Shown here: positions 1-39,576 of the stretch, one piece after another
Position numbering within the stretch: the stretch's first letter is position 1
Layout: the number at the start of each line of letters is the position of its first letter
Assembly: GCA_002371785.1 (NCBI GenBank)
Contig: DFGU01000091.1
Location: forward strand, 1 to 39,576
DNA: 39,576 bases
Source: Bacteroidales bacterium UBA3742
GTDB taxonomy: Bacteria > Bacteroidota > Bacteroidia > Bacteroidales > Paludibacteraceae
Direction of reading: 5' to 3'
Notes under the pieces: model-generated
What the model was told of the DNA's origin: nothing
Databases searched by the model: none
What the model saw: the letters and a program-made list of their open reading frames with translations, nothing else
Made by a program: the position numbers and the translations under genes

Positions 1-218
1 GCCTTGCTGGTTCGAGCAAAGAGCACTACCCCACTCGTCGGTCGGTCGAGCCGATGGGTGACGCCGAGGAACACCTCGCCGGGCTTCTGGTACCGCTCCT
101 TGATATAGGCCTTGACGGTCTCGGAGAGCGGCGCATCGCCCGTCTTATCGCCCTGAACGATCTCGTTGCAGGTCTTGTTGACGGCTATGATATGGTTGTC
201 TTCGTATAGAACGGTCAT
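1..218 (-). CDS. RluA-family RNA pseudouridine synthase, N-terminal part (gene continues past window start)
   Basis: My own translation from the ATG at 218 gives MTVLYEDNHIIAVNK...GVTHRLDRPTSGVVLFARTSK, which has the HRLD catalytic-Asp motif of RluA-type synthases. Its ATG overlaps the stop of the upstream gene (ATGA at 215-218). Confidence 0.8.
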   Translation of the reverse strand, partial: MTVLYEDNHIIAVNKTCNEIVQGDKTGDAPLSETVKAYIKERYQKPGEVFLGVTHRLDRPTSGVVLFARTSK

Positions 219-3166
219 AAGGCGATGCAGGCATGGGATTTGAAACCATCGATATACATGCGGAGATCATCGTCCAGGCGGACGTGACGCACGAGGTCGG
301 TCTCCTCGACAGCCGGCAGGGCATTGAGAATGGCCTCGTCGTAGTGCTCAGCGGGGCGTGCCCAAGGGTCGATATTCATATAGCCGACGTTGAAGGAGGT
401 CAAGTTCTGGAAGAAATGGGAGCCCTGGCTGGGTTCGATGCGGAAGTTCTCGAGCGAGCACTCGGCGATAGCCTTGGCCTCGCTGATGTCGCTCCACTGG
501 ACGGGTACGCCCAGCGTAGGTATCTGGGATCCCCAACGGCCGTAACCGATGAGCAGGTAGGAACGTCCCTCCTCACGCATGCGGGCATTCCAGGTGCGGA
601 TGGTCTCGGCCATCTCGCGTGTACGCAGCACGTCGAATGCTTCGCGACGCAGGTAGATGATATCGCGTACGCCCTCTATCTGGCCGATGCCGAGGGCATT
701 GTCGGAACGCATGAAGGCGTCGGACTCGTCGATCTGGTTCCAATCGACCTTGGCGGTAAGCGAGTCGGCCGAGATAGGACGAATCTGCAAGACGTGGAAG
801 ATCTGGGGTTCACGTTCCAGGTTGACGGCAAACTCGATCTCCACAGGGCACTTGATTTCCTGCTGTGCCATCTCGAGCAACTGGCGGATGATCTCGGCCA
901 GCGGGAAAGTGCGGAACTTGAGTTGCGGCGCGAAGGTGACGATACGCGGTCCGTCGGGATAGCAGGAATCGACGATGCGCATATTCTCGCGGTCGTAGGT
1001 GGAGGCGATCATCTTGAGCGACTCAAACTGGTCGCAAGCATGGATGGGGAAGCGCTCCAGATTGACAGCATCGTCGATGGAGGTGCGGAATTTCTCCGGG
1101 CTGAGCGAGAGGGCGAGCATCGACTGCTGGGTCTCACGCATAGCCAGATCGACGGTAGAGGTCTGCATGACGTTCTTAGGGTAGCGCGGCGAGAAGCGAA
1201 GTACCTGTTCGCCATCGACGACTACTTTACCCAGACCGTATGCCACCTTGACGATACCATCTTCGGGTTTCTCCTTGCCTACCGGGTAGAAATTGACACT
1301 ACGTGCCACGCCGGAGATGACGGGGAAGAAGTAGTTGCCTTCCTGTTCGCCGCAGACCTCCTGGAGCACAACGGCCATCTTCTCCTCGGAGAGCACGTTG
1401 CCCGTGGACGTGATATAACCACGCGAGGCGGCGTAATAGACCGAGGCATAGACCGACTTGATGGCCTTGCTCAGCAGACGGAGCTCTTGGTCCTCGTTCT
1501 CGGTATTGGGAATCATGTAGGTGCTATAGACGCCTGCAAAGGGCTGATAGTACGAGTCCTCGAGTTTGCTGGACGAACGTACGGCCAGCGGCTTATGGGT
1601 GACGCGGATGAAATGGCGCAAGGCATCACGCAATTCGATAGGCAGGGCAGCCGCTACGAATTCGGAGAGTATCTCATCGTCCGAGAGGTCGGCATTGATG
1701 ACATACTGGAGGCCGTTCTCATGGATGAAGCGGTCGAAGTACTCGGTGGTGATGACCATGGTACGCGGTACGAAGATACGGATACCTTCCCAGCGGTCAT
1801 AGAGGTCGTTTTTCTGGAGGACGTGGTTGAGGAAGGCCAATCCGCGTCCCTTGCCACCCATAGCGCCATCGCCACAACGGGCAAACCAGATGGTGTCATT
1901 GTAGGTCTCGGGCGAGTACTTAGCCACCACGCCAAGCGCCTGGTTGATACGATAGTCGTGGATGAGGCGTATATTGGTCTGGCGGATATTCTCTATGTCG
2001 GTCTCGTCCTGGATCTGGAGCGTCTTGACCCGGCGTCCGATAGCGAAGAGTCCGCGGGCAAAGAGCCACTTACTGAGGTAGTTGTTGTCGCTCAGTCGGC
2101 GGAAAGCAGCGGGCGAGATGGTGGAGATGATACGTTCGAATCCCTCCAAATCGCTCGCGCGCGCGATCTCTTTACCCGTACGCGGGTCGCGCGCGATGAA
2201 GTCGCCGAAGCCAAACTCACGTTCGATGTACTCGCTCACCTCTTGGGTCAGGGTCTTGGAGGTCTTGATGACGAAGCCCACGTTGAGTTTGCGGGCGATG
2301 GAGCGCATCGACTCCTGGGACGACTGCATGAGGAAGGGCATCGTGGGATTGTCCTCGCGGATGAGTTGACAGAGTTCGATACCGGCATCCAGTTTCTCCG
2401 ACGAGGACGGATCGCCCTTATGGAGCACAAAACCGATATCAGAGATGACACCCAGCATATTGCGGCCATACTGCTGGTAGAGCTCGACGGCTTCGTCATA
2501 ACAGGTAGCCATGAGCATCTTAGGTCGTGCACGCTTGCGGAGCAGTTGTTGCTTCTCGTTGAGGGCATCACGGATGGCGATGGTGTTCTGCCGAAGCAGG
2601 AGCTTGTAGAGCAAAGGCAGGTAGGTGGAGTAATAGCGGACGGAGTCCTCGACGAGCAGGATGGCGCGTACGCCCTCCTCCAGAATGTCGTGCGGCGCAT
2701 TCATGCGGTCCTCGATGAGCTTGATGATCGCGATGATGAGGTCGGTGGAGTTGTTCCAGTTGAAGAAATAGTCGATATCCGAGCGGTCGTGCTGCTCGAT
2801 ACGGTTGTATATCTCCTTGCTGAAAGCCGATAGAAGGACTATCGGGCACTCGGGAAGCAACTGCTTGGCCTCGCGGGCGAAGTCGAACACGTCCAGTTCG
2901 CCAACGCTGTACATGGTGAGGATGAGGTCGTATGTCTCGCCATTCGTCCTTTCGCCATTCGCCTTGATCAGGTCCAGGGCCTCGCGCGTGGTCTCAGCCC
3001 GCACGATGGACGGCGGGTTGGAGAGGTTGAGTTCGGCGTATTCCTGAGCGATTTGCACCTCAATACGGCCATCTTCCTCGAGGGCAAAACTATCGTAGTT
3101 GTTGCACACCAAGAGAATTCTCCGAACCCTCTTGCTCATCAGCGATGTATAATTGCTATGATCCAT
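215..3166 (-). CDS. PEP/pyruvate-binding (PPDK_N / PEP-utilizer ATP-grasp-like) domain protein with N-terminal receiver-like domains
   Basis: A 983-aa ORF. The N-terminus has two CheY-like stretches (RILLVCNNYDSFALEEDG..., AILLVEDSVRYYS...). The C-terminal two thirds resemble the nucleotide-binding domain of PEP synthase / pyruvate phosphate dikinase (GGKGRGLAFL, AVRSSSKLEDS). Confidence 0.8.
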   Translation of the reverse strand: MDHSNYTSLMSKRVRRILLVCNNYDSFALEEDGRIEVQIAQEYAELNLSNPPSIVRAETTREALDLIKANGERTNGETYDLILTMYSVGELDVFDFAREAKQLLPECPIVLLSAFSKEIYNRIEQHDRSDIDYFFNWNNSTDLIIAIIKLIEDRMNAPHDILEEGVRAILLVEDSVRYYSTYLPLLYKLLLRQNTIAIRDALNEKQQLLRKRARPKMLMATCYDEAVELYQQYGRNMLGVISDIGFVLHKGDPSSSEKLDAGIELCQLIREDNPTMPFLMQSSQESMRSIARKLNVGFVIKTSKTLTQEVSEYIEREFGFGDFIARDPRTGKEIARASDLEGFERIISTISPAAFRRLSDNNYLSKWLFARGLFAIGRRVKTLQIQDETDIENIRQTNIRLIHDYRINQALGVVAKYSPETYNDTIWFARCGDGAMGGKGRGLAFLNHVLQKNDLYDRWEGIRIFVPRTMVITTEYFDRFIHENGLQYVINADLSDDEILSEFVAAALPIELRDALRHFIRVTHKPLAVRSSSKLEDSYYQPFAGVYSTYMIPNTENEDQELRLLSKAIKSVYASVYYAASRGYITSTGNVLSEEKMAVVLQEVCGEQEGNYFFPVISGVARSVNFYPVGKEKPEDGIVKVAYGLGKVVVDGEQVLRFSPRYPKNVMQTSTVDLAMRETQQSMLALSLSPEKFRTSIDDAVNLERFPIHACDQFESLKMIASTYDRENMRIVDSCYPDGPRIVTFAPQLKFRTFPLAEIIRQLLEMAQQEIKCPVEIEFAVNLEREPQIFHVLQIRPISADSLTAKVDWNQIDESDAFMRSDNALGIGQIEGVRDIIYLRREAFDVLRTREMAETIRTWNARMREEGRSYLLIGYGRWGSQIPTLGVPVQWSDISEAKAIAECSLENFRIEPSQGSHFFQNLTSFNVGYMNIDPWARPAEHYDEAILNALPAVEETDLVRHVRLDDDLRMYIDGFKSHACIAL

Positions 3167-3195
3167 TGTTACATTAGAATGTTACTATTTATTAT

Positions 3196-3831
3196 TTACT
3201 CTGTTCCAAACAGGAATCGGCGAAAGACGGTTTTTGCGGCGTCCGCACCAATCATCTTGCTGACAACCCTATACGTAGGTCCGTCGTTGATCAGTCCCTC
3301 TACATAGGCGCTGTTGCGGGCAGACTTGGCTGTCAAATCCACGTCGCGGGCAGTCGCGAAAAGATGGATATAAGCGGTCATCATTTCCGTTGCCAAGGCC
3401 GAGAGACGTGCCGTATCGCCCACTTTGGACACGCTGGGTGGCAGCAGCAGATCGTTGTACCATCCCGGGTGCTTGGGTTTGTCCCTGAGGTCGCGATAGG
3501 CCTCTTTTATCGTCTGCAGAGCCGATAGATCAGCCGGTGCTACTTGGGTGTCATAGATATCCACCAGCAGCGTTTTCCTGCCGAAAGCGCTGATATAGTC
3601 GTAGGAGAGCAACGGCAGGTCCTTGGCATACGGCGTACAGATAAGCGTCTCCATCTTCATCAAACCGAAGAACGCCCGCATCGTGAGATACGACACGCAC
3701 GCACAATGGTTCCAATCGTAGGACTGCAAGCAGAACGTCATTCCCCTGCCGGAGAAAGTCTGCCAAGGCGTCACATCCTTTGGAACGAGTGCCCCTTTGG
3801 CGGAAAAGATGTCAAGCTTTGAGCCACTCAT
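3196..3831 (-). CDS. Hypothetical protein with possible ferredoxin-dependent bilin reductase (FDBR)-like fold
   Basis: A 211-aa ORF with host-like composition. By eye, METLICTPYAKDLPLLSYDYISAFGRKTLLVDIYDT and the C-terminal NDGPTYRVVSKMIGADAAKTVFRRFLFG resemble conserved PcyA/PebS-type segments. The start is uncertain because it overlaps the upstream gene by 20 nt. Confidence 0.55.
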   Translation of the reverse strand: MSGSKLDIFSAKGALVPKDVTPWQTFSGRGMTFCLQSYDWNHCACVSYLTMRAFFGLMKMETLICTPYAKDLPLLSYDYISAFGRKTLLVDIYDTQVAPADLSALQTIKEAYRDLRDKPKHPGWYNDLLLPPSVSKVGDTARLSALATEMMTAYIHLFATARDVDLTAKSARNSAYVEGLINDGPTYRVVSKMIGADAAKTVFRRFLFGTE

Positions 3832-4606
3832 AACGTGCTACGGAATAGATCGGCAACAGCGGAATCAGAATGGGCGTTTTCTTGATGTACGCCTGATATT
3901 CGGGGTCGGCACCGTAAGCCGCGTTCTGGCGGATCTCCAAACGACGGGCACCGCTGAACATGACGTAAACGATACAGATATAACCGAGGGCCGCTATCAT
4001 CCACTGCCACCATACCAGTCCTGCCCCGATAGCGCTGAGCATCACACCCGTCCAGATGAGCACTTCGCCGAGATAGTTCGGACAGCGTACAATGCGGTAG
4101 AGACCGGTATCCACAAAGCGTTTGGGATTGCGTTTCTTGGCGGCGGACTTTTGTGCGTCACTACCCGCTTCCAGCAATATACCACACAGCATGACGGCGG
4201 CGCCTATCCATGCCCATGTCTCGGAACCCTGCACGCCGTTCATCAAGCGGAACGCCACAGGACTGACCTGCATCACGTACAACAGCGCGCAGGATATCCA
4301 TATAATACTCATTGCAGCCGCAGGTTTCTTCTCCGGAGCGTCTCCGCCATACAGGATTTTCCGATACGCCGCCGATTTGCGTTCGCGCATAAACAGATAC
4401 GTGCCGAGACGCATGCCGAAGATGACCATCAGCAGGAGCAACGCAATCGTAGCAGGCGTCAGTGCCGCATAGTACAACACACCCATCGCCACAGCCAAGG
4501 CCACCACGCTATAGCCGTAGCCGATACTGAAAAAATAGATGAAATACTTCCACCCCACAGCCGAAACCGCGAGCGAAACAGCCAAAAGAATTAGTAATTT
4601 AAGCAT
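3812..4606 (-). CDS. DUF1295 / steroid-5-alpha-reductase-like integral membrane protein
   Basis: A 264-aa polytopic membrane ORF. The C-terminal motif GLYRIVRCPNYLGEVLIWTG is typical of the DUF1295 / ICMT-like reductase-methyltransferase superfamily. Confidence 0.8.
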   Translation of the reverse strand: MLKLLILLAVSLAVSAVGWKYFIYFFSIGYGYSVVALAVAMGVLYYAALTPATIALLLLMVIFGMRLGTYLFMRERKSAAYRKILYGGDAPEKKPAAAMSIIWISCALLYVMQVSPVAFRLMNGVQGSETWAWIGAAVMLCGILLEAGSDAQKSAAKKRNPKRFVDTGLYRIVRCPNYLGEVLIWTGVMLSAIGAGLVWWQWMIAALGYICIVYVMFSGARRLEIRQNAAYGADPEYQAYIKKTPILIPLLPIYSVARYEWLKA

Positions 4607-4673
4607 GATATGTAGGTATTATAAATTTCAATAATGTATTGTTGTTTACTTTGCCGTGTACCCTCAGTTTGAA

Positions 4674-5042
4674 CTATTCGGAAATTTCGAATAGTTGCCC
4701 CTTCTGATCATCATTTGTTTTTGCCAATTGCCCGATGACAAAGCCACGGAGGGTGAAATAGTATTTGTCGGAGGGCTTGGCTGTGGATTTGTATTCGTCG
4801 TAACGTTGCTGCCAATAGGCTCGGCGAGCGGGATCAGCCAGTTCCTGTTTGGCTTGCTTGGAGATTTGGGCAAAAGAGGAATTCAGTTCACGCTGATGGG
4901 GCGTGATTTTTGAGGGATCACGATGTTTCGGATAATGACTAATGACCGTCTTTCCATAGCGATGGGTGATGTAGATATCACTATCGCCATAGATTTTGCC
5001 GGACATTTTGTCTAATGAGATATTTAATTCCGCTTGGGCCAT
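4674..5042 (-). CDS. Hypothetical protein (122 aa)
   Basis: An intact ORF at the edge of the AT-richer block, on the same strand as its neighbours. No domain recognised. Confidence 0.55.
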   Translation of the reverse strand: MAQAELNISLDKMSGKIYGDSDIYITHRYGKTVISHYPKHRDPSKITPHQRELNSSFAQISKQAKQELADPARRAYWQQRYDEYKSTAKPSDKYYFTLRGFVIGQLAKTNDDQKGQLFEISE

Positions 5043-5157
5043 AATTTTCTTCTTATATTATTTAATTATTATGCTTATCTTGGTAGGACATTAGCCTCCG
5101 ATGTCGTCTCGTTGCCGTGTCGTTGTCGAGTGCAACTAAGGTTTGACGGGGGATTAA

Positions 5158-5361
5158 TTACTCTTTCAGCCAAACTGGTCTTTCCTCTGTTTCTTTAAAT
5201 GCTTCTAAATACGGATGCCATCTCAGAAAGTTTTGCATCTCTTGGCCATGTTCTTTATAACTGATGATTTCACCATTATCGCCAACATTGAGTGCATAAA
5301 CCTTTTCTGCAGTTGTATCTATTAGATACTCCAAACTTTCTTCTCCGCAAAAGACAAACAT
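5158..5361 (-). CDS. Hypothetical small protein (67 aa), weak SUKH/SMI1-like C-terminal resemblance
   Basis: The ORF starts 24 nt downstream of the DUF262 gene stop and is AT-rich like that gene. The pattern EYLIDTTAEKVYALNVGDNGEIISYKEHGQEMQNFLRW loosely recalls SMI1/KNR4-type immunity domains. Confidence 0.45.
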   Translation of the reverse strand: MFVFCGEESLEYLIDTTAEKVYALNVGDNGEIISYKEHGQEMQNFLRWHPYLEAFKETEERPVWLKE

Positions 5362-5385
5362 AGGATTAACTAGTAAACAAAATTA

Positions 5386-7215
5386 TTATTCTTGTTCTTC
5401 GTCTTCCGAATCATTATCTACAAAAACACCTTCTTCATTCAGATTTTGCACGTCACGAACGATAGGTTTACCCATTGCATTCTCAATGAGTTTAAAGATT
5501 GCTTCTTTTCTATCATCTATAAAATCATTAAATCTATCATAACGCACCAGTTCTGGGTTAATCACATGTGTGCGTAAAAGGTTGTCTATATCTTCAGCGG
5601 AAATTTTTGCCTTCTTCTCCAAGCGTATAAGATATTTGCTTGGAGCCTCTCCGCCGACAAAGATGTTTGTACCTTTAGAAAGTGGCGTTTTATTTATAAT
5701 TGTATCATAATCACTCTTGGGGATCTTGTTGTTCTCACACCAGAGTCGTGGAAATATATGATGAATATCTATTGATTTTTGGAAATATGTTTCCATTTCT
5801 ATTTTTGAACCCGTAAGCCAATCCGTCGTGTTTTCTCCCATTAATAATGCATATATTCCCTTGTATGCAGCACTATTACGAGTTCGTAATGTTTGCAAAC
5901 GAGAAGGAGAGAATACTGCATCATATATAGTTTGAGGCTCTTTCTCATCATTAAGAATCCAACCTACGACTTGCTGAATATCCAAGGCATAACGCGTTTC
6001 GTTGGCAGATCCATATAGCTCTCCAAAGACGCCACACCAAAACCAACGCATTAATTTATTCTTATTTCCTATATTATCAATCTCTTTTCCTAATACAGCA
6101 ATGATTGCTGACATCGGTATCAGTTGAGAAGTATATGGTAAATCACGAGCTGTAAATATATGATTACAAGTTAGAAGTTCTGCCGCTTTTATAAAGCCAT
6201 CAACAATTTCTTGTCGAGTGTCCTCATATTCATCAACTTTCAATTCTAGCATGCTTTTTCTTTTTGCGCTAACGGCAGGAATCTTTTCTGTCTCATTGCT
6301 TGCCTGCATTGCCGCCATTTTCTTCTTATATGTAGAAAGCAAAGTTACAGCTTGGATTAAATCGGTATTACATGTATTTTTTAGTACTTTATGATTGTTA
6401 AATGATGCATGAATATTGTCCCAATCTTTTTTCAAATCAAATCCACTTGCGGCATAAGTAGCAGTAAGCAATTCAAATACAGTCAAAGAAACACCGCCCG
6501 TATTGACCTTTTCAAACACCTGACAAACTGCTTCTTTACTATTCTCTTTTTTCATCACAATCACAGGCACACTATAGTGGCTATAATTGTTTATGACATA
6601 TCGTTCAAATTGACTTAAGAATCTCAATTTCTCGGTATCATAATTCCAATACTCCTCAAAATGCCATCTCCATTCGCTAAATTCATCAATCATGCACACA
6701 GGAAACATCATATTTTCAAACTCTTTCTCTTGTGTACTCAAATCACAGATAATATCATGACCAATATTCTGAGTGGCAATTTTGTTTTCATTGATAGAAA
6801 AAATCGCTTCTTCTAAATCCAAATCAGGATTCAAGGCCTTTTGCATATCTATATAATACCATCTTTTTATTTCATAGCCTTTTGAATTTTTCGTATTGAC
6901 AACACTATTTGAAACAATTGTTTGATACAAACTCGTCAAACGCTGCTGACCGTCAAGGATTAAATACTCCGGCTTAATATCTTTTGATATATTCACTCCT
7001 TCTACAGGTTTAGTCTTAAAAGAAGTGTTTTCTCCTGTTTCGAGAAGAGTAACAACACTTATTGGGAATGATTTGATTACAGATGCAATCAGTCCTTTGA
7101 TGCGGTTGTCATCCCACACCCATCCTCTTTGAAAGTCAGGAAGTTGAATTTTCCCTGTTTTGATGTCACATAGCAAATCTGCTAATGGTTTCTTCGTTGT
7201 ATCAAATGTTTCCAT
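5386..7215 (-). CDS. GmrSD-like DUF262 (ParB-like NTPase) / DUF1524 (His-Me finger nuclease) fusion protein, probable type IV (modification-dependent) restriction / defence nuclease
   Basis: A 609-aa ORF. The N-terminal LPDFQRGWVWDDNRIKGLIASV matches the DUF262 DxQRxxVW signature. The C-terminal DIHHIFPRLWCENN...INKTPLSKGTN matches the DUF1524 H..P...N...N pattern. Strongly AT-rich relative to the flanks. Confidence 0.85.
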   Translation of the reverse strand: METFDTTKKPLADLLCDIKTGKIQLPDFQRGWVWDDNRIKGLIASVIKSFPISVVTLLETGENTSFKTKPVEGVNISKDIKPEYLILDGQQRLTSLYQTIVSNSVVNTKNSKGYEIKRWYYIDMQKALNPDLDLEEAIFSINENKIATQNIGHDIICDLSTQEKEFENMMFPVCMIDEFSEWRWHFEEYWNYDTEKLRFLSQFERYVINNYSHYSVPVIVMKKENSKEAVCQVFEKVNTGGVSLTVFELLTATYAASGFDLKKDWDNIHASFNNHKVLKNTCNTDLIQAVTLLSTYKKKMAAMQASNETEKIPAVSAKRKSMLELKVDEYEDTRQEIVDGFIKAAELLTCNHIFTARDLPYTSQLIPMSAIIAVLGKEIDNIGNKNKLMRWFWCGVFGELYGSANETRYALDIQQVVGWILNDEKEPQTIYDAVFSPSRLQTLRTRNSAAYKGIYALLMGENTTDWLTGSKIEMETYFQKSIDIHHIFPRLWCENNKIPKSDYDTIINKTPLSKGTNIFVGGEAPSKYLIRLEKKAKISAEDIDNLLRTHVINPELVRYDRFNDFIDDRKEAIFKLIENAMGKPIVRDVQNLNEEGVFVDNDSEDEEQE

Positions 7216-7249
7216 TGTGTATTTAAGATTTTAATTTTACGTTGTTATA

Positions 7250-7687
7250 TTAAAAGTTATCCCAATCTATCACTCGTGCAAAGTCGTGGTAGTTAATGGA
7301 TTTTATATGTTTTCCTATTATTTCTTGGAGAGATGTGTCCAAACTTGGCGCATCATCAAACCAAACTATCGTCAAGTGGCTGTCATTCGATTTGTCTCTT
7401 AACGACAATTCAAAACGATATGATTTTAGTATTTCGTCGGGTTTTAAAGGATCGTCGTCTATTATTTGGAAAGGCTTTTGTTCGCACGTTTCTATTTGAT
7501 CGGGGGTTAGTTGAAATAAAAAGCCTTCTTCCTTTGATTGTTTCAACAATCTTTGCAATATGTGGACAGCAACGCTATGGAAAGAGCCTTCCATACTACC
7601 TTCATATGTGTTTGAAACCCGAAAAGAACGTATTTCTACATCCTTTTCATCCGGGAAATCAATTGTTATGTGCTTTTTATTCTGCAT
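7250..7687 (-). CDS. Hypothetical protein (145 aa), first gene of the DUF262 block
   Basis: An intact ORF 34 nt upstream of the DUF262 gene, with the same strand and AT-rich composition. No domain recognised. Confidence 0.6.
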   Translation of the reverse strand: MQNKKHITIDFPDEKDVEIRSFRVSNTYEGSMEGSFHSVAVHILQRLLKQSKEEGFLFQLTPDQIETCEQKPFQIIDDDPLKPDEILKSYRFELSLRDKSNDSHLTIVWFDDAPSLDTSLQEIIGKHIKSINYHDFARVIDWDNF

Positions 7688-7737
7688 TATTTATAATAGT
7701 TTACAAAGTGTCTACTATCGGGTGGTGTTATTTTTTT

Positions 7738-7997
7738 AATCCTCCATAAATGGCGGATACTTTTCTTTCAATCCTCCATATATGGCGGATACTTTTCTTT
7801 TAATCCTCCATATATGGCGGATACTTTTCTTTTAATCCTCCATAAATGGCGGATGCTTTTCTTTCAATCCTCCATATATGGCGGATACTTTTCTTTTAAT
7901 CCTCCATAAATGGCGGATGCTTTTCTTTTGATCCTCCATATATGGCGGATACGGTGGGTGCTTTTAATCCTCCATATATGGCGGATACTTTTTTTGG
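7738..7997. repeat. Tandem array of 8 head-to-tail units (32 bp; unit 7 is 36 bp), each AATCCTCCATAWATGGCGGATRC plus a T-rich linker (REP-like array)
   Basis: Direct reading puts the CCTCC unit starts at 7741, 7773, 7805, 7837, 7869, 7901, 7933 and 7969. Each unit holds an imperfect 20-bp palindrome whose arms are ATCCTCCAT/ATGGCGGAT, with one T:C mismatch. Two unit variants (ATAAAT and ATATAT cores) partly alternate. Confidence 0.95.
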
Positions 7998-8000
7998 TTG

Positions 8001-8020
8001 ATCCGCCAAACTTGGCGGAT
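8001..8020. repeat. REP-like palindrome ATCCGCCAAACTTGGCGGAT (9-bp perfect arms)
   Basis: Read directly. It lies between the tandem array and the RAYT-like stop codon. An extra half-site GGCGGATAC sits at 8030-8038. Confidence 0.9.
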
Positions 8021-8039
8021 GCGTTTCTTGGCGGATACG

Positions 8040-9203
8040 TTATTCGGTATGGCGGGTGCTATGCATTGTATGGCGGGTAGTACTATGCATTGTAGGGCGG
8101 AGGCTGTTCTTACATATTTGGGCGGCGAGGGTGTTCATGTTATGGAAGCGGCTGTAGTCGGTATCTGCGGGGATGTCGTTGACATCTCCCATATCGGTCA
8201 GTTGCCAGGGAGAGAGAATGAGCAATTGTCCCATCTCACAGAGCTGATGACGCCGCTTCTCCGGATGCCAGCCATCGCGTATGGGTTCTTTTTGCAAATG
8301 GATAAGCGGAAGGGCTTGCTCGATACAATCCTTGACCAGTTGTTGTTCGCCTTTCGATATACCCGGTGTGACCAATACGGCGCCATCCTTGGCTGCTTGG
8401 ATCCATGCGGCGCGTTCTTGCTGGAACGCGTCGGTGGTCTCATAGCGGGTATTATAGTCGCGTTGATCGCCGCGCATAAGCCAACGATGGCAGAAGACCT
8501 GTTCTTTCCACGGGCGCTTGAGCAAAAAGAGATTTCCATATGCAGCGAAGTCCTGTCCGTCGATGGTGATATGCTGGCGACGCTGGAACAAATCGGGATA
8601 CAAACCTCGCATGATCGCCCGACGAGGATTATCCTGGACATAGTTGATGATGTTCTCCAGCTGGCCTTTGCGGTAACAAATGGTATCATCGTAATTGTCG
8701 TCGAAGAGGGGCTCTATATCATGCTCGGCATAATAGGTCTCGCGCTTTTTGCGGGAGGAATGGGCGAGGTATTCGCGATCTATGTCGGGATCCGCCATAT
8801 ATGGCGGATACAAAGAACGATACGCCTGTGTACAGCCCATTTTGAAGCCGCGGATGATCTCACCAAGAGGTACGTCCAAGGGACGCTCTACCTGGAGGAT
8901 ACCATGGAAATGGTCGGGCATGACCTGGTAGCCCAGCGAACGGATTTGACGGCCGCGGGCGGTTTGCTTATCAAAGGTCTGTAGCCACGCTTGCTCTACG
9001 TATTGACCAAGCTTGGTCAATACGATAGAGGGAGCGGAGAGATCGTTGTTCAGTTCGCCAAACACGCGCTTGCGTGCGTGCGTGACGATAGTAATAAGGT
9101 ATATCCCGGAGGATTTGTAATCCCTCCAGGTATTGTGAGGACGATGGGCGCTACTCAATAGGCCGCCACGGTCCTTCCAATATGTATACCAATCGAACGA
9201 CAT
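8040..9203 (-). CDS. REP-associated tyrosine transposase (RAYT)-like HUH/Y1 protein with a long C-terminal extension
   Basis: A 387-aa ORF. It has the HUH motif (VMPDHFHGILQV) and the downstream Y motif (ENIINYVQDNPRRAIMRGL, compare YIxxNP of IS200/RAYT Y1 enzymes). Palindromic repeats flank it on both sides. About 180 further residues after the Y motif have no recognised domain. Confidence 0.8.
   Translation of the reverse strand: MSFDWYTYWKDRGGLLSSAHRPHNTWRDYKSSGIYLITIVTHARKRVFGELNNDLSAPSIVLTKLGQYVEQAWLQTFDKQTARGRQIRSLGYQVMPDHFHGILQVERPLDVPLGEIIRGFKMGCTQAYRSLYPPYMADPDIDREYLAHSSRKKRETYYAEHDIEPLFDDNYDDTICYRKGQLENIINYVQDNPRRAIMRGLYPDLFQRRQHITIDGQDFAAYGNLFLLKRPWKEQVFCHRWLMRGDQRDYNTRYETTDAFQQERAAWIQAAKDGAVLVTPGISKGEQQLVKDCIEQALPLIHLQKEPIRDGWHPEKRRHQLCEMGQLLILSPWQLTDMGDVNDIPADTDYSRFHNMNTLAAQICKNSLRPTMHSTTRHTMHSTRHTE
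8047..8100. repeat. Degenerate tandem repeat GTATGGCGGGT..CTATGCATT (2.4 copies) inside the 3' end of the RAYT-like ORF
   Basis: Read directly: gtatggcgggtgctatgcatt / gtatggcgggtagtactatgcatt / gtagggcgg. It encodes the repetitive C-terminal tail TMHSTTRHTMHSTRHTE. Confidence 0.85.
8790..8809. repeat. Perfect 20-bp palindrome ATCCGCCATATATGGCGGAT inside the RAYT-like coding sequence
   Basis: Read directly. It is self-complementary over all 20 nt and encodes PPYMADPD, between the HUH and Y motifs. Confidence 0.95.
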
Positions 9204-9211
9204 TGTTTATG

Positions 9212-9264
9212 ATCCGCCATGTATGGCGGATACGTATGGGGAGGATCCGCCATACATGGCGGAT
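9212..9264. repeat. Two REP-like palindromes: ATCCGCCATGTATGGCGGAT at 9212-9231 and ATCCGCCATACATGGCGGAT at 9245-9264
   Basis: Read directly. They fill almost the whole gap between the gdhA stop (9268) and the RAYT-like start (9203). Confidence 0.95.
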
Positions 9265-9267
9265 GCG

Positions 9268-10623
9268 TTATACCAGGCCTTGCTCGACCATGGCGTTGGC
9301 GACTTTCATGAAGCCGGCGATGTTAGCACCACGGACGTAGTTGATATAGCCGTCCTCCTCTGTGCCATACTTGAGGCAAGCGGCGTGGATGTCGGCCATG
9401 ATGGTACGCAGACGTTGATCCACCTCCTCGGCGGTCCACTTGAGACGCATCGAGTTCTGGCTCATCTCGAGACCGGAGGTAGCTACACCACCGGCGTTGC
9501 TGGCCTTACCCGGGCTATAGAGGATCTTAGCGCCTTGGAACAACGCAATAGCATCCGGCGTGGTCGGCATGTTAGCGCCTTCGGTCACGCAGAAGCAACC
9601 GTTCTTAAGCAGGTTCTCGGCGTCGGCTTTTTCAATCTCGTTCTGCGTAGCGCACGGCATAGCGATATCGCAAGGGATGCGCCATGGACGCTCGCCGGGG
9701 AAATACTGAGCCTGCGGATACTTAGCCACGTACTCTTTGATACGGCCGCGACGAACGTTTTTGAGTTCGAAGACATAGGCCATCTTCTCTTCGTTGAGAC
9801 CTTCCGGATCGTAGATGAAACCGTCGGAGTCGCTCAAAGTGAGCACCTTGGCGCCCAGACGCATGGCCTTCTGGGCAGCGAACTGCGCTACGTTACCGGC
9901 ACCGGAGATACATACACGCTTGCCCTCGAAGGACTCACCACGCGTTGCGAGCATCGCCTCGGCGAAGTAACAAGCACCGTAGCCGGTAGCCTCCGGACGC
10001 ATGAGCGAACCGCCCCAGTTCTGGCCTTTACCGGTGAGCGTACCGGTGAACTCGTCACGCAGACGCTTGTACTGGCCGAACATAAAACCAATCTCACGAC
10101 CACCTACACCGATATCACCGGCCGGTACGTCGGTATCAGCACCGATATGACGCTGGAGCTCGGTCATAAACGACTGGCAGAAACGCATCACCTCGGCGTC
10201 GGACTTGCCACGCGGCGAGAAATCGGATCCACCCTTGGCACCACCCATCGGCAGCGTGGTGAGGGCGTTCTTGAAGGTCTGCTCGAAGGCGAGGAACTTC
10301 ATGATACTCAGGTTGACAGACGCATGGAAACGGATACCTCCCTTATACGGACCGATAGCCGAGTTCATCTGTACGCGGAAGCCGCGGTTGATCTGCACCT
10401 CGCCCTCATCGTCCATCCACGGTACGCGGAACATGATGACGCGCTCGGGTTCTACCATGCGCTCCATGATCTTCTGCTCACGCAGATAGGGATAGGCCAT
10501 GATCATCGGTGCGACCGATTCTACTACTTCGCGAACAGCCTGGTGGAACTCGTGCTCACCGGGGTTCTTGCTGATCAGGTCGGCCATAAAAGACTCGACA
10601 TACATTTGGGTTTGTTTGTCCAT
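9268..10623 (-). CDS. gdhA: NADP-specific glutamate dehydrogenase
   Basis: A 451-aa ORF with hallmark GDH segments (KGGIRFH, LPMGGAKGGSDF, GAGNVAQ). Confidence 0.95.
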   Translation of the reverse strand: MDKQTQMYVESFMADLISKNPGEHEFHQAVREVVESVAPMIMAYPYLREQKIMERMVEPERVIMFRVPWMDDEGEVQINRGFRVQMNSAIGPYKGGIRFHASVNLSIMKFLAFEQTFKNALTTLPMGGAKGGSDFSPRGKSDAEVMRFCQSFMTELQRHIGADTDVPAGDIGVGGREIGFMFGQYKRLRDEFTGTLTGKGQNWGGSLMRPEATGYGACYFAEAMLATRGESFEGKRVCISGAGNVAQFAAQKAMRLGAKVLTLSDSDGFIYDPEGLNEEKMAYVFELKNVRRGRIKEYVAKYPQAQYFPGERPWRIPCDIAMPCATQNEIEKADAENLLKNGCFCVTEGANMPTTPDAIALFQGAKILYSPGKASNAGGVATSGLEMSQNSMRLKWTAEEVDQRLRTIMADIHAACLKYGTEEDGYINYVRGANIAGFMKVANAMVEQGLV

Positions 10624-10650
10624 AATGTTGAATATTATAACAGATTAATA

Positions 10651-11409
10651 CTAATTTCGTTGACGAATAGCCTCGTAGATAAATACACCGGCCGCTACAC
10701 TGACGTTGAGCGACTCGATGACACCGGTCATAGGCAGCTTGACGCGGTCGGTACAGAGGTCCAGGTTCGGACCATAGATACCATGCTCCTCGGAGCCCAT
10801 GACGATAGCCGTCGGACCCGTCATGTCGCAGTCGGTATAGAGGCGGTCGGTATGTTCGGTAGCAGCCACGACGCGCAGTCCGCTGTCGCGCAAGTACTGC
10901 AGGCACTCCTGCATATTCTCCACCTTGCAAATGGGCAGGGAGAAGAGGGCACCGGCCGAGGTCTTGATGGCATCGCCGTTGATGGCGACGCTACTACGCG
11001 AAGCAATAACGATCCCGTGTACACCCGCACAAGCGCATGTACGCGCGATAGCTCCGAAGTTGCGCACATCGGTCACGCCATCCAGCACCACCAGCAACGG
11101 CGTCTTGCCCTCGTCGTAGAGCGACTGCACGAGGCTATCGATCGGATAGAACTCGACAGGCGAGAGGAAGGCGATGACGCCCTGATGATTCTTGTCGGTA
11201 TATTGGTTGAGGCGCTCTACGGGCACACGCTGGATATTGGTGGCGGTGCCTGCCAGTTTCTGCTGCAGTTCGCGTCCGATAGCGGAGTTCATATCGCGGC
11301 GCATCAGCACTTTGTCCAGCGCTTTGCCGGCCTCGATGGCCTCTATTACCGCCCGGATACCGAAGATCATCTCCTTCTCCGGCGGACGTTTGGTGTCATA
11401 TTGTTTCAT
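10651..11409 (-). CDS. rlmB: 23S rRNA (guanosine-2'-O)-methyltransferase, RlmB/TrmH (SPOUT) family
   Basis: A 252-aa ORF. It has an N-terminal SpoU substrate-binding-like segment (IFGIRAVIEAIEAG) and C-terminal SPOUT motifs (NFGAIARTC, MGSEEHG, ESLNVSVAAG). Confidence 0.85.
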   Translation of the reverse strand: MKQYDTKRPPEKEMIFGIRAVIEAIEAGKALDKVLMRRDMNSAIGRELQQKLAGTATNIQRVPVERLNQYTDKNHQGVIAFLSPVEFYPIDSLVQSLYDEGKTPLLVVLDGVTDVRNFGAIARTCACAGVHGIVIASRSSVAINGDAIKTSAGALFSLPICKVENMQECLQYLRDSGLRVVAATEHTDRLYTDCDMTGPTAIVMGSEEHGIYGPNLDLCTDRVKLPMTGVIESLNVSVAAGVFIYEAIRQRN

Positions 11410-11421
11410 ATAATGGTCGGT

Positions 11422-13056
11422 TTAAAAATTCTTAATCAGTCGGCCTTGCGCGTCATAAACACGACCGGCATAGTGCATATATACCTGACCGCCATGCAGG
11501 AACTTGCTGGCAGCGCGTTGCTGCTCGGCCGAGAGTTGCTCCAGCGGGGTCTCTCCGCCGGGCTGCGCCTGGATGGTGAAGACGGTCATGATGACCGTGG
11601 TAGGCAGGTAGTTGTTGTTGCCGGGATGGTAAGCCACCACCGTCACTTCGCCCTCGTTCTCCGGCATGATGATGCCATCCTCGATCGAGAGCAGACACTC
11701 TGTATAGGCGTACGTGATAGGCAGGCCGGACGAGAGTACGGCGGTAGAAGGCACGGGTGTACCCACGGTCAGCTGGGTCGGTTGCTCCTCCCACAGGATG
11801 GTCTGCACAGCTTTGTTCACATGCAGCGGCACTTGGAGCGTGCGGGTGTTGTAGATACACGGGTCGTCGGGCGTGAAGATCAAGGTGAGCGCATAGTCGC
11901 CGGCATCCAGGAGGGAGTCTGTGGCTATATTCTGCCAAGCAAACGAACCCGGCACTTGGCCGAGCGTCTCATGTATCTGAGCCGCGCTCAAGGGCTGACC
12001 GTACGTCAGGTCGTCTACCGTCACGCCGATCATCGGATCGGCTTTGCGGATGCTCAGGCTCTTGGCAATCGGTTCGGCCGCATTGTATTTGTAGTTACCC
12101 GGCTGGGTAGCGGTCAGCGTCACCTCGCCAGCACACAGGATCTGCACTACCCCATCCTGCACATACGCTATCGTGGAATCCGAACTCTCATACTGCACCG
12201 GCAGACCCGACGACGTGAAGGCATTCAGCATCGGTCGGTCGGTGGTAAGGTACTCGCCCAGGGTCTGGATCCAGGTGAGCGTCTGGTCGTATTTCTTGGT
12301 CTCACCCGAGACGGCGATACGCACCTCGCGGCCCTCACCGGCAATCACGATCTCGCCGCTATGCTGGCCCGCTTCGCTATGCGAATAGATGATATTGAGT
12401 TGGGTGGACTGGTTGATCTGGTTCTTCTGCCCCACCGACGTGAGCGAGGCCGAGAAATGCGGGTCGGTAGAAGATACCTCGGCCACGATATTGGTCCAGT
12501 TGACCGTCACACTCTTCACGCCATCGGCATCGTCGACCATGGCGCTACCGAAGGGCCACTCGTCGGTGCTGGCGCTCAGGCTCTTCAGTTCGGTCACCTT
12601 GATCTTGCGGAACGCGACCGCCGTCTTACCCGTTGCGTAGAACTTCAGGTAACGGGTGTTGGTGGCCAGCGCCAAGCTCTCCTCTGTATCGGTGGAGATG
12701 GTGTTACCCTCTTTGGTCAGCAGAAGCGACCAGTTGTTGTGGTCGGGCGACTGATAGACGCTGAGCGAACCGTTACTACCACCTTGCCATGCAAAGCTCA
12801 AGGTCTCGGGTATGCCAACCGGATTGAGCGCGATGACACACTCGTCCTCATAGGTACCAATCAGCACGATCTTACCTATTTTCAGGCCACCGCCCAGGCC
12901 CAATAGCGCATTATCATAACTCACGTTCTCCGTCTTGGAGATCACGGTCTGGGCATTGTTGAAATCGTCTTTTGTAAACTCCGTATCCCAGGCCAGTTGG
13001 GCCGAGAGGGAGATCGAAACAGCCATCGCTGCTATCAAAGCGTAAAACTTATTCAT
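11422..13056 (-). CDS. Secreted hypothetical protein with Ig-like repeats
   Basis: A 544-aa ORF with a signal peptide (MNKFYALIAAMAVSISLSAQ), beta-rich repetitive content and a C-terminal GGQVYMHYAGRVYDAQGRLIKNF tail. Confidence 0.7.
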   Translation of the reverse strand: MNKFYALIAAMAVSISLSAQLAWDTEFTKDDFNNAQTVISKTENVSYDNALLGLGGGLKIGKIVLIGTYEDECVIALNPVGIPETLSFAWQGGSNGSLSVYQSPDHNNWSLLLTKEGNTISTDTEESLALATNTRYLKFYATGKTAVAFRKIKVTELKSLSASTDEWPFGSAMVDDADGVKSVTVNWTNIVAEVSSTDPHFSASLTSVGQKNQINQSTQLNIIYSHSEAGQHSGEIVIAGEGREVRIAVSGETKKYDQTLTWIQTLGEYLTTDRPMLNAFTSSGLPVQYESSDSTIAYVQDGVVQILCAGEVTLTATQPGNYKYNAAEPIAKSLSIRKADPMIGVTVDDLTYGQPLSAAQIHETLGQVPGSFAWQNIATDSLLDAGDYALTLIFTPDDPCIYNTRTLQVPLHVNKAVQTILWEEQPTQLTVGTPVPSTAVLSSGLPITYAYTECLLSIEDGIIMPENEGEVTVVAYHPGNNNYLPTTVIMTVFTIQAQPGGETPLEQLSAEQQRAASKFLHGGQVYMHYAGRVYDAQGRLIKNF

Positions 13057-13066
13057 GTATGGTATG

Positions 13067-14680
13067 TTAATATTTTAGCCAGTTTAAGAATTCGTCGGGA
13101 TCAGTGGTAAACGCCATAGGTTCGGCCACGGATTGGCCCTTAGCGTCCAGCTGGACGTAATACGGCTGCGCGTTGGAGCCGAACTGCTCACGCTGGATAC
13201 GGCTGTTCTTCTCGCCGATACCATCGCGCTTGTCATCCACAAATAGCTCGATGAATACATAGTTTTGCAGACGCGTCTTGACGCTATCGTTGTCGAGCAC
13301 ATAGGCCTCCATCTTGCGGCAGTTGACGCAACCGTAGCCGGTGAAGTCGATGATAACGGGACGACTGGTCTGACGGGCATAGGCAAGGCCCTCGTCGTAG
13401 TCGTGGAATACTTCACGGCCCTCGATCTCCATGGGTGGAGCAAAAGCAGATATAGCTTTCACAGGTGCGCCCCATAAGCCGGGCACCAAGTATATAGCAA
13501 ACGCCACGGATGGAATGATCACCACCGCACGGATGATCTTGCGCACGGTGGAAACCTTACGGATATTCCACATGAGGTAGATACCGATGCCCAAGAAGCA
13601 AGCGATCCATATCGCGATGAAGAGCCAACGCGGCAGAATGCCCCATCCGTATGCCATATCGGCTACGCTGAGGAATTTCAGCGAGAGGGCCAGTTCCAGG
13701 AAAGCGAGCACGACCTTGAACGACGTCATCCAGTCACCCGATCGCGGTGCCTGCTTCATCCACTCGGGGAACATAGCAAACAGCGAGAACGGCAACGCCA
13801 AGGCAATCGCGAAGCCCAGCATACCCATCGTCGGTGCCAGCAGGCTCTTGCCGGCCGCCTCTACCAGCAAGGTACCGATGATAGGACCCGTGCAGGAGAA
13901 CGAGACGATGACCAGCGTAAAGGCCATGAGCAGTATACTCAAGAACCCACCTGTATTCCTGGCCTTGCTATCCAGGGCCGTGGACCAAGAGGACGGCAGC
14001 GTGATCTCAAACAATCCGAAGAATGACAGGGCAAAAACCACCAGCAAGAGGAAGAAGACGATATTCACTACCGCATTCGTACTCAGTTCGTTCAGGGCTG
14101 ATGCACCAAACAGCACGGTCACTAGCAGTCCCAGACCTACATACAGCACGATGATGCTCAGACCGTACAATATCGCATCGCGTCGTCCGCCGCCCTTCTT
14201 CAGGAAGAACGACACGGTCATCGGAATGATCGGCCATACACAGGGCGTGAAGATAGCCAGCAAGCCCCCCAGAAAACCCAGCACAAAGATCCACAGCAGT
14301 CCACTAAGCGCCGTCAACGGAGCATCGCACACATTGGCCGACGGCACAGGACACATGATCTCACAGCCGCAGTCCGCCTCTTCTTCACCTTCAGCGTACT
14401 CCCATGTCTCGGGCGCCGTACACATACGGTCGTCGCAGGCATTATATCGTATGGGGGTCAACTCGGCCTTGGCCAGCGTGATCCGAAACGAGTCAGCAAA
14501 CTCCTCGGCAAACTCCCGATCACCCATCTCGATGATATTCATGTGCCAACCGGGTTCTATCTCGGCACGGAGCACCACGCTATCGCCATGCTCTTCCCCA
14601 CTCCACGTCACGGGCTGCACGATCTCAGCTGCCGACACCAGGGGTATCAGGCTGAGCAGGATAAAAAATAGTTTTTTCAT
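13067..14680 (-). CDS. DsbD/CcdA-family thiol:disulfide interchange protein with C-terminal thioredoxin domain
   Basis: It has a signal peptide, a multi-TM core with FTPCVWPIIP and a second Cys (SFSCTGP), and a C-terminal thioredoxin CxxC (GYGCVNCRKME). Confidence 0.85.
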   Translation of the reverse strand: MKKLFFILLSLIPLVSAAEIVQPVTWSGEEHGDSVVLRAEIEPGWHMNIIEMGDREFAEEFADSFRITLAKAELTPIRYNACDDRMCTAPETWEYAEGEEEADCGCEIMCPVPSANVCDAPLTALSGLLWIFVLGFLGGLLAIFTPCVWPIIPMTVSFFLKKGGGRRDAILYGLSIIVLYVGLGLLVTVLFGASALNELSTNAVVNIVFFLLLVVFALSFFGLFEITLPSSWSTALDSKARNTGGFLSILLMAFTLVIVSFSCTGPIIGTLLVEAAGKSLLAPTMGMLGFAIALALPFSLFAMFPEWMKQAPRSGDWMTSFKVVLAFLELALSLKFLSVADMAYGWGILPRWLFIAIWIACFLGIGIYLMWNIRKVSTVRKIIRAVVIIPSVAFAIYLVPGLWGAPVKAISAFAPPMEIEGREVFHDYDEGLAYARQTSRPVIIDFTGYGCVNCRKMEAYVLDNDSVKTRLQNYVFIELFVDDKRDGIGEKNSRIQREQFGSNAQPYYVQLDAKGQSVAEPMAFTTDPDEFLNWLKY

Positions 14681-15216
14681 TTCCGTAATGTATATATATC
14701 CGGCAAGTTGCGGGCGATGCCGTCGATATCCAATCCATAGCCGATCACGAACTCACGCGACACCTCAAAACCCACGTAGTCCGGTGCAGCATCCTCGTAA
14801 TGCAGTTCGCTGGGCTTGTAGAGCAACGACACTACGCGTATCGAACGCGGTTTCTGCTCCTCCAGCACCGGCTTGAGGTAGTGCATCGACAGACCCGTCT
14901 CCACGATATCCTCCACCACGATCACATCCCGGTCGCGCACATCCACATCAATCGGCTTCACCTCCTCAACCTCACCGGTGGATTCGGTGCCGTCGTACGA
15001 ACGCAACTGCACAAACGACATCGTGCAGTCCAGCGGGAACGCACGCAGCAGGTCGCTGAAGAAGAACACGGCCCCATTCAGTACGCAGATGAAATGCGGC
15101 GTCCGGCCGGCATAGTCCTTAGCCATCTGTTGCGCCAACTCACGTACACGCTCGGCAATCTTCTCGGCCGAGATATACGTGTCGAATGTCATGAATTGAT
15201 AATTAACACTTGCCAT
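14677..15216 (-). CDS. hpt: Hypoxanthine phosphoribosyltransferase
   Basis: A 179-aa ORF with the PRPP-binding motif VIVVEDIVETGLSM. It overlaps the next gene by 4 nt. Confidence 0.9.
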   Translation of the reverse strand: MASVNYQFMTFDTYISAEKIAERVRELAQQMAKDYAGRTPHFICVLNGAVFFFSDLLRAFPLDCTMSFVQLRSYDGTESTGEVEEVKPIDVDVRDRDVIVVEDIVETGLSMHYLKPVLEEQKPRSIRVVSLLYKPSELHYEDAAPDYVGFEVSREFVIGYGLDIDGIARNLPDIYTLRK

Positions 15217-15327
15217 ATCTTTATAATTCTTAAAATGTCCAATTTTGGGCTTTCAGCTTTCGGCTTTCAGCATTCGGTCCTTTACCGGAGTGCTCGGAAG
15301 CACCTGATGCAGGTCTGACCTGGCTTC

Positions 15328-16635
15328 TCACCCTTCCCTCCGTATACAAGCGCCGATAGCATTCAGTCGGTGCTCTATATCCTCATAGCCACGGTCGATC
15401 TGGTCGATATGGTCGATCTTGCTCACGCCATCGGCCGACATAGCGGCGATCAGCATCGCGATACCGGCACGGATATCGGGCGAGGTCATGTGGTTCGGCT
15501 TCAGCTTGCGCGAGTTGTCATGACCGATCACCACGGCTCTATGCGGGTCACACAGTATGATCTGCGCACCCATGTCAATCAACTTGTCCACGAAGAACAG
15601 ACGCGATTCGAACATCTTCTGATGAATCAGCACCGATCCGCGTGCCTGGGTAGCCACAACGAGCATCACGCTCAACAAGTCAGGCGTCAGTCCCGGCCAC
15701 GGGGCATCCGCTACCGTCAGGATCGAACCGTCCAGGAAGGAGTCGATCTGATAATGTTCCTGCGCCGGAATCACGATATCGTCGCCATCTACGTCAATAC
15801 GGATACCCAACCTCCGGAACGCATCGGGGATGATACCCAGGTCGCGATACGACACATTGCAGATTCGTAGTTCCGAACCCGTGATAGCGGCCATGCCGAT
15901 AAACGATCCCACCTCGATCATGTCGGGCAACAAGGTATGCTGCGCACCGTGGAGTTCGCGGACACCATCGATGGTGAGCAAGTTGCTACCTACGCCGCTA
16001 ATCTTGGCGCCCATCGCATTCAGCATGCGGCAGAGTTGTTGCAAGTAGGGTTCGCAAGCAGCGTTGTAGATCGTGGTCGTACCCTCGGCCATGACGGAAG
16101 CCATGATGATATTGGCCGTTCCGGTCACCGACGCTTCGTCCAGCAACATATAGGCGCCTTTCAGCTTCTTGCCCTGGAAACGATACGCCAGCAGTTCCTT
16201 GTCGTACTTAAACCGTGCCCCCAGGTTCACCATGCCCTGGAAGTGGGTATCCAGACGGCGACGACCTATCTTATCCCCTCCGGGCTTGGCGTAGATTATC
16301 TCACCCAGACGCGACAACAGAGGACCGATCAGCATCACCGAACCGCGCAACTTATTGCATTTCTGCAAGAAGTCCTTGCTGGCCAGATAGGCCGTATCCA
16401 GGTTCCGCGCCGTGAAGGCATATTTGCCCTTTGCCAACTTCTCCACCGTCACGCCCATCGAGGCAATCAGGTCGATCAGGTTGTTCACATCCAGTATGTT
16501 GGGCAGGTTGTTGATCACCACCGTCTCGCGGGTCAGCAACGTGGCACACAACACCTGCAGCGCCTCGTTCTTTGCACCCTGTGGCGTGATACTGCCGTGC
16601 AACTTATGTCCTCCTTCTACTATAAAACTTGCCAT
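15328..16635 (-). CDS. murA: UDP-N-acetylglucosamine 1-carboxyvinyltransferase
   Basis: A 435-aa ORF with the typical MurA N-terminus (FIVEGGHKLHGSITPQGAKNEALQ) and EPSP-synthase-like fold motifs. Confidence 0.95.
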   Translation of the reverse strand: MASFIVEGGHKLHGSITPQGAKNEALQVLCATLLTRETVVINNLPNILDVNNLIDLIASMGVTVEKLAKGKYAFTARNLDTAYLASKDFLQKCNKLRGSVMLIGPLLSRLGEIIYAKPGGDKIGRRRLDTHFQGMVNLGARFKYDKELLAYRFQGKKLKGAYMLLDEASVTGTANIIMASVMAEGTTTIYNAACEPYLQQLCRMLNAMGAKISGVGSNLLTIDGVRELHGAQHTLLPDMIEVGSFIGMAAITGSELRICNVSYRDLGIIPDAFRRLGIRIDVDGDDIVIPAQEHYQIDSFLDGSILTVADAPWPGLTPDLLSVMLVVATQARGSVLIHQKMFESRLFFVDKLIDMGAQIILCDPHRAVVIGHDNSRKLKPNHMTSPDIRAGIAMLIAAMSADGVSKIDHIDQIDRGYEDIEHRLNAIGACIRREG

Positions 16636-16675
16636 ATTATAGATTTGAAAATTTGAATATTCGAAAATTTGAAGA

Positions 16676-17653
16676 TTAAATATAGTTCACTTCCGGCGAG
16701 ATGCTGATACCGAATTTCTCTCGAACGCTTTGGCATATCTGTTCGGCCAGGGTCATGACATCCTCGGGGGTCGCCTGGTCGGCATTAACGATCACCAGCG
16801 GCTGCTTTTCATACACCTGCGCCCCTCCTAACCGTTTGCCTTTCCAGCCGCATTGCTCAATCAGCCACGCAGCCGGTATCTTCACGCCGCCGTCTTGCTC
16901 AAAGTGCGGCACCTTATCATACGCCGCCGCTATGCGCTCATAGACCTCGCGAGGCACGATCGGATTCTTGAAGAACGATCCCGCCGAACCTATCTCGCTC
17001 ACCTCCGGAAGTTTCTGCTTGCGGATCTGCATGACAGCCTCACGCACCTGATTCGGCGTGGGCGTATCGCCCGTTGCGGCACGCAGATGACCATAGTCCA
17101 GCACCGGATGAGGCGTCTTCCACAGCCGGTAAACCACCGACGTCACGATATACTGACCCTTCAGTTCATTCTTGAAGATGCTGTCACGATAGCCGTAGCG
17201 GCACTCGGCATTTTCAAACACGCGCTCCTGTCCGTCGGCGATAGCGATCGTCTTCACCCGCACGATGGCATCCTTGGCTTCTACGCCGTAGGCTCCTACG
17301 TTCTGCACAGCCGAAGCACCTACCTCACCCGGTATATGACTCAGGTTCTCCAGGCCCCACAGCCCCATGTCGCACAGCTGGGCGATCAGTTCGTCCATTA
17401 CCAGTCCCGACTCCGCCTCTATCAGCACCTCGTCGCCGTTCTCATCCAGCGCACGGGCCCGACGCATGGCCGAATGCAGCACCACGCCGTCGTAGTCGCC
17501 CCGGAACAGCAAGTTCGATCCGGCACCGATAGCCAGTATCTCCTCTCCACGGTATTTCTCCAGCAACATGCGCAACTCCTCCACCGAGTGATACTCCTCC
17601 ATCACCCGCGCACGCACCTTCATCCGAAATGTATTAGGAATAGTATTTTGCAT
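16676..17653 (-). CDS. murB: UDP-N-acetylmuramate dehydrogenase
   Basis: A 325-aa ORF with an FAD-binding segment (GAGSNLLF) and the MurB C-terminal domain (GSAGSFFKNP, AAWLIEQCGWKG). Confidence 0.9.
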   Translation of the reverse strand: MQNTIPNTFRMKVRARVMEEYHSVEELRMLLEKYRGEEILAIGAGSNLLFRGDYDGVVLHSAMRRARALDENGDEVLIEAESGLVMDELIAQLCDMGLWGLENLSHIPGEVGASAVQNVGAYGVEAKDAIVRVKTIAIADGQERVFENAECRYGYRDSIFKNELKGQYIVTSVVYRLWKTPHPVLDYGHLRAATGDTPTPNQVREAVMQIRKQKLPEVSEIGSAGSFFKNPIVPREVYERIAAAYDKVPHFEQDGGVKIPAAWLIEQCGWKGKRLGGAQVYEKQPLVIVNADQATPEDVMTLAEQICQSVREKFGISISPEVNYI

Positions 17654-17655
17654 AT

Positions 17656-17701
17656 GTCTTTTATCTTTTAGCGCAGCGGTCTTTTGTCTTTTAGCGCAGC
17701 G
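17656..17701. repeat. Exact-length 23-bp tandem duplication GTCTTTTRTCTTTTAGCGCAGCG x2
   Basis: Read directly. It fills the murB-start / nadE-stop gap. The two copies differ by one A/G. Confidence 0.9.
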
Positions 17702-17703
17702 GT

Positions 17704-19635
17704 CTATATTTCATTTATATCACTCGGCATGCGCCAGTCGCCACGCGGCGAGAGGCTCACCGGCACCACCTTCGGTCCGTCCGGCATACACGAGCGCTTG
17801 AACTGCTGCTGGTAGAAGCGGCGCATGAATACGTCCAGCCACTTGGCTATTGTCTCTTCGTCATACTTGTCCTCAAAGGCCTGCAGGGCCATATACTGTA
17901 TCTTATCGCGGGTGAATCCGTAGCGAAGGAAATAGTACAGGAAATAGTCGTGTAATTCGTAGGGGCCTACCCTGTCTTCCGTGATCTGCGCGATGTCGCC
18001 GTTCTGATCGGCCGGCAGCAATTCCGGCGAGATGGGCGTGTCCACCACGTTCATCAGCACCTGACGCACCTGGTCGTCAAACAGGTTCTCGGCCGCATAG
18101 GTTACCAGGAACCGTACCAAGGTCTTCGGTATACCGGCATTCAGACCGTACATCGACATCTGGTCACCGCTGTACGTGCACCATCCCAACGCCAGTTCGC
18201 TCAAGTCACCCGTACCTACTACCAGTCCGTTCATCTGGTTCGCCACGTCCATCAGGATCAACGTACGTATTCGCGCTTGCGCGTTCTCATACGTCACGTC
18301 ATGCGTATCCATATCGTGATCTATATCCTTCAAGTGCTGGGTAGCCATCTCGCGAATCGGTATCTCGCGCATCGTGATGCCCAGCAGTTCCATCAGTCTG
18401 AGCGCATTCTGATACGTACGGTCACTCGTACCGAAACCCGGCATCGTCACGCCCACGATACGCGTCCTGTCATAGCCCAACTGATCGGCCGCCAAGACGC
18501 TGCTTACCAGCGCCAAGGTCGAGTCCAGTCCACCCGACACACCGATCACCAGCGTCTCGGCATGCGTATGTTCCCAGCGTCGCATCAAGCCGCTCGTCTG
18601 AATCGAGAACACGTCCATCGCATACGGATCTTCCTCACCCTTCACGGGCAGGAACGGAAGCGGCCAGAACTTACGATGCAGCGGCTCCGTAAACTCTTCC
18701 TGACGCTCGATAGGCGCTACGTTCACATGGCGATAATGGCCCTGTTTGTCCTTGGTGAAATTGGTATTACGCTGACGATCGATTCTGAGACGCTCTACGT
18801 CGATCTCCTGAATGATCATCGAACTCACGCGCTGGAACCGATCACCCTCGGCCTGTATCCGTCCGTTCTCGGCGATATACGTACTGCCCGAGAACACCAC
18901 GTCCGTCGTGCTCTCACCGATACCCGACGAGGTGTATATATAGCCGCAATGCACACGCGCCGACTGCTGGGTGATCATCTGGCGACGGAAGGCATTCTTG
19001 CCTACGATGCAGTTGCTCGAGGAGAGGTTGAAGATCAGTTCTGCGCCCTGTATCGCCAATTGCGTCGAAGGCGGTAGCGGACTCCATAGGTCCTCGCACA
19101 CCTCGATGCCAAAGCAGTAGTTGCGGGTGGTGAACAGCAGGTCCGTGCCAAACGGCACGTCGCCGCACCATAGTTCAATCGTCGGGATACGAGGTGCCAT
19201 GCCTCCGGGCGTAAACTCACGCGTAGCACGACCGCTCGTGAACCAGCGTTTCTCGTAGAACTCGCCCGTATTCGGCAGGTTCACCTTGGGCACCACGCCC
19301 ATCACCTCACCGTCCGTCAGCACAAAGGCGCAGTTGAACAGATCGTTGTCCACCTTCAGCGGCGCACCGATCAGCACCACGATGGCCTTGCCACGCGTAT
19401 AGTTGCATACGTCCTCCAAAGCAGCCATCGCATTCTGCTGAAGCTGCTGAGTGAAGAACAAATCGCCGCAGGTGTAGCCCGTCAGCGTCAACTCCGGAAA
19501 ACACAGTACCTCCACGCCCTCACGGAGCGCTTCGTCGATCTGCTGCTTCACCTCCTGTGCGTTATACGCACAATCCGCTACATGCACCATCGGTACGGCT
19601 GCCGCCACGCGAACAAATCCAAAATTCGTATCCAT
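17704..19635 (-). CDS. nadE: Glutamine-dependent NAD+ synthetase
   Basis: It has an N-terminal CN-hydrolase domain and a C-terminal NAD synthase P-loop (VIGVSGGLDSTLAL). I trimmed the start to the ATG at 19635 (MDTNFGFVRV) because the listed TTG extension runs toward the promoter box. Confidence 0.9.
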   Translation of the reverse strand: MDTNFGFVRVAAAVPMVHVADCAYNAQEVKQQIDEALREGVEVLCFPELTLTGYTCGDLFFTQQLQQNAMAALEDVCNYTRGKAIVVLIGAPLKVDNDLFNCAFVLTDGEVMGVVPKVNLPNTGEFYEKRWFTSGRATREFTPGGMAPRIPTIELWCGDVPFGTDLLFTTRNYCFGIEVCEDLWSPLPPSTQLAIQGAELIFNLSSSNCIVGKNAFRRQMITQQSARVHCGYIYTSSGIGESTTDVVFSGSTYIAENGRIQAEGDRFQRVSSMIIQEIDVERLRIDRQRNTNFTKDKQGHYRHVNVAPIERQEEFTEPLHRKFWPLPFLPVKGEEDPYAMDVFSIQTSGLMRRWEHTHAETLVIGVSGGLDSTLALVSSVLAADQLGYDRTRIVGVTMPGFGTSDRTYQNALRLMELLGITMREIPIREMATQHLKDIDHDMDTHDVTYENAQARIRTLILMDVANQMNGLVVGTGDLSELALGWCTYSGDQMSMYGLNAGIPKTLVRFLVTYAAENLFDDQVRQVLMNVVDTPISPELLPADQNGDIAQITEDRVGPYELHDYFLYYFLRYGFTRDKIQYMALQAFEDKYDEETIAKWLDVFMRRFYQQQFKRSCMPDGPKVVPVSLSPRGDWRMPSDINEI

Positions 19636-19661
19636 ATATATACAGTTTAGCAATTTGCGTG

Positions 19662-19669
19662 CAAAGGTA
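19662..19669 (-). promoter_or_regulatory. Bacteroidota -7 box TACCTTTG (TAnnTTTG) upstream of nadE
   Basis: Plus-strand caaaggta, about 27 nt upstream of the nadE ATG. Confidence 0.5.
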
Positions 19670-19738
19670 CGAAAAAAAAATCAATTGTGCAAATAAAACT
19701 TGTTTTATTTTGCCATTTGTGAGAAAAAACTGCTATAA

Positions 19739-21061
19739 TCAGTGCTGTCTGACATACATGACTAAGCGTAAAGGACGAGAGTCGTCGTCGGCTTTCTTGA
19801 ATTGCAACAGGATCGGATCGTCGGGTTTCGGCAGGCGAACACCTACCAGTTCCGTCCAAGGAGACAGTTTGTCAGCCGCTTTGCGTCGGCGTTGGATGTC
19901 TCGGGCAGTCTGGTTCTTTCGACGATGGCTCACCCCGGGCTGGAAGGGTTCGATGATATGTTGCTGCTCGGCCAGCACGATCTGCTCGGCAGACGCCACG
20001 AACAGCGCCTCGCCGGCTACGCGGCTACAATATTCTGCAAATCGGGTACGATCCGTCTTGTTCATCCCGAGGGCTATGCTCCCGGACTTATCCGGCGCGT
20101 CCTTCTGCATGATTTTCTTCCAGAGCGCGCTTTCCACGTCCTCCGAGATATAATACGGCTGCTCTGCCGGCACATAGACAAAGCGCAACTTCTTGCCCTT
20201 CAGGCGAATAGAACGCGTGAGCGGCGCTTCTTTGTTTTCCACGACCTGCATCATAGGATCGTCGGGAAGCGTAAACGCCACCCGCAGACCGATATAGCCG
20301 GCGGTGGTCTCGGGCACGTACCAACGGCGTACGGAGATATGGCTATTTGCAGCACATTCATCGTAACTGCTGCCACGAGCTATCCGATAGCTGCCCGTGT
20401 CGGCACCGCATGGATTCGGCGTTGTGCTCAACTGATAGGCACCGTAAATATCCTGACACCATTCAGCCACATTACCCGTCATATCATACAACCCCAATTC
20501 ATTCGGATGCTTGTGTCCCACATGGTGCTTCCAATTACCCGAACACGAGTAGGTCCACCCTACGCTATCGAGTTCGTTGCCGCCCGAGAAACGATAGTGT
20601 TTACTTTGCGCCCCACCACGTGCGGCATATTCCCATTCTGCCTCGGTCGGCAGACGAAACGGCAGACCGGTGATACTATCCAGCCGACGCACAAACTCCT
20701 GACAATCATGCCAAGAAATAAACGAGATTGGTAAGGTAGGATGATACTTGGGACTAATGATTTCCTTTTCCGGCATCACGGCATGCCACAGTTCGACGGT
20801 CACTTCCGTGGTGGCCATGTAATACGGGGAGAGAAAGACCAGATGAGCCGGTTTATCGGTATAGATATCCTTATCATATTGATCCTGCGTGGCCCCCATC
20901 ATGAACGAACCGCCCTCCACGCGTTGCATCGTAAACGGGATGCCATGGACTAATATCTCCAACCGCTGCAACGAATCGGGCACAACTGGTCGATGCTTAC
21001 GCGCCGACACCGGCTGCACCAAGCATAGCAATCCTATCAGTATGACCCATACTCGACTCAC
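19739..21061 (-). CDS. Formylglycine-generating enzyme (SUMF1/FGE-sulfatase) family protein with C-terminal extension
   Basis: FGE-domain motifs are present (EAEWEYAARGG, GLYDMTGNVAEW, RGSSY). I set the start to the GTG at 21061, which gives a signal-like MSRVWVILIGLLCLVQPVSA. The listed 21217 start adds an implausible AT-rich leader. Confidence 0.75.
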   Translation of the reverse strand: MSRVWVILIGLLCLVQPVSARKHRPVVPDSLQRLEILVHGIPFTMQRVEGGSFMMGATQDQYDKDIYTDKPAHLVFLSPYYMATTEVTVELWHAVMPEKEIISPKYHPTLPISFISWHDCQEFVRRLDSITGLPFRLPTEAEWEYAARGGAQSKHYRFSGGNELDSVGWTYSCSGNWKHHVGHKHPNELGLYDMTGNVAEWCQDIYGAYQLSTTPNPCGADTGSYRIARGSSYDECAANSHISVRRWYVPETTAGYIGLRVAFTLPDDPMMQVVENKEAPLTRSIRLKGKKLRFVYVPAEQPYYISEDVESALWKKIMQKDAPDKSGSIALGMNKTDRTRFAEYCSRVAGEALFVASAEQIVLAEQQHIIEPFQPGVSHRRKNQTARDIQRRRKAADKLSPWTELVGVRLPKPDDPILLQFKKADDDSRPLRLVMYVRQH

Positions 21062-21342
21062 ACCCAGAATGCAACAAATATCGTGCCACACAATATTTTT
21101 TTCGAAGAAAAAAATATATGCAAGCTGTACGATTCTTAAGATTTTTCCTAGCAAGGGGCAAGCCATATGCAAGCCATGGTTTTCCCATGGTTTATAATTA
21201 CCTGTTTTTGCCCCCAAAAATATACGATTGTTAAGATTTTGAGGTTTAAACCTATACTATTTCCAAAATAGAGGATTTTGAATGAAAATTTAACAAATTC
21301 TGAAGATTCTTACTTGAAAACTTGTATATGTTGTAAAAAAAT

Positions 21343-21482
21343 AGTACCTTTGCGACCGATTTTGAACGCAAGGGTACTATTAAAACGACACCCGATAGTT
21401 TGACTTGCGTCAGGGACTACCGGGGATTCCGCTGCAAAAGTACTACATTTTTTTGAATTGTGCAAATATTTTGACAAAAAAA
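21343..21482 (+). repeat. 140-bp direct repeat, copy 1 (promoter box plus structured leader)
   Basis: By eye it is identical to 22241-22380 except for one position (21360 t versus 22258 a). It contains TACCTTTG at 21345-21352 and 13-nt imperfect inverted termini (tagtacctttgcg ... gcaaaagtactac). Confidence 0.9.
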
Positions 21483-21614
21483 TTACATTTTTAATGAAAG
21501 ACACATCATATATTATAAATGAATACTATATAGTCTTGATCATGTACAAGCAGTTTGTAACAAGATAAATCAGGTAAAGGCGGCTATTAACCATTATTTT
21601 TAAATTGCATATAT

Positions 21615-22019
21615 ATGAAACGGTTTATTTTCTTATTATCTGTTATTTGCCTTGTGGCATCATGTTCAAAACCACCTTATGTAGATCGCTATTACGTATA
21701 CGATGACGACGACGGCTGTGCGTTTATTTTCCATAATGACGGCTCGGTGGACATATACGAATTCTTCTGGCGTGAACACATTAGAGGAACATATATCTGT
21801 AATTTCCCTCAAGTATCTATTACTATAACTGAACTGGATTCGGGGACAAGACCGGAGATACGCTATTATAACGAAGCTCCTTCTGCATATCCAGATTCGT
21901 TATGGTTTAGCTCACAATCTGATACATTGTATAGGTACAATCCATCATATATACGTGACACCATCCCGTTAACTACGTCAAATTGGTTGGATTTCATGTT
22001 ATTCAGAATTGGATTGTGA
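21615..22019 (+). CDS. Hypothetical small lipoprotein (134 aa)
   Basis: It has a lipoprotein signal with lipobox (MKRFIFLLSVICLVASC), is AT-rich, and lies between the two 140-bp repeat copies. Confidence 0.65.
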   Translation: MKRFIFLLSVICLVASCSKPPYVDRYYVYDDDDGCAFIFHNDGSVDIYEFFWREHIRGTYICNFPQVSITITELDSGTRPEIRYYNEAPSAYPDSLWFSSQSDTLYRYNPSYIRDTIPLTTSNWLDFMLFRIGL

Positions 22020-22043
22020 GTGATGAATTCAAGGGTACCGACT

Positions 22044-22071
22044 GAGAGTGAAAGATTCGAGGGATTCGAGG
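22044..22071 (-). other. Degenerate fragment of the tRNA-Ser 3' end (att-like scar)
   Basis: gagagtgaaagattcgagggattcgagg, compared with the tRNA 3' end ggagagtgagggattcgaacc at 24300. It sits directly after the lipoprotein gene stop. Confidence 0.55.
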
Positions 22072-22240
22072 ACACCGACATTGCCTGCGGCAATCCCACC
22101 TCGAAAACCCTAAAGCCTGCCGGCGGCACCTTGTTCAAAGAAAAAAAGAGCGATTTGCTTGCTTGAGTAAACTCAGACAGACAAATCGTCCTTTTTTCTT
22201 TGCGAAAATGATAAAATTCTTGCATATGTCAGAAAAAAGT

Positions 22241-22380
22241 AGTACCTTTGCGACCGAATTTGAACGCAAGGGTACTATTAAAACGACACCCGATAGTTTG
22301 ACTTGCGTCAGGGACTACCGGGGATTCCGCTGCAAAAGTACTACATTTTTTTGAATTGTGCAAATATTTTGACAAAAAAA
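22241..22380 (+). repeat. 140-bp direct repeat, copy 2 (promoter box TACCTTTG at 22243-22250 plus leader of the Abi-like gene)
   Basis: See copy 1. The offset between copies is exactly 898 bp. Confidence 0.9.
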
Positions 22381-22392
22381 AAAGAATTTTTT

Positions 22393-22689
22393 ATGAAATA
22401 TACCGATTTTGAAGCAATAATGTCACCGGAACGAATGAGCAGATACCTCATTGCGACCAAAGGAGACACCAATAAGGCAATGGCACTTTACCGGGCCAAC
22501 TTGCATCTTTCGCAAGAGGTTTTTACGGTAGTGAGTTGTTTTGAGGTTGCGCTTCGAAATGCAATTGATGAGCGTTTGAAAGTGACATTAGGGGCGGATT
22601 GGCTTCGTGATGCTATACAACCAGGCGGTATATTTGATGTCAAGAAATTTTCTAAAAACATCTTCCTGTCATATATAATAACAAAGTGA
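22393..22689 (+). pseudogene. Abi-family (Abi_2 / AbiD-AbiF-like) protein, N-terminal fragment only
   Basis: From the ATG at 22393: MKYTDFEAIMSPERMSRYL...ALYRANLHLSQEVFTVVSCFEVALRNAIDERL, which matches the conserved N-terminal Abi_2 pattern. The ORF stops after 98 aa, whereas family members are roughly three times longer. Confidence 0.55.
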
Positions 22690-22703
22690 ATTGATTTGCC
22701 CAT

Positions 22704-23885
22704 ATGAAGATGTTTTCTTTTTTAAAACTCTCAATTATTGTATCAGTTTGTTTATTTTGGGCTTCATGCGCCATCATCCGCGGCCAGATAGCGGACGGGC
22801 CGAGCGGCCCCTCTTCCTATAGTTTTGAGCATCACGCGCATGACACTATTGTCAATGGAGCAACGACTTTCAGCTTTCCATATGCTAATCAACAAGCTGA
22901 ATGGATTGACACGCTTCATTTCTTTACGCAGCCTCCTGCATATAAGCGGCCTCGAACCATGTGGGAAGCATTGGATGGCAAAACAGATACACAAGGTGTT
23001 CTAATCATCCAAAACGATAGCATCGTTTACGAGAAATGTCAGGGCGACATCTCGACTGACAGGATTGCTACAGTCTTCTCTGTCTCCAAATCGATCACTT
23101 CACTACTATGCGGCATCGCTGTTGACGAAGGGTATATCAAGAGTATCGACGATCCCGTAACTGATTATTTGCCCGAATTAAAACAGAAGAACGACATGTG
23201 GCAGAAACTGACTATACGCCATTTGTTGGATATGCGTAGCGGCTTGGATTTCGACGACACCTATTCTCTTCGTTTAAAAGACCTCAAGCGGCTGAATGCT
23301 ATGGCGAAGCTGAACTACGGCAAGAATATCATGAAGCAAATCAGAGGTCTGAAGTTCGAAAACGAACCCGGTACTATGTATAAATACGAAAGTATGACCT
23401 CGGAAATCTTAGGCATCGTCATCCAGCGAGCTACAGGTCAACGCTTTGTGGACTACTTGAGCGATAAGGTCTGGATTCCTTTACAAATGGAGTCACCAGC
23501 CATCATCAATATTGATAGCCGCAAGTACGATATGCCTCATACTTTTGGCGGTATCAGTACTACCATGAAAGATCTGGCAAAAATCGGCAGGTTATATTTG
23601 AATAAAGGGATGTGGAATGGTACACGTATCGTTAGCGAAGAGTGGATTCGTCTTTCGACGGAATATAATACGGAGAACGATGGGTATCACATGAATTGGT
23701 ACAACACTAGTTGGATGGATTACACGCCGGAATATCCAGGTTTTTACGCATATGGCATACGCGCACAAGTACTATACGTAAATCCATATAAGAATCTCAT
23801 CATGATACGTTTTGGCAAGCGCGATGACACATATGCTTTTATCCCATATATGTTTGAAATGCTCAGTAATAATGAAAGATTCTAA
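22704..23885 (+). CDS. Serine hydrolase, beta-lactamase/transpeptidase-like (class C/PBP4* family), lipoprotein
   Basis: A 393-aa ORF with a lipoprotein signal (LFWASC) and the SxxK active-site motif (FSVSKSITS). Confidence 0.85.
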   Translation: MKMFSFLKLSIIVSVCLFWASCAIIRGQIADGPSGPSSYSFEHHAHDTIVNGATTFSFPYANQQAEWIDTLHFFTQPPAYKRPRTMWEALDGKTDTQGVLIIQNDSIVYEKCQGDISTDRIATVFSVSKSITSLLCGIAVDEGYIKSIDDPVTDYLPELKQKNDMWQKLTIRHLLDMRSGLDFDDTYSLRLKDLKRLNAMAKLNYGKNIMKQIRGLKFENEPGTMYKYESMTSEILGIVIQRATGQRFVDYLSDKVWIPLQMESPAIINIDSRKYDMPHTFGGISTTMKDLAKIGRLYLNKGMWNGTRIVSEEWIRLSTEYNTENDGYHMNWYNTSWMDYTPEYPGFYAYGIRAQVLYVNPYKNLIMIRFGKRDDTYAFIPYMFEMLSNNERF

Positions 23886-23894
23886 ACGTATCTC

Positions 23895-23908
23895 GTGAGG
23901 GATTCGAA
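23895..23908 (-). other. Exact 14-nt copy of the tRNA-Ser 3'-end segment (gtgagggattcgaa)
   Basis: Read directly, 10 nt after the serine hydrolase stop. Confidence 0.6.
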
Positions 23909-23955
23909 AATTGCAAAGCAATAATCGACAGAGCGTAGCGGCGGAGAACCCACCG

Positions 23956-23984
23956 ATCGGGGGTTGAGAAGGCCCTCATCTCCG
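23956..23984 (+). other. Degenerate, inverted (plus-sense) copy of the tRNA-Ser T-arm/acceptor 3' end
   Basis: atcgggggttgagaaggccctcatctccg, compared with the tRNA sense sequence atcgggggttcgaatccctcactctccg. Confidence 0.45.
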
Positions 23985-24033
23985 AATAAAAGAAAAAGGG
24001 ACGCCCCTTGTGGGTATCCCTATTCTTTTACCG

Positions 24034-24049
24034 CGGAGAGTGAGGGATT
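24034..24049 (-). other. Exact 16-nt copy of the tRNA-Ser 3' end (cggagagtgagggatt)
   Basis: Read directly. It matches 24299-24314 of the intact tRNA gene. Confidence 0.65.
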
Positions 24050-24229
24050 GGGACGCCGCCTTGGCTATGCCAATTCCCCCCAATCCACTTTCTGTGCCAG
24101 AGGCATCCTGGGCAAAGCTATAGTTCTTCCAACTAAACAAAATACAAAGGAAAGAGTGCAGGCACCCTTTCTTTTTGTGAACCATAGTACCTTTATGATA
24201 ATAAATTCTCAACAGGCTCTATTGTCCAC

Positions 24230-24256
24230 AAAAAAATGGAAGTCAATGACCTCCAT
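24230..24256 (-). terminator. Intrinsic terminator downstream of tRNA-Ser
   Basis: On the minus strand: AUGGAGGUC-AUU-GACUUCCAU (a 9-bp stem with one G-U pair) followed by a U run. It lies about 40 nt after the tRNA 3' end. Confidence 0.7.
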
Positions 24257-24298
24257 TCCTTTTTGCATTTTGTTCAGTTTCCCGAACTCTTCGCTTTG

Positions 24299-24387
24299 CG
24301 GAGAGTGAGGGATTCGAACCCCCGATACGACGTAATGCGTATACCGCATTTCGAGTGCGGCTCTTTCGACCACTCAGACAACTCTCC
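24299..24387 (-). tRNA. tRNA-Ser (anticodon CGA), class II with long variable arm
   Basis: The reverse complement reads GGAGAGTTGTCTGAGTGGTCGAAAGAGCCGCACTCGAAATGCGG...GGGGGTTCGAATCCCTCACTCTCCG. It has a 7-bp acceptor stem, anticodon loop CTCGAAA, T-loop GGTTCGAATCC and a long extra arm. No CCA is encoded. Confidence 0.9.
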
Positions 24388-24522
24388 TTCGCCCTCGCGT
24401 TCGGCACACTCGGACACGGACTGAATCACAAATTCATTAGGGTCCTCGTGGCCTCCGCTCTTAAATCGAAATATCGCTTACGTTGGCATTTCGATTTAGC
24501 ACTTCCGACGCGAAAGCGGGTG

Positions 24523-24530
24523 CAAAGGTA
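24523..24530 (-). promoter_or_regulatory. -7 box TACCTTTG, candidate promoter of the tRNA-Ser transcript
   Basis: Plus-strand caaaggta. It lies about 135 nt upstream of the mature tRNA 5' end. Confidence 0.45.
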
Positions 24531-24548
24531 CTGCTTTTTTACGACATA

Positions 24549-24572
24549 CGCAAATTTTTTGCGTTTTTTTTT
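24549..24572. terminator. Short hairpin CGCAAA-TTT-TTTGCG followed by T9 (A/T-symmetric, possibly bidirectional terminator/insulator)
   Basis: Read directly between the porin stop (24592) and the tRNA promoter box. The T-run follows the hairpin on the plus strand and an A/T-rich palindrome follows it on the minus strand. Confidence 0.35.
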
Positions 24573-24591
24573 CGAAAAAAATGCGTAAAGA

Positions 24592-26043
24592 TCAGAAATT
24601 GTACTTTGTCATCAACTGTACGCGATGGTTCGTTACCCAGTGCAAGCCCTTATCAGCCAGACCTGTAGCGGCATTAACGCCCTGTTTAGAGTCGCCGTAC
24701 TGCACCGAGGTAAGTTCGTACTCCAGTCCCAACTGGAACTTACCCACCGAATACAACAAGGTAGGCGAGAGGCGGTACATGCGGTTCATATTGTTGGCAC
24801 GCGGATAGTAGAACATGTCCGCTTTGCCGTCAGTATTGGCATCCAGCAGGGCCTCTTTGGTTCCAAAATTGCGTACGTAGCCGGCGAAGAGGATACCTTG
24901 CAGCTTCTGCGGATGCTTGTCTTCCTGCGCACCCACCTTACCGCCATATACCAGGCTGATCCACGACGAAGAGGTACGCGTAGGCGTATATTCGTATGAG
25001 CCATCCGGATTAATAGCTTTCACTCCATATCCACCGTTCATATTCATATGCTCGCCTGCCTCAGCAAAAATAGTCTTTGCCTTCAGCGAGAACTCACCCT
25101 TCTTATACTGCAAGTACAGGAATGGGGAAGCGGTAGTGATTCGGTCCTTCACCGTAACAGACACTCCCTTAACGGTTCCAAGGTTGCGAGGTTTGATGCT
25201 CAGCACATCCGCTCCTGCGCGCAACGTTACACCACTCGGGTGATGAAACGAGAGGCCAAGGTATGCTTCCGGCGTCTTTCCATACAACATATAGTCTGCC
25301 GACTGCGAGTTGGGGCCGATAGACAAATACTGCATTTGCCAAAGGCCTGCCGCAGTGAGGGTGAAATACTTACCCAGACGGGCATCCAGACGCACCTGCG
25401 GCGAACGGTTGAAGGGTCCGAAGGGTGCGCCGCTGTTCAGCGAGATGACATCACACAGATCGGCAGCCATCGGGTGCCAAGCCTGACCGATAGTCAGGTC
25501 CACACGGGCGTAGTCCTTACCGCGAAGCATCGGCAGACTATCCCAACCGAGCTGCATATAGGCCTGACGCAAACGGAATTGTGCGGTACCGCTCACCGAG
25601 TGAGAACCCGTAAAATTGGTCATTGTACCTGTTTTGGTACTGAGTCCGGCATAGAAGTCCGCCTCAATCTTTCCGCTAAACTCCGTGTTACGCCACTTAT
25701 AGTCCACAATATTGAGTCCCACGCGCGTGGTGAGCGAGAGGAAACGGAAGGTAGACTGCGCGTTCAAGTCCTCACGCTCCACACCCGATGCAGCTGCCTC
25801 AGCCGGAGTCTGGTTCCAGTTCTCGTCCTTAGGCTGGTAGTTGTACATGTCGCCCGTACCGGACAACGACTCGCGGCTATCGTAGGTGAAATAGTTACGG
25901 ATGAAGCCGTAGGGCTTGAAGTGCTGTTTGAGGTGCGACTTGGCTGCCTCTTTCTTGGCCACCTTCACGCTGTCCTGCGCCGAAACCGGCAGCAGGAACA
26001 ACGCGCAAAGAGCCAAAACGATAAACTTTAACCTATGACCCAT
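24592..26043 (-). CDS. Putative outer-membrane porin (beta-barrel)
   Basis: A 483-aa ORF with a signal peptide (FLLPVSAQ), alternating beta-strand-like sequence and a C-terminal aromatic ending (TKYNF). Confidence 0.7.
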   Translation of the reverse strand: MGHRLKFIVLALCALFLLPVSAQDSVKVAKKEAAKSHLKQHFKPYGFIRNYFTYDSRESLSGTGDMYNYQPKDENWNQTPAEAAASGVEREDLNAQSTFRFLSLTTRVGLNIVDYKWRNTEFSGKIEADFYAGLSTKTGTMTNFTGSHSVSGTAQFRLRQAYMQLGWDSLPMLRGKDYARVDLTIGQAWHPMAADLCDVISLNSGAPFGPFNRSPQVRLDARLGKYFTLTAAGLWQMQYLSIGPNSQSADYMLYGKTPEAYLGLSFHHPSGVTLRAGADVLSIKPRNLGTVKGVSVTVKDRITTASPFLYLQYKKGEFSLKAKTIFAEAGEHMNMNGGYGVKAINPDGSYEYTPTRTSSSWISLVYGGKVGAQEDKHPQKLQGILFAGYVRNFGTKEALLDANTDGKADMFYYPRANNMNRMYRLSPTLLYSVGKFQLGLEYELTSVQYGDSKQGVNAATGLADKGLHWVTNHRVQLMTKYNF

Positions 26044-26058
26044 AACCTTTAACCTTTA

Positions 26059-27468
26059 TTAGAATGGGAATAAGAGTATAACCGCATACGAAACAGCGAT
26101 ACCGAGCAGGCCGACAATCAGACCCACTTTCGCCATGTCGTTGGTCTTGATCAAACCGGTCGAAAAAGCGATTGCGTTCGGCGGAGTCGAAATAGGAAGG
26201 AGCATCGCAAACGAAGTGGAAGCAGCTACGCAGACAAGCAATGTTGTGACACCACCGAACGCGCCTAACTGCTCGTTCATGGCGGTTCCCACCACCGCTA
26301 AAATCGGTATAAGTAAGTTCGCGGCGGAAGAGTGAGAGATAAAGTTGGATAGTAACCATCCTAACAGACCGGAAATAACCAACACGGCAATAACTGACCA
26401 ACTTCCGAATGGGATAGATTCCACCAACGCTGCCGCCAAACCGGTCTTGTTGAGCGCAGTTCCGATAGCAAAACCACCGGCTACCATCCAGAGCACATGC
26501 CAGTCGATCTTCGCAAAATCATCGCGTTTGAAGATACCGAGAAGCGCGAATACACCGAACGGGATGAGGGCTACTACATTGGAATTCAGGTGAGTCAGCT
26601 CACCCGTCATCCACAGCAAGATCGTAGCGATAAAGGTAACGGTTACAACCCAGAACTGCCAATCCATCACATGGTGCTCATCCGGGTTTATGACGATCTT
26701 CACATCTTTTGCCTTGAAGGGGAACAGGAACATCAGCAACCACCATGCAAAAAGTATCATGATAATCACTACGGGCACAAAACGAATCATCCATGCCCCG
26801 AAGCCGATATTGATATCCATAGCCGCCAACTGACCGATAGCGATAGCATTAGGAGGTGTGCCGATAGGCGTACCCAGACCACCGATATTAGCTGCGATAG
26901 GAATAGACATCGCCAGGCTGACACGACCACCACCATCGACCGGCAACGTGCGGAGCACAGGTGCTAAGAATGCCAACATCATCGCAGCAGTAGCTGTATT
27001 GGACATGAACATAGACATCACACTAATGAGCGTCAGGAATCCCAGTAGCACCCATTTGGGGTTAGTGCCAAAAGGCTTGAGCAACACACGCGCCAGCACA
27101 ACATCCAGTCCCACTTTGCTCGCCGCGATAGCCAGTACAAAGCCGCCCAAGAAAAGCATGATAATCGGGTCGGCAAAAGCTGCCATCAATTCGCGGAAAT
27201 TCACCAGTTCGCCCATCGACTCGTTGGTCAGTCCCTTGTTGGAGACTGCCAAGAGCAACATAACGATAGTGGTGACAGAAGTTGCCCACGCCGGAATGAT
27301 CTCAAACATCCACATCAGCGCCGCATAAGCGAAGATGGCAATCGTACGCTGCTGAACGACCGTCAAGTTATCAATACCGAACGATGTGCTCGGCAAAAAC
27401 CACAGCAGAAGTACCACCAAGGATGTCAGCGGTGCCAAGACATATAGTTTTACGTTAAAATTTTTCAT
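26059..27468 (-). CDS. DASS/SLC13-family anion:sodium symporter (dicarboxylate/sulfate-type)
   Basis: A 469-aa polytopic ORF with the two hairpin signature motifs SNTATAAMM and STPPNAIAF. Confidence 0.9.
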   Translation of the reverse strand: MKNFNVKLYVLAPLTSLVVLLLWFLPSTSFGIDNLTVVQQRTIAIFAYAALMWMFEIIPAWATSVTTIVMLLLAVSNKGLTNESMGELVNFRELMAAFADPIIMLFLGGFVLAIAASKVGLDVVLARVLLKPFGTNPKWVLLGFLTLISVMSMFMSNTATAAMMLAFLAPVLRTLPVDGGGRVSLAMSIPIAANIGGLGTPIGTPPNAIAIGQLAAMDINIGFGAWMIRFVPVVIIMILFAWWLLMFLFPFKAKDVKIVINPDEHHVMDWQFWVVTVTFIATILLWMTGELTHLNSNVVALIPFGVFALLGIFKRDDFAKIDWHVLWMVAGGFAIGTALNKTGLAAALVESIPFGSWSVIAVLVISGLLGWLLSNFISHSSAANLLIPILAVVGTAMNEQLGAFGGVTTLLVCVAASTSFAMLLPISTPPNAIAFSTGLIKTNDMAKVGLIVGLLGIAVSYAVILLFPF

Positions 27469-27505
27469 ATTTCTGTAAACTCAAAACTCTAAACTTTCAA
27501 CTCTA

Positions 27506-27973
27506 TTAGTACACATTAGGATTTGCTAAATGATGAATACGGCGCTCGTAACGCTCTCCACCGTCATACGCGGTAGTGACAAACTCCTTAATAATATCCA
27601 GCGCCTTGTCGGGAGCTACATAGCCTGCCGGCAGGCAGAGAATGTTGGCATCGAAGAAACGACGTGCGTTCTCCGCCATGCGGGGTTCCCAACAGATAGT
27701 AGCACGTACATGCGGATGGGTGTTGGTAGCCATGCTCATACCGTTGCCGGTGAAGCAGAAGCCGATACCCAGATCGCATTCACCGCGCTCAACAGCGGTA
27801 GCCATCGGGTGTGCAAAATCAGGAAAATCACAGTTTTCCATAGAGTAGCATCCGAAATCATGCACTTTGGCACCTTCGCGCTCAAGATATAACTGAATCA
27901 TCGATTTCAGGCCAAAACCTGCGTGGTCGCTTGCCAATGCAATGTTCAATTCGTTTAATGGTTTCATATACAA
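27506..27973 (-). CDS. rpiB: Ribose-5-phosphate isomerase B (RpiB/LacA/LacB family)
   Basis: IALASDHAGFGLK and CFTGNGMSMATN are typical of the family. The real start may be the third codon (MKPLN). Confidence 0.9.
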   Translation of the reverse strand: MYMKPLNELNIALASDHAGFGLKSMIQLYLEREGAKVHDFGCYSMENCDFPDFAHPMATAVERGECDLGIGFCFTGNGMSMATNTHPHVRATICWEPRMAENARRFFDANILCLPAGYVAPDKALDIIKEFVTTAYDGGERYERRIHHLANPNVY

Positions 27974-27992
27974 ATCGTTATTTAGTTATTAT

Positions 27993-28976
27993 TTAGCGTT
28001 TTATCTTATCAAATCCGGCTCCGAAGACGCCGTTCACCTTGGCCAGGCTGATAAAGGCATTCGGATCAATCTGGTGGACGAGATGCAGGATCATCTGGCT
28101 CTCGGCCTTATGGGCCAAGACGGTCACCACCTTGACAGGCTCTTGGGAGTACCATCCTGTACCATCCAGCACCGTCACACCTCGGTTAACCTTCTGATTG
28201 ATAGCAGTAGCTATCTCAGCATAGTGGCGACTGTAGATGAGGACTTGCACCGACTGGTGGAGACGCGACATGATGGCATCCACCGCCGCGGTATAGCTCA
28301 CCGTCATACACACACCGCAGAGCACGCGCTTGATCTTCAGATAGACAATGCTCTGTCCCTCCGTCACCATGCCGGGCGGGATAGGCAGCAGGAAAGCCGA
28401 AAGGATAATGACAATGTCGCACAGCAGCATCATCTTACCCAGCGAAATATCGCGATAGTAGTTGACGATCATAGCCAGGATATCCGTACCGCCGGACGAT
28501 CCATTGCAAGCCATGACGATGCCCAGACTGAGTCCGAACACCACACCGCCTATGATAGCCCCCAGCCATGGGTCCTCAATCATCGGCTCAGGCAAGATAG
28601 GTATCACGCGATACCAGAACGAGATAGCCAGTACGCCCACTATCGTGCGGATGCAGAAACGCCATCCGACGGTCTTGACGGCAATGATGAGCAGGATGAG
28701 GTTGAATACCAGCGTGGTCAACCATACCGGCACCGCCCCGCCGTACTCCGGAAAGAGTGCGGGGAAAGCGCCCTGGGTAGCATAGTAGATGATGGAACAT
28801 ATACCGGTCAGGCCACCTCCTACAAAGGCATGCGGCAGAAAGACCCAGTTGACCATCAGCGCCATGGGGAAGATACCGAAGATAATCCCAAGGTACTCGA
28901 AGATGGTACGCAGGTGGTTGTCCTTCGGCGCGTTATGCGGGTTGGCAAAATCTCCTATGCGGGGTATCTTTACCAT
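27993..28976 (-). CDS. YitT-family membrane protein (DUF161 repeats plus C-terminal DUF2179)
   Basis: A 327-aa ORF with a multi-TM N-terminal part (GSSGGTDILA) and a soluble C-terminal domain. It overlaps the gcvP stop by 7 nt. Confidence 0.85.
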   Translation of the reverse strand: MVKIPRIGDFANPHNAPKDNHLRTIFEYLGIIFGIFPMALMVNWVFLPHAFVGGGLTGICSIIYYATQGAFPALFPEYGGAVPVWLTTLVFNLILLIIAVKTVGWRFCIRTIVGVLAISFWYRVIPILPEPMIEDPWLGAIIGGVVFGLSLGIVMACNGSSGGTDILAMIVNYYRDISLGKMMLLCDIVIILSAFLLPIPPGMVTEGQSIVYLKIKRVLCGVCMTVSYTAAVDAIMSRLHQSVQVLIYSRHYAEIATAINQKVNRGVTVLDGTGWYSQEPVKVVTVLAHKAESQMILHLVHQIDPNAFISLAKVNGVFGAGFDKIKR

Positions 28977-31783
28977 TTTGCTACCAGGTTACGATCGCCA
29001 AAACCGTTATCCACACGAGCTACGGGGATCCAGAACTTGGTCTGTGCTACCCACTCGGTCGGATAGATCGCCTTGCTACGCGGATAAGCATGGTGCCACT
29101 CGTCGGCAACTGCCTCATACTCCGGGTGCGGAGCGTTCAAGAGGACATTGTCCTTCGGATCAGCTTCGCCGCGCTCTATCTCGGCGATCTCCTCGCGTAT
29201 CTGAAGCATAACGTCGCAGAAGCGATCCAGCTCGGCCAGCGACTCCGACTCGGTAGGTTCAATCATGAGCGTACCGTGTACGGGGAAGGAGAGCGTAGGC
29301 GCATGGTAGCCGTAGTCCATGAGTCGCTTGGCGATGTCGGACTCGGTGATACCGATCTGGTGGAACTGGCGGCAGTCGAGTATCAACTCGTGCCCTACCC
29401 GTCCCTTCTCGCCGGTATAGACGATGCCGTATGCATCGCGCAGACGAGCCGCCAGATAGTTGGCCGATAGAATGGCAGCTGCTGTAGCGTCACGCAGGCC
29501 TTCGGCACCCATCATTGCGATGTAACCGTAGGAGATGAGTGCCATATTGGCGTTGCCATAGAGCGCCGCGCTGACGCGGTTGTGATCCTCCGTAGGCAAG
29601 CAGTCGGCCAAAGCCGCGGTGCAACAAACGGCACCTACGCCCGGTCCACCACCGCCGTGAGGCGATGCAAAGGTCTTATGCAGATTCAAGTGGCATACAT
29701 CGGCTCCGATAAAGGCCGGACAGGTGTAGCCTATCTGGGCATTCATATTGGCGCCGTCCATATAGACGAGTCCGCCGTTCTGATGGATGGTCTCGCACAT
29801 ACGGCGGATCGCCATCTCAAAAATACCGTGGGTAGAAGGATACGTGATCATGCAGCCGGCCAGGTTGTCCTTATGCTCCTCGGCCTTGGCGCACCAGTCC
29901 TGGATATCCGTATTACCGTGCTCATCACAACGTACCACCACGGGTAAGAAGCCGGCTTGTGCACACGAGGCAGGGTTGGTGCCATGGGCCGAAGCCGGGA
30001 TGAGCAGCACGTTACGATGGGCGGCATCGTGACGACGGTGATACTCACGTATCGTCACCAGGCCGGTATATTCGCCGGCTGCACCGGATGTAGGCTGCAG
30101 GTTGCAGGCATCAAATCCGGTGATGGCGCACAGTTGCTGCTCCAGTTCGCTCAAGAGGCCGCGATAGCCGGCCGTCTGATCGGCAGGTGCGAGCGGATGA
30201 ATACTGGTGAATCCCTGCATGGTGATAGGTATCATCGAGGCAGCGGGATTGAGCTTCATAGTGCACGAACCCAGCGGTATCATGGAGTGCGTGAGGGATA
30301 TATCCTTGCGGTCGAGACGCTTGATGTAACGCATCATTTCGGTCTCGGTATGGTAGCGTTGGAATACCTCGGCCTGCATATAGTCCACCTCGCGTACACG
30401 GCTCTCATCGATTGCCCAGCAACCGGCAAAGGCCTCTTCCGACTCCTCAGGTTGCGGCATCGCGCCGGCCAGTTCGGCAAAGAGCGTGATCAGGTCGTCC
30501 ATATCATCTACCGTGACGGTCTCGTCGATCGAGAGGCTCACGTAGCCGGGTTCGTCGTAATAGAAATTGAGTCCCCAGCTCTCGGCCGTCTCACGCAGCT
30601 GACTGATCTGGTCCTCGTCCATGGCAATACGCAGGGTGTCGAAGAACTCGGTATTTTCCTGGCGGAAGCCATAGGCCTGGAGCATTTCGTTGAGATAAGC
30701 GGCTTTGTGGTGGATCCCCTCGGCTATCTCGCGAACGCCTTCCGGTCCGTGATATACGCCGTAGAAGCCGGCCATCATAGCCGACAGGGCCTCGGCGGTA
30801 CAGATATTACTGGTGGCTTTCTCGCGCTTGATATGTTGTTCACGCGTCTGCAGGGCCAGGCGGTAGGCAGGACGCTCGTAGGCATCCTTGCTCAGACCGA
30901 TAATACGTCCTGGTAGGTCGCGCTTGTACTCGTCGCGGGTAGCCATATAGCCGGCGGTAGGACCGCCAAAGCCTACGGGCAGACCGAAGCGCTGGGCCGT
31001 ACCGCAATAGATATCGGCAGGCAGCGGACGCAGCAGGGCCATGGCCATAAGGTCGGCAATGACCGTAAAGCGCATCCCTTGGGCATGGCACTCGTCGATG
31101 AGCGCCGCGTAGTCCTCGATCGATCCGCATGCATTCGGCATCTGCACGATAGCGCCGAAGAAGTCGGCCGACGGGGTGAACTGCTCATAGCGACCTACCA
31201 CCAACTCGATGCCTTGTCCGGCTGCACGGGTGCGAAGTACACTGAGGGTGTTGGGCCATATGCGTTCGTCCACAAATACACGGCATACGCCGTTCTTCAC
31301 CTGCTCACGCGTACGCAAATTACGCATCATGGTGACGGCCTCGGCAGCCGCAGTAGCCTCGTCCAGGAGCGAGCAGTTAGCCAGGGGCAGACCGGTCAGG
31401 TCGCTGATCATGGTCTGGAAAACAAACAGGGCTTCCAGGCGTCCTTGACTCACCTCGGCCTGGTAGGGCGTATACGAGGTGTACCAAACGGGGTTCTCCA
31501 ACACGTTGCGCTGGATGACAGCAGGCATGATCGTGCCGTACCAACCGCGTCCGATGAGGCTGCGATACATGTCGTTCTCATTAGCCAGTTGCTGCATGTT
31601 GACCAGGTGCTCCTGCTCGGTTAGCGGCTCCGGCAAATCCAGCGGCTCGGGCATCAGGATGTCGGCCGGCATGGTCTCATGAATGAGCTGATCAATAGAC
31701 TCGGCGCCAATAGCGCGCAACATTTTCTCTTGGTCCTTCTGGGTGAGGCCAATATGCCTCGAGGAAAGATAGTTTGCTTTCAC
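28970..31783 (-). CDS. gcvP: Glycine dehydrogenase (aminomethyl-transferring), P protein of the glycine cleavage system
   Basis: A full-length single-chain GcvP (SRHIGLTQKDQEKMLRAIG..., PLP region HLNLHKTFASPHGGGGPG). I trimmed the start to the GTG at 31783 (MKANYLSSRHIG) because the listed TTG start lies inside the promoter box. Confidence 0.93.
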   Translation of the reverse strand: MKANYLSSRHIGLTQKDQEKMLRAIGAESIDQLIHETMPADILMPEPLDLPEPLTEQEHLVNMQQLANENDMYRSLIGRGWYGTIMPAVIQRNVLENPVWYTSYTPYQAEVSQGRLEALFVFQTMISDLTGLPLANCSLLDEATAAAEAVTMMRNLRTREQVKNGVCRVFVDERIWPNTLSVLRTRAAGQGIELVVGRYEQFTPSADFFGAIVQMPNACGSIEDYAALIDECHAQGMRFTVIADLMAMALLRPLPADIYCGTAQRFGLPVGFGGPTAGYMATRDEYKRDLPGRIIGLSKDAYERPAYRLALQTREQHIKREKATSNICTAEALSAMMAGFYGVYHGPEGVREIAEGIHHKAAYLNEMLQAYGFRQENTEFFDTLRIAMDEDQISQLRETAESWGLNFYYDEPGYVSLSIDETVTVDDMDDLITLFAELAGAMPQPEESEEAFAGCWAIDESRVREVDYMQAEVFQRYHTETEMMRYIKRLDRKDISLTHSMIPLGSCTMKLNPAASMIPITMQGFTSIHPLAPADQTAGYRGLLSELEQQLCAITGFDACNLQPTSGAAGEYTGLVTIREYHRRHDAAHRNVLLIPASAHGTNPASCAQAGFLPVVVRCDEHGNTDIQDWCAKAEEHKDNLAGCMITYPSTHGIFEMAIRRMCETIHQNGGLVYMDGANMNAQIGYTCPAFIGADVCHLNLHKTFASPHGGGGPGVGAVCCTAALADCLPTEDHNRVSAALYGNANMALISYGYIAMMGAEGLRDATAAAILSANYLAARLRDAYGIVYTGEKGRVGHELILDCRQFHQIGITESDIAKRLMDYGYHAPTLSFPVHGTLMIEPTESESLAELDRFCDVMLQIREEIAEIERGEADPKDNVLLNAPHPEYEAVADEWHHAYPRSKAIYPTEWVAQTKFWIPVARVDNGFGDRNLVAKW

Positions 31784-31810
31784 GATAATAAAAAATTTGC
31801 TATTTGGGCG

Positions 31811-31818
31811 CAAAGATA
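31811..31818 (-). promoter_or_regulatory. -7 box TATCTTTG upstream of gcvP
   Basis: Plus-strand caaagata, about 28 nt upstream of the proposed GTG start. Confidence 0.5.
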
Positions 31819-31943
31819 CAAAAAATTATTGAGGTGGTAAAATTTTTTTTAAAAATTCTATACTTTCCTGCAGAAAGCGTACAGAAAATGCACTTTTTTG
31901 ACAAAAAAAGCAGGTTTTTCTTGCGTATGTTAATTATTTATTG

Positions 31944-31951
31944 TACCTTTG
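31944..31951 (+). promoter_or_regulatory. -7 box TACCTTTG upstream of the crp/fnr-family gene
   Basis: ttgTACCTTTGcacc, 46 nt upstream of the ATG at 31998. Confidence 0.55.
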
Positions 31952-31997
31952 CACCACGGATTCCAGGTATGGGTCCGCCGACTGGTATATTTAAGGC

Positions 31998-32696
31998 ATG
32001 AAGAAAAAGGTAGTTGACTACAAAAAACTTTGGGAATTAAATCCCGTGTGGGACGTACTGACCGACGAAGAAAAGAGTTGGTTGGACGGTCGTGTAGAGA
32101 TAGTACATTATGCGAAGAACGAACTGATCCACTCGGAGGGCGATCGGCCCGATAGGATGTGGGTGCTCATCAGCGGCAAGGTACGTATCTACAAGGAGGG
32201 TGTTGGTCAGCGTGCGCAGATCATACGCCTCCTGAAGCCCTACGATTTCTTTGGTTTTCGCGCCGTGATAGCCGGCGACACCTATACCTCGTGCGCCAGT
32301 GCGTTCGAGCCCTGTGAGGTATATGCCATCCGCGGCATTGACTTCAAGGCCCTGCTCCAGGAGAACAACACCTTCTGCTACAAATTTGTTCAGGCTCTGG
32401 CTACCGACCTGGCTGTTGCCGAGATCCAGACGATCAACCTCACGCAAAAGCATATCCGCGGCCGTCTGGCCGATTCGCTCATCACGATGCGCAAGAAGTA
32501 CGGCTACAACGAAGACGGCTGCACCCTGGCGCTCTATATCAGTCGTGAGGACCTGGCCAACATGTCAAACATGACGACCAACAATGCCATCCGTACGCTT
32601 AGCCAGTTTGCCCAAGAGGGACTGGTCAGTGTAGATGGACGTAAGATTAAGGTGCTGAACGAAGAGGAGCTAAAGCATATCTCCCGCATCGGTTAA
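31998..32696 (+). CDS. Crp/Fnr-family transcriptional regulator
   Basis: A 232-aa ORF with an N-terminal cNMP-binding-like beta-roll (FFGFRAVIAGDTYTSCA) and a C-terminal HTH (REDLANMSNMTTNNAIRTLSQF). Confidence 0.85.
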   Translation: MKKKVVDYKKLWELNPVWDVLTDEEKSWLDGRVEIVHYAKNELIHSEGDRPDRMWVLISGKVRIYKEGVGQRAQIIRLLKPYDFFGFRAVIAGDTYTSCASAFEPCEVYAIRGIDFKALLQENNTFCYKFVQALATDLAVAEIQTINLTQKHIRGRLADSLITMRKKYGYNEDGCTLALYISREDLANMSNMTTNNAIRTLSQFAQEGLVSVDGRKIKVLNEEELKHISRIG

Positions 32697-33664
32697 TCCA
32701 GCATATCTCCCGCATTCTGACACAAACGAAGCATTTGGTCGTACTGCTCCGGCGACAAATCGTAGAAATAGTAGTTGCTGGGGTCCTGGTGTTGTCCCTG
32801 TACGTGTACTTCATAGTGCAGGTGGGGTCCGGTGGACTTGCCGGTAGATCCCACTTCGGCTATCACATCACCTCGTTTCACTTTCTGTCCCACCTTACAT
32901 AGTTGCTTGCTCAGGTGGGCATAGAGCGTCTCATAGCCAAAGCCGTGGTTCACCATGACGGTGTTGCCATAGCCCTGCTTCCAACCAACGAACGACACCG
33001 TTCCATCGCCCGTAGCCATCACCTCGGTACCGGTAGGAGCCGTAAAGTCCATACCCGCATGGAAACGACGCACATGATATACCGGGTCCACGCGCCATCC
33101 GTAGCCTGAGGCCATGCGCTTGAGGTCCTTGTTCATCACGGGCTGGATCGCCGGGATACACTCCATGCGGCGTGACTGATCCTTAGTGGCACGCACCAGG
33201 TCGTCGTACGAGGCCGACTGCTGATAGACCTGCGCCTCCAGCTGGTCAAGCGACTGGTTCAGACGGGCATAGAGCCGGCTGTTGGTCATCTCGGCGATCG
33301 AGTCGTAGTACTCGGCGCGGTGTTGCTCGCCCGTCAACTCGGCGCTGGGGATAGGTTCGGCACCCAGCAGCACGCGATAGAAATTGCGGTCGCGATCGCT
33401 CAGGTCGTTCACGACCAGCTGGAGCTGACGCGTACGACGCTCCATGACCTGCATACGCTGGTTGATGGTGCGGTTTTGCTGACGCAGACGCGCCTCCTCG
33501 GGCGAGGGGAAGAGCCAGAGGAACAGGAAGAAGAAGCCGATACCTACGCCGACACCGATGAGCAGGAACAGACCGGTGCGACCTATCCAGGACAGTATGC
33601 TGCGCTCCACGCGTTCGAGCAGGAGCGTGTCGGGATTGATACGATATTTGATGCGTTTTTTCAT
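32693..33664 (-). CDS. M23-family metallopeptidase (LytM-like) with N-terminal membrane anchor and coiled coil
   Basis: HAGMDF...GSTGKSTGPHLHYEV is the M23 signature. There is a TM segment near the N-terminus. Confidence 0.85.
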   Translation of the reverse strand: MKKRIKYRINPDTLLLERVERSILSWIGRTGLFLLIGVGVGIGFFFLFLWLFPSPEEARLRQQNRTINQRMQVMERRTRQLQLVVNDLSDRDRNFYRVLLGAEPIPSAELTGEQHRAEYYDSIAEMTNSRLYARLNQSLDQLEAQVYQQSASYDDLVRATKDQSRRMECIPAIQPVMNKDLKRMASGYGWRVDPVYHVRRFHAGMDFTAPTGTEVMATGDGTVSFVGWKQGYGNTVMVNHGFGYETLYAHLSKQLCKVGQKVKRGDVIAEVGSTGKSTGPHLHYEVHVQGQHQDPSNYYFYDLSPEQYDQMLRLCQNAGDMLD

Positions 33665-35394
33665 AGGCGTTGATTTTTATCTTGTTTCCACCAGAAGAAG
33701 TAGGCGCGTTGGCGTTCCTTCTGCTCCTTGGTGCGAGCCACGAAGACGGGCTTCATCGTGTAGGGATTGAGTCCGGTGTAGAACATTGTGGTGGAGAGCG
33801 TCATGGGTGTAGGTGTGAAGTCCTGCACCTGCTCGGGATGGTAGTGCATTTTCTTGGTCCATTCGGCCAGGTGGCTCATGTCGCGGTTGGTGCAACCGGG
33901 ATGCGACGAGATGAAGTACGGGATCAACTGTTGATGCAAGCCGTTCTCCTCATTGACGCGCAGGAAAAAGTCACGGAACTGCATGAAGTGTTCCCACGAG
34001 GGTTTGCGCATCAATCGGAGTACATCAGGGGCCGTGTGCTCGGGAGCCACCTTGAGTCGACCAGACACATGGCGGGTGATCAGTTGGCGACCGTACTCTT
34101 CGGACATCAGGTCGTATCGCACGCCCGAGCCCACGTACGCGCGCTTAATATAAGGTAGTCGGTCCACGGTGCGGTAGATATCCAGCAGGGGGCCGAAGTC
34201 CTGATTGAGGTTCTTGCATATATTGGGTTGCAAGCAGCTGGCCCGGGCACAGCGTTCGCAGAGCGACATATCCCGTCCGTGCATGGCGTACATATTGGCC
34301 GAGGGTCCGCCCAGGTCGCTCAGGTTGCCCCGCCACTCGGGCAGGTCCTTGATGCGCTCTATCTGGCGGAGGATCGACTGTTTGCTGCGCGAGGTGATCT
34401 GCTTGCCCTGGTGCGCCGAGATGGTGCAGAACGAGCAGCCGCCGAAGCAGCCTCGGTGCATGCAGACCGAGAAGCGTATCATCTCATAGGCCGGAATGCG
34501 TTTGCCCTTGTATTTAGGATGAGGCATGTACATATACGGCAGGTCATAGACGGCATCCAGTTCCTCGGTCGTCATCGGCGGATATGATGGGTTGACCACC
34601 ACGGTCTGCCTTCCAACGGCCTGGCATATTCGGCTTTGGTGTATCTTGTTGGACTCGGTCTCTATCAGCCGGAAGTTCTCGGCATGCGCCCGCTTATCGC
34701 GCACCGCCTCCTCGTGGCTATGCAGCCGGATGGTATCGTCCGTGAGATACGGCTTGGCGTCGTCCGTCAGGAAAGCCACTTGCGGCAAGGCATGCAGGGC
34801 CGCCCGTTGTTCGGCTTTCGGCCGGTCGCTATCCAGGATGCGGGCTATCTCGAGCATCGTTTTCTCCCCCATCCCATACGTCAGCAGGTCGGCGCCGCTA
34901 TCCACCAGGATAGATGGCATGAGCTTGTCCTGCCAGTAGTCGTAGTGGGTCAGTCGGCGCATGGAGGCCTCGATACCGCCGATCACGATCGGCACGTCGG
35001 GATAGAGCTGACGCAGGATCTTGCAGTATGTAATCGTGCAGTAGTCGGGACGCATACCGGCCCTGGCATCGGGCGTGTAGGCATCGTCAGAACGGCGGCG
35101 ACGGGCCGCGGTGTAATGGTTGACCATCGAGTCCATACTGCCTGCCGAGACGGCGAAGTAGAGACGCGGACGCCCCAGTTTCTTAAAGTCACGGTAGTCG
35201 CCCCGCCAGTCGGGTTGCGGCACCACGGCTACGCGATAGCCGGCCTGCTCCAGGGTACGACCTATTACGGCTGCCGCGAACTGGGGATGGTCGATGTACG
35301 CATCTCCGCTGAAGAAGATGACGTCCACTTCGTCCCAACCACGCAATTCAAGTTCTTTCTTGGTAGTAGGCAGGTATTTCTTAAGATCGTACAT
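33661..35394 (-). CDS. ygiQ: YgiQ-family radical SAM protein (UPF0313)
   Basis: A 577-aa ORF with the radical-SAM cluster CFGGCSFCTI and the typical YgiQ N- and C-terminal regions. It has an ATGA overlap with the M23 gene. Confidence 0.9.
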   Translation of the reverse strand: MYDLKKYLPTTKKELELRGWDEVDVIFFSGDAYIDHPQFAAAVIGRTLEQAGYRVAVVPQPDWRGDYRDFKKLGRPRLYFAVSAGSMDSMVNHYTAARRRRSDDAYTPDARAGMRPDYCTITYCKILRQLYPDVPIVIGGIEASMRRLTHYDYWQDKLMPSILVDSGADLLTYGMGEKTMLEIARILDSDRPKAEQRAALHALPQVAFLTDDAKPYLTDDTIRLHSHEEAVRDKRAHAENFRLIETESNKIHQSRICQAVGRQTVVVNPSYPPMTTEELDAVYDLPYMYMPHPKYKGKRIPAYEMIRFSVCMHRGCFGGCSFCTISAHQGKQITSRSKQSILRQIERIKDLPEWRGNLSDLGGPSANMYAMHGRDMSLCERCARASCLQPNICKNLNQDFGPLLDIYRTVDRLPYIKRAYVGSGVRYDLMSEEYGRQLITRHVSGRLKVAPEHTAPDVLRLMRKPSWEHFMQFRDFFLRVNEENGLHQQLIPYFISSHPGCTNRDMSHLAEWTKKMHYHPEQVQDFTPTPMTLSTTMFYTGLNPYTMKPVFVARTKEQKERQRAYFFWWKQDKNQRL

Positions 35395-35409
35395 GCAGTA
35401 TTTAATCGG

Positions 35410-37131
35410 TTAATCCAATATCATGTTCAGACGCGTACGCATCTCGCCCAAATTTGGATTTTTCTCTATCATGCGTTTCAGTTTGTCTTCAGCAGTCACG
35501 GCTGACAGTTCGGGTGTATATTCCGCCACCCGGATCTGTATCCGGAGCAGGTCGTTTTGGAGCACGCGGTGCAGCTGTGCTTCAATGCGTCGCAGCTGTG
35601 CGCGCACTTCTTTCTCCTGCCATGGGTTGGTCAGGGTCAGTAGGGCTTGCTGGTGGTCTTCTTGCAGTTCGGGGGTGTAGATATCAAACACCGATGCCAT
35701 GCGCGGATCCTCGGGGAAGAGGTCTTTCAGACCAGCCCACGCGCTACTGAACTGGTCTGCCGTAAAAGGGTTGTTCTGCTTCTCCGGAGCGGCTTGTGCC
35801 TGGGGTTGTTCGGCCTTGGGCGCACCCGTCGGCACAGACGGTATCTGCGGGATCGACGGGATATGCGGCAGGTTGGGTATCTGCGGTCCTGGTGCCGGTG
35901 CCGGTTTGGGCGCAGGCGGTGGTGGCGTAGGCGTCACGGGACGCGGCGCGGGTGCCGGTTGCGGAGCCGGAGCCGGTTTGGGTGCAGGGGCAGCAGGCTT
36001 GGGTTGCGGAGCGGCTTTATGCTGCGCAGGCGTAGCGGCCTGGAGCAGTTGGGTCAATTTTAGGATCATCAGCTCCACGCAGAGCCGTTTGTTCTTCGCC
36101 GTGCGGTACTGGATGTCGCAGGTGTTGGCCAGGTCCAGGGCTTGGAAGAGCCAGGGGGCCGTGCAGCGGGTAGCCTGCTCCTGGTAATGACGACGGATCG
36201 CCTCCGAGGTCTCCAGTAGGGCCGCTGTCTGCGGGTCTTTCGACACGAGTACGTCACGCAGGTGCTGCGCCAGGCCGGTCACGAAGTGCTGGGCATCGAA
36301 TCCCTTGTTGAGCACCTCATTGAAGAGCAGCAAGCTGCCTGACACATCGCCCGCCAGGGCCATTTCCACCAGTCTGAAGTAGTAGTCGGTATCCAGCACG
36401 TTGAGCACCTCGATGGTGCGCTGGTAGGTGATCTGGTTGCCGCAGAAGGATACCAGCTGGTCGAATATCGACAAGGCATCACGCATACCGCCGTCAGCTT
36501 TCTGGGCTACAACATTCAGCGCTTCCTCCTCGGCCTGCACGCCTTCTTGCGAAGCTACGTACTGCAGGTGGGCGATGGTGTCGGCTACTGTGATACGCGA
36601 GAAGTCATACACCTGGCAGCGACTCAGGATGGTGGGCAGCACCTTGTGCTTCTCCGTCGTAGCCAGGATGAAGATGGCATACGAAGGCGGTTCTTCCAGG
36701 GTCTTCAGTAGGGCGTTGAACGCACCGGCAGAGAGCATGTGTACCTCATCGATGATATAGACCGAGTAGTTGCCGATCTGGGGCGGGATACGCACCTGTT
36801 CGATGAGCGAACGGATATCGTCCACCGAGTTGTTGCTGGCGGCATCCAGTTCGTGGATATTAAACGAGCGCTGTTCGTTGAAGGCGCGGCACGACTCGCA
36901 CTCGTTGCAGGCATCGTGGTCGGCTGTCGGGTTCAGACAGTTGATCGTCTTGGCAAAGATACGTGCACAGGTGGTCTTACCTACGCCACGCGGTCCGCAG
37001 AAGAGGTAGGCATGCGCCAGGTGATTCTGCCGGATGGCATTTCGGAGCGTCTGTGTGAGGGCTTGCTGACCGACCACCGACTCAAAGCTGAGGGGGCGGT
37101 ACTTGCGAGCTGATACGATATAGTTTTCCAT
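35410..37131 (-). CDS. dnaX: DNA polymerase III subunit gamma/tau
   Basis: The N-terminal AAA+ clamp-loader module has GPRGVGKTT, a zinc module (CNECESC) and SRC. It is followed by a Pro/Ala-rich linker and a C-terminal domain. Confidence 0.92.
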   Translation of the reverse strand: MENYIVSARKYRPLSFESVVGQQALTQTLRNAIRQNHLAHAYLFCGPRGVGKTTCARIFAKTINCLNPTADHDACNECESCRAFNEQRSFNIHELDAASNNSVDDIRSLIEQVRIPPQIGNYSVYIIDEVHMLSAGAFNALLKTLEEPPSYAIFILATTEKHKVLPTILSRCQVYDFSRITVADTIAHLQYVASQEGVQAEEEALNVVAQKADGGMRDALSIFDQLVSFCGNQITYQRTIEVLNVLDTDYYFRLVEMALAGDVSGSLLLFNEVLNKGFDAQHFVTGLAQHLRDVLVSKDPQTAALLETSEAIRRHYQEQATRCTAPWLFQALDLANTCDIQYRTAKNKRLCVELMILKLTQLLQAATPAQHKAAPQPKPAAPAPKPAPAPQPAPAPRPVTPTPPPPAPKPAPAPGPQIPNLPHIPSIPQIPSVPTGAPKAEQPQAQAAPEKQNNPFTADQFSSAWAGLKDLFPEDPRMASVFDIYTPELQEDHQQALLTLTNPWQEKEVRAQLRRIEAQLHRVLQNDLLRIQIRVAEYTPELSAVTAEDKLKRMIEKNPNLGEMRTRLNMILD

Positions 37132-37157
37132 AACTGTTAATTAGTTTCCGTGTTGTA

Positions 37158-38186
37158 TTACCATGGGCTTATCGATCCGCGTGCGCCGCAGAGCAGGCAC
37201 TTCTCCTTGGTCTGAACGCCGAAGAAGAAATAGGTCAGTCGGATGCCGGCATATAGGCTGTGTACTGATCCGACCTGTCCGGTGCTCAGTACGTGGTTGT
37301 AGCGGAAGGTCTGGAAGTCGTACGGACTGGAGTCGGGCACGGTGTAGAGCGCCTGTCTGGTCTTGGGCGCCGAGTTGAGTATGCCCAGTTCGGCAAAGGC
37401 ACCGATACGCAGACGTTGGTCGCGCATATTGGAGCGGTGGTAGCCGGGTCGTCCCTTGTTGGAGAAGGCCAACTCGTAGCCGCATTCGAAGACGCCGAGC
37501 AGGTCAAAGCGCATCTGGAGCGCCTCGCCGCGTTGCTGGTCGGGCGTGAGGGGTACGTCGCGACGGATACCATGGTTGTCCATCTCCTCGATCGGACCGA
37601 TGTAGCCGTCGTAGCGAGCCGTCGTGGTGGTGAGCATGCTGAGGCGCGTGTCGCCCACGAGCGGCATGGAGGCCTTCACGCCACCCATCACGTAGAAGCC
37701 GCGGAAATAGCCGCCCACGTAGAACGGCAACTGGGCATAGAGTTCACGCATGCGGTCGGTGCGGTCGTGGAAGCGATAGTCCATATGGCACGATGTACCG
37801 GTGGCATCGATGGCCTCGATGGTGTACTGCTGGTCCGTCACGCCGTTCTGCACGTCCTGCCAACGCAGTCCCACGCCGGTCTGCAGGAAGAACGGACCGT
37901 TCAGATAGGCGTACTGCAGGGTCAGTCCCAGGGCGTAGCCGCCGGGCTTCATCGTCATCAGTTGCGACTGCTGGAGGAAGCTGGCATAGGCGCCTTCCAC
38001 CTGCATGCCTACCAGGTGGTGCACGCCGTCGTACTGGTCGGTATAGAGTCCGGCCTGGTTGGTCTTGGACTTCTGCTTCTTGTAGCTGCTTCCCCAGTCG
38101 CCGTATAGGCGGGTCTGCGCAGCTACGGTCATGGCCGCGCCGAGCAGCAGGAGGAGCACTGTATATCTATGGTTGGTTCTCATCAT
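37158..38186 (-). CDS. Hypothetical outer-membrane beta-barrel-like protein
   Basis: A 342-aa ORF with a signal peptide (LLLLLGAAMTVAAQ) and Gly/Tyr-rich alternating strands. Its ATG overlaps the stop of the upstream T9SS-tail gene (ATGA). Confidence 0.6.
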   Translation of the reverse strand: MMRTNHRYTVLLLLLGAAMTVAAQTRLYGDWGSSYKKQKSKTNQAGLYTDQYDGVHHLVGMQVEGAYASFLQQSQLMTMKPGGYALGLTLQYAYLNGPFFLQTGVGLRWQDVQNGVTDQQYTIEAIDATGTSCHMDYRFHDRTDRMRELYAQLPFYVGGYFRGFYVMGGVKASMPLVGDTRLSMLTTTTARYDGYIGPIEEMDNHGIRRDVPLTPDQQRGEALQMRFDLLGVFECGYELAFSNKGRPGYHRSNMRDQRLRIGAFAELGILNSAPKTRQALYTVPDSSPYDFQTFRYNHVLSTGQVGSVHSLYAGIRLTYFFFGVQTKEKCLLCGARGSISPW

Positions 38187-39576
38187 TGTACTATCACTTT
38201 AACTGTTCTGCTCAGGTCCCCACCCTTGCCGGCAGTGGCATCGTCGGTGAGATGGAATACATATACGCCGCTCACGGCAGGCAGCTGTACCGGATAGGTA
38301 TTCTTGGCGTCGGGGGTGTAAGCACCCTGGCTGACCAGTTGTCCTTGCGGGTTGAGCAACTTATAGTGGCCCGGAGCGGGCGAGAGGATATAGACTACGG
38401 CATCCTCTTTGGCTACCACGGTCGGTACCACGGATACGTAGGTCTGCTGAGGCGAGTTGTCGTAGTGGATACTCAGGTTGGGCGTGATGGGGCACGTACG
38501 TACCGTCACTTGGTCATCCTCACGCGTCAGCGCTACGCTATACTGTGCGCCGGTATGCAGGTACTGCGGGTCATACAGGTACGGCCGCGTCTCGCCGTAT
38601 AGTATCGAGTCGTTGCGATACCACTGGAAGGCTGAGAACGTGTATCCGCCGTTCAGGGTCGAATCCATGATAAAGATGGCGTCGTTCCAGTGCTGGGTGG
38701 TGATCCACGAGGGATAGCGCATCTCTATCTGGAACGGATAGGTCATCAGCGTATCCGACAGGCAGACGCCGTTCTGGAAGGCTATCTCGGCCTGATAGTA
38801 TCCCGGACGCGGGTACTGGTGGCGTGCCGCAAAGTACGGTACGGGCAGGTGCAGCGTCAGCTGGCCGGCCGGGATAGGCTGATCCTGCATGTCCTCAAAT
38901 CCGATAGCCTGTGCCGCCGAGTCGTAGCGGATACTATAGCTTACAGGGGCTATGTTGCCATCGTAGGTGAAGTGCAGCAGATAGGTATTGGACATGCCGT
39001 CCTCATCCACGCAGACGGGTTCTACGGCGAGTTCGTACTTGGGTAGCGGCATCTCAACGAGCGTGAGGTAGTAGTGGTTCTGGCATCCGAAGCGGTTGGG
39101 CTGAACGGATACGTAGTCGCCCGGTTCGGTCAGCTGCTGGTCGAAGAAGTAGTAGGTCTCGCCGCGGCAAAGCGTGTCGGTCCATACGGAGTCGTTGCTC
39201 GGCGAGATGGTGAGGTCGAGACGCAGGATGGAGTCGCAACCGCTGATCGTGGTCTGGTAGTTGCGTACGTAGGTATAGTGGCGCGGTTCGTCCCACAGAC
39301 GCGAAGCGGCCAGCGTGTCGTCGAATACCAGGTCTTCCCACCTATAGTGGGCATCGTCGGAGCAGAGCGAGACGGTCTTGGTCACGTCGTAGGAGAGGTC
39401 GTAATGGATGCGTACGTAGTAGTTGGAGTCGCAGGCATATACGGTACTCAGGTCGAAGACGGTGTCATAGACGTTAGCATCGCCCTGGTAGTAATACTGG
39501 CGTCCGTGCCACTCCATGGTGTCCGACGAGCAGAGCGTGAATGTGGTGTCGTAGAAGTGGTAGGTAGGCTTGATAT
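38183..39576 (-). CDS. Secreted protein with T9SS-type C-terminal sorting domain (5' end outside the window)
   Basis: The reading frame stays open to the window edge upstream of the listed Met. The C-terminal tail GVYVFHLTDDATAGKGGDLSRTVKVIVQ resembles Por/T9SS CTDs. The body is Cys/Tyr-rich and repetitive. Confidence 0.7.
   Translation of the reverse strand, partial: IKPTYHFYDTTFTLCSSDTMEWHGRQYYYQGDANVYDTVFDLSTVYACDSNYYVRIHYDLSYDVTKTVSLCSDDAHYRWEDLVFDDTLAASRLWDEPRHYTYVRNYQTTISGCDSILRLDLTISPSNDSVWTDTLCRGETYYFFDQQLTEPGDYVSVQPNRFGCQNHYYLTLVEMPLPKYELAVEPVCVDEDGMSNTYLLHFTYDGNIAPVSYSIRYDSAAQAIGFEDMQDQPIPAGQLTLHLPVPYFAARHQYPRPGYYQAEIAFQNGVCLSDTLMTYPFQIEMRYPSWITTQHWNDAIFIMDSTLNGGYTFSAFQWYRNDSILYGETRPYLYDPQYLHTGAQYSVALTREDDQVTVRTCPITPNLSIHYDNSPQQTYVSVVPTVVAKEDAVVYILSPAPGHYKLLNPQGQLVSQGAYTPDAKNTYPVQLPAVSGVYVFHLTDDATAGKGGDLSRTVKVIVQ

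Follow-up and report, generated by a model that had tools for sequence, protein, structure and literature searches.

A BrxU/HEC-05-like candidate type IV restriction nuclease in a modular cassette of small conserved genes from rumen Bacteroidales

We analysed a stretch of 39,576 nucleotides from Bacteroidales bacterium UBA3742, referred to below as the window. Four co-oriented genes on the minus strand form a compact AT-rich block. The GC content is 0.33-0.37 over positions 5001-8000 and 0.52-0.60 on both sides. The first gene encodes P1, a 145-aa acidic protein (7250..7687, pI 4.9). It is followed by the genes of P2, a 609-aa nuclease (5386..7215), P3, a 67-aa acidic protein (5158..5361, pI 4.6), and P4, a 122-aa basic protein (4674..5042, pI 9.2). 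The intergenic gaps are 34, 24 and 115 nt, respectively. An earlier sequence-only reading of this DNA had reported the AT-rich segment, the four reading frames and the two shorter gaps, and all of these were confirmed. DNA comparison places the limits of the cassette at approximately 4713-7690. The flanking regions contain gdh, a gene resembling Y1 transposases, a DUF1295 gene and a gene of the PPDK_N family. Neither the neighbours of P2 nor the window's ten other large ORFs matched BREX, Hma, Ssp or any other PADLOC family, in agreement with the same reading as regards BREX and Ssp. Rfam searches and scans for promoters and terminators produced nothing informative.

In enzymes of the GmrSD superfamily, a C-terminal His-Me finger nuclease is under the control of a ParB-like NTPase domain, DUF262. 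P2 has a corresponding layout: a DUF262 NTPase domain at the N-terminus is joined by a helical linker to a C-terminal part with the putative His-Me-type motif HH-I-F-P…N508…N517. The DUF262 signature proposed for it was borne out: the Pfam family GmrSD_N (PF03235) matches residues 11-254 with E 5.5e-31 over profile positions 1-198 of 199, and the motifs PDFQRGWVWD and DGQQR are present. The second proposed element, a DUF1524-like nuclease motif, was upheld in part. The C-terminal DIHHIFP…NKT…TN motif is present, its HH-x-F-P…NKT…TN positions are invariant in the family, and it aligns to the DHIYP motif of BrxU. On the other hand, the DUF1524 family itself (PF07510) does not match P2 at E<=0.1, HNH_4 gives a sub-threshold value of 0.071, and histidine occupies the acidic position of (D/E)HxxP. 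The label "DUF1524-like" thus stands on the motif and on the profile alignment to BrxU.

The PADLOC model HEC-05 (PDLC04151) matches P2 at full length with 2e-18, residues 8-582 being aligned to positions 25-594 of 600. According to a preprint by Payne et al., HEC-05 and the BrxU family are the same. The profile of the P2 family, built from 64 sequences, matches BrxU (7p9k) with 6.5e-10 in three collinear segments. Within this match "idiHHifP" of P2 is paired with "fhvDHIYP" of BrxU, although the i-Evalue of this segment by itself is 1.4. A phmmer search of the PDB with the single P2 sequence found nothing, and the deeper profile was needed. Among the 64 family members, which have 44-93% identity, the N-terminal stretches Q24-L-P-D-F-Q-R30 and L87-D-G-Q-Q-R92 are invariant, as are H485, H486, F488, P489, N508-T510, T516 and N517 in the C-terminal part; D483 is present in 63 of the 64. 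The dN/dS ratio of P2 is 0.02-0.04. The AlphaFold2 model of P2, made from a 13-sequence alignment, has a mean pLDDT of 52.9 with values below 50 both in DUF262 and in the nuclease motif (475-487, 504-521), and was unusable for fold assignment. In a Foldseek search with this low-confidence model BrxU was the only credible match (7p9m_A, E 7e-3, probability 1.0; next match, 0.8).

Thus P2 is similar to BrxU and HEC-05 in several respects. The lengths are similar, and P2 is collinear along the whole protein with both the HEC-05 model and BrxU. The DUF262 domain has the QR and DGQQR motifs, the invariant S45 occupies the site of the BrxU dimerisation serine, and the C-terminal xHIxP motif is followed by conserved asparagines. 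However, the identity to BrxU in the structural alignment is 14%, Pfam DUF1524 misses P2, histidine of D-I-H-H-I-F-P replaces aspartate of DHIYP, and the RLFDS stretch of BrxU corresponds to GLIAS. In addition, P2 has no BREX locus, and in its clade the nuclease is bracketed by small conserved genes. Enzymes of the HEC-06 type and canonical GmrSD proteins (Eco94GmrSD, EcoCTGmrSD) follow the same domain logic, but the HEC-06-like 613-aa enzyme considered below has about 23% identity to P2 in the first ~90 residues only. The similarity to SspE is likewise limited to the N-terminal ~100 residues (2.9e-7 in PADLOC; 6jiv, 0.003 by profile) and does not extend to full length, and ssp genes are absent from the window. 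Hence the earlier assignment to GmrSD/BrxU-type nucleases was right in kind, the nearest known relative being BrxU/HEC-05, whereas SspE-type membership was not supported. Judged from its sequence, P2 belongs to the GmrSD superfamily of type IV restriction nucleases, with BrxU/HEC-05-like features, and would act on modified DNA.

The three small proteins have no matches in Pfam, NCBIfam, PADLOC or PHROGs, and the two whose genes bracket the nuclease had been described as lacking recognisable domains. All of them evolve under purifying selection, with dN/dS of 0.08-0.30 overall (0.12-0.30 for P1 and 0.09-0.29 for P3), and thus are real genes. Acidic residues make up 19-21% of P1 and P3. The P1 family is rare: only 16 clusters were found among 5.8e9 proteins, and the profile search yielded 23 representatives. 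Comparison of the P1 profile with the PDB and a Pfam scan of 25 family members gave chance-level matches only; the AlphaFold2 model (pLDDT 37.7 from 15 sequences) could not be used for fold assignment. P3 forms only six clusters in a word-seeded search. Elsewhere it stands alone (66 aa) or is fused to a C-terminal domain of approximately 200 aa (266-267 aa in total), and this domain can also occupy its place alone. We considered the possibility that the 67-aa gene (o67) is a pseudogene that arose by truncation of the 267-aa gene and rejected it, as the 66-67-aa form is the commonest one and is under purifying selection. P4 has a higher GC content (0.46) and its own conserved upstream spacer. 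The window carries the "A" allele of P4, and a distantly related "B" allele occurs in other cassettes; probably, P4 is a separate, loosely attached unit. Homologues of P4 were sought in the collected loci and in viral, phage and plasmid collections. Neither P1 nor P4 was found in the latter three, and thus a phage origin is not supported.

A 57-nt relic of rhuM (4651..4707) marks the point of recombination at the right-hand end of the cassette and supplies the last codons of P4. In loci L005 and L013, which occupy this same gdh/PPDK_N site, the DUF262 gene is followed by a rhuM gene, and the relic matches an internal stretch of it with 89% identity. The cassette, of approximately 3 kb and 35% GC, was acquired horizontally and inserted at this variable site between gdh and the PPDK_N-family gene. 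In the window and in several other hosts it lies among housekeeping genes, with no surrounding defence island. The Y1 transposase was considered as the possible mover of the cassette. However, the palindromes bracket only the Y1 gene and do not enclose the cassette in the window, L011 or L097; this explanation was rejected.

P2 belongs to a large family, nearly all members of which have no partner genes. At 78 of 80 species-level loci P1, P3 and P4 are absent, even by profile search; among these is an 82%-identical copy of P2 at the very same chromosomal site. Thus the enzyme generally needs no partner. Frequent neighbours of the 609 family are RhuM/Fic, AbiH and type I restriction-modification (RM) genes. 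One can imagine, by analogy with TgvAB, that the nuclease of the window's clade nonetheless requires P1, P3 or both in order to be active or specific. TgvAB of Vibrio cholerae is a two-gene GmrSD-like system in which both genes are required (PMC11014532), and thus GmrSD enzymes can need a second protein. As in TgvAB, a GmrSD-type nuclease here has an adjacent, apparently co-transcribed gene; the genes are closely spaced, as in an operon, and have been conserved together within the clade. However, TgvA itself is a DUF262 protein, whereas P1, P3 and P4 have neither DUF262 nor any other Pfam domain, and most relatives of the 609-aa enzyme are partnerless. Besides, the window P2 is 93% identical to copies with partners and 82% identical to the partnerless copy at the same locus, with all catalytic motifs unchanged, and an unrelated enzyme has the same partners. 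We consider such an obligate multi-subunit enzyme to be very improbable.

The unrelated enzyme is found in cassettes of the same structure. The P1-nuclease-P3-P4 cassette is confined to a narrow group of rumen Bacteroidales, and its central gene encodes either the 609-type enzyme or an HEC-06-like GmrSD protein of 613 aa. The latter has a full-length HEC-06 match (2.3e-68), contains both GmrSD_N and GmrSD_C, and is recognised by PF07510 with 7e-20. The two nucleases have just 23% identity over 91 aa; in hhalign, where the alignments were too shallow, the FE-x-LN-x-G motif alone was aligned. Homologues of P1, P3 and P4 around one or the other nuclease were found in loci L001-4, L011, L012 (which lacks P3) and L091-L101. 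In about nine cassettes the genes of P1 and P3 hold their positions around the two unrelated nucleases, P1 being directly upstream of the GmrSD-like gene in every cassette. At the DNA level, the window and L091 are homologous only in P1 (7250-7690, 83%) and P3 (5164-5367, 83%). The cassette is therefore modular, with the same P1 and P3 bracketing either nuclease. The alleles of P1, P3 and P4 assort independently. In particular, the 145-aa and 163-aa alleles of P1 do not correlate with the nuclease type, which speaks against co-evolution of a surface with one particular enzyme. As P1/P3 flanks of different types occur with both nucleases, at least two swaps must have occurred.

These observations might be explained without any functional link, if P2 is a plain stand-alone type IV enzyme and P1, P3 and P4 are conserved flanks of a small islet prone to recombination, which merely serve as homology arms for exchange of the central gene. 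Indeed, the 609 family is stand-alone at nearly all loci, the homology between the window and L091 ends at the boundaries of the P1 and P3 reading frames, the same flanks have received both nucleases, both nuclease types are found downstream of uxaC in related genomes, and the gdh/PPDK_N site shows turnover and contains the rhuM relic. However, defence hotspots usually carry unrelated cargos, whereas both cargos seen here are of the GmrSD type, and no cassette without a nuclease was seen. The small genes are under purifying selection, and relatives of P1 that are too distant to act as homology arms still adjoin two further GmrSD lineages, in one case in the reversed order. This explanation seems to us rather unlikely, although it is the strongest of the alternatives.

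The remote P1 homologues have E-values of 1e-7 to 1e-9 and about 29-35% identity. One, of 297 aa, is encoded 52 nt upstream of a 593-aa GmrSD protein. Another, of 161 aa, is encoded 16 nt downstream of a 723-aa protein with GmrSD_N and GmrSD_C, so that the gene order is opposite. A third overlaps the 3' end of a REase-ARP/PD-(D/E)XK nuclease gene situated just upstream. The four P1-linked GmrSD types have mutual identities of 22-29%. The N-terminal extension of the 297-aa homologue may, by eye, resemble tandem Myb/SANT-type helix-turn-helix repeats; this domain has no match in PDB, Pfam or NCBIfam. Co-occurrence of the 145-aa and 67-aa genes with DUF262 homologues, which the earlier reading had put forward as a check, is thus supported by a conserved linkage, in about nine cassettes for both genes and next to two additional GmrSD lineages for P1. 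As the P1 family is rare and comes mostly from gut and rumen metagenomes, shared ancestry of the contexts may inflate this association.

In three of the six remote contexts P1 has no directly adjacent nuclease: its neighbours are a 355-aa gene, a methyltransferase together with a 98-aa gene, and a type I RM/WYL island. A TIR-LRR gene adjoins one remote homologue. Such surroundings, as well as the RhuM/Fic, AbiH and type I RM genes common near the 609 family, would be expected if P1 were an independent defence-island gene, e.g. a small effector, a decoy or a regulator of something else, brought near nucleases by accumulation of genes in islands. This is improbable. P1 and the nuclease gene lie directly side by side (16-52 nt apart) in the same orientation, an arrangement that recurs with four distant GmrSD lineages and is without exception in the window's cassette clade, and the window and several other hosts have no defence island around the cassette.

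Because the enzyme family functions without partners in nearly all lineages, we regard the small genes as accessories. As P1 relatives recur beside four mutually distant GmrSD lineages, we propose that P1, and perhaps the acidic P3, act as protein partners modulating GmrSD enzymes. This assignment is tentative. We read P1 and P3 as lineage-restricted accessories, neither random passengers nor obligate subunits. Accordingly, both proposals of the sequence-only reading survive in modified form. The plain type IV enzyme among passengers agrees with the stand-alone relatives but not with the behaviour of P1 and P3, and the multi-component variant agrees with retention of P1 and P3 around two unrelated nucleases but not if obligate subunits are meant. 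Taken as a whole, a BrxU-like nuclease in a modular cassette with P1 and P3 as its putative partners is the explanation that we favour, by a modest degree.

In the proposed mechanism, P1, possibly with P3, would recognise a feature common to GmrSD enzymes. Most likely, the partner would restrain the nuclease as an antitoxin does, limiting self-damage for as long as the cell is uninfected; a role of sensor or adaptor seems less likely. The gene order, in which a small gene precedes the nuclease at a distance of 17-52 nt, is reminiscent of type II toxin-antitoxin pairs, and by this analogy the small acidic upstream gene would restrain a larger, potentially self-toxic nuclease. On the other hand, P1 has no known antitoxin domain, and the family of the "toxin" lacks the small gene in nearly all genomes. 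Another parallel is provided by TifA, a small inhibitor of GmrSD-type enzymes, 21% acidic, which binds several diverse enzymes (PMC11322646). Binding of several divergent GmrSD enzymes is exactly what a single partner of unrelated nucleases requires. TifA and IPI* of phage T4 are small acidic proteins, as are P1 and P3, although we do not claim a sequence relationship. However, the former are phage-encoded counter-defence proteins, whereas P1 and P3 are products of the host's nuclease operon, and no relatives of either were detected in collections of phages or viruses. One possibility, somewhat weaker than modulation as such, is that P1, maybe alongside P3, is a host-encoded universal GmrSD partner binding a feature common to HEC-05-like and HEC-06-like enzymes. 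P1 would then hold back the nuclease activity up to the time of infection, or adjust the choice of the DNA under attack.

If the small genes are inert, the locus amounts to a further example of a type IV enzyme standing alone at a variable hotspot. To our knowledge, GmrSD-type enzymes (GmrSD, BrxU, SspE, HEC-06) are treated as self-contained, their regulation and the ways in which they avoid self-damage are little understood, and the only protein inhibitors known for them, IPI* and TifA, are phage-borne. P1, found beside four unrelated GmrSD lineages, is a candidate endogenous regulator or restraint that would be cheap to test. If P1 is a universal partner, the cassette would represent an undescribed multi-component, plug-and-play type of type IV restriction, in which the nuclease is exchangeable under a constant regulatory frame. 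The constant frame of small genes with interchangeable nucleases offers a natural experiment in recombination of defence modules in gut and rumen Bacteroidales.

Four consecutive minus-strand ORFs form a block of foreign composition. In the order of transcription these are P1 (o145, 145 aa, 7250-7687), the nuclease (o609, 609 aa, 5386-7215), P3 (o67, 67 aa, 5158-5361) and P4 (o122, 122 aa, 4674-5042), separated by gaps of 34, 24 and 115 nt. The GC content of positions 5001-8000 is 0.33-0.37 versus 0.52-0.60 in both flanks, and the sequence-only reading described the block accurately as to its ORFs, their gaps and its AT-richness. This cassette is preceded by gdh (9268-10623) and a Y1/REP-associated-transposase-like gene (387 aa, 8040-9203, minus strand; NF047646 at 4.8e-10, under the cut-off). 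It is followed by genes for a DUF1295 membrane protein, a 211-aa unknown protein and a 983-aa PPDK_N-family protein, the last assigned via an 82.7%-identical orthologue in the compared loci L005-L007. The ten other large ORFs of the window gave no match to PADLOC defence families, and therefore the earlier statement that no BREX or Ssp genes are present stands. The long plus-strand ORFs 9223-12906 (1227 aa) and 233-2833 (866 aa) are not genes: they run opposite gdh/SpoU and the PPDK_N-family gene, respectively, and stop-poor antisense frames are usual in GC-rich coding DNA. A second AT-rich block (21000-24400, GC 0.36-0.45) contains several small domain-less ORFs together with a gene for a 393-aa beta-lactamase-family protein (serine hydrolase), and terminates at tRNA-Ser(cga) (24298-24387). 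It is probably another acquired islet.

The o609 protein matches GmrSD_N (PF03235) with E 5.5e-31. The PADLOC model HEC-05 matches its full length (residues 8-582 versus 25-594 of 600, 2e-18); SspE, NsnA and PD-T4-2 match only the N-terminus. HEC-05 represents the BrxU family: in the Payne et al. preprint, the HEC-05 protein tested has 99.2% identity with BrxU. In an alignment of 64 sequences from 63 genomes of many phyla, 44-93% identical to the window protein, the invariant positions are Q24-L-P-D-F-Q-R30, W32, W34, D36, L87-D-G-Q-Q-R92, the F234-E…V-N-T-x-G motif and, at the C-terminus, H485, H486, F488, P489, N508-K-T510, T516 and N517; D483 is found in 63 of the 64. Of the DUF262 plus DUF1524-like architecture proposed from sequence alone, the first domain and the HH..P/Asn motif are present, but Pfam yields no GmrSD_C/DUF1524 match at E<=0.1. 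The profile of this alignment matches three collinear segments of BrxU (7p9k, 6.5e-10) and sets idiHHifP of the o609 family over fhvDHIYP of BrxU, the C-terminal segment alone being weak (i-Evalue 1.4). Both Asp and His of the BrxU HNH motif DHIYP are required for defence (Payne et al. preprint); in o609, the acidic residue is replaced by His. With a poor AlphaFold model (pLDDT 52.9), the only credible Foldseek match was BrxU 7p9m (E 7e-3, probability 1.0), the second-best being at 0.8. We conclude that this nuclease, with its variant motif, belongs to the BrxU-like branch of the GmrSD superfamily; it presumably cleaves DNA, with modified DNA as the likely target.

The o609 family is large and mobile, and its members normally stand alone. 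A protein search gave at least 8000 matches, nearly all of 607-609 aa, and relatives are encoded in at least 536 species-level genomes as well as on plasmids of Proteobacteria, Cyanobacteria and Actinobacteria, where the sole annotation is "DUF262 domain-containing protein". When all ORFs within 4 kb of the nuclease gene were clustered for 90 loci and the window, no neighbour family was conserved across the o609 family. The commonest neighbours were type I R-M subunits (7-8 loci), in agreement with a published neighbourhood survey (PMC4619093). According to tblastn and profile HMMs, P1, P3 and P4 are present in just two of the 80 genome loci of o609 relatives, L011 (97% identity) and L012 (84%). 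The region from gdh to the PPDK_N-family gene is a variable hotspot (window 3196-10623 versus L005-L007 and L013): the window contains the Y1 gene, a REP array, the cassette, DUF1295 and the 211-aa unknown, whereas another Paludibacteraceae genome has only an 82%-identical o609 copy with a 45-aa ORF and rhuM, and P1, P3 and P4 are absent beside it. Several contexts that differ in other respects (L001-L004 6421-7428; L094 5962-6966; L005 9950-11017; L008 2580-3488) have RhuM and/or Fic-domain genes directly next to DUF262 or to the cassette; these genes may be another loosely linked module. Positions 4651-4707 of the window (57 nt) are 89% identical to an internal stretch of rhuM from L005/L013, where that gene follows DUF262 at this site. 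This fragment, which supplies the C-terminal extension of o122, is a scar from an earlier gene arrangement.

P1 and P3 are rare. A word-seeded search among 5.8 billion proteins found 16 clusters of P1 and six of P3. In the close P1 clade (45-96% identity), every readable context has a GmrSD-type gene directly downstream. Many of these homologues precede not a 609-type but a 613-aa protein with GmrSD_N and GmrSD_C (PF07510 7e-20) and a full-length HEC-06 match (2.3e-68), whose identity to o609 is just 23% over 91 residues. The cassette is modular. The 609-aa nuclease is combined with a 145-aa P1, a 67-aa P3 and type A P4 in the window; with a 145-aa P1 in L011, where the contig ends before P3; with a 163-aa P1, a 267-aa protein that fuses P3 to a 200-aa domain and the distantly related type B P4 in L001-L004; and with a 163-aa P1, a 202-aa protein (the 200-aa-type domain alone, without P3) and P4 B in L012/L101. 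The 613-aa enzyme is accompanied by a 145-aa P1, a 66-aa P3 and P4 B in L091-L093, and by a 163-aa P1 in all others: with a 66-aa P3 and P4 A (L094-L096), a 66-aa P3 and a P4 B fragment followed by a Y1 gene (L097/L098), a fused 266-aa P3 and P4 A (L100), or a contig end before P3 (L099). DNA homology between the window and L091 is limited to P1 (7250-7690, 83%) and P3 (5164-5367, 83%), the nuclease gene between them being replaced. There are at least three cassette sites (gdh; the dcw cluster between murE and mraY; the uxaC…dsbD region), and both nuclease types occur downstream of uxaC. Rumen and gut metagenomes supplied most of the compared loci as contigs, which makes these imperfectly independent. 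The dN/dS values (P1, 0.12-0.30; P3, 0.09-0.29; P4, 0.08-0.17; nucleases, 0.02-0.08) indicate that all four genes are functional. Both P1 and P3 are acidic (pI 4.6-5.3); P4 is basic (pI 9.2-9.8), with higher GC and its own conserved upstream spacer.

A Y1/IS200-like gene (375-402 aa; REP-associated tyrosine transposase-like, under curated cut-offs) recurs beside the cassette, upstream in the window and L011 (5612-6751), downstream in L097/98 (L097 3602-4729; 74% identity) and L012 (13137-14345; 27%). Directly upstream of the window cassette lies a tandem array (7734-8029; 32-nt unit, 9.1 copies, TRF score 412), each unit of which contains the 20-nt palindrome ATCC(T/G)CCATATATGGCGGAT. Further copies occur within the Y1 gene (8790-8809) and upstream of it (9212-9231, 9245-9264), giving 12 sites in the window versus 0 expected. 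The array and the gene look like a REP/RAYT-type unit with an expanded 3' REP. L011, a close relative, has no array, and its Y1 gene ends 3 nt ahead of the P1 start. The Y1 gene does not appear to be the carrier of the cassette, because its palindromes flank this gene alone.

The main rival to a functional link treats P1 and P3 as no more than conserved flanks through which cassettes are exchanged, which would account for the nuclease swaps. It fails to account for remote P1 relatives adjoining other GmrSD lineages. P1 was searched in greater depth than P3 and P4: a P1 profile retrieved 23 proteins of 105-297 aa (E<=1e-3) from 1.84 billion representatives, sharing the pattern β(I-x-F-x-D…V-E…S-F)-T-Y-x-G-x-x-E-G … L-K-x-Y-x-Y … L-T-x-x-W-F-D-D-x-P…S-L…I-I…I-x-F…A…I-D-L-D-N-F; no relatives were found in Pfam, NCBIfam or PDB. 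Of six remote contexts, two involve GmrSD enzymes: the gene for a 297-aa P1 fusion precedes that for a 593-aa GmrSD_N protein (HEC-05-like, 4.8e-33) by 52 nt, and the gene for a 161-aa member follows that for a 723-aa GmrSD_N+GmrSD_C protein after 16 nt. Elsewhere, a 133-aa member sits between two genes, overlapping the 3' end of one for a REase-ARP/PD-(D/E)XK nuclease and lying ahead of one for a TIR-LRR protein, and others lie inside a type I R-M/WYL island, beside an unknown 355-aa protein, and beside a methyltransferase and a 98-aa zinc-ribbon protein. The fusion (L106 5001-5894) has a P1-like domain at its C-terminus and, ahead of it, an N-terminal region of ~170 aa. Two repeats of the form W-x(2)-(D/E)-x(2)-L…LGRS-x(2)-A…R in this region resemble, by eye, Myb/SANT helix-turn-helix units, a likeness that databases did not confirm.

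Pairwise identity among the four P1-adjacent GmrSD types (609, 613, 593 and 723 aa) is 22-29%, and all have the DGQQR and xH-I-x-P motifs. DUF262 genes are rare, by rough estimate a few per genome. By an order-of-magnitude argument, chance is very unlikely to have put P1 next to four independent GmrSD lineages in about eight independent contexts. The dependency is one-way: P1 adjoins GmrSD, whereas GmrSD rarely adjoins P1.

We infer that P1, and perhaps P3, is an accessory partner that would act on GmrSD-type enzymes via a common feature; the same P1 and P3 alleles accompany unrelated nucleases, and P1 alleles do not covary with nuclease type. Our preferred guess is an inhibitory, antitoxin-like role, because gene order and spacing fit, both proteins are acidic, and there is a precedent in TifA, a small, 21% acidic protein that binds several divergent GmrSD enzymes (PMC11322646). 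P1 and P3 could also, less probably, serve as a sensor or adaptor.

In the papers cited here, GmrSD-type enzymes are described as single polypeptides, as split GmrS/GmrD, or as parts of BREX, Ssp, type I or Hma loci (Payne et al. preprint; PMC4619093); TgvAB is a pair of DUF262 proteins (PMC11014532). No small partner family lacking DUF262 turned up in a limited literature search, which is weak evidence. The nuclease is of a known kind, and o609 itself is an addition to its family; the new part of the cassette is the conserved small genes, its putative partners.

Follow-up and report, generated by a model that had tools for sequence, protein, structure and literature searches.

The window analyzed here, a 39,576-nt stretch of Bacteroidales DNA, contains a run of genes that are all co-directional, from gdhA through orf122, on the minus strand. 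Downstream of gdhA lies a gene encoding a 387-aa RAYT-like protein (8040..9203), followed by eight head-to-tail hairpin units (7738..7999), a conserved CACCACCCGATAG after the last unit (7715..7727) and a low-GC cassette (4674..7687), all likewise on the minus strand. The cassette was delimited using ORF calls, base composition, domain searches and relatives' loci, and its members are orf145 (7250-7687), a GmrSD-like type IV restriction gene (5386-7215), orf67 (5158-5361) and orf122 (4674-5042), the last of which also accompanies the RAYT-like gene in the related locus L145. Base composition revealed the low-GC island and gave no usable replication-strand signal. Searches of PADLOC and PHROGs returned nothing for the 387-aa, 145-aa, 67-aa and 122-aa proteins.

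We characterized the 387-aa protein using HMM searches, alignment, structure prediction and dN/dS. Its N-terminal part (approximately residues 30-206) is an HUH/Y1 nuclease with the motifs H98-F-H100 and Y188..N192-P193, and H98, H100, Y188, N192 and P193 were invariant across 33 family members (alignment A1). The AF2 model (pLDDT 88.6) matched ISDra2, IS608, IS200 TnpA and the E. coli RAYT 4er8 in Foldseek, with an rmsd of 2.9 A over 168 columns against 4er8. The NCBIfam model REP_Tyr_transpos (NF047646) matched at E 4.8e-10 with 39.5 bits, below its cut-off of 80, and PF01797 reached 14.7 bits against a curated threshold of 23. No Pfam family matched the whole protein at E<=0.01, a single-sequence search of the PDB yielded nothing useful, and IMG names members of the cluster RayT. 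With the HUH and Y..NP motifs, the sub-threshold NF047646 match and the fold matches in hand, the label RAYT-like given to this gene in a preliminary description of the DNA can stand. The dN/dS of 0.09-0.13 indicates that the gene is being maintained.

The C-terminal part of the protein (approximately residues 207-365) is predicted to adopt a fold like the Rossmann-type ssDNA-binding domain of DprA and of ShosA, the Shosta antitoxin. Foldseek matched it to ShosA 8zva (E 5.7e-3, prob 0.99) and DprA 3uqz (E 0.02, prob 0.94), with low TM-scores, and a profile search against the PDB gave a weak DprA match (E 0.3). Unlike those proteins, this part had no match in Pfam, where the C-terminal half was searched alone, nor in NCBIfam or PADLOC, and our paper library contained no DprA-like domain fused to an HUH nuclease. 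The protein family is large and unnamed (2,390 clusters at 50% identity, E<=1e-3). One relative is placed in a type II CRISPR locus, with cas9 on one side and cas1 on the other. One copy of the gene was seen per locus, with hairpins on both sides of it and on one strand. The gene follows gdhA in the window and in L031, L026, L022, L128 and L131, and is flanked by murA and DsbD in L145 and L146; no RAYT-like gene was present after gdhA in L062 and L073.

The array was defined by manual inspection, TRF, a pattern scan and folding. Read on the plus strand, each of the eight units at 7738-7999 consists of ATCCTCCATAWATGGCGGAT and a 12-nt T-rich linker; on the sense (minus) strand, the unit reads GY-ATCCGCC-ATWTAT-GGAGGAT followed by a 12-nt A-rich linker. 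The palindrome copies within the units begin at 7739, 7771, 7803, 7835, 7867, 7899, 7931 and 7967, giving six spacings of 32 bp and a last one of 36 bp, and a ninth copy follows at 8001 after a spacing of 34 bp. TRF reported the repeat at 7734-8029 (period 32, 9.1 copies, 85% matches, score 412). A scan for ATCCKCCATNNATGGMGGAT with up to 2 mismatches found 12 matches in the window, as against 0 in 100 dinucleotide-preserving shuffles, and no copy in the window lay outside this locus. The GY tag was on the minus strand in 12/12 of these copies, the strand that is also sense for the co-directional genes. All units are of one type and one orientation, without the alternating orientation that marks BIMEs.

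The palindrome core is 20 bp long, within the 20-40 bp typical of REPs, and perfect copies fold with an 8-bp stem and a 4-nt loop. In 8/8 array units, however, a TCCTCC left arm is set against a GGCGGA right arm, producing a T:C mismatch on the plus strand and a G:A mismatch on the minus strand. Folded as ssDNA, an array unit forms a hairpin with this 1x1 mismatch at -3.5 / -4.3 kcal/mol, compared with -8.7 to -9.3 kcal/mol for perfect copies. The eight 32-bp hairpin units, their last spacing of 36 bp and the shared stem mismatch were as the preliminary description had them, and folding as ssDNA, which it had suggested, gave the mismatched hairpin that it had described. Units 1-6 share the linker RCTTTTCTTTYR, while units 7 and 8 carry ACGGTGGGTGCTTTTA and ACTTTTTTTGGTTG. 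The same description had noted two unit flavors in partial alternation; since ATAAAT loops occur in units 1, 4 and 6 and ATGC tails in units 4 and 6, this alternation is limited to units 4-7 and does not extend to the rest of the array, although in a 15-unit relative (L128) loop types alternate across the first 7 units. We also considered two other identities for the repeat. Its linkers are near-identical 12-mers and no cas genes occur in the neighborhood, which rejects a CRISPR array, and a period of 32, not being a multiple of 3, rejects a coding repeat.

Outside the array, perfect-armed copies of the palindrome occur at the four sites where they had previously been described (8001, 8790, 9212 and 9245). 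The ninth copy (8000..8022, minus strand; ATCCGCCAAACTTGGCGGAT with a GC tag), recognized by pattern scan and folding, is the gene's nearest 3' palindrome. Beyond it, inspection and TRF (8011-8041 and 8047-8100, the latter with period 24) showed decayed half-sites at 8029..8103 (minus strand), spaced 16-24 bp: GGCGGAT at 8030, GGCGGGT at 8051 and 8072, and GGCGGAG at 8096. These repeats, which had gone unmentioned before, reach into the last part of the coding sequence and overlap the stop codon and a disordered C-terminal tail in which TRHTMHS is duplicated; pLDDT is below 50 at residues 378-387 of the 387-aa protein, and relatives have 380-aa forms. Isolated tagged half-sites also recur near the gene. 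Within the CDS, the pattern scan found an in-frame perfect palindrome (8790..8809, minus strand) encoding YPPYMAD (residues 132-138). These residues belong to a loop that separates the HUH motif from the Tyr motif and is variable and modeled with low confidence (pLDDT 65 for the 131-140 block). Two further perfect palindromes (9212-9231 and 9245-9264, minus strand), identified by pattern scan and in relatives' loci, fill the space from the gdhA stop (9268) to the ORF start (9203), and the nearer of them ends 8 nt before the ATG.

We compared this arrangement with that in the close homologues L031, L026, L022, L070, L012, L013, L128, L131, L145 and L146. Wherever the flanks of these close homologues (72-95% identity) could be read, the palindrome was present immediately upstream of the ATG and at the equivalent in-frame site, and in all but L013 one also lay 3' of the stop or overlapped it. 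In L013, we observed the compensatory pair ATCAGCC/GGCTGAT. Homologues at 35-66% identity had their own, different palindromes at a gene end and inside the CDS between the HUH and Tyr motifs, the position equivalent to the 8790-8809 copy: ATCAGCCAAATTTGGCTGAT in L138, TCGTTGTCAATATTGACAACGA in L139 and GTTGCTGTATCACAGCAAC in L141. Two homologues at 44-45% identity (L143 and L144) contained no repeated palindromes. Because hairpins of differing sequence occupy the same place in the enzyme gene of distant relatives, a specific protein-hairpin pair is indicated.

The palindrome is also dispersed in related genomes, to which the data that follow apply. The exact pattern occurred in at least 117 stretches, approximately 60 of which were from rumen Bacteroidales/Paludibacteraceae MAGs, as compared with some 35 matches that chance would give across all 596 Gb of the collection (an arithmetic estimate). 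Among the matches listed, it was present on at least 5-7 contigs per relative genome, and in RUG505 there was at least about one exact copy per 160 kb, an apparent density that, for the matches listed, is far below that of classical REPs. GY stood on exactly one side of 40/61 dispersed copies (22% expected). Intergenic copies were located at 3' gene ends in 34/38 cases, with the tag on the sense strand at a ratio of 12:1, and the contexts of copies were co-directional (20), convergent (14) or divergent (4), with 15 copies inside crude ORF calls. The scan pattern admitted GGAGGAT as the sole arm variant, so the recurrence of that variant among dispersed copies is uninterpretable. The earlier characterization of the palindrome as REP-like fits what we observed: in close homologues it both flanks the gene and lies inside it, in distant homologues its sequence changes along with the protein, and in related genomes copies are scattered at the 3' ends of genes. 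Judged from sequence, then, the palindrome is most likely a putative REP-like element cognate to the RAYT-like enzyme.

The array itself is a fast-changing variable-number tandem repeat in rumen Paludibacteraceae. Unit counts, which are uncertain in any single assembly because short-read contigs break at the array, were 8 in the window and, with an identical array, in a second assembly (L122, ENA ERZ12302853 NODE_142); 15 in L128/L129, from two samples; 4 in L031; 3 in L131-134, from four samples, and in L145; and 0 in L026, L022 and L146, with at least 19 in L135 and at least 9 in L136. L125 and L126 had a different unit order. Contigs encoding an identical protein stopped 52-77 bp beyond the stop codon, and short-read assemblies broke within the array. 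The preliminary description had allowed for a palindrome found nowhere else and a strain-private array of invariant length; instead, the palindrome recurs in related genomes, and array length among relatives spans 0 to at least 19 units. In L026 and L146, which have no array, the flank TAAAAGAAA after the single 3' palindrome matches the linker. Palindromes 5' of the gene and inside it are without exception perfect; those 3' of it in this clade are all of the GGAGGAT variant, which is kept in all 3' units across the clade, including the diverged units in L031, L131 and L145. This clade-wide retention may indicate that the mismatch is under selection and was not simply inherited neutrally.

On its other side, the array adjoins a slot in which type IV restriction genes are swapped. 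Beyond CACCACCCGATAG, the downstream cargo varies between strains, and what comes right after it in different relatives is a GmrSD of 609 aa, a different GmrSD of 613 aa, an Mrr-like gene or nothing. The same GmrSD cassette is present without the array in L026, and L022 and L146 have the gene and a perfect 3' palindrome with no cassette.

Viewed against known systems, the locus most resembles the REP/RAYT (TnpA_REP) arrangement of Proteobacteria, with which it shares an HUH/Y1 enzyme gene flanked by short palindromes, dispersal of these palindromes (here in relatives' genomes) mostly between co-directional or convergent genes, a one-sided unpaired tag, and tandem reiteration of a REP with its flank, including next to the enzyme gene. 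In P. fluorescens SBW25, RAYT genes have both REPIN clusters and tandem arrays of evenly spaced REPs next to them (PMC3116915), and other species have REP singletons that are reiterated in tandem (PMC3733652). The earlier judgment that a direct array beside its cognate enzyme is unusual was therefore overstated, and, because tandem arrays are known in Pseudomonas, we regard the locus as a variant of the known REP/RAYT arrangement and not as a new element type. It differs from the Proteobacterial systems in its Bacteroidales host, in its direct flanking copies, in the absence of REPIN doublets and, among the matches listed, in an apparently low copy number; its enzyme is twice as long, has a DprA-like C-terminal domain and falls below the curated RAYT HMM cut-off. 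One end of a REP carries an unpaired tetranucleotide, GTAG or CGTC (PMC3733652), whereas only G-Y is found here, and REP copy number is usually >100 per genome (PMC2817692). Membership in the CGTC-tagged REP superfamily was considered because of the 8-bp stem starting with AT, the 4-nt loop and matches in Spirochaetes, Chlorobi and Alphaproteobacteria; it was unconfirmed, with a tag one base short (CGY-AT... in gene-flanking copies vs CGTC-AT). Palindrome matches outside the Bacteroidales were mostly TwoAYGGAY-type or nested hairpins.

Three other systems also bear comparison. TnpA_REP subclass 2.4 (Quentin et al., 2018; PMC6006769), which occurs in Bacteroidetes and Cyanobacteria, shares the class 2 signature Y---NP with our enzyme. 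Compared by motifs, however, the two differ (DHFH / YVQDNP here vs NH[IFV]H / YIxNNP), and subclass 2.4 has a median length of 194 aa, no large C-terminal domain, and REPs that are long or of the 'double foot' form. With the IS200/IS605 elements IS608 and ISDra2, the locus shares the Y1 HUH fold (the best Foldseek and profile matches), imperfect same-strand hairpins at both ends and the presence of the module at more than one chromosomal site; unlike them, it was not seen in multiple identical copies, its gene is mostly found in conserved synteny and evolves under purifying selection, and it has a hairpin within the CDS, a one-sided tandem array and an extra domain. E. coli BIMEs are likewise regularly spaced, higher-order REP clusters of variable copy number, but they alternate REP orientation (Y/Z), where a single type is here repeated head-to-tail.

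We conclude, at a probability of roughly 0.6, that the palindromes are a REP-like hairpin family of the adjacent RAYT-like enzyme and that the array was amplified by slippage or unequal recombination and is likely a by-product. The data establish the anatomy of the locus, the association of palindrome and gene, the dispersal in relatives and the variation in unit number. The 20-bp palindrome, oriented by its 5' G-Y tag, would be the recognition hairpin of the HUH enzyme, which would bind or cleave it. The array would have arisen when a single mutated copy (right arm GGAGGAT) and the adjoining 12 nt of its ancestral 3' flank (TAAAAGAAA...) were multiplied head-to-tail, and it is sited in the intergenic space from the enzyme gene to the swappable restriction cassette. 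We infer that whole units are gained and lost through replication slippage or unequal recombination between the 32-bp repeats, processes that hairpins on single-stranded DNA would favor; as a possible second engine, the enzyme may cut and rejoin at equivalent positions of neighboring units. The array does not seem to be required for the enzyme or the cassette, since close relatives have both without it; on this view, the REP/RAYT relationship most likely gave rise to it as a by-product. Any effects of the array, such as on transcript read-through or by titration of the enzyme, would be at most secondary. Several observations count against this reading: the flanking copies are direct, as judged by the GY tag, whereas the two REPs that flank a classical RAYT gene are inverted (PMC2817692); the tag matches neither of the known types, GTAG and CGTC; curated HMM cut-offs are missed; the 39.6-kb window has no copy away from this locus; and copy density in relatives looks low among the matches listed.

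Alternatively, though we consider it unlikely, the array could be a functional structure made by the enzyme through HUH cutting and rejoining, with the mismatched 3' hairpins forming the right end of a mobile RAYT module and the array serving as a landing pad or recombination site for cassettes or as a decoy that titrates the enzyme. The preliminary description had also put forward a substrate reservoir or an end-like structure as possible roles. In favor of the enzyme-made structure, the order REP - RAYT-like gene - GGAGGAT units - CACCACCCGATAG - orf122 occupies two different places in the chromosome, following gdhA in the window and flanked by murA and DsbD in L145. The split between always-perfect 5' and internal copies and the clade's GGAGGAT 3' copies, the change of cargo directly after CACCACCCGATAG and the placement of all hairpins on one strand, like IS200/IS605 ends, fit such a structure as well, and a DprA-like domain would suit ssDNA handling. 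Arguing against it, the cassette of L026 lacks an array, the gene and perfect 3' palindrome of L022 and L146 lack a cassette, and neither cassette-side hairpins nor circular junctions were seen. Moreover, cassette swapping is common in defense islands and needs no dedicated enzyme, and a founder mutation in common, together with concerted evolution, accounts for the uniform mismatch.

The 12:1 sense-strand bias of dispersed copies fits a role at the RNA level and one on the lagging-strand template alike. An RNA-level element, in which the array sits in the 3' part of a gdhA / RAYT-like transcript and either stabilizes the mRNA or attenuates read-through into the cassette, with copy number as a contingency (phase-variation-like) dial, seems to us a doubtful explanation. 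It draws on the co-directionality of gdhA to orf122, the sense-strand tags and 3' gene ends of dispersed copies, the position of a hypervariable array directly upstream of a defense cassette, and the folding of each unit as RNA at -6.8 to -7.2 kcal/mol; E. coli REPs affect mRNA stability and termination, according to work cited in PMC2817692. Yet the sense-strand hairpin is followed by an A-rich run and not a U-run, a promoter/terminator scan gave no excess over shuffles, no Rfam family matched and the mismatch halves hairpin stability. A promoter-like site between the array and orf145, a consensus match only, also counts against this explanation.

A bolder proposal, which we rate as improbable, holds that HUH-plus-DprA-like proteins are an unrecognized class of ssDNA enzymes with a recognition hairpin in their own CDS, and that the array is the working end of a mobile, integron-like ssDNA cassette system that captures and exchanges GmrSD and Mrr-like genes in Bacteroidales.

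Regular direct repeats of a palindromic site, with isolated tagged half-sites repeated near the gene, would also befit a platform for double-strand protein binding, whether iterons of an origin, a partition site or the operator array of a regulator. The preliminary description had raised an origin-like or iteron role, but the locus is chromosomal with conserved housekeeping neighbors (spoU and gdhA), it contains neither rep nor par genes, and the array is missing in close relatives. Searches of 72,556 plasmids and 50,697 phage records turned up no similar DNA, and the sole IMG/VR match was an unrelated single palindrome. The 32-bp period is, in addition, a non-integer number of helical turns, and we consider this very improbable reading already largely refuted.

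Equally far-fetched is a protein-sponge small RNA like CsrB or TwoAYGGAY RNA, with a GGA motif (AUGGAGGAU) in each unit. The same 20-mer with an AUGGAU loop does occur within TwoAYGGAY RNA (RF01731) in L072, L077, L102 and L103, from other phyla; that RNA has been proposed as a CsrA binder (PMC4333381), and the C-to-A change in the array units yields GGAGGA. However, the window and 18 Bacteroidales loci have no TwoAYGGAY or other Rfam match, the loops here are AUAUAU or AUUUAU and not AYGGAY, and the stem match with TwoAYGGAY is expected from how the scan pattern was written. RF01731 itself gave no match at E<=1 in 7000-9500, nor at the gathering score window-wide, and matched only in non-Bacteroidales loci. 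To our knowledge, Bacteroidetes also lack CsrA. Finally, a mis-assembled or collapsed repeat, for which the breaking of short-read contigs at the array might speak, is scarcely credible, given that 8 units recur in two assemblies, 15 in two samples and 3 in four samples, and that point variants between units permit their ordering.

REP/RAYT biology has so far come almost entirely from Proteobacteria, and the locus described here is a Bacteroidales version of it, with features that lend themselves to testing: a perfect 20-bp hairpin, a one-sided G-Y tag and a natural mismatched variant. The enzyme is unusual in that its HUH core is fused to a domain of predicted DprA-like fold, in a C-terminal half without a Pfam model. 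In practical terms, short-read assemblies of rumen Paludibacteraceae break at the array, and for strain typing it provides a useful hypervariable marker at a site of defense-gene swapping. Were the array inert, the finding would come down to a REP cluster of the ordinary kind, though from a new host.

Matches to the degenerate palindrome pattern numbered 12 in the window and 0 in 100 shuffles. The eight array-type copies (starts at 7739, 7771, 7803, 7835, 7867, 7899, 7931 and 7967) combine a TCCTCC left arm with a GGCGGA right arm; perfect-armed copies lie at 8001, 8790, 9212 and 9245. TRF reported 9.1 copies at period 32 (score 412) for 7734-8029. The pattern matches and TRF thus bore out the preliminary description of 7738-8038 as eight T-variant units plus perfect copies. 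Folding of each strand as ssDNA, a check that it had proposed, gave the expected hairpin with a 1x1 mismatch for each array unit on both strands (-3.5 kcal/mol, plus; -4.3 kcal/mol, minus), and -8.7 to -9.3 kcal/mol for the perfect copies. The proposed alternation of two unit flavours held for units 4-7 only and failed in the rest of the array; in a 15-unit relative, loop flavours alternate across the first seven units. Decayed half-sites run on from the array into the 3′ end of the adjoining 387-aa ORF (8040-9203, minus strand), where a 24-bp repeat (8047-8100) duplicates the peptide TRHTMHS, giving 387 aa versus 380 aa in relatives, and the tail carrying this duplication is predicted to be disordered.

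We found nothing significant in Pfam for the 387-aa protein, nor any Pfam match for its C-terminal half alone, and NCBIfam REP_Tyr_transpos matched residues 27-196 (E = 4.8e-10) below the model's cut-off. The NCBI annotation is "hypothetical"; IMG names cluster members "REP element-mobilizing transposase RayT". A search of 1.84 billion representatives returned 2,390 clusters at E ≤ 1e-3 (137 of them reaching E ≤ 1e-30); the majority span 300-480 aa and are alignable to both halves. Alignment of 33 full-length members revealed invariant residues, including P96, H98 and H100 (HUH) and Y188, N192 and P193 (Y..NP), together with a second conserved block in the C-terminal half. The AlphaFold model was confident (mean pLDDT 88.6), and Foldseek matched its N-terminal domain to TnpA of ISDra2, IS608 and IS200 and to the E. 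coli RAYT-REP hairpin complex (4er8, rmsd 2.9 Å), and its C-terminal domain to ShosA (8zva, E = 5.7e-3) and DprA (3uqz, E = 0.02); a profile search of PDB sequences agreed weakly (ISDra2 TnpA, E = 0.004; DprA, E = 0.3). Values of dN/dS against four relatives were 0.09-0.13, which shows purifying selection on the gene. No description of an HUH-DprA fusion was found in the literature searched. A 345-aa homologue (33% identity, same HUH and C-terminal domain family) at L140:2501-3538 (Logan SRR28408163_24048) sits between cas9 and cas1-cas2 of a type II CRISPR-Cas locus, with no CRISPR repeats in the 1.3 kb downstream, and we found no published description of a homologue so placed. Other homologues (L138:2501-3649, L139:2501-3700, L141:1501-2625) lie within glycosyltransferase/capsule-like operons or beside an NRPS-like gene.

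Homologues were collected by tblastn on loci fetched by DNA pattern and by contig look-ups. All those with 72-95% identity (L031, L026, L022, L070, L012, L013, L128/129, L131-134, L145 and L146) carry a palindrome at most ~45 nt, and usually ≤10 nt, upstream of the start codon, another at the same in-frame position within the gene and, except in L013, one or more past or overlapping the stop. The internal copy encodes YPPYMAD, a stretch in a protein loop that is variable, modelled at low confidence and placed between the HUH motif and the Tyr motif. Comparison of nine genes showed conserved stems and a varying hairpin loop in this copy, with a compensatory ATCAGCC/GGCTGAT pair in L013. The more distant homologues in L138 (66% identity), L139 (39%) and L141 (35%) have palindromes of different sequence in a layout equivalent to that of the window gene: ATCAGCCAAATTTGGCTGAT internally and 5 nt past the stop, TCGTTGTCAATATTGACAACGA upstream (with an extra half-site) and internally, and GTTGCTGTATCACAGCAAC internally with a one-base variant 70 nt past the stop, respectively. 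Homologues in L143 and L144 had no such palindromes. Co-variation of this kind between palindrome and protein is the pattern anticipated for a recognition hairpin and the enzyme that acts on it.

The preliminary description had also suggested searching related genomes, and dispersed copies were indeed present. Scanning 185,579 species genomes with ATCCKCCATNNATGGCGGAT, a pattern that permitted one mismatch variant only, returned at least 117 stretches, against ~35 matches expected by chance in the whole collection by our own arithmetic; about 60 were in rumen Bacteroidales/Paludibacteraceae MAGs, often on 5-7 contigs per genome. Within the 39,576-nt window, no copy lies outside the HUH-gene locus. 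Among the matches listed, most dispersed copies stood alone and a few formed direct doublets at distances of 28-45 bp. Away from the enzyme gene, 40 of 61 copies had G-Y on exactly one side (22% expected), with T-rich sequence upstream of this tag. By crude gene calls, 20 lay between co-directional, 14 between convergent and 4 between divergent genes, and the tagged strand was the sense strand 12:1. Several copies are kept at orthologous sites across species, and others lie within a longer inverted repeat, CGGCATTTCC...GGAAATGCCG, of which one genome has more than a single example; the arrangement looks like an insertion of the hairpin into a different palindrome. Nesting was seen in many of the dispersed Bacteroidales copies (L009, L023, L024, L027, L055, L056 and L105); the outer repeat occurs at least twice per genome in UBA2764 and RUG505.

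Non-Bacteroidales matches mostly had the loop ATGGAT or ATCCAT and lay in longer taxon-specific repeats. The exact 20-mer with loop ATGGAT falls within TwoAYGGAY RNA (RF01731) in Clostridia-type and other MAGs (L072:7260-7418, L077:91-254, L102:5058-5219, L103:4041-4104); in several Halomonas and Chromohalobacter genomes (Halomonadaceae loci L011-L068) a longer repeat is built around this 20-mer. TwoAYGGAY is one of the candidate small RNAs without a known function (PMC2864571); CsrA binding has been proposed for it (PMC4333381). Neither the window nor 18 Bacteroidales loci matched any Rfam family; we therefore put the shared stem down to the search pattern itself rather than to homology.

Counting GGAGGAT-type units between the HUH gene and the next gene revealed extensive differences: 8 in the window and, as an identical array, in a second assembly (L122), 15 in L128 and L129 (two samples, all at 32 bp), 4 in L031 (spacings 37, 65 and 66), 3 in L131-134 (four samples), 3 in L145 (34 bp), and 0 in L026, L022 and L146. 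Two contigs from one metagenome start or end inside the array, with at least 19 (L135) and at least 9 units (L136), and unit order in the partial arrays of L125 and L126 differs from that of the window. All four contigs encoding the identical protein terminate 52-77 bp past its stop codon, and many contigs with relatives are scarcely longer than the gene. The linker resembles TAAAAGAAA, the flank that comes after the lone 3′ palindrome of L026 and of L146, so the repeat unit is a hairpin plus its original flank. Gene-proximal units are decayed and distal units homogeneous. Slippage or unequal recombination, accompanied by concerted evolution, would produce such a pattern. On the best-supported mechanism (probability about 0.6), the array would be hypervariable, expanded in tandem from a single mismatched copy of the cognate hairpin, and of no demonstrated function. 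It is possible that enzyme-mediated cutting and joining built the array. Folded whole, the array was far stronger than shuffles (z = -10.9), partly through pairing between neighbouring units. That the array serves as an RNA-level insulator or dial seems improbable.

The contig belongs to a Paludibacteraceae MAG by cluster look-up. Between ~13 and 3.8 kb all its genes are encoded on the minus strand; the order is spoU, gdhA (9268-10623), the 387-aa ORF, the array, orf145 (7250-7687), a GmrSD-like type IV restriction gene (5386-7215), orf67, orf122 and a DUF1295 gene, with GC stepping at the array from 53-56% to a 34-36% island. The restriction cassette beside the array (window 5386-7687; L123, L128, L131, L135) varies among strains with near-identical flanks: immediately past CACCACCCGATAG came orf145 with a 609-aa GmrSD, orf145 with a very different 613-aa GmrSD (with a GmrSD_C domain and no tblastn link to the former), an Mrr-like gene, or nothing, which places the array at the edge of a site where defence genes are swapped. 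An Mrr-like gene likewise lies after the HUH gene of L070 and of L012, and orf145, orf67 and orf122 are 94-100% identical across strains with different restriction genes. Since L026 has the cassette and lacks the array, the array is dispensable for the cassette. That the array is an enzyme-built functional end or landing pad appears unlikely, and the remaining rival readings are minor.

In two further species the RAYT-like module occupies a different site, with murA on one side and DsbD on the other. There, L145 (88% identity; 3988-5767) has palindromes, gene, three GGAGGAT units, CACCACCCGATAG and orf122, which thus travels along and matched no family in protein searches, and L146 (3974-5137) has the HUH gene alone; the window counterpart (4719-9233) sits after gdhA. 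In L062 and L073, one palindrome but no HUH gene comes after gdhA; the cargo there consists of an M23 peptidase and a YhcG/DUF1016 nuclease. A second, unrelated palindrome at window 4669-4698 (AACTATTCG gaaattt CGAATAGTT) overlaps the 3′ end of orf122, with ~33-bp matches in L062 (three) and L073 (one). Window 3155-4715, including the DUF1295 gene (3812-4606), is missing from the elsewhere collinear L031. A second low-GC stretch (21000-24400, 36-43% GC) ends beside a tRNA-Ser gene (24298-24387, minus strand), as is typical of tRNA-linked islands.

Reading the locus as a REP-like array beside a RAYT-like gene was right in kind, given the HUH fold, the flanking and in-gene palindromes and the dispersal. 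Head-to-tail REP arrays beside the enzyme gene, which the preliminary description had deemed unusual, are already described (PMC3116915, PMC3733652) and so not new in themselves. The locus is nonetheless not a textbook member of either family: unlike in textbook REP/RAYT systems, copies flanking the gene run in direct instead of inverted orientation and the tag amounts to no more than G-Y; copy number appears low (as does copy density in relatives among the matches listed), and the enzyme falls below curated HMM thresholds and has an extra domain. The main interest thus lies in the enzyme family and its in-gene hairpins more than in the array.

Follow-up and report, generated by a model that had tools for sequence, protein, structure and literature searches.

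A RAYT-like HUH protein with a DprA-like C-terminal domain among recurring palindromes in Bacteroidales

What is a protein that resembles the REP-associated tyrosine transposases (RAYTs), but is about twice their size, doing in the midst of a group of palindromes? The cellular role of RAYTs is still unsettled, and accounts of how REP sequences spread and of why such enzymes persist have so far come mainly from small, single-domain proteins of Proteobacteria.

The gene in question lies on the minus strand of a 39.6-kb stretch of Bacteroidales DNA, the whole of which was analysed and is referred to as the window. The first-pass annotation had described a 387-amino-acid ORF at 8040-9203; it is intact, begins with ATG and contains all of the peptides that were quoted from it, namely MPDHFHGIL (residues 95-103), NYVQDNPRRA (187-196), GAVLVTPGISKGEQQLVKDCIEQALPLIHLQKEPI (274-308) and GQLLILSPW (325-333). 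The accompanying statement that such enzymes are well under 250 amino acids long holds for the averages of the TnpA-Y1 subclasses, which range from 148 to 238 amino acids, but not for subclass 2.3, which reaches a median of 325 (PMC6006769). The features of the locus are the following.

8040-9203, minus strand: complete ORF (ATG start, 387 amino acids plus stop) of the predicted two-domain protein, HUH plus DprA-like
8601-9125, minus strand: predicted Y1 HUH nuclease domain, RAYT-like, residues ~27-201 (NF047646 match and Foldseek)
8904-8912, minus strand: metal-binding HUH motif H98-F99-H100 within MPDHFHGIL, with M95, P96, D97, H98 and H100 invariant
8619-8642, minus strand: catalytic-tyrosine motif Y188-V-Q-D-N192-P193-R-R195, on a predicted helix (residues 179-201)
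8106-8597, minus strand: predicted DprA-like (SLOG/Rossmannoid) domain, residues ~203-366 (Foldseek and PDB-sequence profile)
8043-8105, minus strand: C-terminal tail, residues 367-387, repeat-derived and of low confidence, with D5 repeats at 8056-8100
8790-8809, no strand: internal palindrome 1, ATCCGCCATATATGGCGGAT, encoding Y132-D138 (YPPYMAD), a surface-loop segment that follows helix 113-131
8999-9024, no strand: internal palindrome 2, CGTATTGACCAAGCTTGGTCAATACG, 26 bp and perfect, overlying the conserved LTxLG motif at residues 60-69
9212-9264, no strand: pair of palindromes upstream (9212-9231, 9245-9264), lying between the stop codon of gdhA and the start of the gene
7729-8030, no strand: nine downstream palindromes, of which eight form a 32-bp tandem array and the ninth, at 8001-8020, is a distinct copy

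The structural results are based on an AlphaFold (AF2) model that was built on an alignment of relatives (pLDDT 87.1, pTM 0.80); a run with the single sequence gave a pLDDT of 39.6. The model splits into two parts, one TnpA/RAYT-like (residues ~27-201) and one ShosA/DprA-like (~203-366). The conserved part of the protein comprises about 366 amino acids, and the tail that follows it, encoded by repeat-derived DNA, has no conservation in relatives and falls below a pLDDT of 50 at residues 376-387. As far as the architecture alone is concerned, the ORF very probably codes for a real enzyme of two domains, made up of a Y1 HUH nuclease and a DprA-like domain.

The N-terminal domain is modelled with a pLDDT above 90, apart from a loop at residues 130-170. 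Its best Foldseek matches are the IS200/IS605 TnpA structure 2xma (E 2.8e-5) and the E. coli RAYT 4er8 (E 4e-4). Against the TnpA structures 2xma, 2xm3, 2f4f, 2a6m and 2vju, E-values range from 3e-5 to 1e-3 at a probability of 1.00, with target-normalised TM-scores of 0.57-0.68, and a profile search of PDB sequences retrieves ISDra2 TnpA (E 0.002). In an alignment of 30 diverse relatives, H98, H100, Y188, N192, P193 and R195 are invariant; the catalytic tyrosine and the HUH histidines, whose loss would have spoken against the initial assignment, are all retained. The pattern Y-x3-N-P is a signature of class 2 TnpA-Y1 proteins (TnpA-REP) (PMC6006769). Among the family models, NF047646 (REP_Tyr_transpos) covers residues 27-196 with an E-value of 4.8e-10, at 39.5 bits versus a curated cutoff of 80, and it is the best family in 30 of the 30 relatives (best E 5.5e-17), each time below the cutoff; IS200 matches six of them. 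The search with Pfam PF01797 (Y1_Tnp), which had been proposed as a check, gave only a subthreshold score (14.7 bits versus a gathering score of 23, E 0.034), with 14 of the 30 relatives matching at E<=0.01, and the identity as a HUH/Y1 protein is carried by the motifs, by the Foldseek matches to TnpA and RAYT, and by NF047646. Residues ~27-201 are predicted to act as a Y1 HUH single-stranded DNA (ssDNA) endonuclease and strand transferase of the REP-associated type (RAYT, TnpA-REP, class 2).

For the C-terminal half, a resemblance to DprA/SLOG domains had been guessed by eye, and this guess is backed by structure and profile searches. Foldseek relates this half to the Rossmannoid fold of DprA/Smf and ShosA (3uqz, 4ljr, 8zva) at probabilities of 0.98-1.00, with E 1.9e-3 and a probability of 1.00 for ShosA 8zva, and E 0.017 and 0.98 for DprA 3uqz. 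A sequence profile of the same half, run against the PDB sequences, finds DprA of H. pylori as its sole hits (E 0.023). Pfam provides no family for this domain in 27 members, and PF02481 (DNA_processg_A) matches 0 of the 27 at E<=1. HMMER aligns the domain with residues 26-76 of H. pylori DprA, whereas hhalign, with 107 sequences, places it on residues 156-251 of enterobacterial DprA at 17% probability and, versus E. coli Smf alone, at 4% probability in a register that is again unlike that of HMMER. Motif 1 of DprA, G-S/T/A-R, holds the ssDNA-binding arginine, Arg52 in H. pylori DprA (PMC3950713). In the HMMER register, one of the two, the I-G-T-R of H. pylori DprA is aligned with the V-x-C-[S/H]-R of the present family, the arginine of which, the near-invariant R240, is at least 90% conserved; since the HMMER and hhalign registers differ, the equivalence of R240 and Arg52 is only tentative. 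Motif 2 (F/L/Y-x-x-R-N/D), located in helix alpha-6 of DprA, is not clearly retained: its candidate counterpart, placed by eye, is [F/C]-x-x-[L/M]-N, in which N357 is invariant and the arginine is not preserved. The domain is furthermore smaller than that of DprA (~160 versus ~205 amino acids), has neither SAM nor winged-helix accessory domains, and is fused to a nuclease instead of standing alone. A search with the C-terminal half alone returned only proteins of up to 294 amino acids, none with a Pfam domain and apparently fragments or mis-started, which are uninformative on stand-alone domains. By its modelled fold, the stretch from residue ~203 to ~366 is a compact DprA-like Rossmannoid (SLOG) domain.

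This fusion is not restricted to one strain. Full-length homologues, covering residues ~15-365 at 40-95% identity, are encoded at 80 Bacteroidales genome loci, and the C-terminal half is therefore not a remnant peculiar to the window. In a search of representative proteins, 137 clusters reached E<=1e-30; of the 150 best ones listed, many span both halves and the remainder are fragments. The members are mostly from gut or rumen Bacteroidales. Both halves are under purifying selection: in comparisons of the window with L001, L003, L005 and L010, dN/dS is 0.10-0.15 for the N-terminal half and lowest, at 0.04-0.08, for the C-terminal half.

The gene was further suspected to lie in a repeat array of its own, and this is the case. 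The flanking palindromes are 20 bp long and of the form ATCCGCCA-N4-TGGCGGAT, with two copies upstream and nine downstream. The pattern ATCCKCCATNNATGGCGGAT, allowing up to two mismatches, has 12 sites (24 matches on both strands) in the 39.6-kb window, every one of them confined to 7739-9264, and 0 of 100 shuffles gave any match. The upstream pair is mutually inverted and can pair as a single 20-bp, REPIN-like stem (-24.7 kcal/mol, z -8.5). In the downstream array, the first eight copies share the unit TTTTCTTTTAATCCTCCATATATGGCGGATAC with one arm mismatch apiece, and the start-to-start spacings are six times 32 bp, the last two being 36 and 34 bp. At the orthologue L001 the downstream array is of this type too, while other assemblies break at the array. 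The layout is fixed among relatives, with copies upstream, at an internal site (nt 395) and on the 3' side, the upstream palindrome recurring ~27-31 nt before the ATG. In the Prevotellaceae-type clade the palindrome is found internally only, without flanking copies within 3 kb. A GTAG/CGTC tetranucleotide is absent from the foot of the palindromes, the flanking sequences of which vary. A comparison with Rfam yielded no meaningful match. Palindromes of the same type also stand singly between genes in rumen-type metagenome contigs without the gene, among the matches listed from a pattern scan in which chance hits in high-GC contigs are mixed with plausible cognate copies and which gives no per-genome copy numbers.

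Two palindromes lie inside the coding sequence, the first of which is the twelfth site of the pattern. The first can form an ssDNA hairpin of -8.8 kcal/mol (z -5.6), and its two arms covary: over 77 unselected loci 86.4% of cells are paired versus 72.6% in shuffles, 10 of the 11 pairs have changed on both sides, and the observed score was reached by 0 of 500 shuffles. Internal palindrome 1 is thus maintained family-wide through compensatory changes, and it matches the flanking hairpins in paralogues and in distant homologues; in L209, L206 and L211, at 32-34% identity, the internal hairpin again matches a flanking one. The conserved fusion amid its own palindromes, which had been put forward for a single gene, hence extends over the 80 genome loci and to distant homologues. 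Internal palindrome 2 (-11.1 kcal/mol as an ssDNA hairpin) is seen solely within the gene, at the position of residues 60-69. Synonymous sites are constrained at both internal palindromes, and for the second the synonymous-codon constraint is 0.83 versus 0.47 across the remaining gene. Palindromes at about amino acid 54 in the Prevotellaceae-type clade were considered as the same site as that at residues 60-69 in the window, and this was rejected, the codon alignment showing that the sites are different. The family is an unusually clean case of a DNA palindrome maintained within a coding sequence. Because there are compensatory changes between clades that are only ~40% identical, together with constrained synonymous sites, the co-evolution of enzyme and target becomes directly measurable.

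Among the known systems closest to the family are the RAYTs (TnpA-REP), with which it shares the HUH motif, the single catalytic tyrosine in Y-x3-N-P, the fold and the best NCBIfam family. The likeness extends to the genomic setting: the gene is chromosomal, low in copy number and largely inherited vertically, and the palindromes on its flanks co-evolve with it, as in a REPtron, and include an inverted doublet like a REPIN and tandem clusters like BIMEs. The family differs from the RAYTs in scores under the curated HMM cutoffs, in a C-terminal domain of ~165 amino acids that is unreported for all 12 subclasses, and in palindromes that are mostly perfect and without the GTAG/CGTC foot. RAYTs have cognate REPs dispersed in high copy number; within the 39.6 kb of the window, the copies are all in or beside the gene. 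The nearest parallel to the internal palindromes is offered by subclass 2.4 (group 4), in which a REP also lies in frame inside tnpA-REP, the frame being unbroken here too and the region variable and on the surface (PMC6006769). However, that subclass has its insertions, which differ in number and in length, between beta3 and alpha-C, and its proteins have the motifs NH[IFV]H and YIxNNP and ~194 amino acids (PMC6006769). In the present family the site is fixed, after the alpha-C-equivalent helix, with the compensatory changes described above, and there is a second palindrome, accommodated by codon choice, over a conserved protein motif. By motif comparison, no subclass of Table 1 in PMC6006769 fits the combination of DHFH with Y[VI]xDNPRR, a length of ~340-390 amino acids and an occurrence in Bacteroidales, and no paper dealing with DprA or SLOG domains together with RAYT or Y1 enzymes was found in open-access text. 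The DprA-like fusion fits a variant beyond the 12 published RAYT subclasses by motif, length and taxon, and the suggestion of an undescribed RAYT class agrees with both published classifications in so far as these are summarised in PMC6006769 and with the open-access literature.

Taken together, the locus would probably, although with considerable reserve, be explained by a domesticated enzyme of the RAYT type that nicks and joins ssDNA and has a built-in DprA-like module, its enzymology being deduced from its relatives. The gene is a solitary chromosomal one, set among cognate palindromes that are GC-rich and 20 bp long, in an arrangement like that of a REPtron. A mechanism can be proposed, to which about an even chance is given. 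The palindromes would extrude as hairpins wherever DNA becomes single-stranded, at replication forks or transcription bubbles. The HUH domain would recognise such a hairpin and cleave the DNA beside it, with Y188 forming a 5'-phosphotyrosine intermediate, and would be able to rejoin the ends, as judged by its homology with the TnpA proteins of IS608 and ISDra2 and with TnpA-REP of E. coli. DprA and ShosA are known for ssDNA binding, dimerisation and RecA loading (PMC3950713, PMC12961424); judged by its DprA/ShosA-like fold alone, the C-terminal domain would hold the flanking single strand and may dimerise the enzyme or recruit RecA. The net result would be the upkeep, tandem amplification and occasional dispersal of hairpin units. 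With hairpins in and around it, the gene itself could be a substrate or binding site, and therefore autoregulation or a co-inheritance of enzyme and target can be imagined.

It could also be that the palindromes are cis-regulatory, serving as dimer operators, attenuators or terminators, or mRNA stability elements, and that the HUH protein acts elsewhere or in a non-nucleolytic manner. Many of the copies are perfect and without an intrinsic loop, as is typical of dimer operator sites. One copy is situated 9 nt before the ATG, the upstream two occupy the place of a terminator or attenuator, and that at 8001-8020 has a terminator-like score; the exclusively intragenic copy of the Prevotellaceae-type clade is also in keeping with such a role. 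However, the hairpin type tracks the protein clade and the paralogue, so that even two paralogues within one metagenome-assembled genome (MAG) differ (ATCCGCC in L003, ATCAGCC in L021). The tandem units, of 32-41 bp in the family and 84 bp in L156, and the intergenic singletons recall the behaviour of REPs and BIMEs, and the recognition of just such hairpins is an established property of HUH Y1 enzymes (PMC6006769). In the covariation of palindrome 1, furthermore, full compensatory changes far outnumber the rare cells with a G-T wobble, which argues for pairing at the level of DNA over that of RNA, be it as operator or as hairpin. A purely cis-regulatory role is therefore considered unlikely.

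The domesticated RAYT-type enzyme has also to be weighed against a function in defence, with the DprA-like domain as the supposed sensor of foreign ssDNA or RecA and the HUH domain as the supposed effector. The top structural match of the C-terminal half, ShosA, is a defence antitoxin that binds ssDNA and RecA (PMC12961424). Some homologues are found near defence genes, namely cas9 and cas1-cas2 (L205), PglZ and BrxL (L206) and HsdR (L208), and in the window the gene is 350 bp away from an orphan ORF, which is followed by a GmrSD-like gene. Against this, a conserved partner is missing: other homologues lie among gdhA, PFOR, NRPS/GH67 and LPS genes, and no model of PADLOC or PHROGs scored meaningfully. 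The arrangement cas9-X-cas1-cas2 (P0049, at L205) was considered as a family trait and discarded, as it was seen once. Among the six closest sampled representatives of P0049, four (P0056, P0071, P0043 and P0034, 47-49% identical to it) are not cas-linked, and the contigs of P0072 and P0048 are too short for the linkage to be read. Since the cognate palindromes would moreover be left unexplained, a role in anti-phage defence is rather improbable.

That the gene with its flanking hairpins is an active, autonomous insertion sequence of the IS200/IS605 type would account for hairpins to the left and right of a gene resembling a Y1 transposase, like the LE and RE of IS608, and for the differing gene contexts of distant relatives. 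The TnpA proteins of IS608 and ISDra2 indeed share the HUH/Y1 chemistry and, as far as can be predicted, the recognition of subterminal hairpins. However, identical multi-copy insertions are not seen; a MAG carries only one or two such genes, and the paralogues have diverged to ~60% identity. The neighbours are housekeeping genes, with synteny to gdhA kept in L001-L004, relatives down to 82% identity, so that inheritance appears to be vertical in close relatives. The ORF list of the window contains no tnpB, purifying selection is strong, and plasmid and phage collections contain no full-length match, only weak matches to the N-terminal domain. In addition, the family has Y-x3-N-P where TnpA has Y-x3-Q, it has the extra domain, and it prefers NF047646, which points to the domesticated RAYT class over IS200. 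An active insertion sequence is thus very unlikely. Finally, the idea that the long ORF is artefactual, be it as a pseudogene, through a fused frame or by a read-through peculiar to one strain that joins a RAYT to an unrelated remnant, can be practically dismissed: although the final 21 codons stem from repeats and are unconserved and some database entries are shorter (134-294 amino acids), this reading is refuted by the collinear full-length homologues and by the low dN/dS of the C-terminal half, and the model is confident between the domains.

If the locus is read as that of a domesticated RAYT-type enzyme, the permanent fusion to a DprA-like domain points to a testable link between hairpin nicking and the handling or recombination of single strands. 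A bolder version, to be regarded as speculative and of low probability, would be that the family is a hairpin-addressed initiator of recombination, in which the RAYT-like domain nicks palindromes and the DprA-like domain loads RecA or captures the strand. In Bacteroidales, REP-like hairpins would then mark places where strand exchange or repair is programmed, and the copies inside the gene of the enzyme would make its expression self-limiting. A related and weaker proposal, based on the one L205 locus, is that this member, lying between cas9 and cas1-cas2, may be an accessory of a type II CRISPR system that processes ssDNA prespacers.

The members of the family are annotated as 'hypothetical protein' or, via COG, as 'RayT', a label that IMG gives automatically to some of them. 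As the C-terminal half is without a Pfam family, the description of the DprA-like domain therefore supplies a missing domain annotation.

The gene is an ATG-initiated open reading frame (ORF) of 387 aa that occupies exactly positions 8040..9203 of the minus strand in the ORF list, and all peptides quoted in the first-pass annotation are recovered within it. Members of the family are named 'hypothetical protein' by NCBI and 'REP element-mobilizing transposase RayT' by IMG. The tail of about 21 last residues is repeat-derived and unconserved, which does not hold for the rest of the protein. The features of the gene and its surroundings are as follows.

5386-7215 (-): GmrSD_N (DUF262-type) restriction-endonuclease-like gene, 609 aa, downstream, beyond the repeat array
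7250-7687 (-): orphan ORF, 145 aa, directly after the tandem array; the GmrSD-like gene comes next
Downstream, past the stop codon: nine palindrome copies, the first eight as 32-nt units with a spacing of mostly 32 bp
8040-9203 (-), peptides in the ORF list: MPDHFHGIL (residues 95-103), NYVQDNPRRA (187-196), GAVLVTPGISKGEQQ... (274 onwards) and GQLLILSPW (325-333)
8790-8809: palindrome 1, one copy, in the coding sequence
8999-9024: palindrome 2, 26 bp, perfect, over the conserved LTxLG motif
Upstream, from the gdhA stop to the start codon of the gene: two palindrome copies
9268-10623: gdhA (ELFV dehydrogenase), one neighbour of the gene

A 1227-aa ORF at 9223-12906 (+) runs antisense to gdhA, to a SpoU-type methyltransferase gene and to a portion of the gene after that; it is almost certainly no gene but a spurious frame free of stops.

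The N-terminal half had been read from the sequence as carrying HUH and Y motifs, with the proviso that the catalytic tyrosine or the HUH histidines might not be conserved. In an alignment of the window protein with 29 diverse representatives (n=30), M95, P96, D97, H98 and H100 of the HUH motif are invariant, as are Y188, N192, P193 and R195, so that the catalytic residues H98, H100 and Y188 are retained throughout. Y-x3-N-P is the signature that Quentin et al. (PMC6006769) give for class 2 (TnpA-REP) enzymes. The suggested search with Pfam Y1_Tnp did give a match to the window protein, yet a weak one (E 0.034) under the gathering score; NCBIfam REP_Tyr_transpos covers residues 27-196 (E 4.8e-10), also under its cutoff. 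The latter model matches 30/30 of the aligned sequences (best E 5.5e-17), and the IS200 model 6/30. An AlphaFold2 model built on this alignment is confident (pLDDT 87.1, pTM 0.80); its top Foldseek matches in the PDB are the TnpA proteins of ISDra2, IS608 and IS200 (E 3e-5 to 1e-3), and a REP-hairpin complex of the E. coli RAYT (4er8, E 4e-4) is also among the best.

Behind these chains, the next Foldseek match is ShosA (8zva, E 1.9e-3, probability 1.00), which is described as DprA-like and as binding both ssDNA and RecA (PMC12961424), and then Streptococcus pneumoniae DprA (3uqz, E 0.017, probability 0.98). Against 177,635 PDB sequences, the profile of the full alignment picks up Helicobacter pylori DprA (E 0.08), and a profile of the C-terminal domain has this protein as its sole match (E 0.023). 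The earlier guess of a DprA/SLOG-type domain thus finds support, and a DprA-like, SLOG-type Rossmannoid fold is well supported by these structure and profile matches. Equivalence at the level of residues is tentative. In the H. pylori DprA alignment, the family motif GN-x2-LL-x2-P-x-K-x-x-V-x-C-[S/H]-R ... GAVLVSP faces G-D-x-x-LL-x-x-P-x-K-V-x-I-I-G-T-R ... GAVIVSG of DprA, and the near-invariant R240 stands, in this register only, opposite Arg52 of the G-S/T/A-R motif, a residue essential for ssDNA binding (PMC3950713); hhalign with enterobacterial DprA gives another register, which falls in the latter half of the DprA domain, with only 17% probability, and the H. pylori register is not secure. 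Compared with DprA, the C-terminal domain is shorter (about 160 aa versus about 205 for the DprA domain), lacks the SAM and winged-helix partners and, despite its fold, is no member of PF02481. None of the Pfam families matches any of 27 C-terminal domains, and PADLOC and PHROGs models give no meaningful match.

The fusion might have been a frame-fused remnant peculiar to this strain. A one-genome-per-species scan yielded 155 relatives, 80 of which were kept; these span residues about 15-365 at 40-95% identity and come from rumen and gut MAGs, Paludibacteraceae, Prevotellaceae, Muribaculaceae and Bacteroidaceae. An exhaustive search of representatives returned 2390 clusters at E<=1e-3, probably including other HUH proteins; 896 are left when the threshold is tightened to E<=1e-10, and 137 at E<=1e-30. 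Those ranked in the best 150 are typically 300-480 aa long, many aligned over both halves and the remainder fragments. Between the window and four relatives, dN/dS lies at 0.10-0.15 in the N-terminal half and falls to 0.04-0.08 in the C-terminal one. The 80 loci, the clusters and the low dN/dS exclude a strain-only remnant; judged from these sequence comparisons, the fusion is conserved, old and constrained.

The repeat array proposed around the gene is real. The pattern ATCC[G/T]CCAT-NN-ATGGCGGAT has 12 sites, all in 7739-9264, with zero matches in shuffles and zero copies away from the gene in the 39.6-kb window; the sequence of palindrome 2 is present solely within the gene. As ssDNA, palindromes 1 and 2 are predicted to fold with -8.8 kcal/mol and -11.1 kcal/mol, respectively. 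Upstream of the gene, within 9206-9270, the two copies are mutually inverted, with mirrored centres CATGTATG and CATACATG; they can pair with each other into one 20-bp stem closed by a 13-nt loop (-24.7 kcal/mol), a REPIN-like doublet at a place where one would expect a gdhA terminator. In four independent other assemblies of the same gene (L201-L204), the contig ends 52-77 nt past the stop codon, indicating that the 32-bp tandem array breaks short-read assemblies; the window, too, may not show the array at its true length.

In the clade of the window, the palindromes have a fixed layout: the first lies 27-31 nt ahead of the ATG, another within the gene at nt 395, and the third at or just beyond the 3' end, where tandem amplification is common. 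Their sequence varies with the protein. The type is ATCCGCCA..TGGCGGAT in L001-L015, ATCAGCCA..TGGCTGAT in L017-L021, L030, L050 and L068, and GTCAGCCATGCATGGCTGAC in L022 and L024; the paralogues L003 and L021 of one MAG have unlike types, and a Prevotellaceae-type clade has AATCGACCGATATCGGTCGATT at the codon position of palindrome 1. In an alignment of this region from 77 loci, picked irrespective of palindromes, the 11-bp stem is paired in 86.4% of cells, against 72.6% when shuffled and 13-44% with the partner slid. Both-sided changes occur in 10/11 pairs (for example GC 40, CG 14, AU 13), and the covariation score of 0.319 (versus 0.131) is reached by 0/500 shuffles. At residues identical to the window, codon identity is 83% in palindrome 2 and 78% in palindrome 1 versus 47% in the rest of the gene; the nucleotide sequence itself is thus under selection. 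Internal and flanking palindromes recur, with unrelated sequences, in homologues of only 32-34% identity that come from other, partly high-GC organisms: GTTGCTGTATCACAGCAAC within the gene and GTTGCTGTATTACAGCAAC 70 nt past the stop in L209, CTGCGCCC..GGGCGCAG upstream and in two intragenic copies in L206, and GCGCCATGTATGGCGC twice within the gene and twice immediately downstream in L211. On such sequence evidence, the palindromes belong to the gene.

A domesticated RAYT-type enzyme is the best-supported reading, and the first-pass interpretation is upheld overall. The HUH domain would recognise cognate hairpins and nick or rejoin neighbouring ssDNA. The built-in DprA-like module would bind the adjoining single strand, with dimerisation of the enzyme or contact with RecA as further possible roles. 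Enzyme and target would be linked by the hairpins that lie within and beside the gene, through which the gene could also limit its own expression. Beyond architecture and co-variation, all these steps are drawn from homology. That the palindromes are purely regulatory seems improbable.

A role of the protein in defence or ssDNA sensing is a little less probable again. The family hints at a tendency toward variable or defence regions: a distant homologue lies just upstream of PglZ and BrxL (BREX; L206:2443-9175), another adjoins the type I restriction gene hsdR (L208:69-4867), and the window has the GmrSD-like gene. The latter is shared with L002 and undetected in the orthologous locus L001 (95% identical), so that the array-side segment is variable between close relatives; the 145-aa orphan ORF, without a Pfam family, is kept in both loci at 79-87% identity. 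The neighbours of distant members vary (PFOR, NRPS/GH67 and LPS genes, also cas9-X-cas1-cas2, PglZ/BrxL and HsdR) and include no conserved partner gene. On L205:70-6420 (Logan SRR28408163_24048), the gene of a full-length homologue of 345 aa (P0049), with intact HUH and Y motifs, has cas9 (1356 aa) on one side and cas1-cas2 on the other, all on one strand and only 3-4 nt apart, and so takes the place of a fourth type II gene; the contig begins 70 nt ahead of cas9, and the sequence of this locus contains no CRISPR array. An active IS is very unlikely, given one or two paralogues per MAG at about 60% identity, synteny with gdhA common to L001-L004, housekeeping genes as neighbours, no tnpB, and no full-length match in plasmid and phage collections. 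An artefactual ORF can be dismissed.

The window protein is by analogy expected to work like a RAYT, with relevance to REP/RAYT biology and ssDNA processing. The catalytic residues, the fold and the REPtron arrangement are all those of RAYTs, whereas the protein scores under curated HMM cutoffs and its palindromes lack the GTAG/CGTC foot. Compared by motif, length and taxon, it fits none of the 12 published TnpA-Y1 subclasses, and no paper pairing DprA/SLOG with RAYT or Y1 enzymes was found in the open-access literature. Intragenic palindromes have a precedent in the in-frame REPs inside tnpA-REP of subclass 2.4 (PMC6006769), for which the fixed site and deep covariation of this family are unreported.

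A metagenome scan for ATCCGCCA-N4-TGGCGGAT lists matches that include chance ones in high-GC contigs. Among the matches listed are many rumen-type contigs (GC 0.42-0.54) whose palindromes have family-typical AT-rich centres and lie mostly at ORF boundaries, in loci of up to 14 kb without the gene, which suggests REP-like singletons, not assignable to genomes. On such rumen-type contigs without the gene, L085, L107, L154, L183, L188 and others have intergenic singletons with AT-rich centres, and L156 has a tandem pair with an 84-bp period; on L097 one such palindrome lies within an unrelated 382-aa ORF. Finally, six Prevotellaceae-type loci (L044, L048, L065, L066, L075, L076) have a different intragenic palindrome at gene residues ~54, about ten residues upstream of the palindrome 2 site of the window's clade (for example TTCGTGACCGATTTCGGTCACGAA, encoding FVTDFGHE), and its core GACC-N-GGTC resembles the other palindromes of the family.
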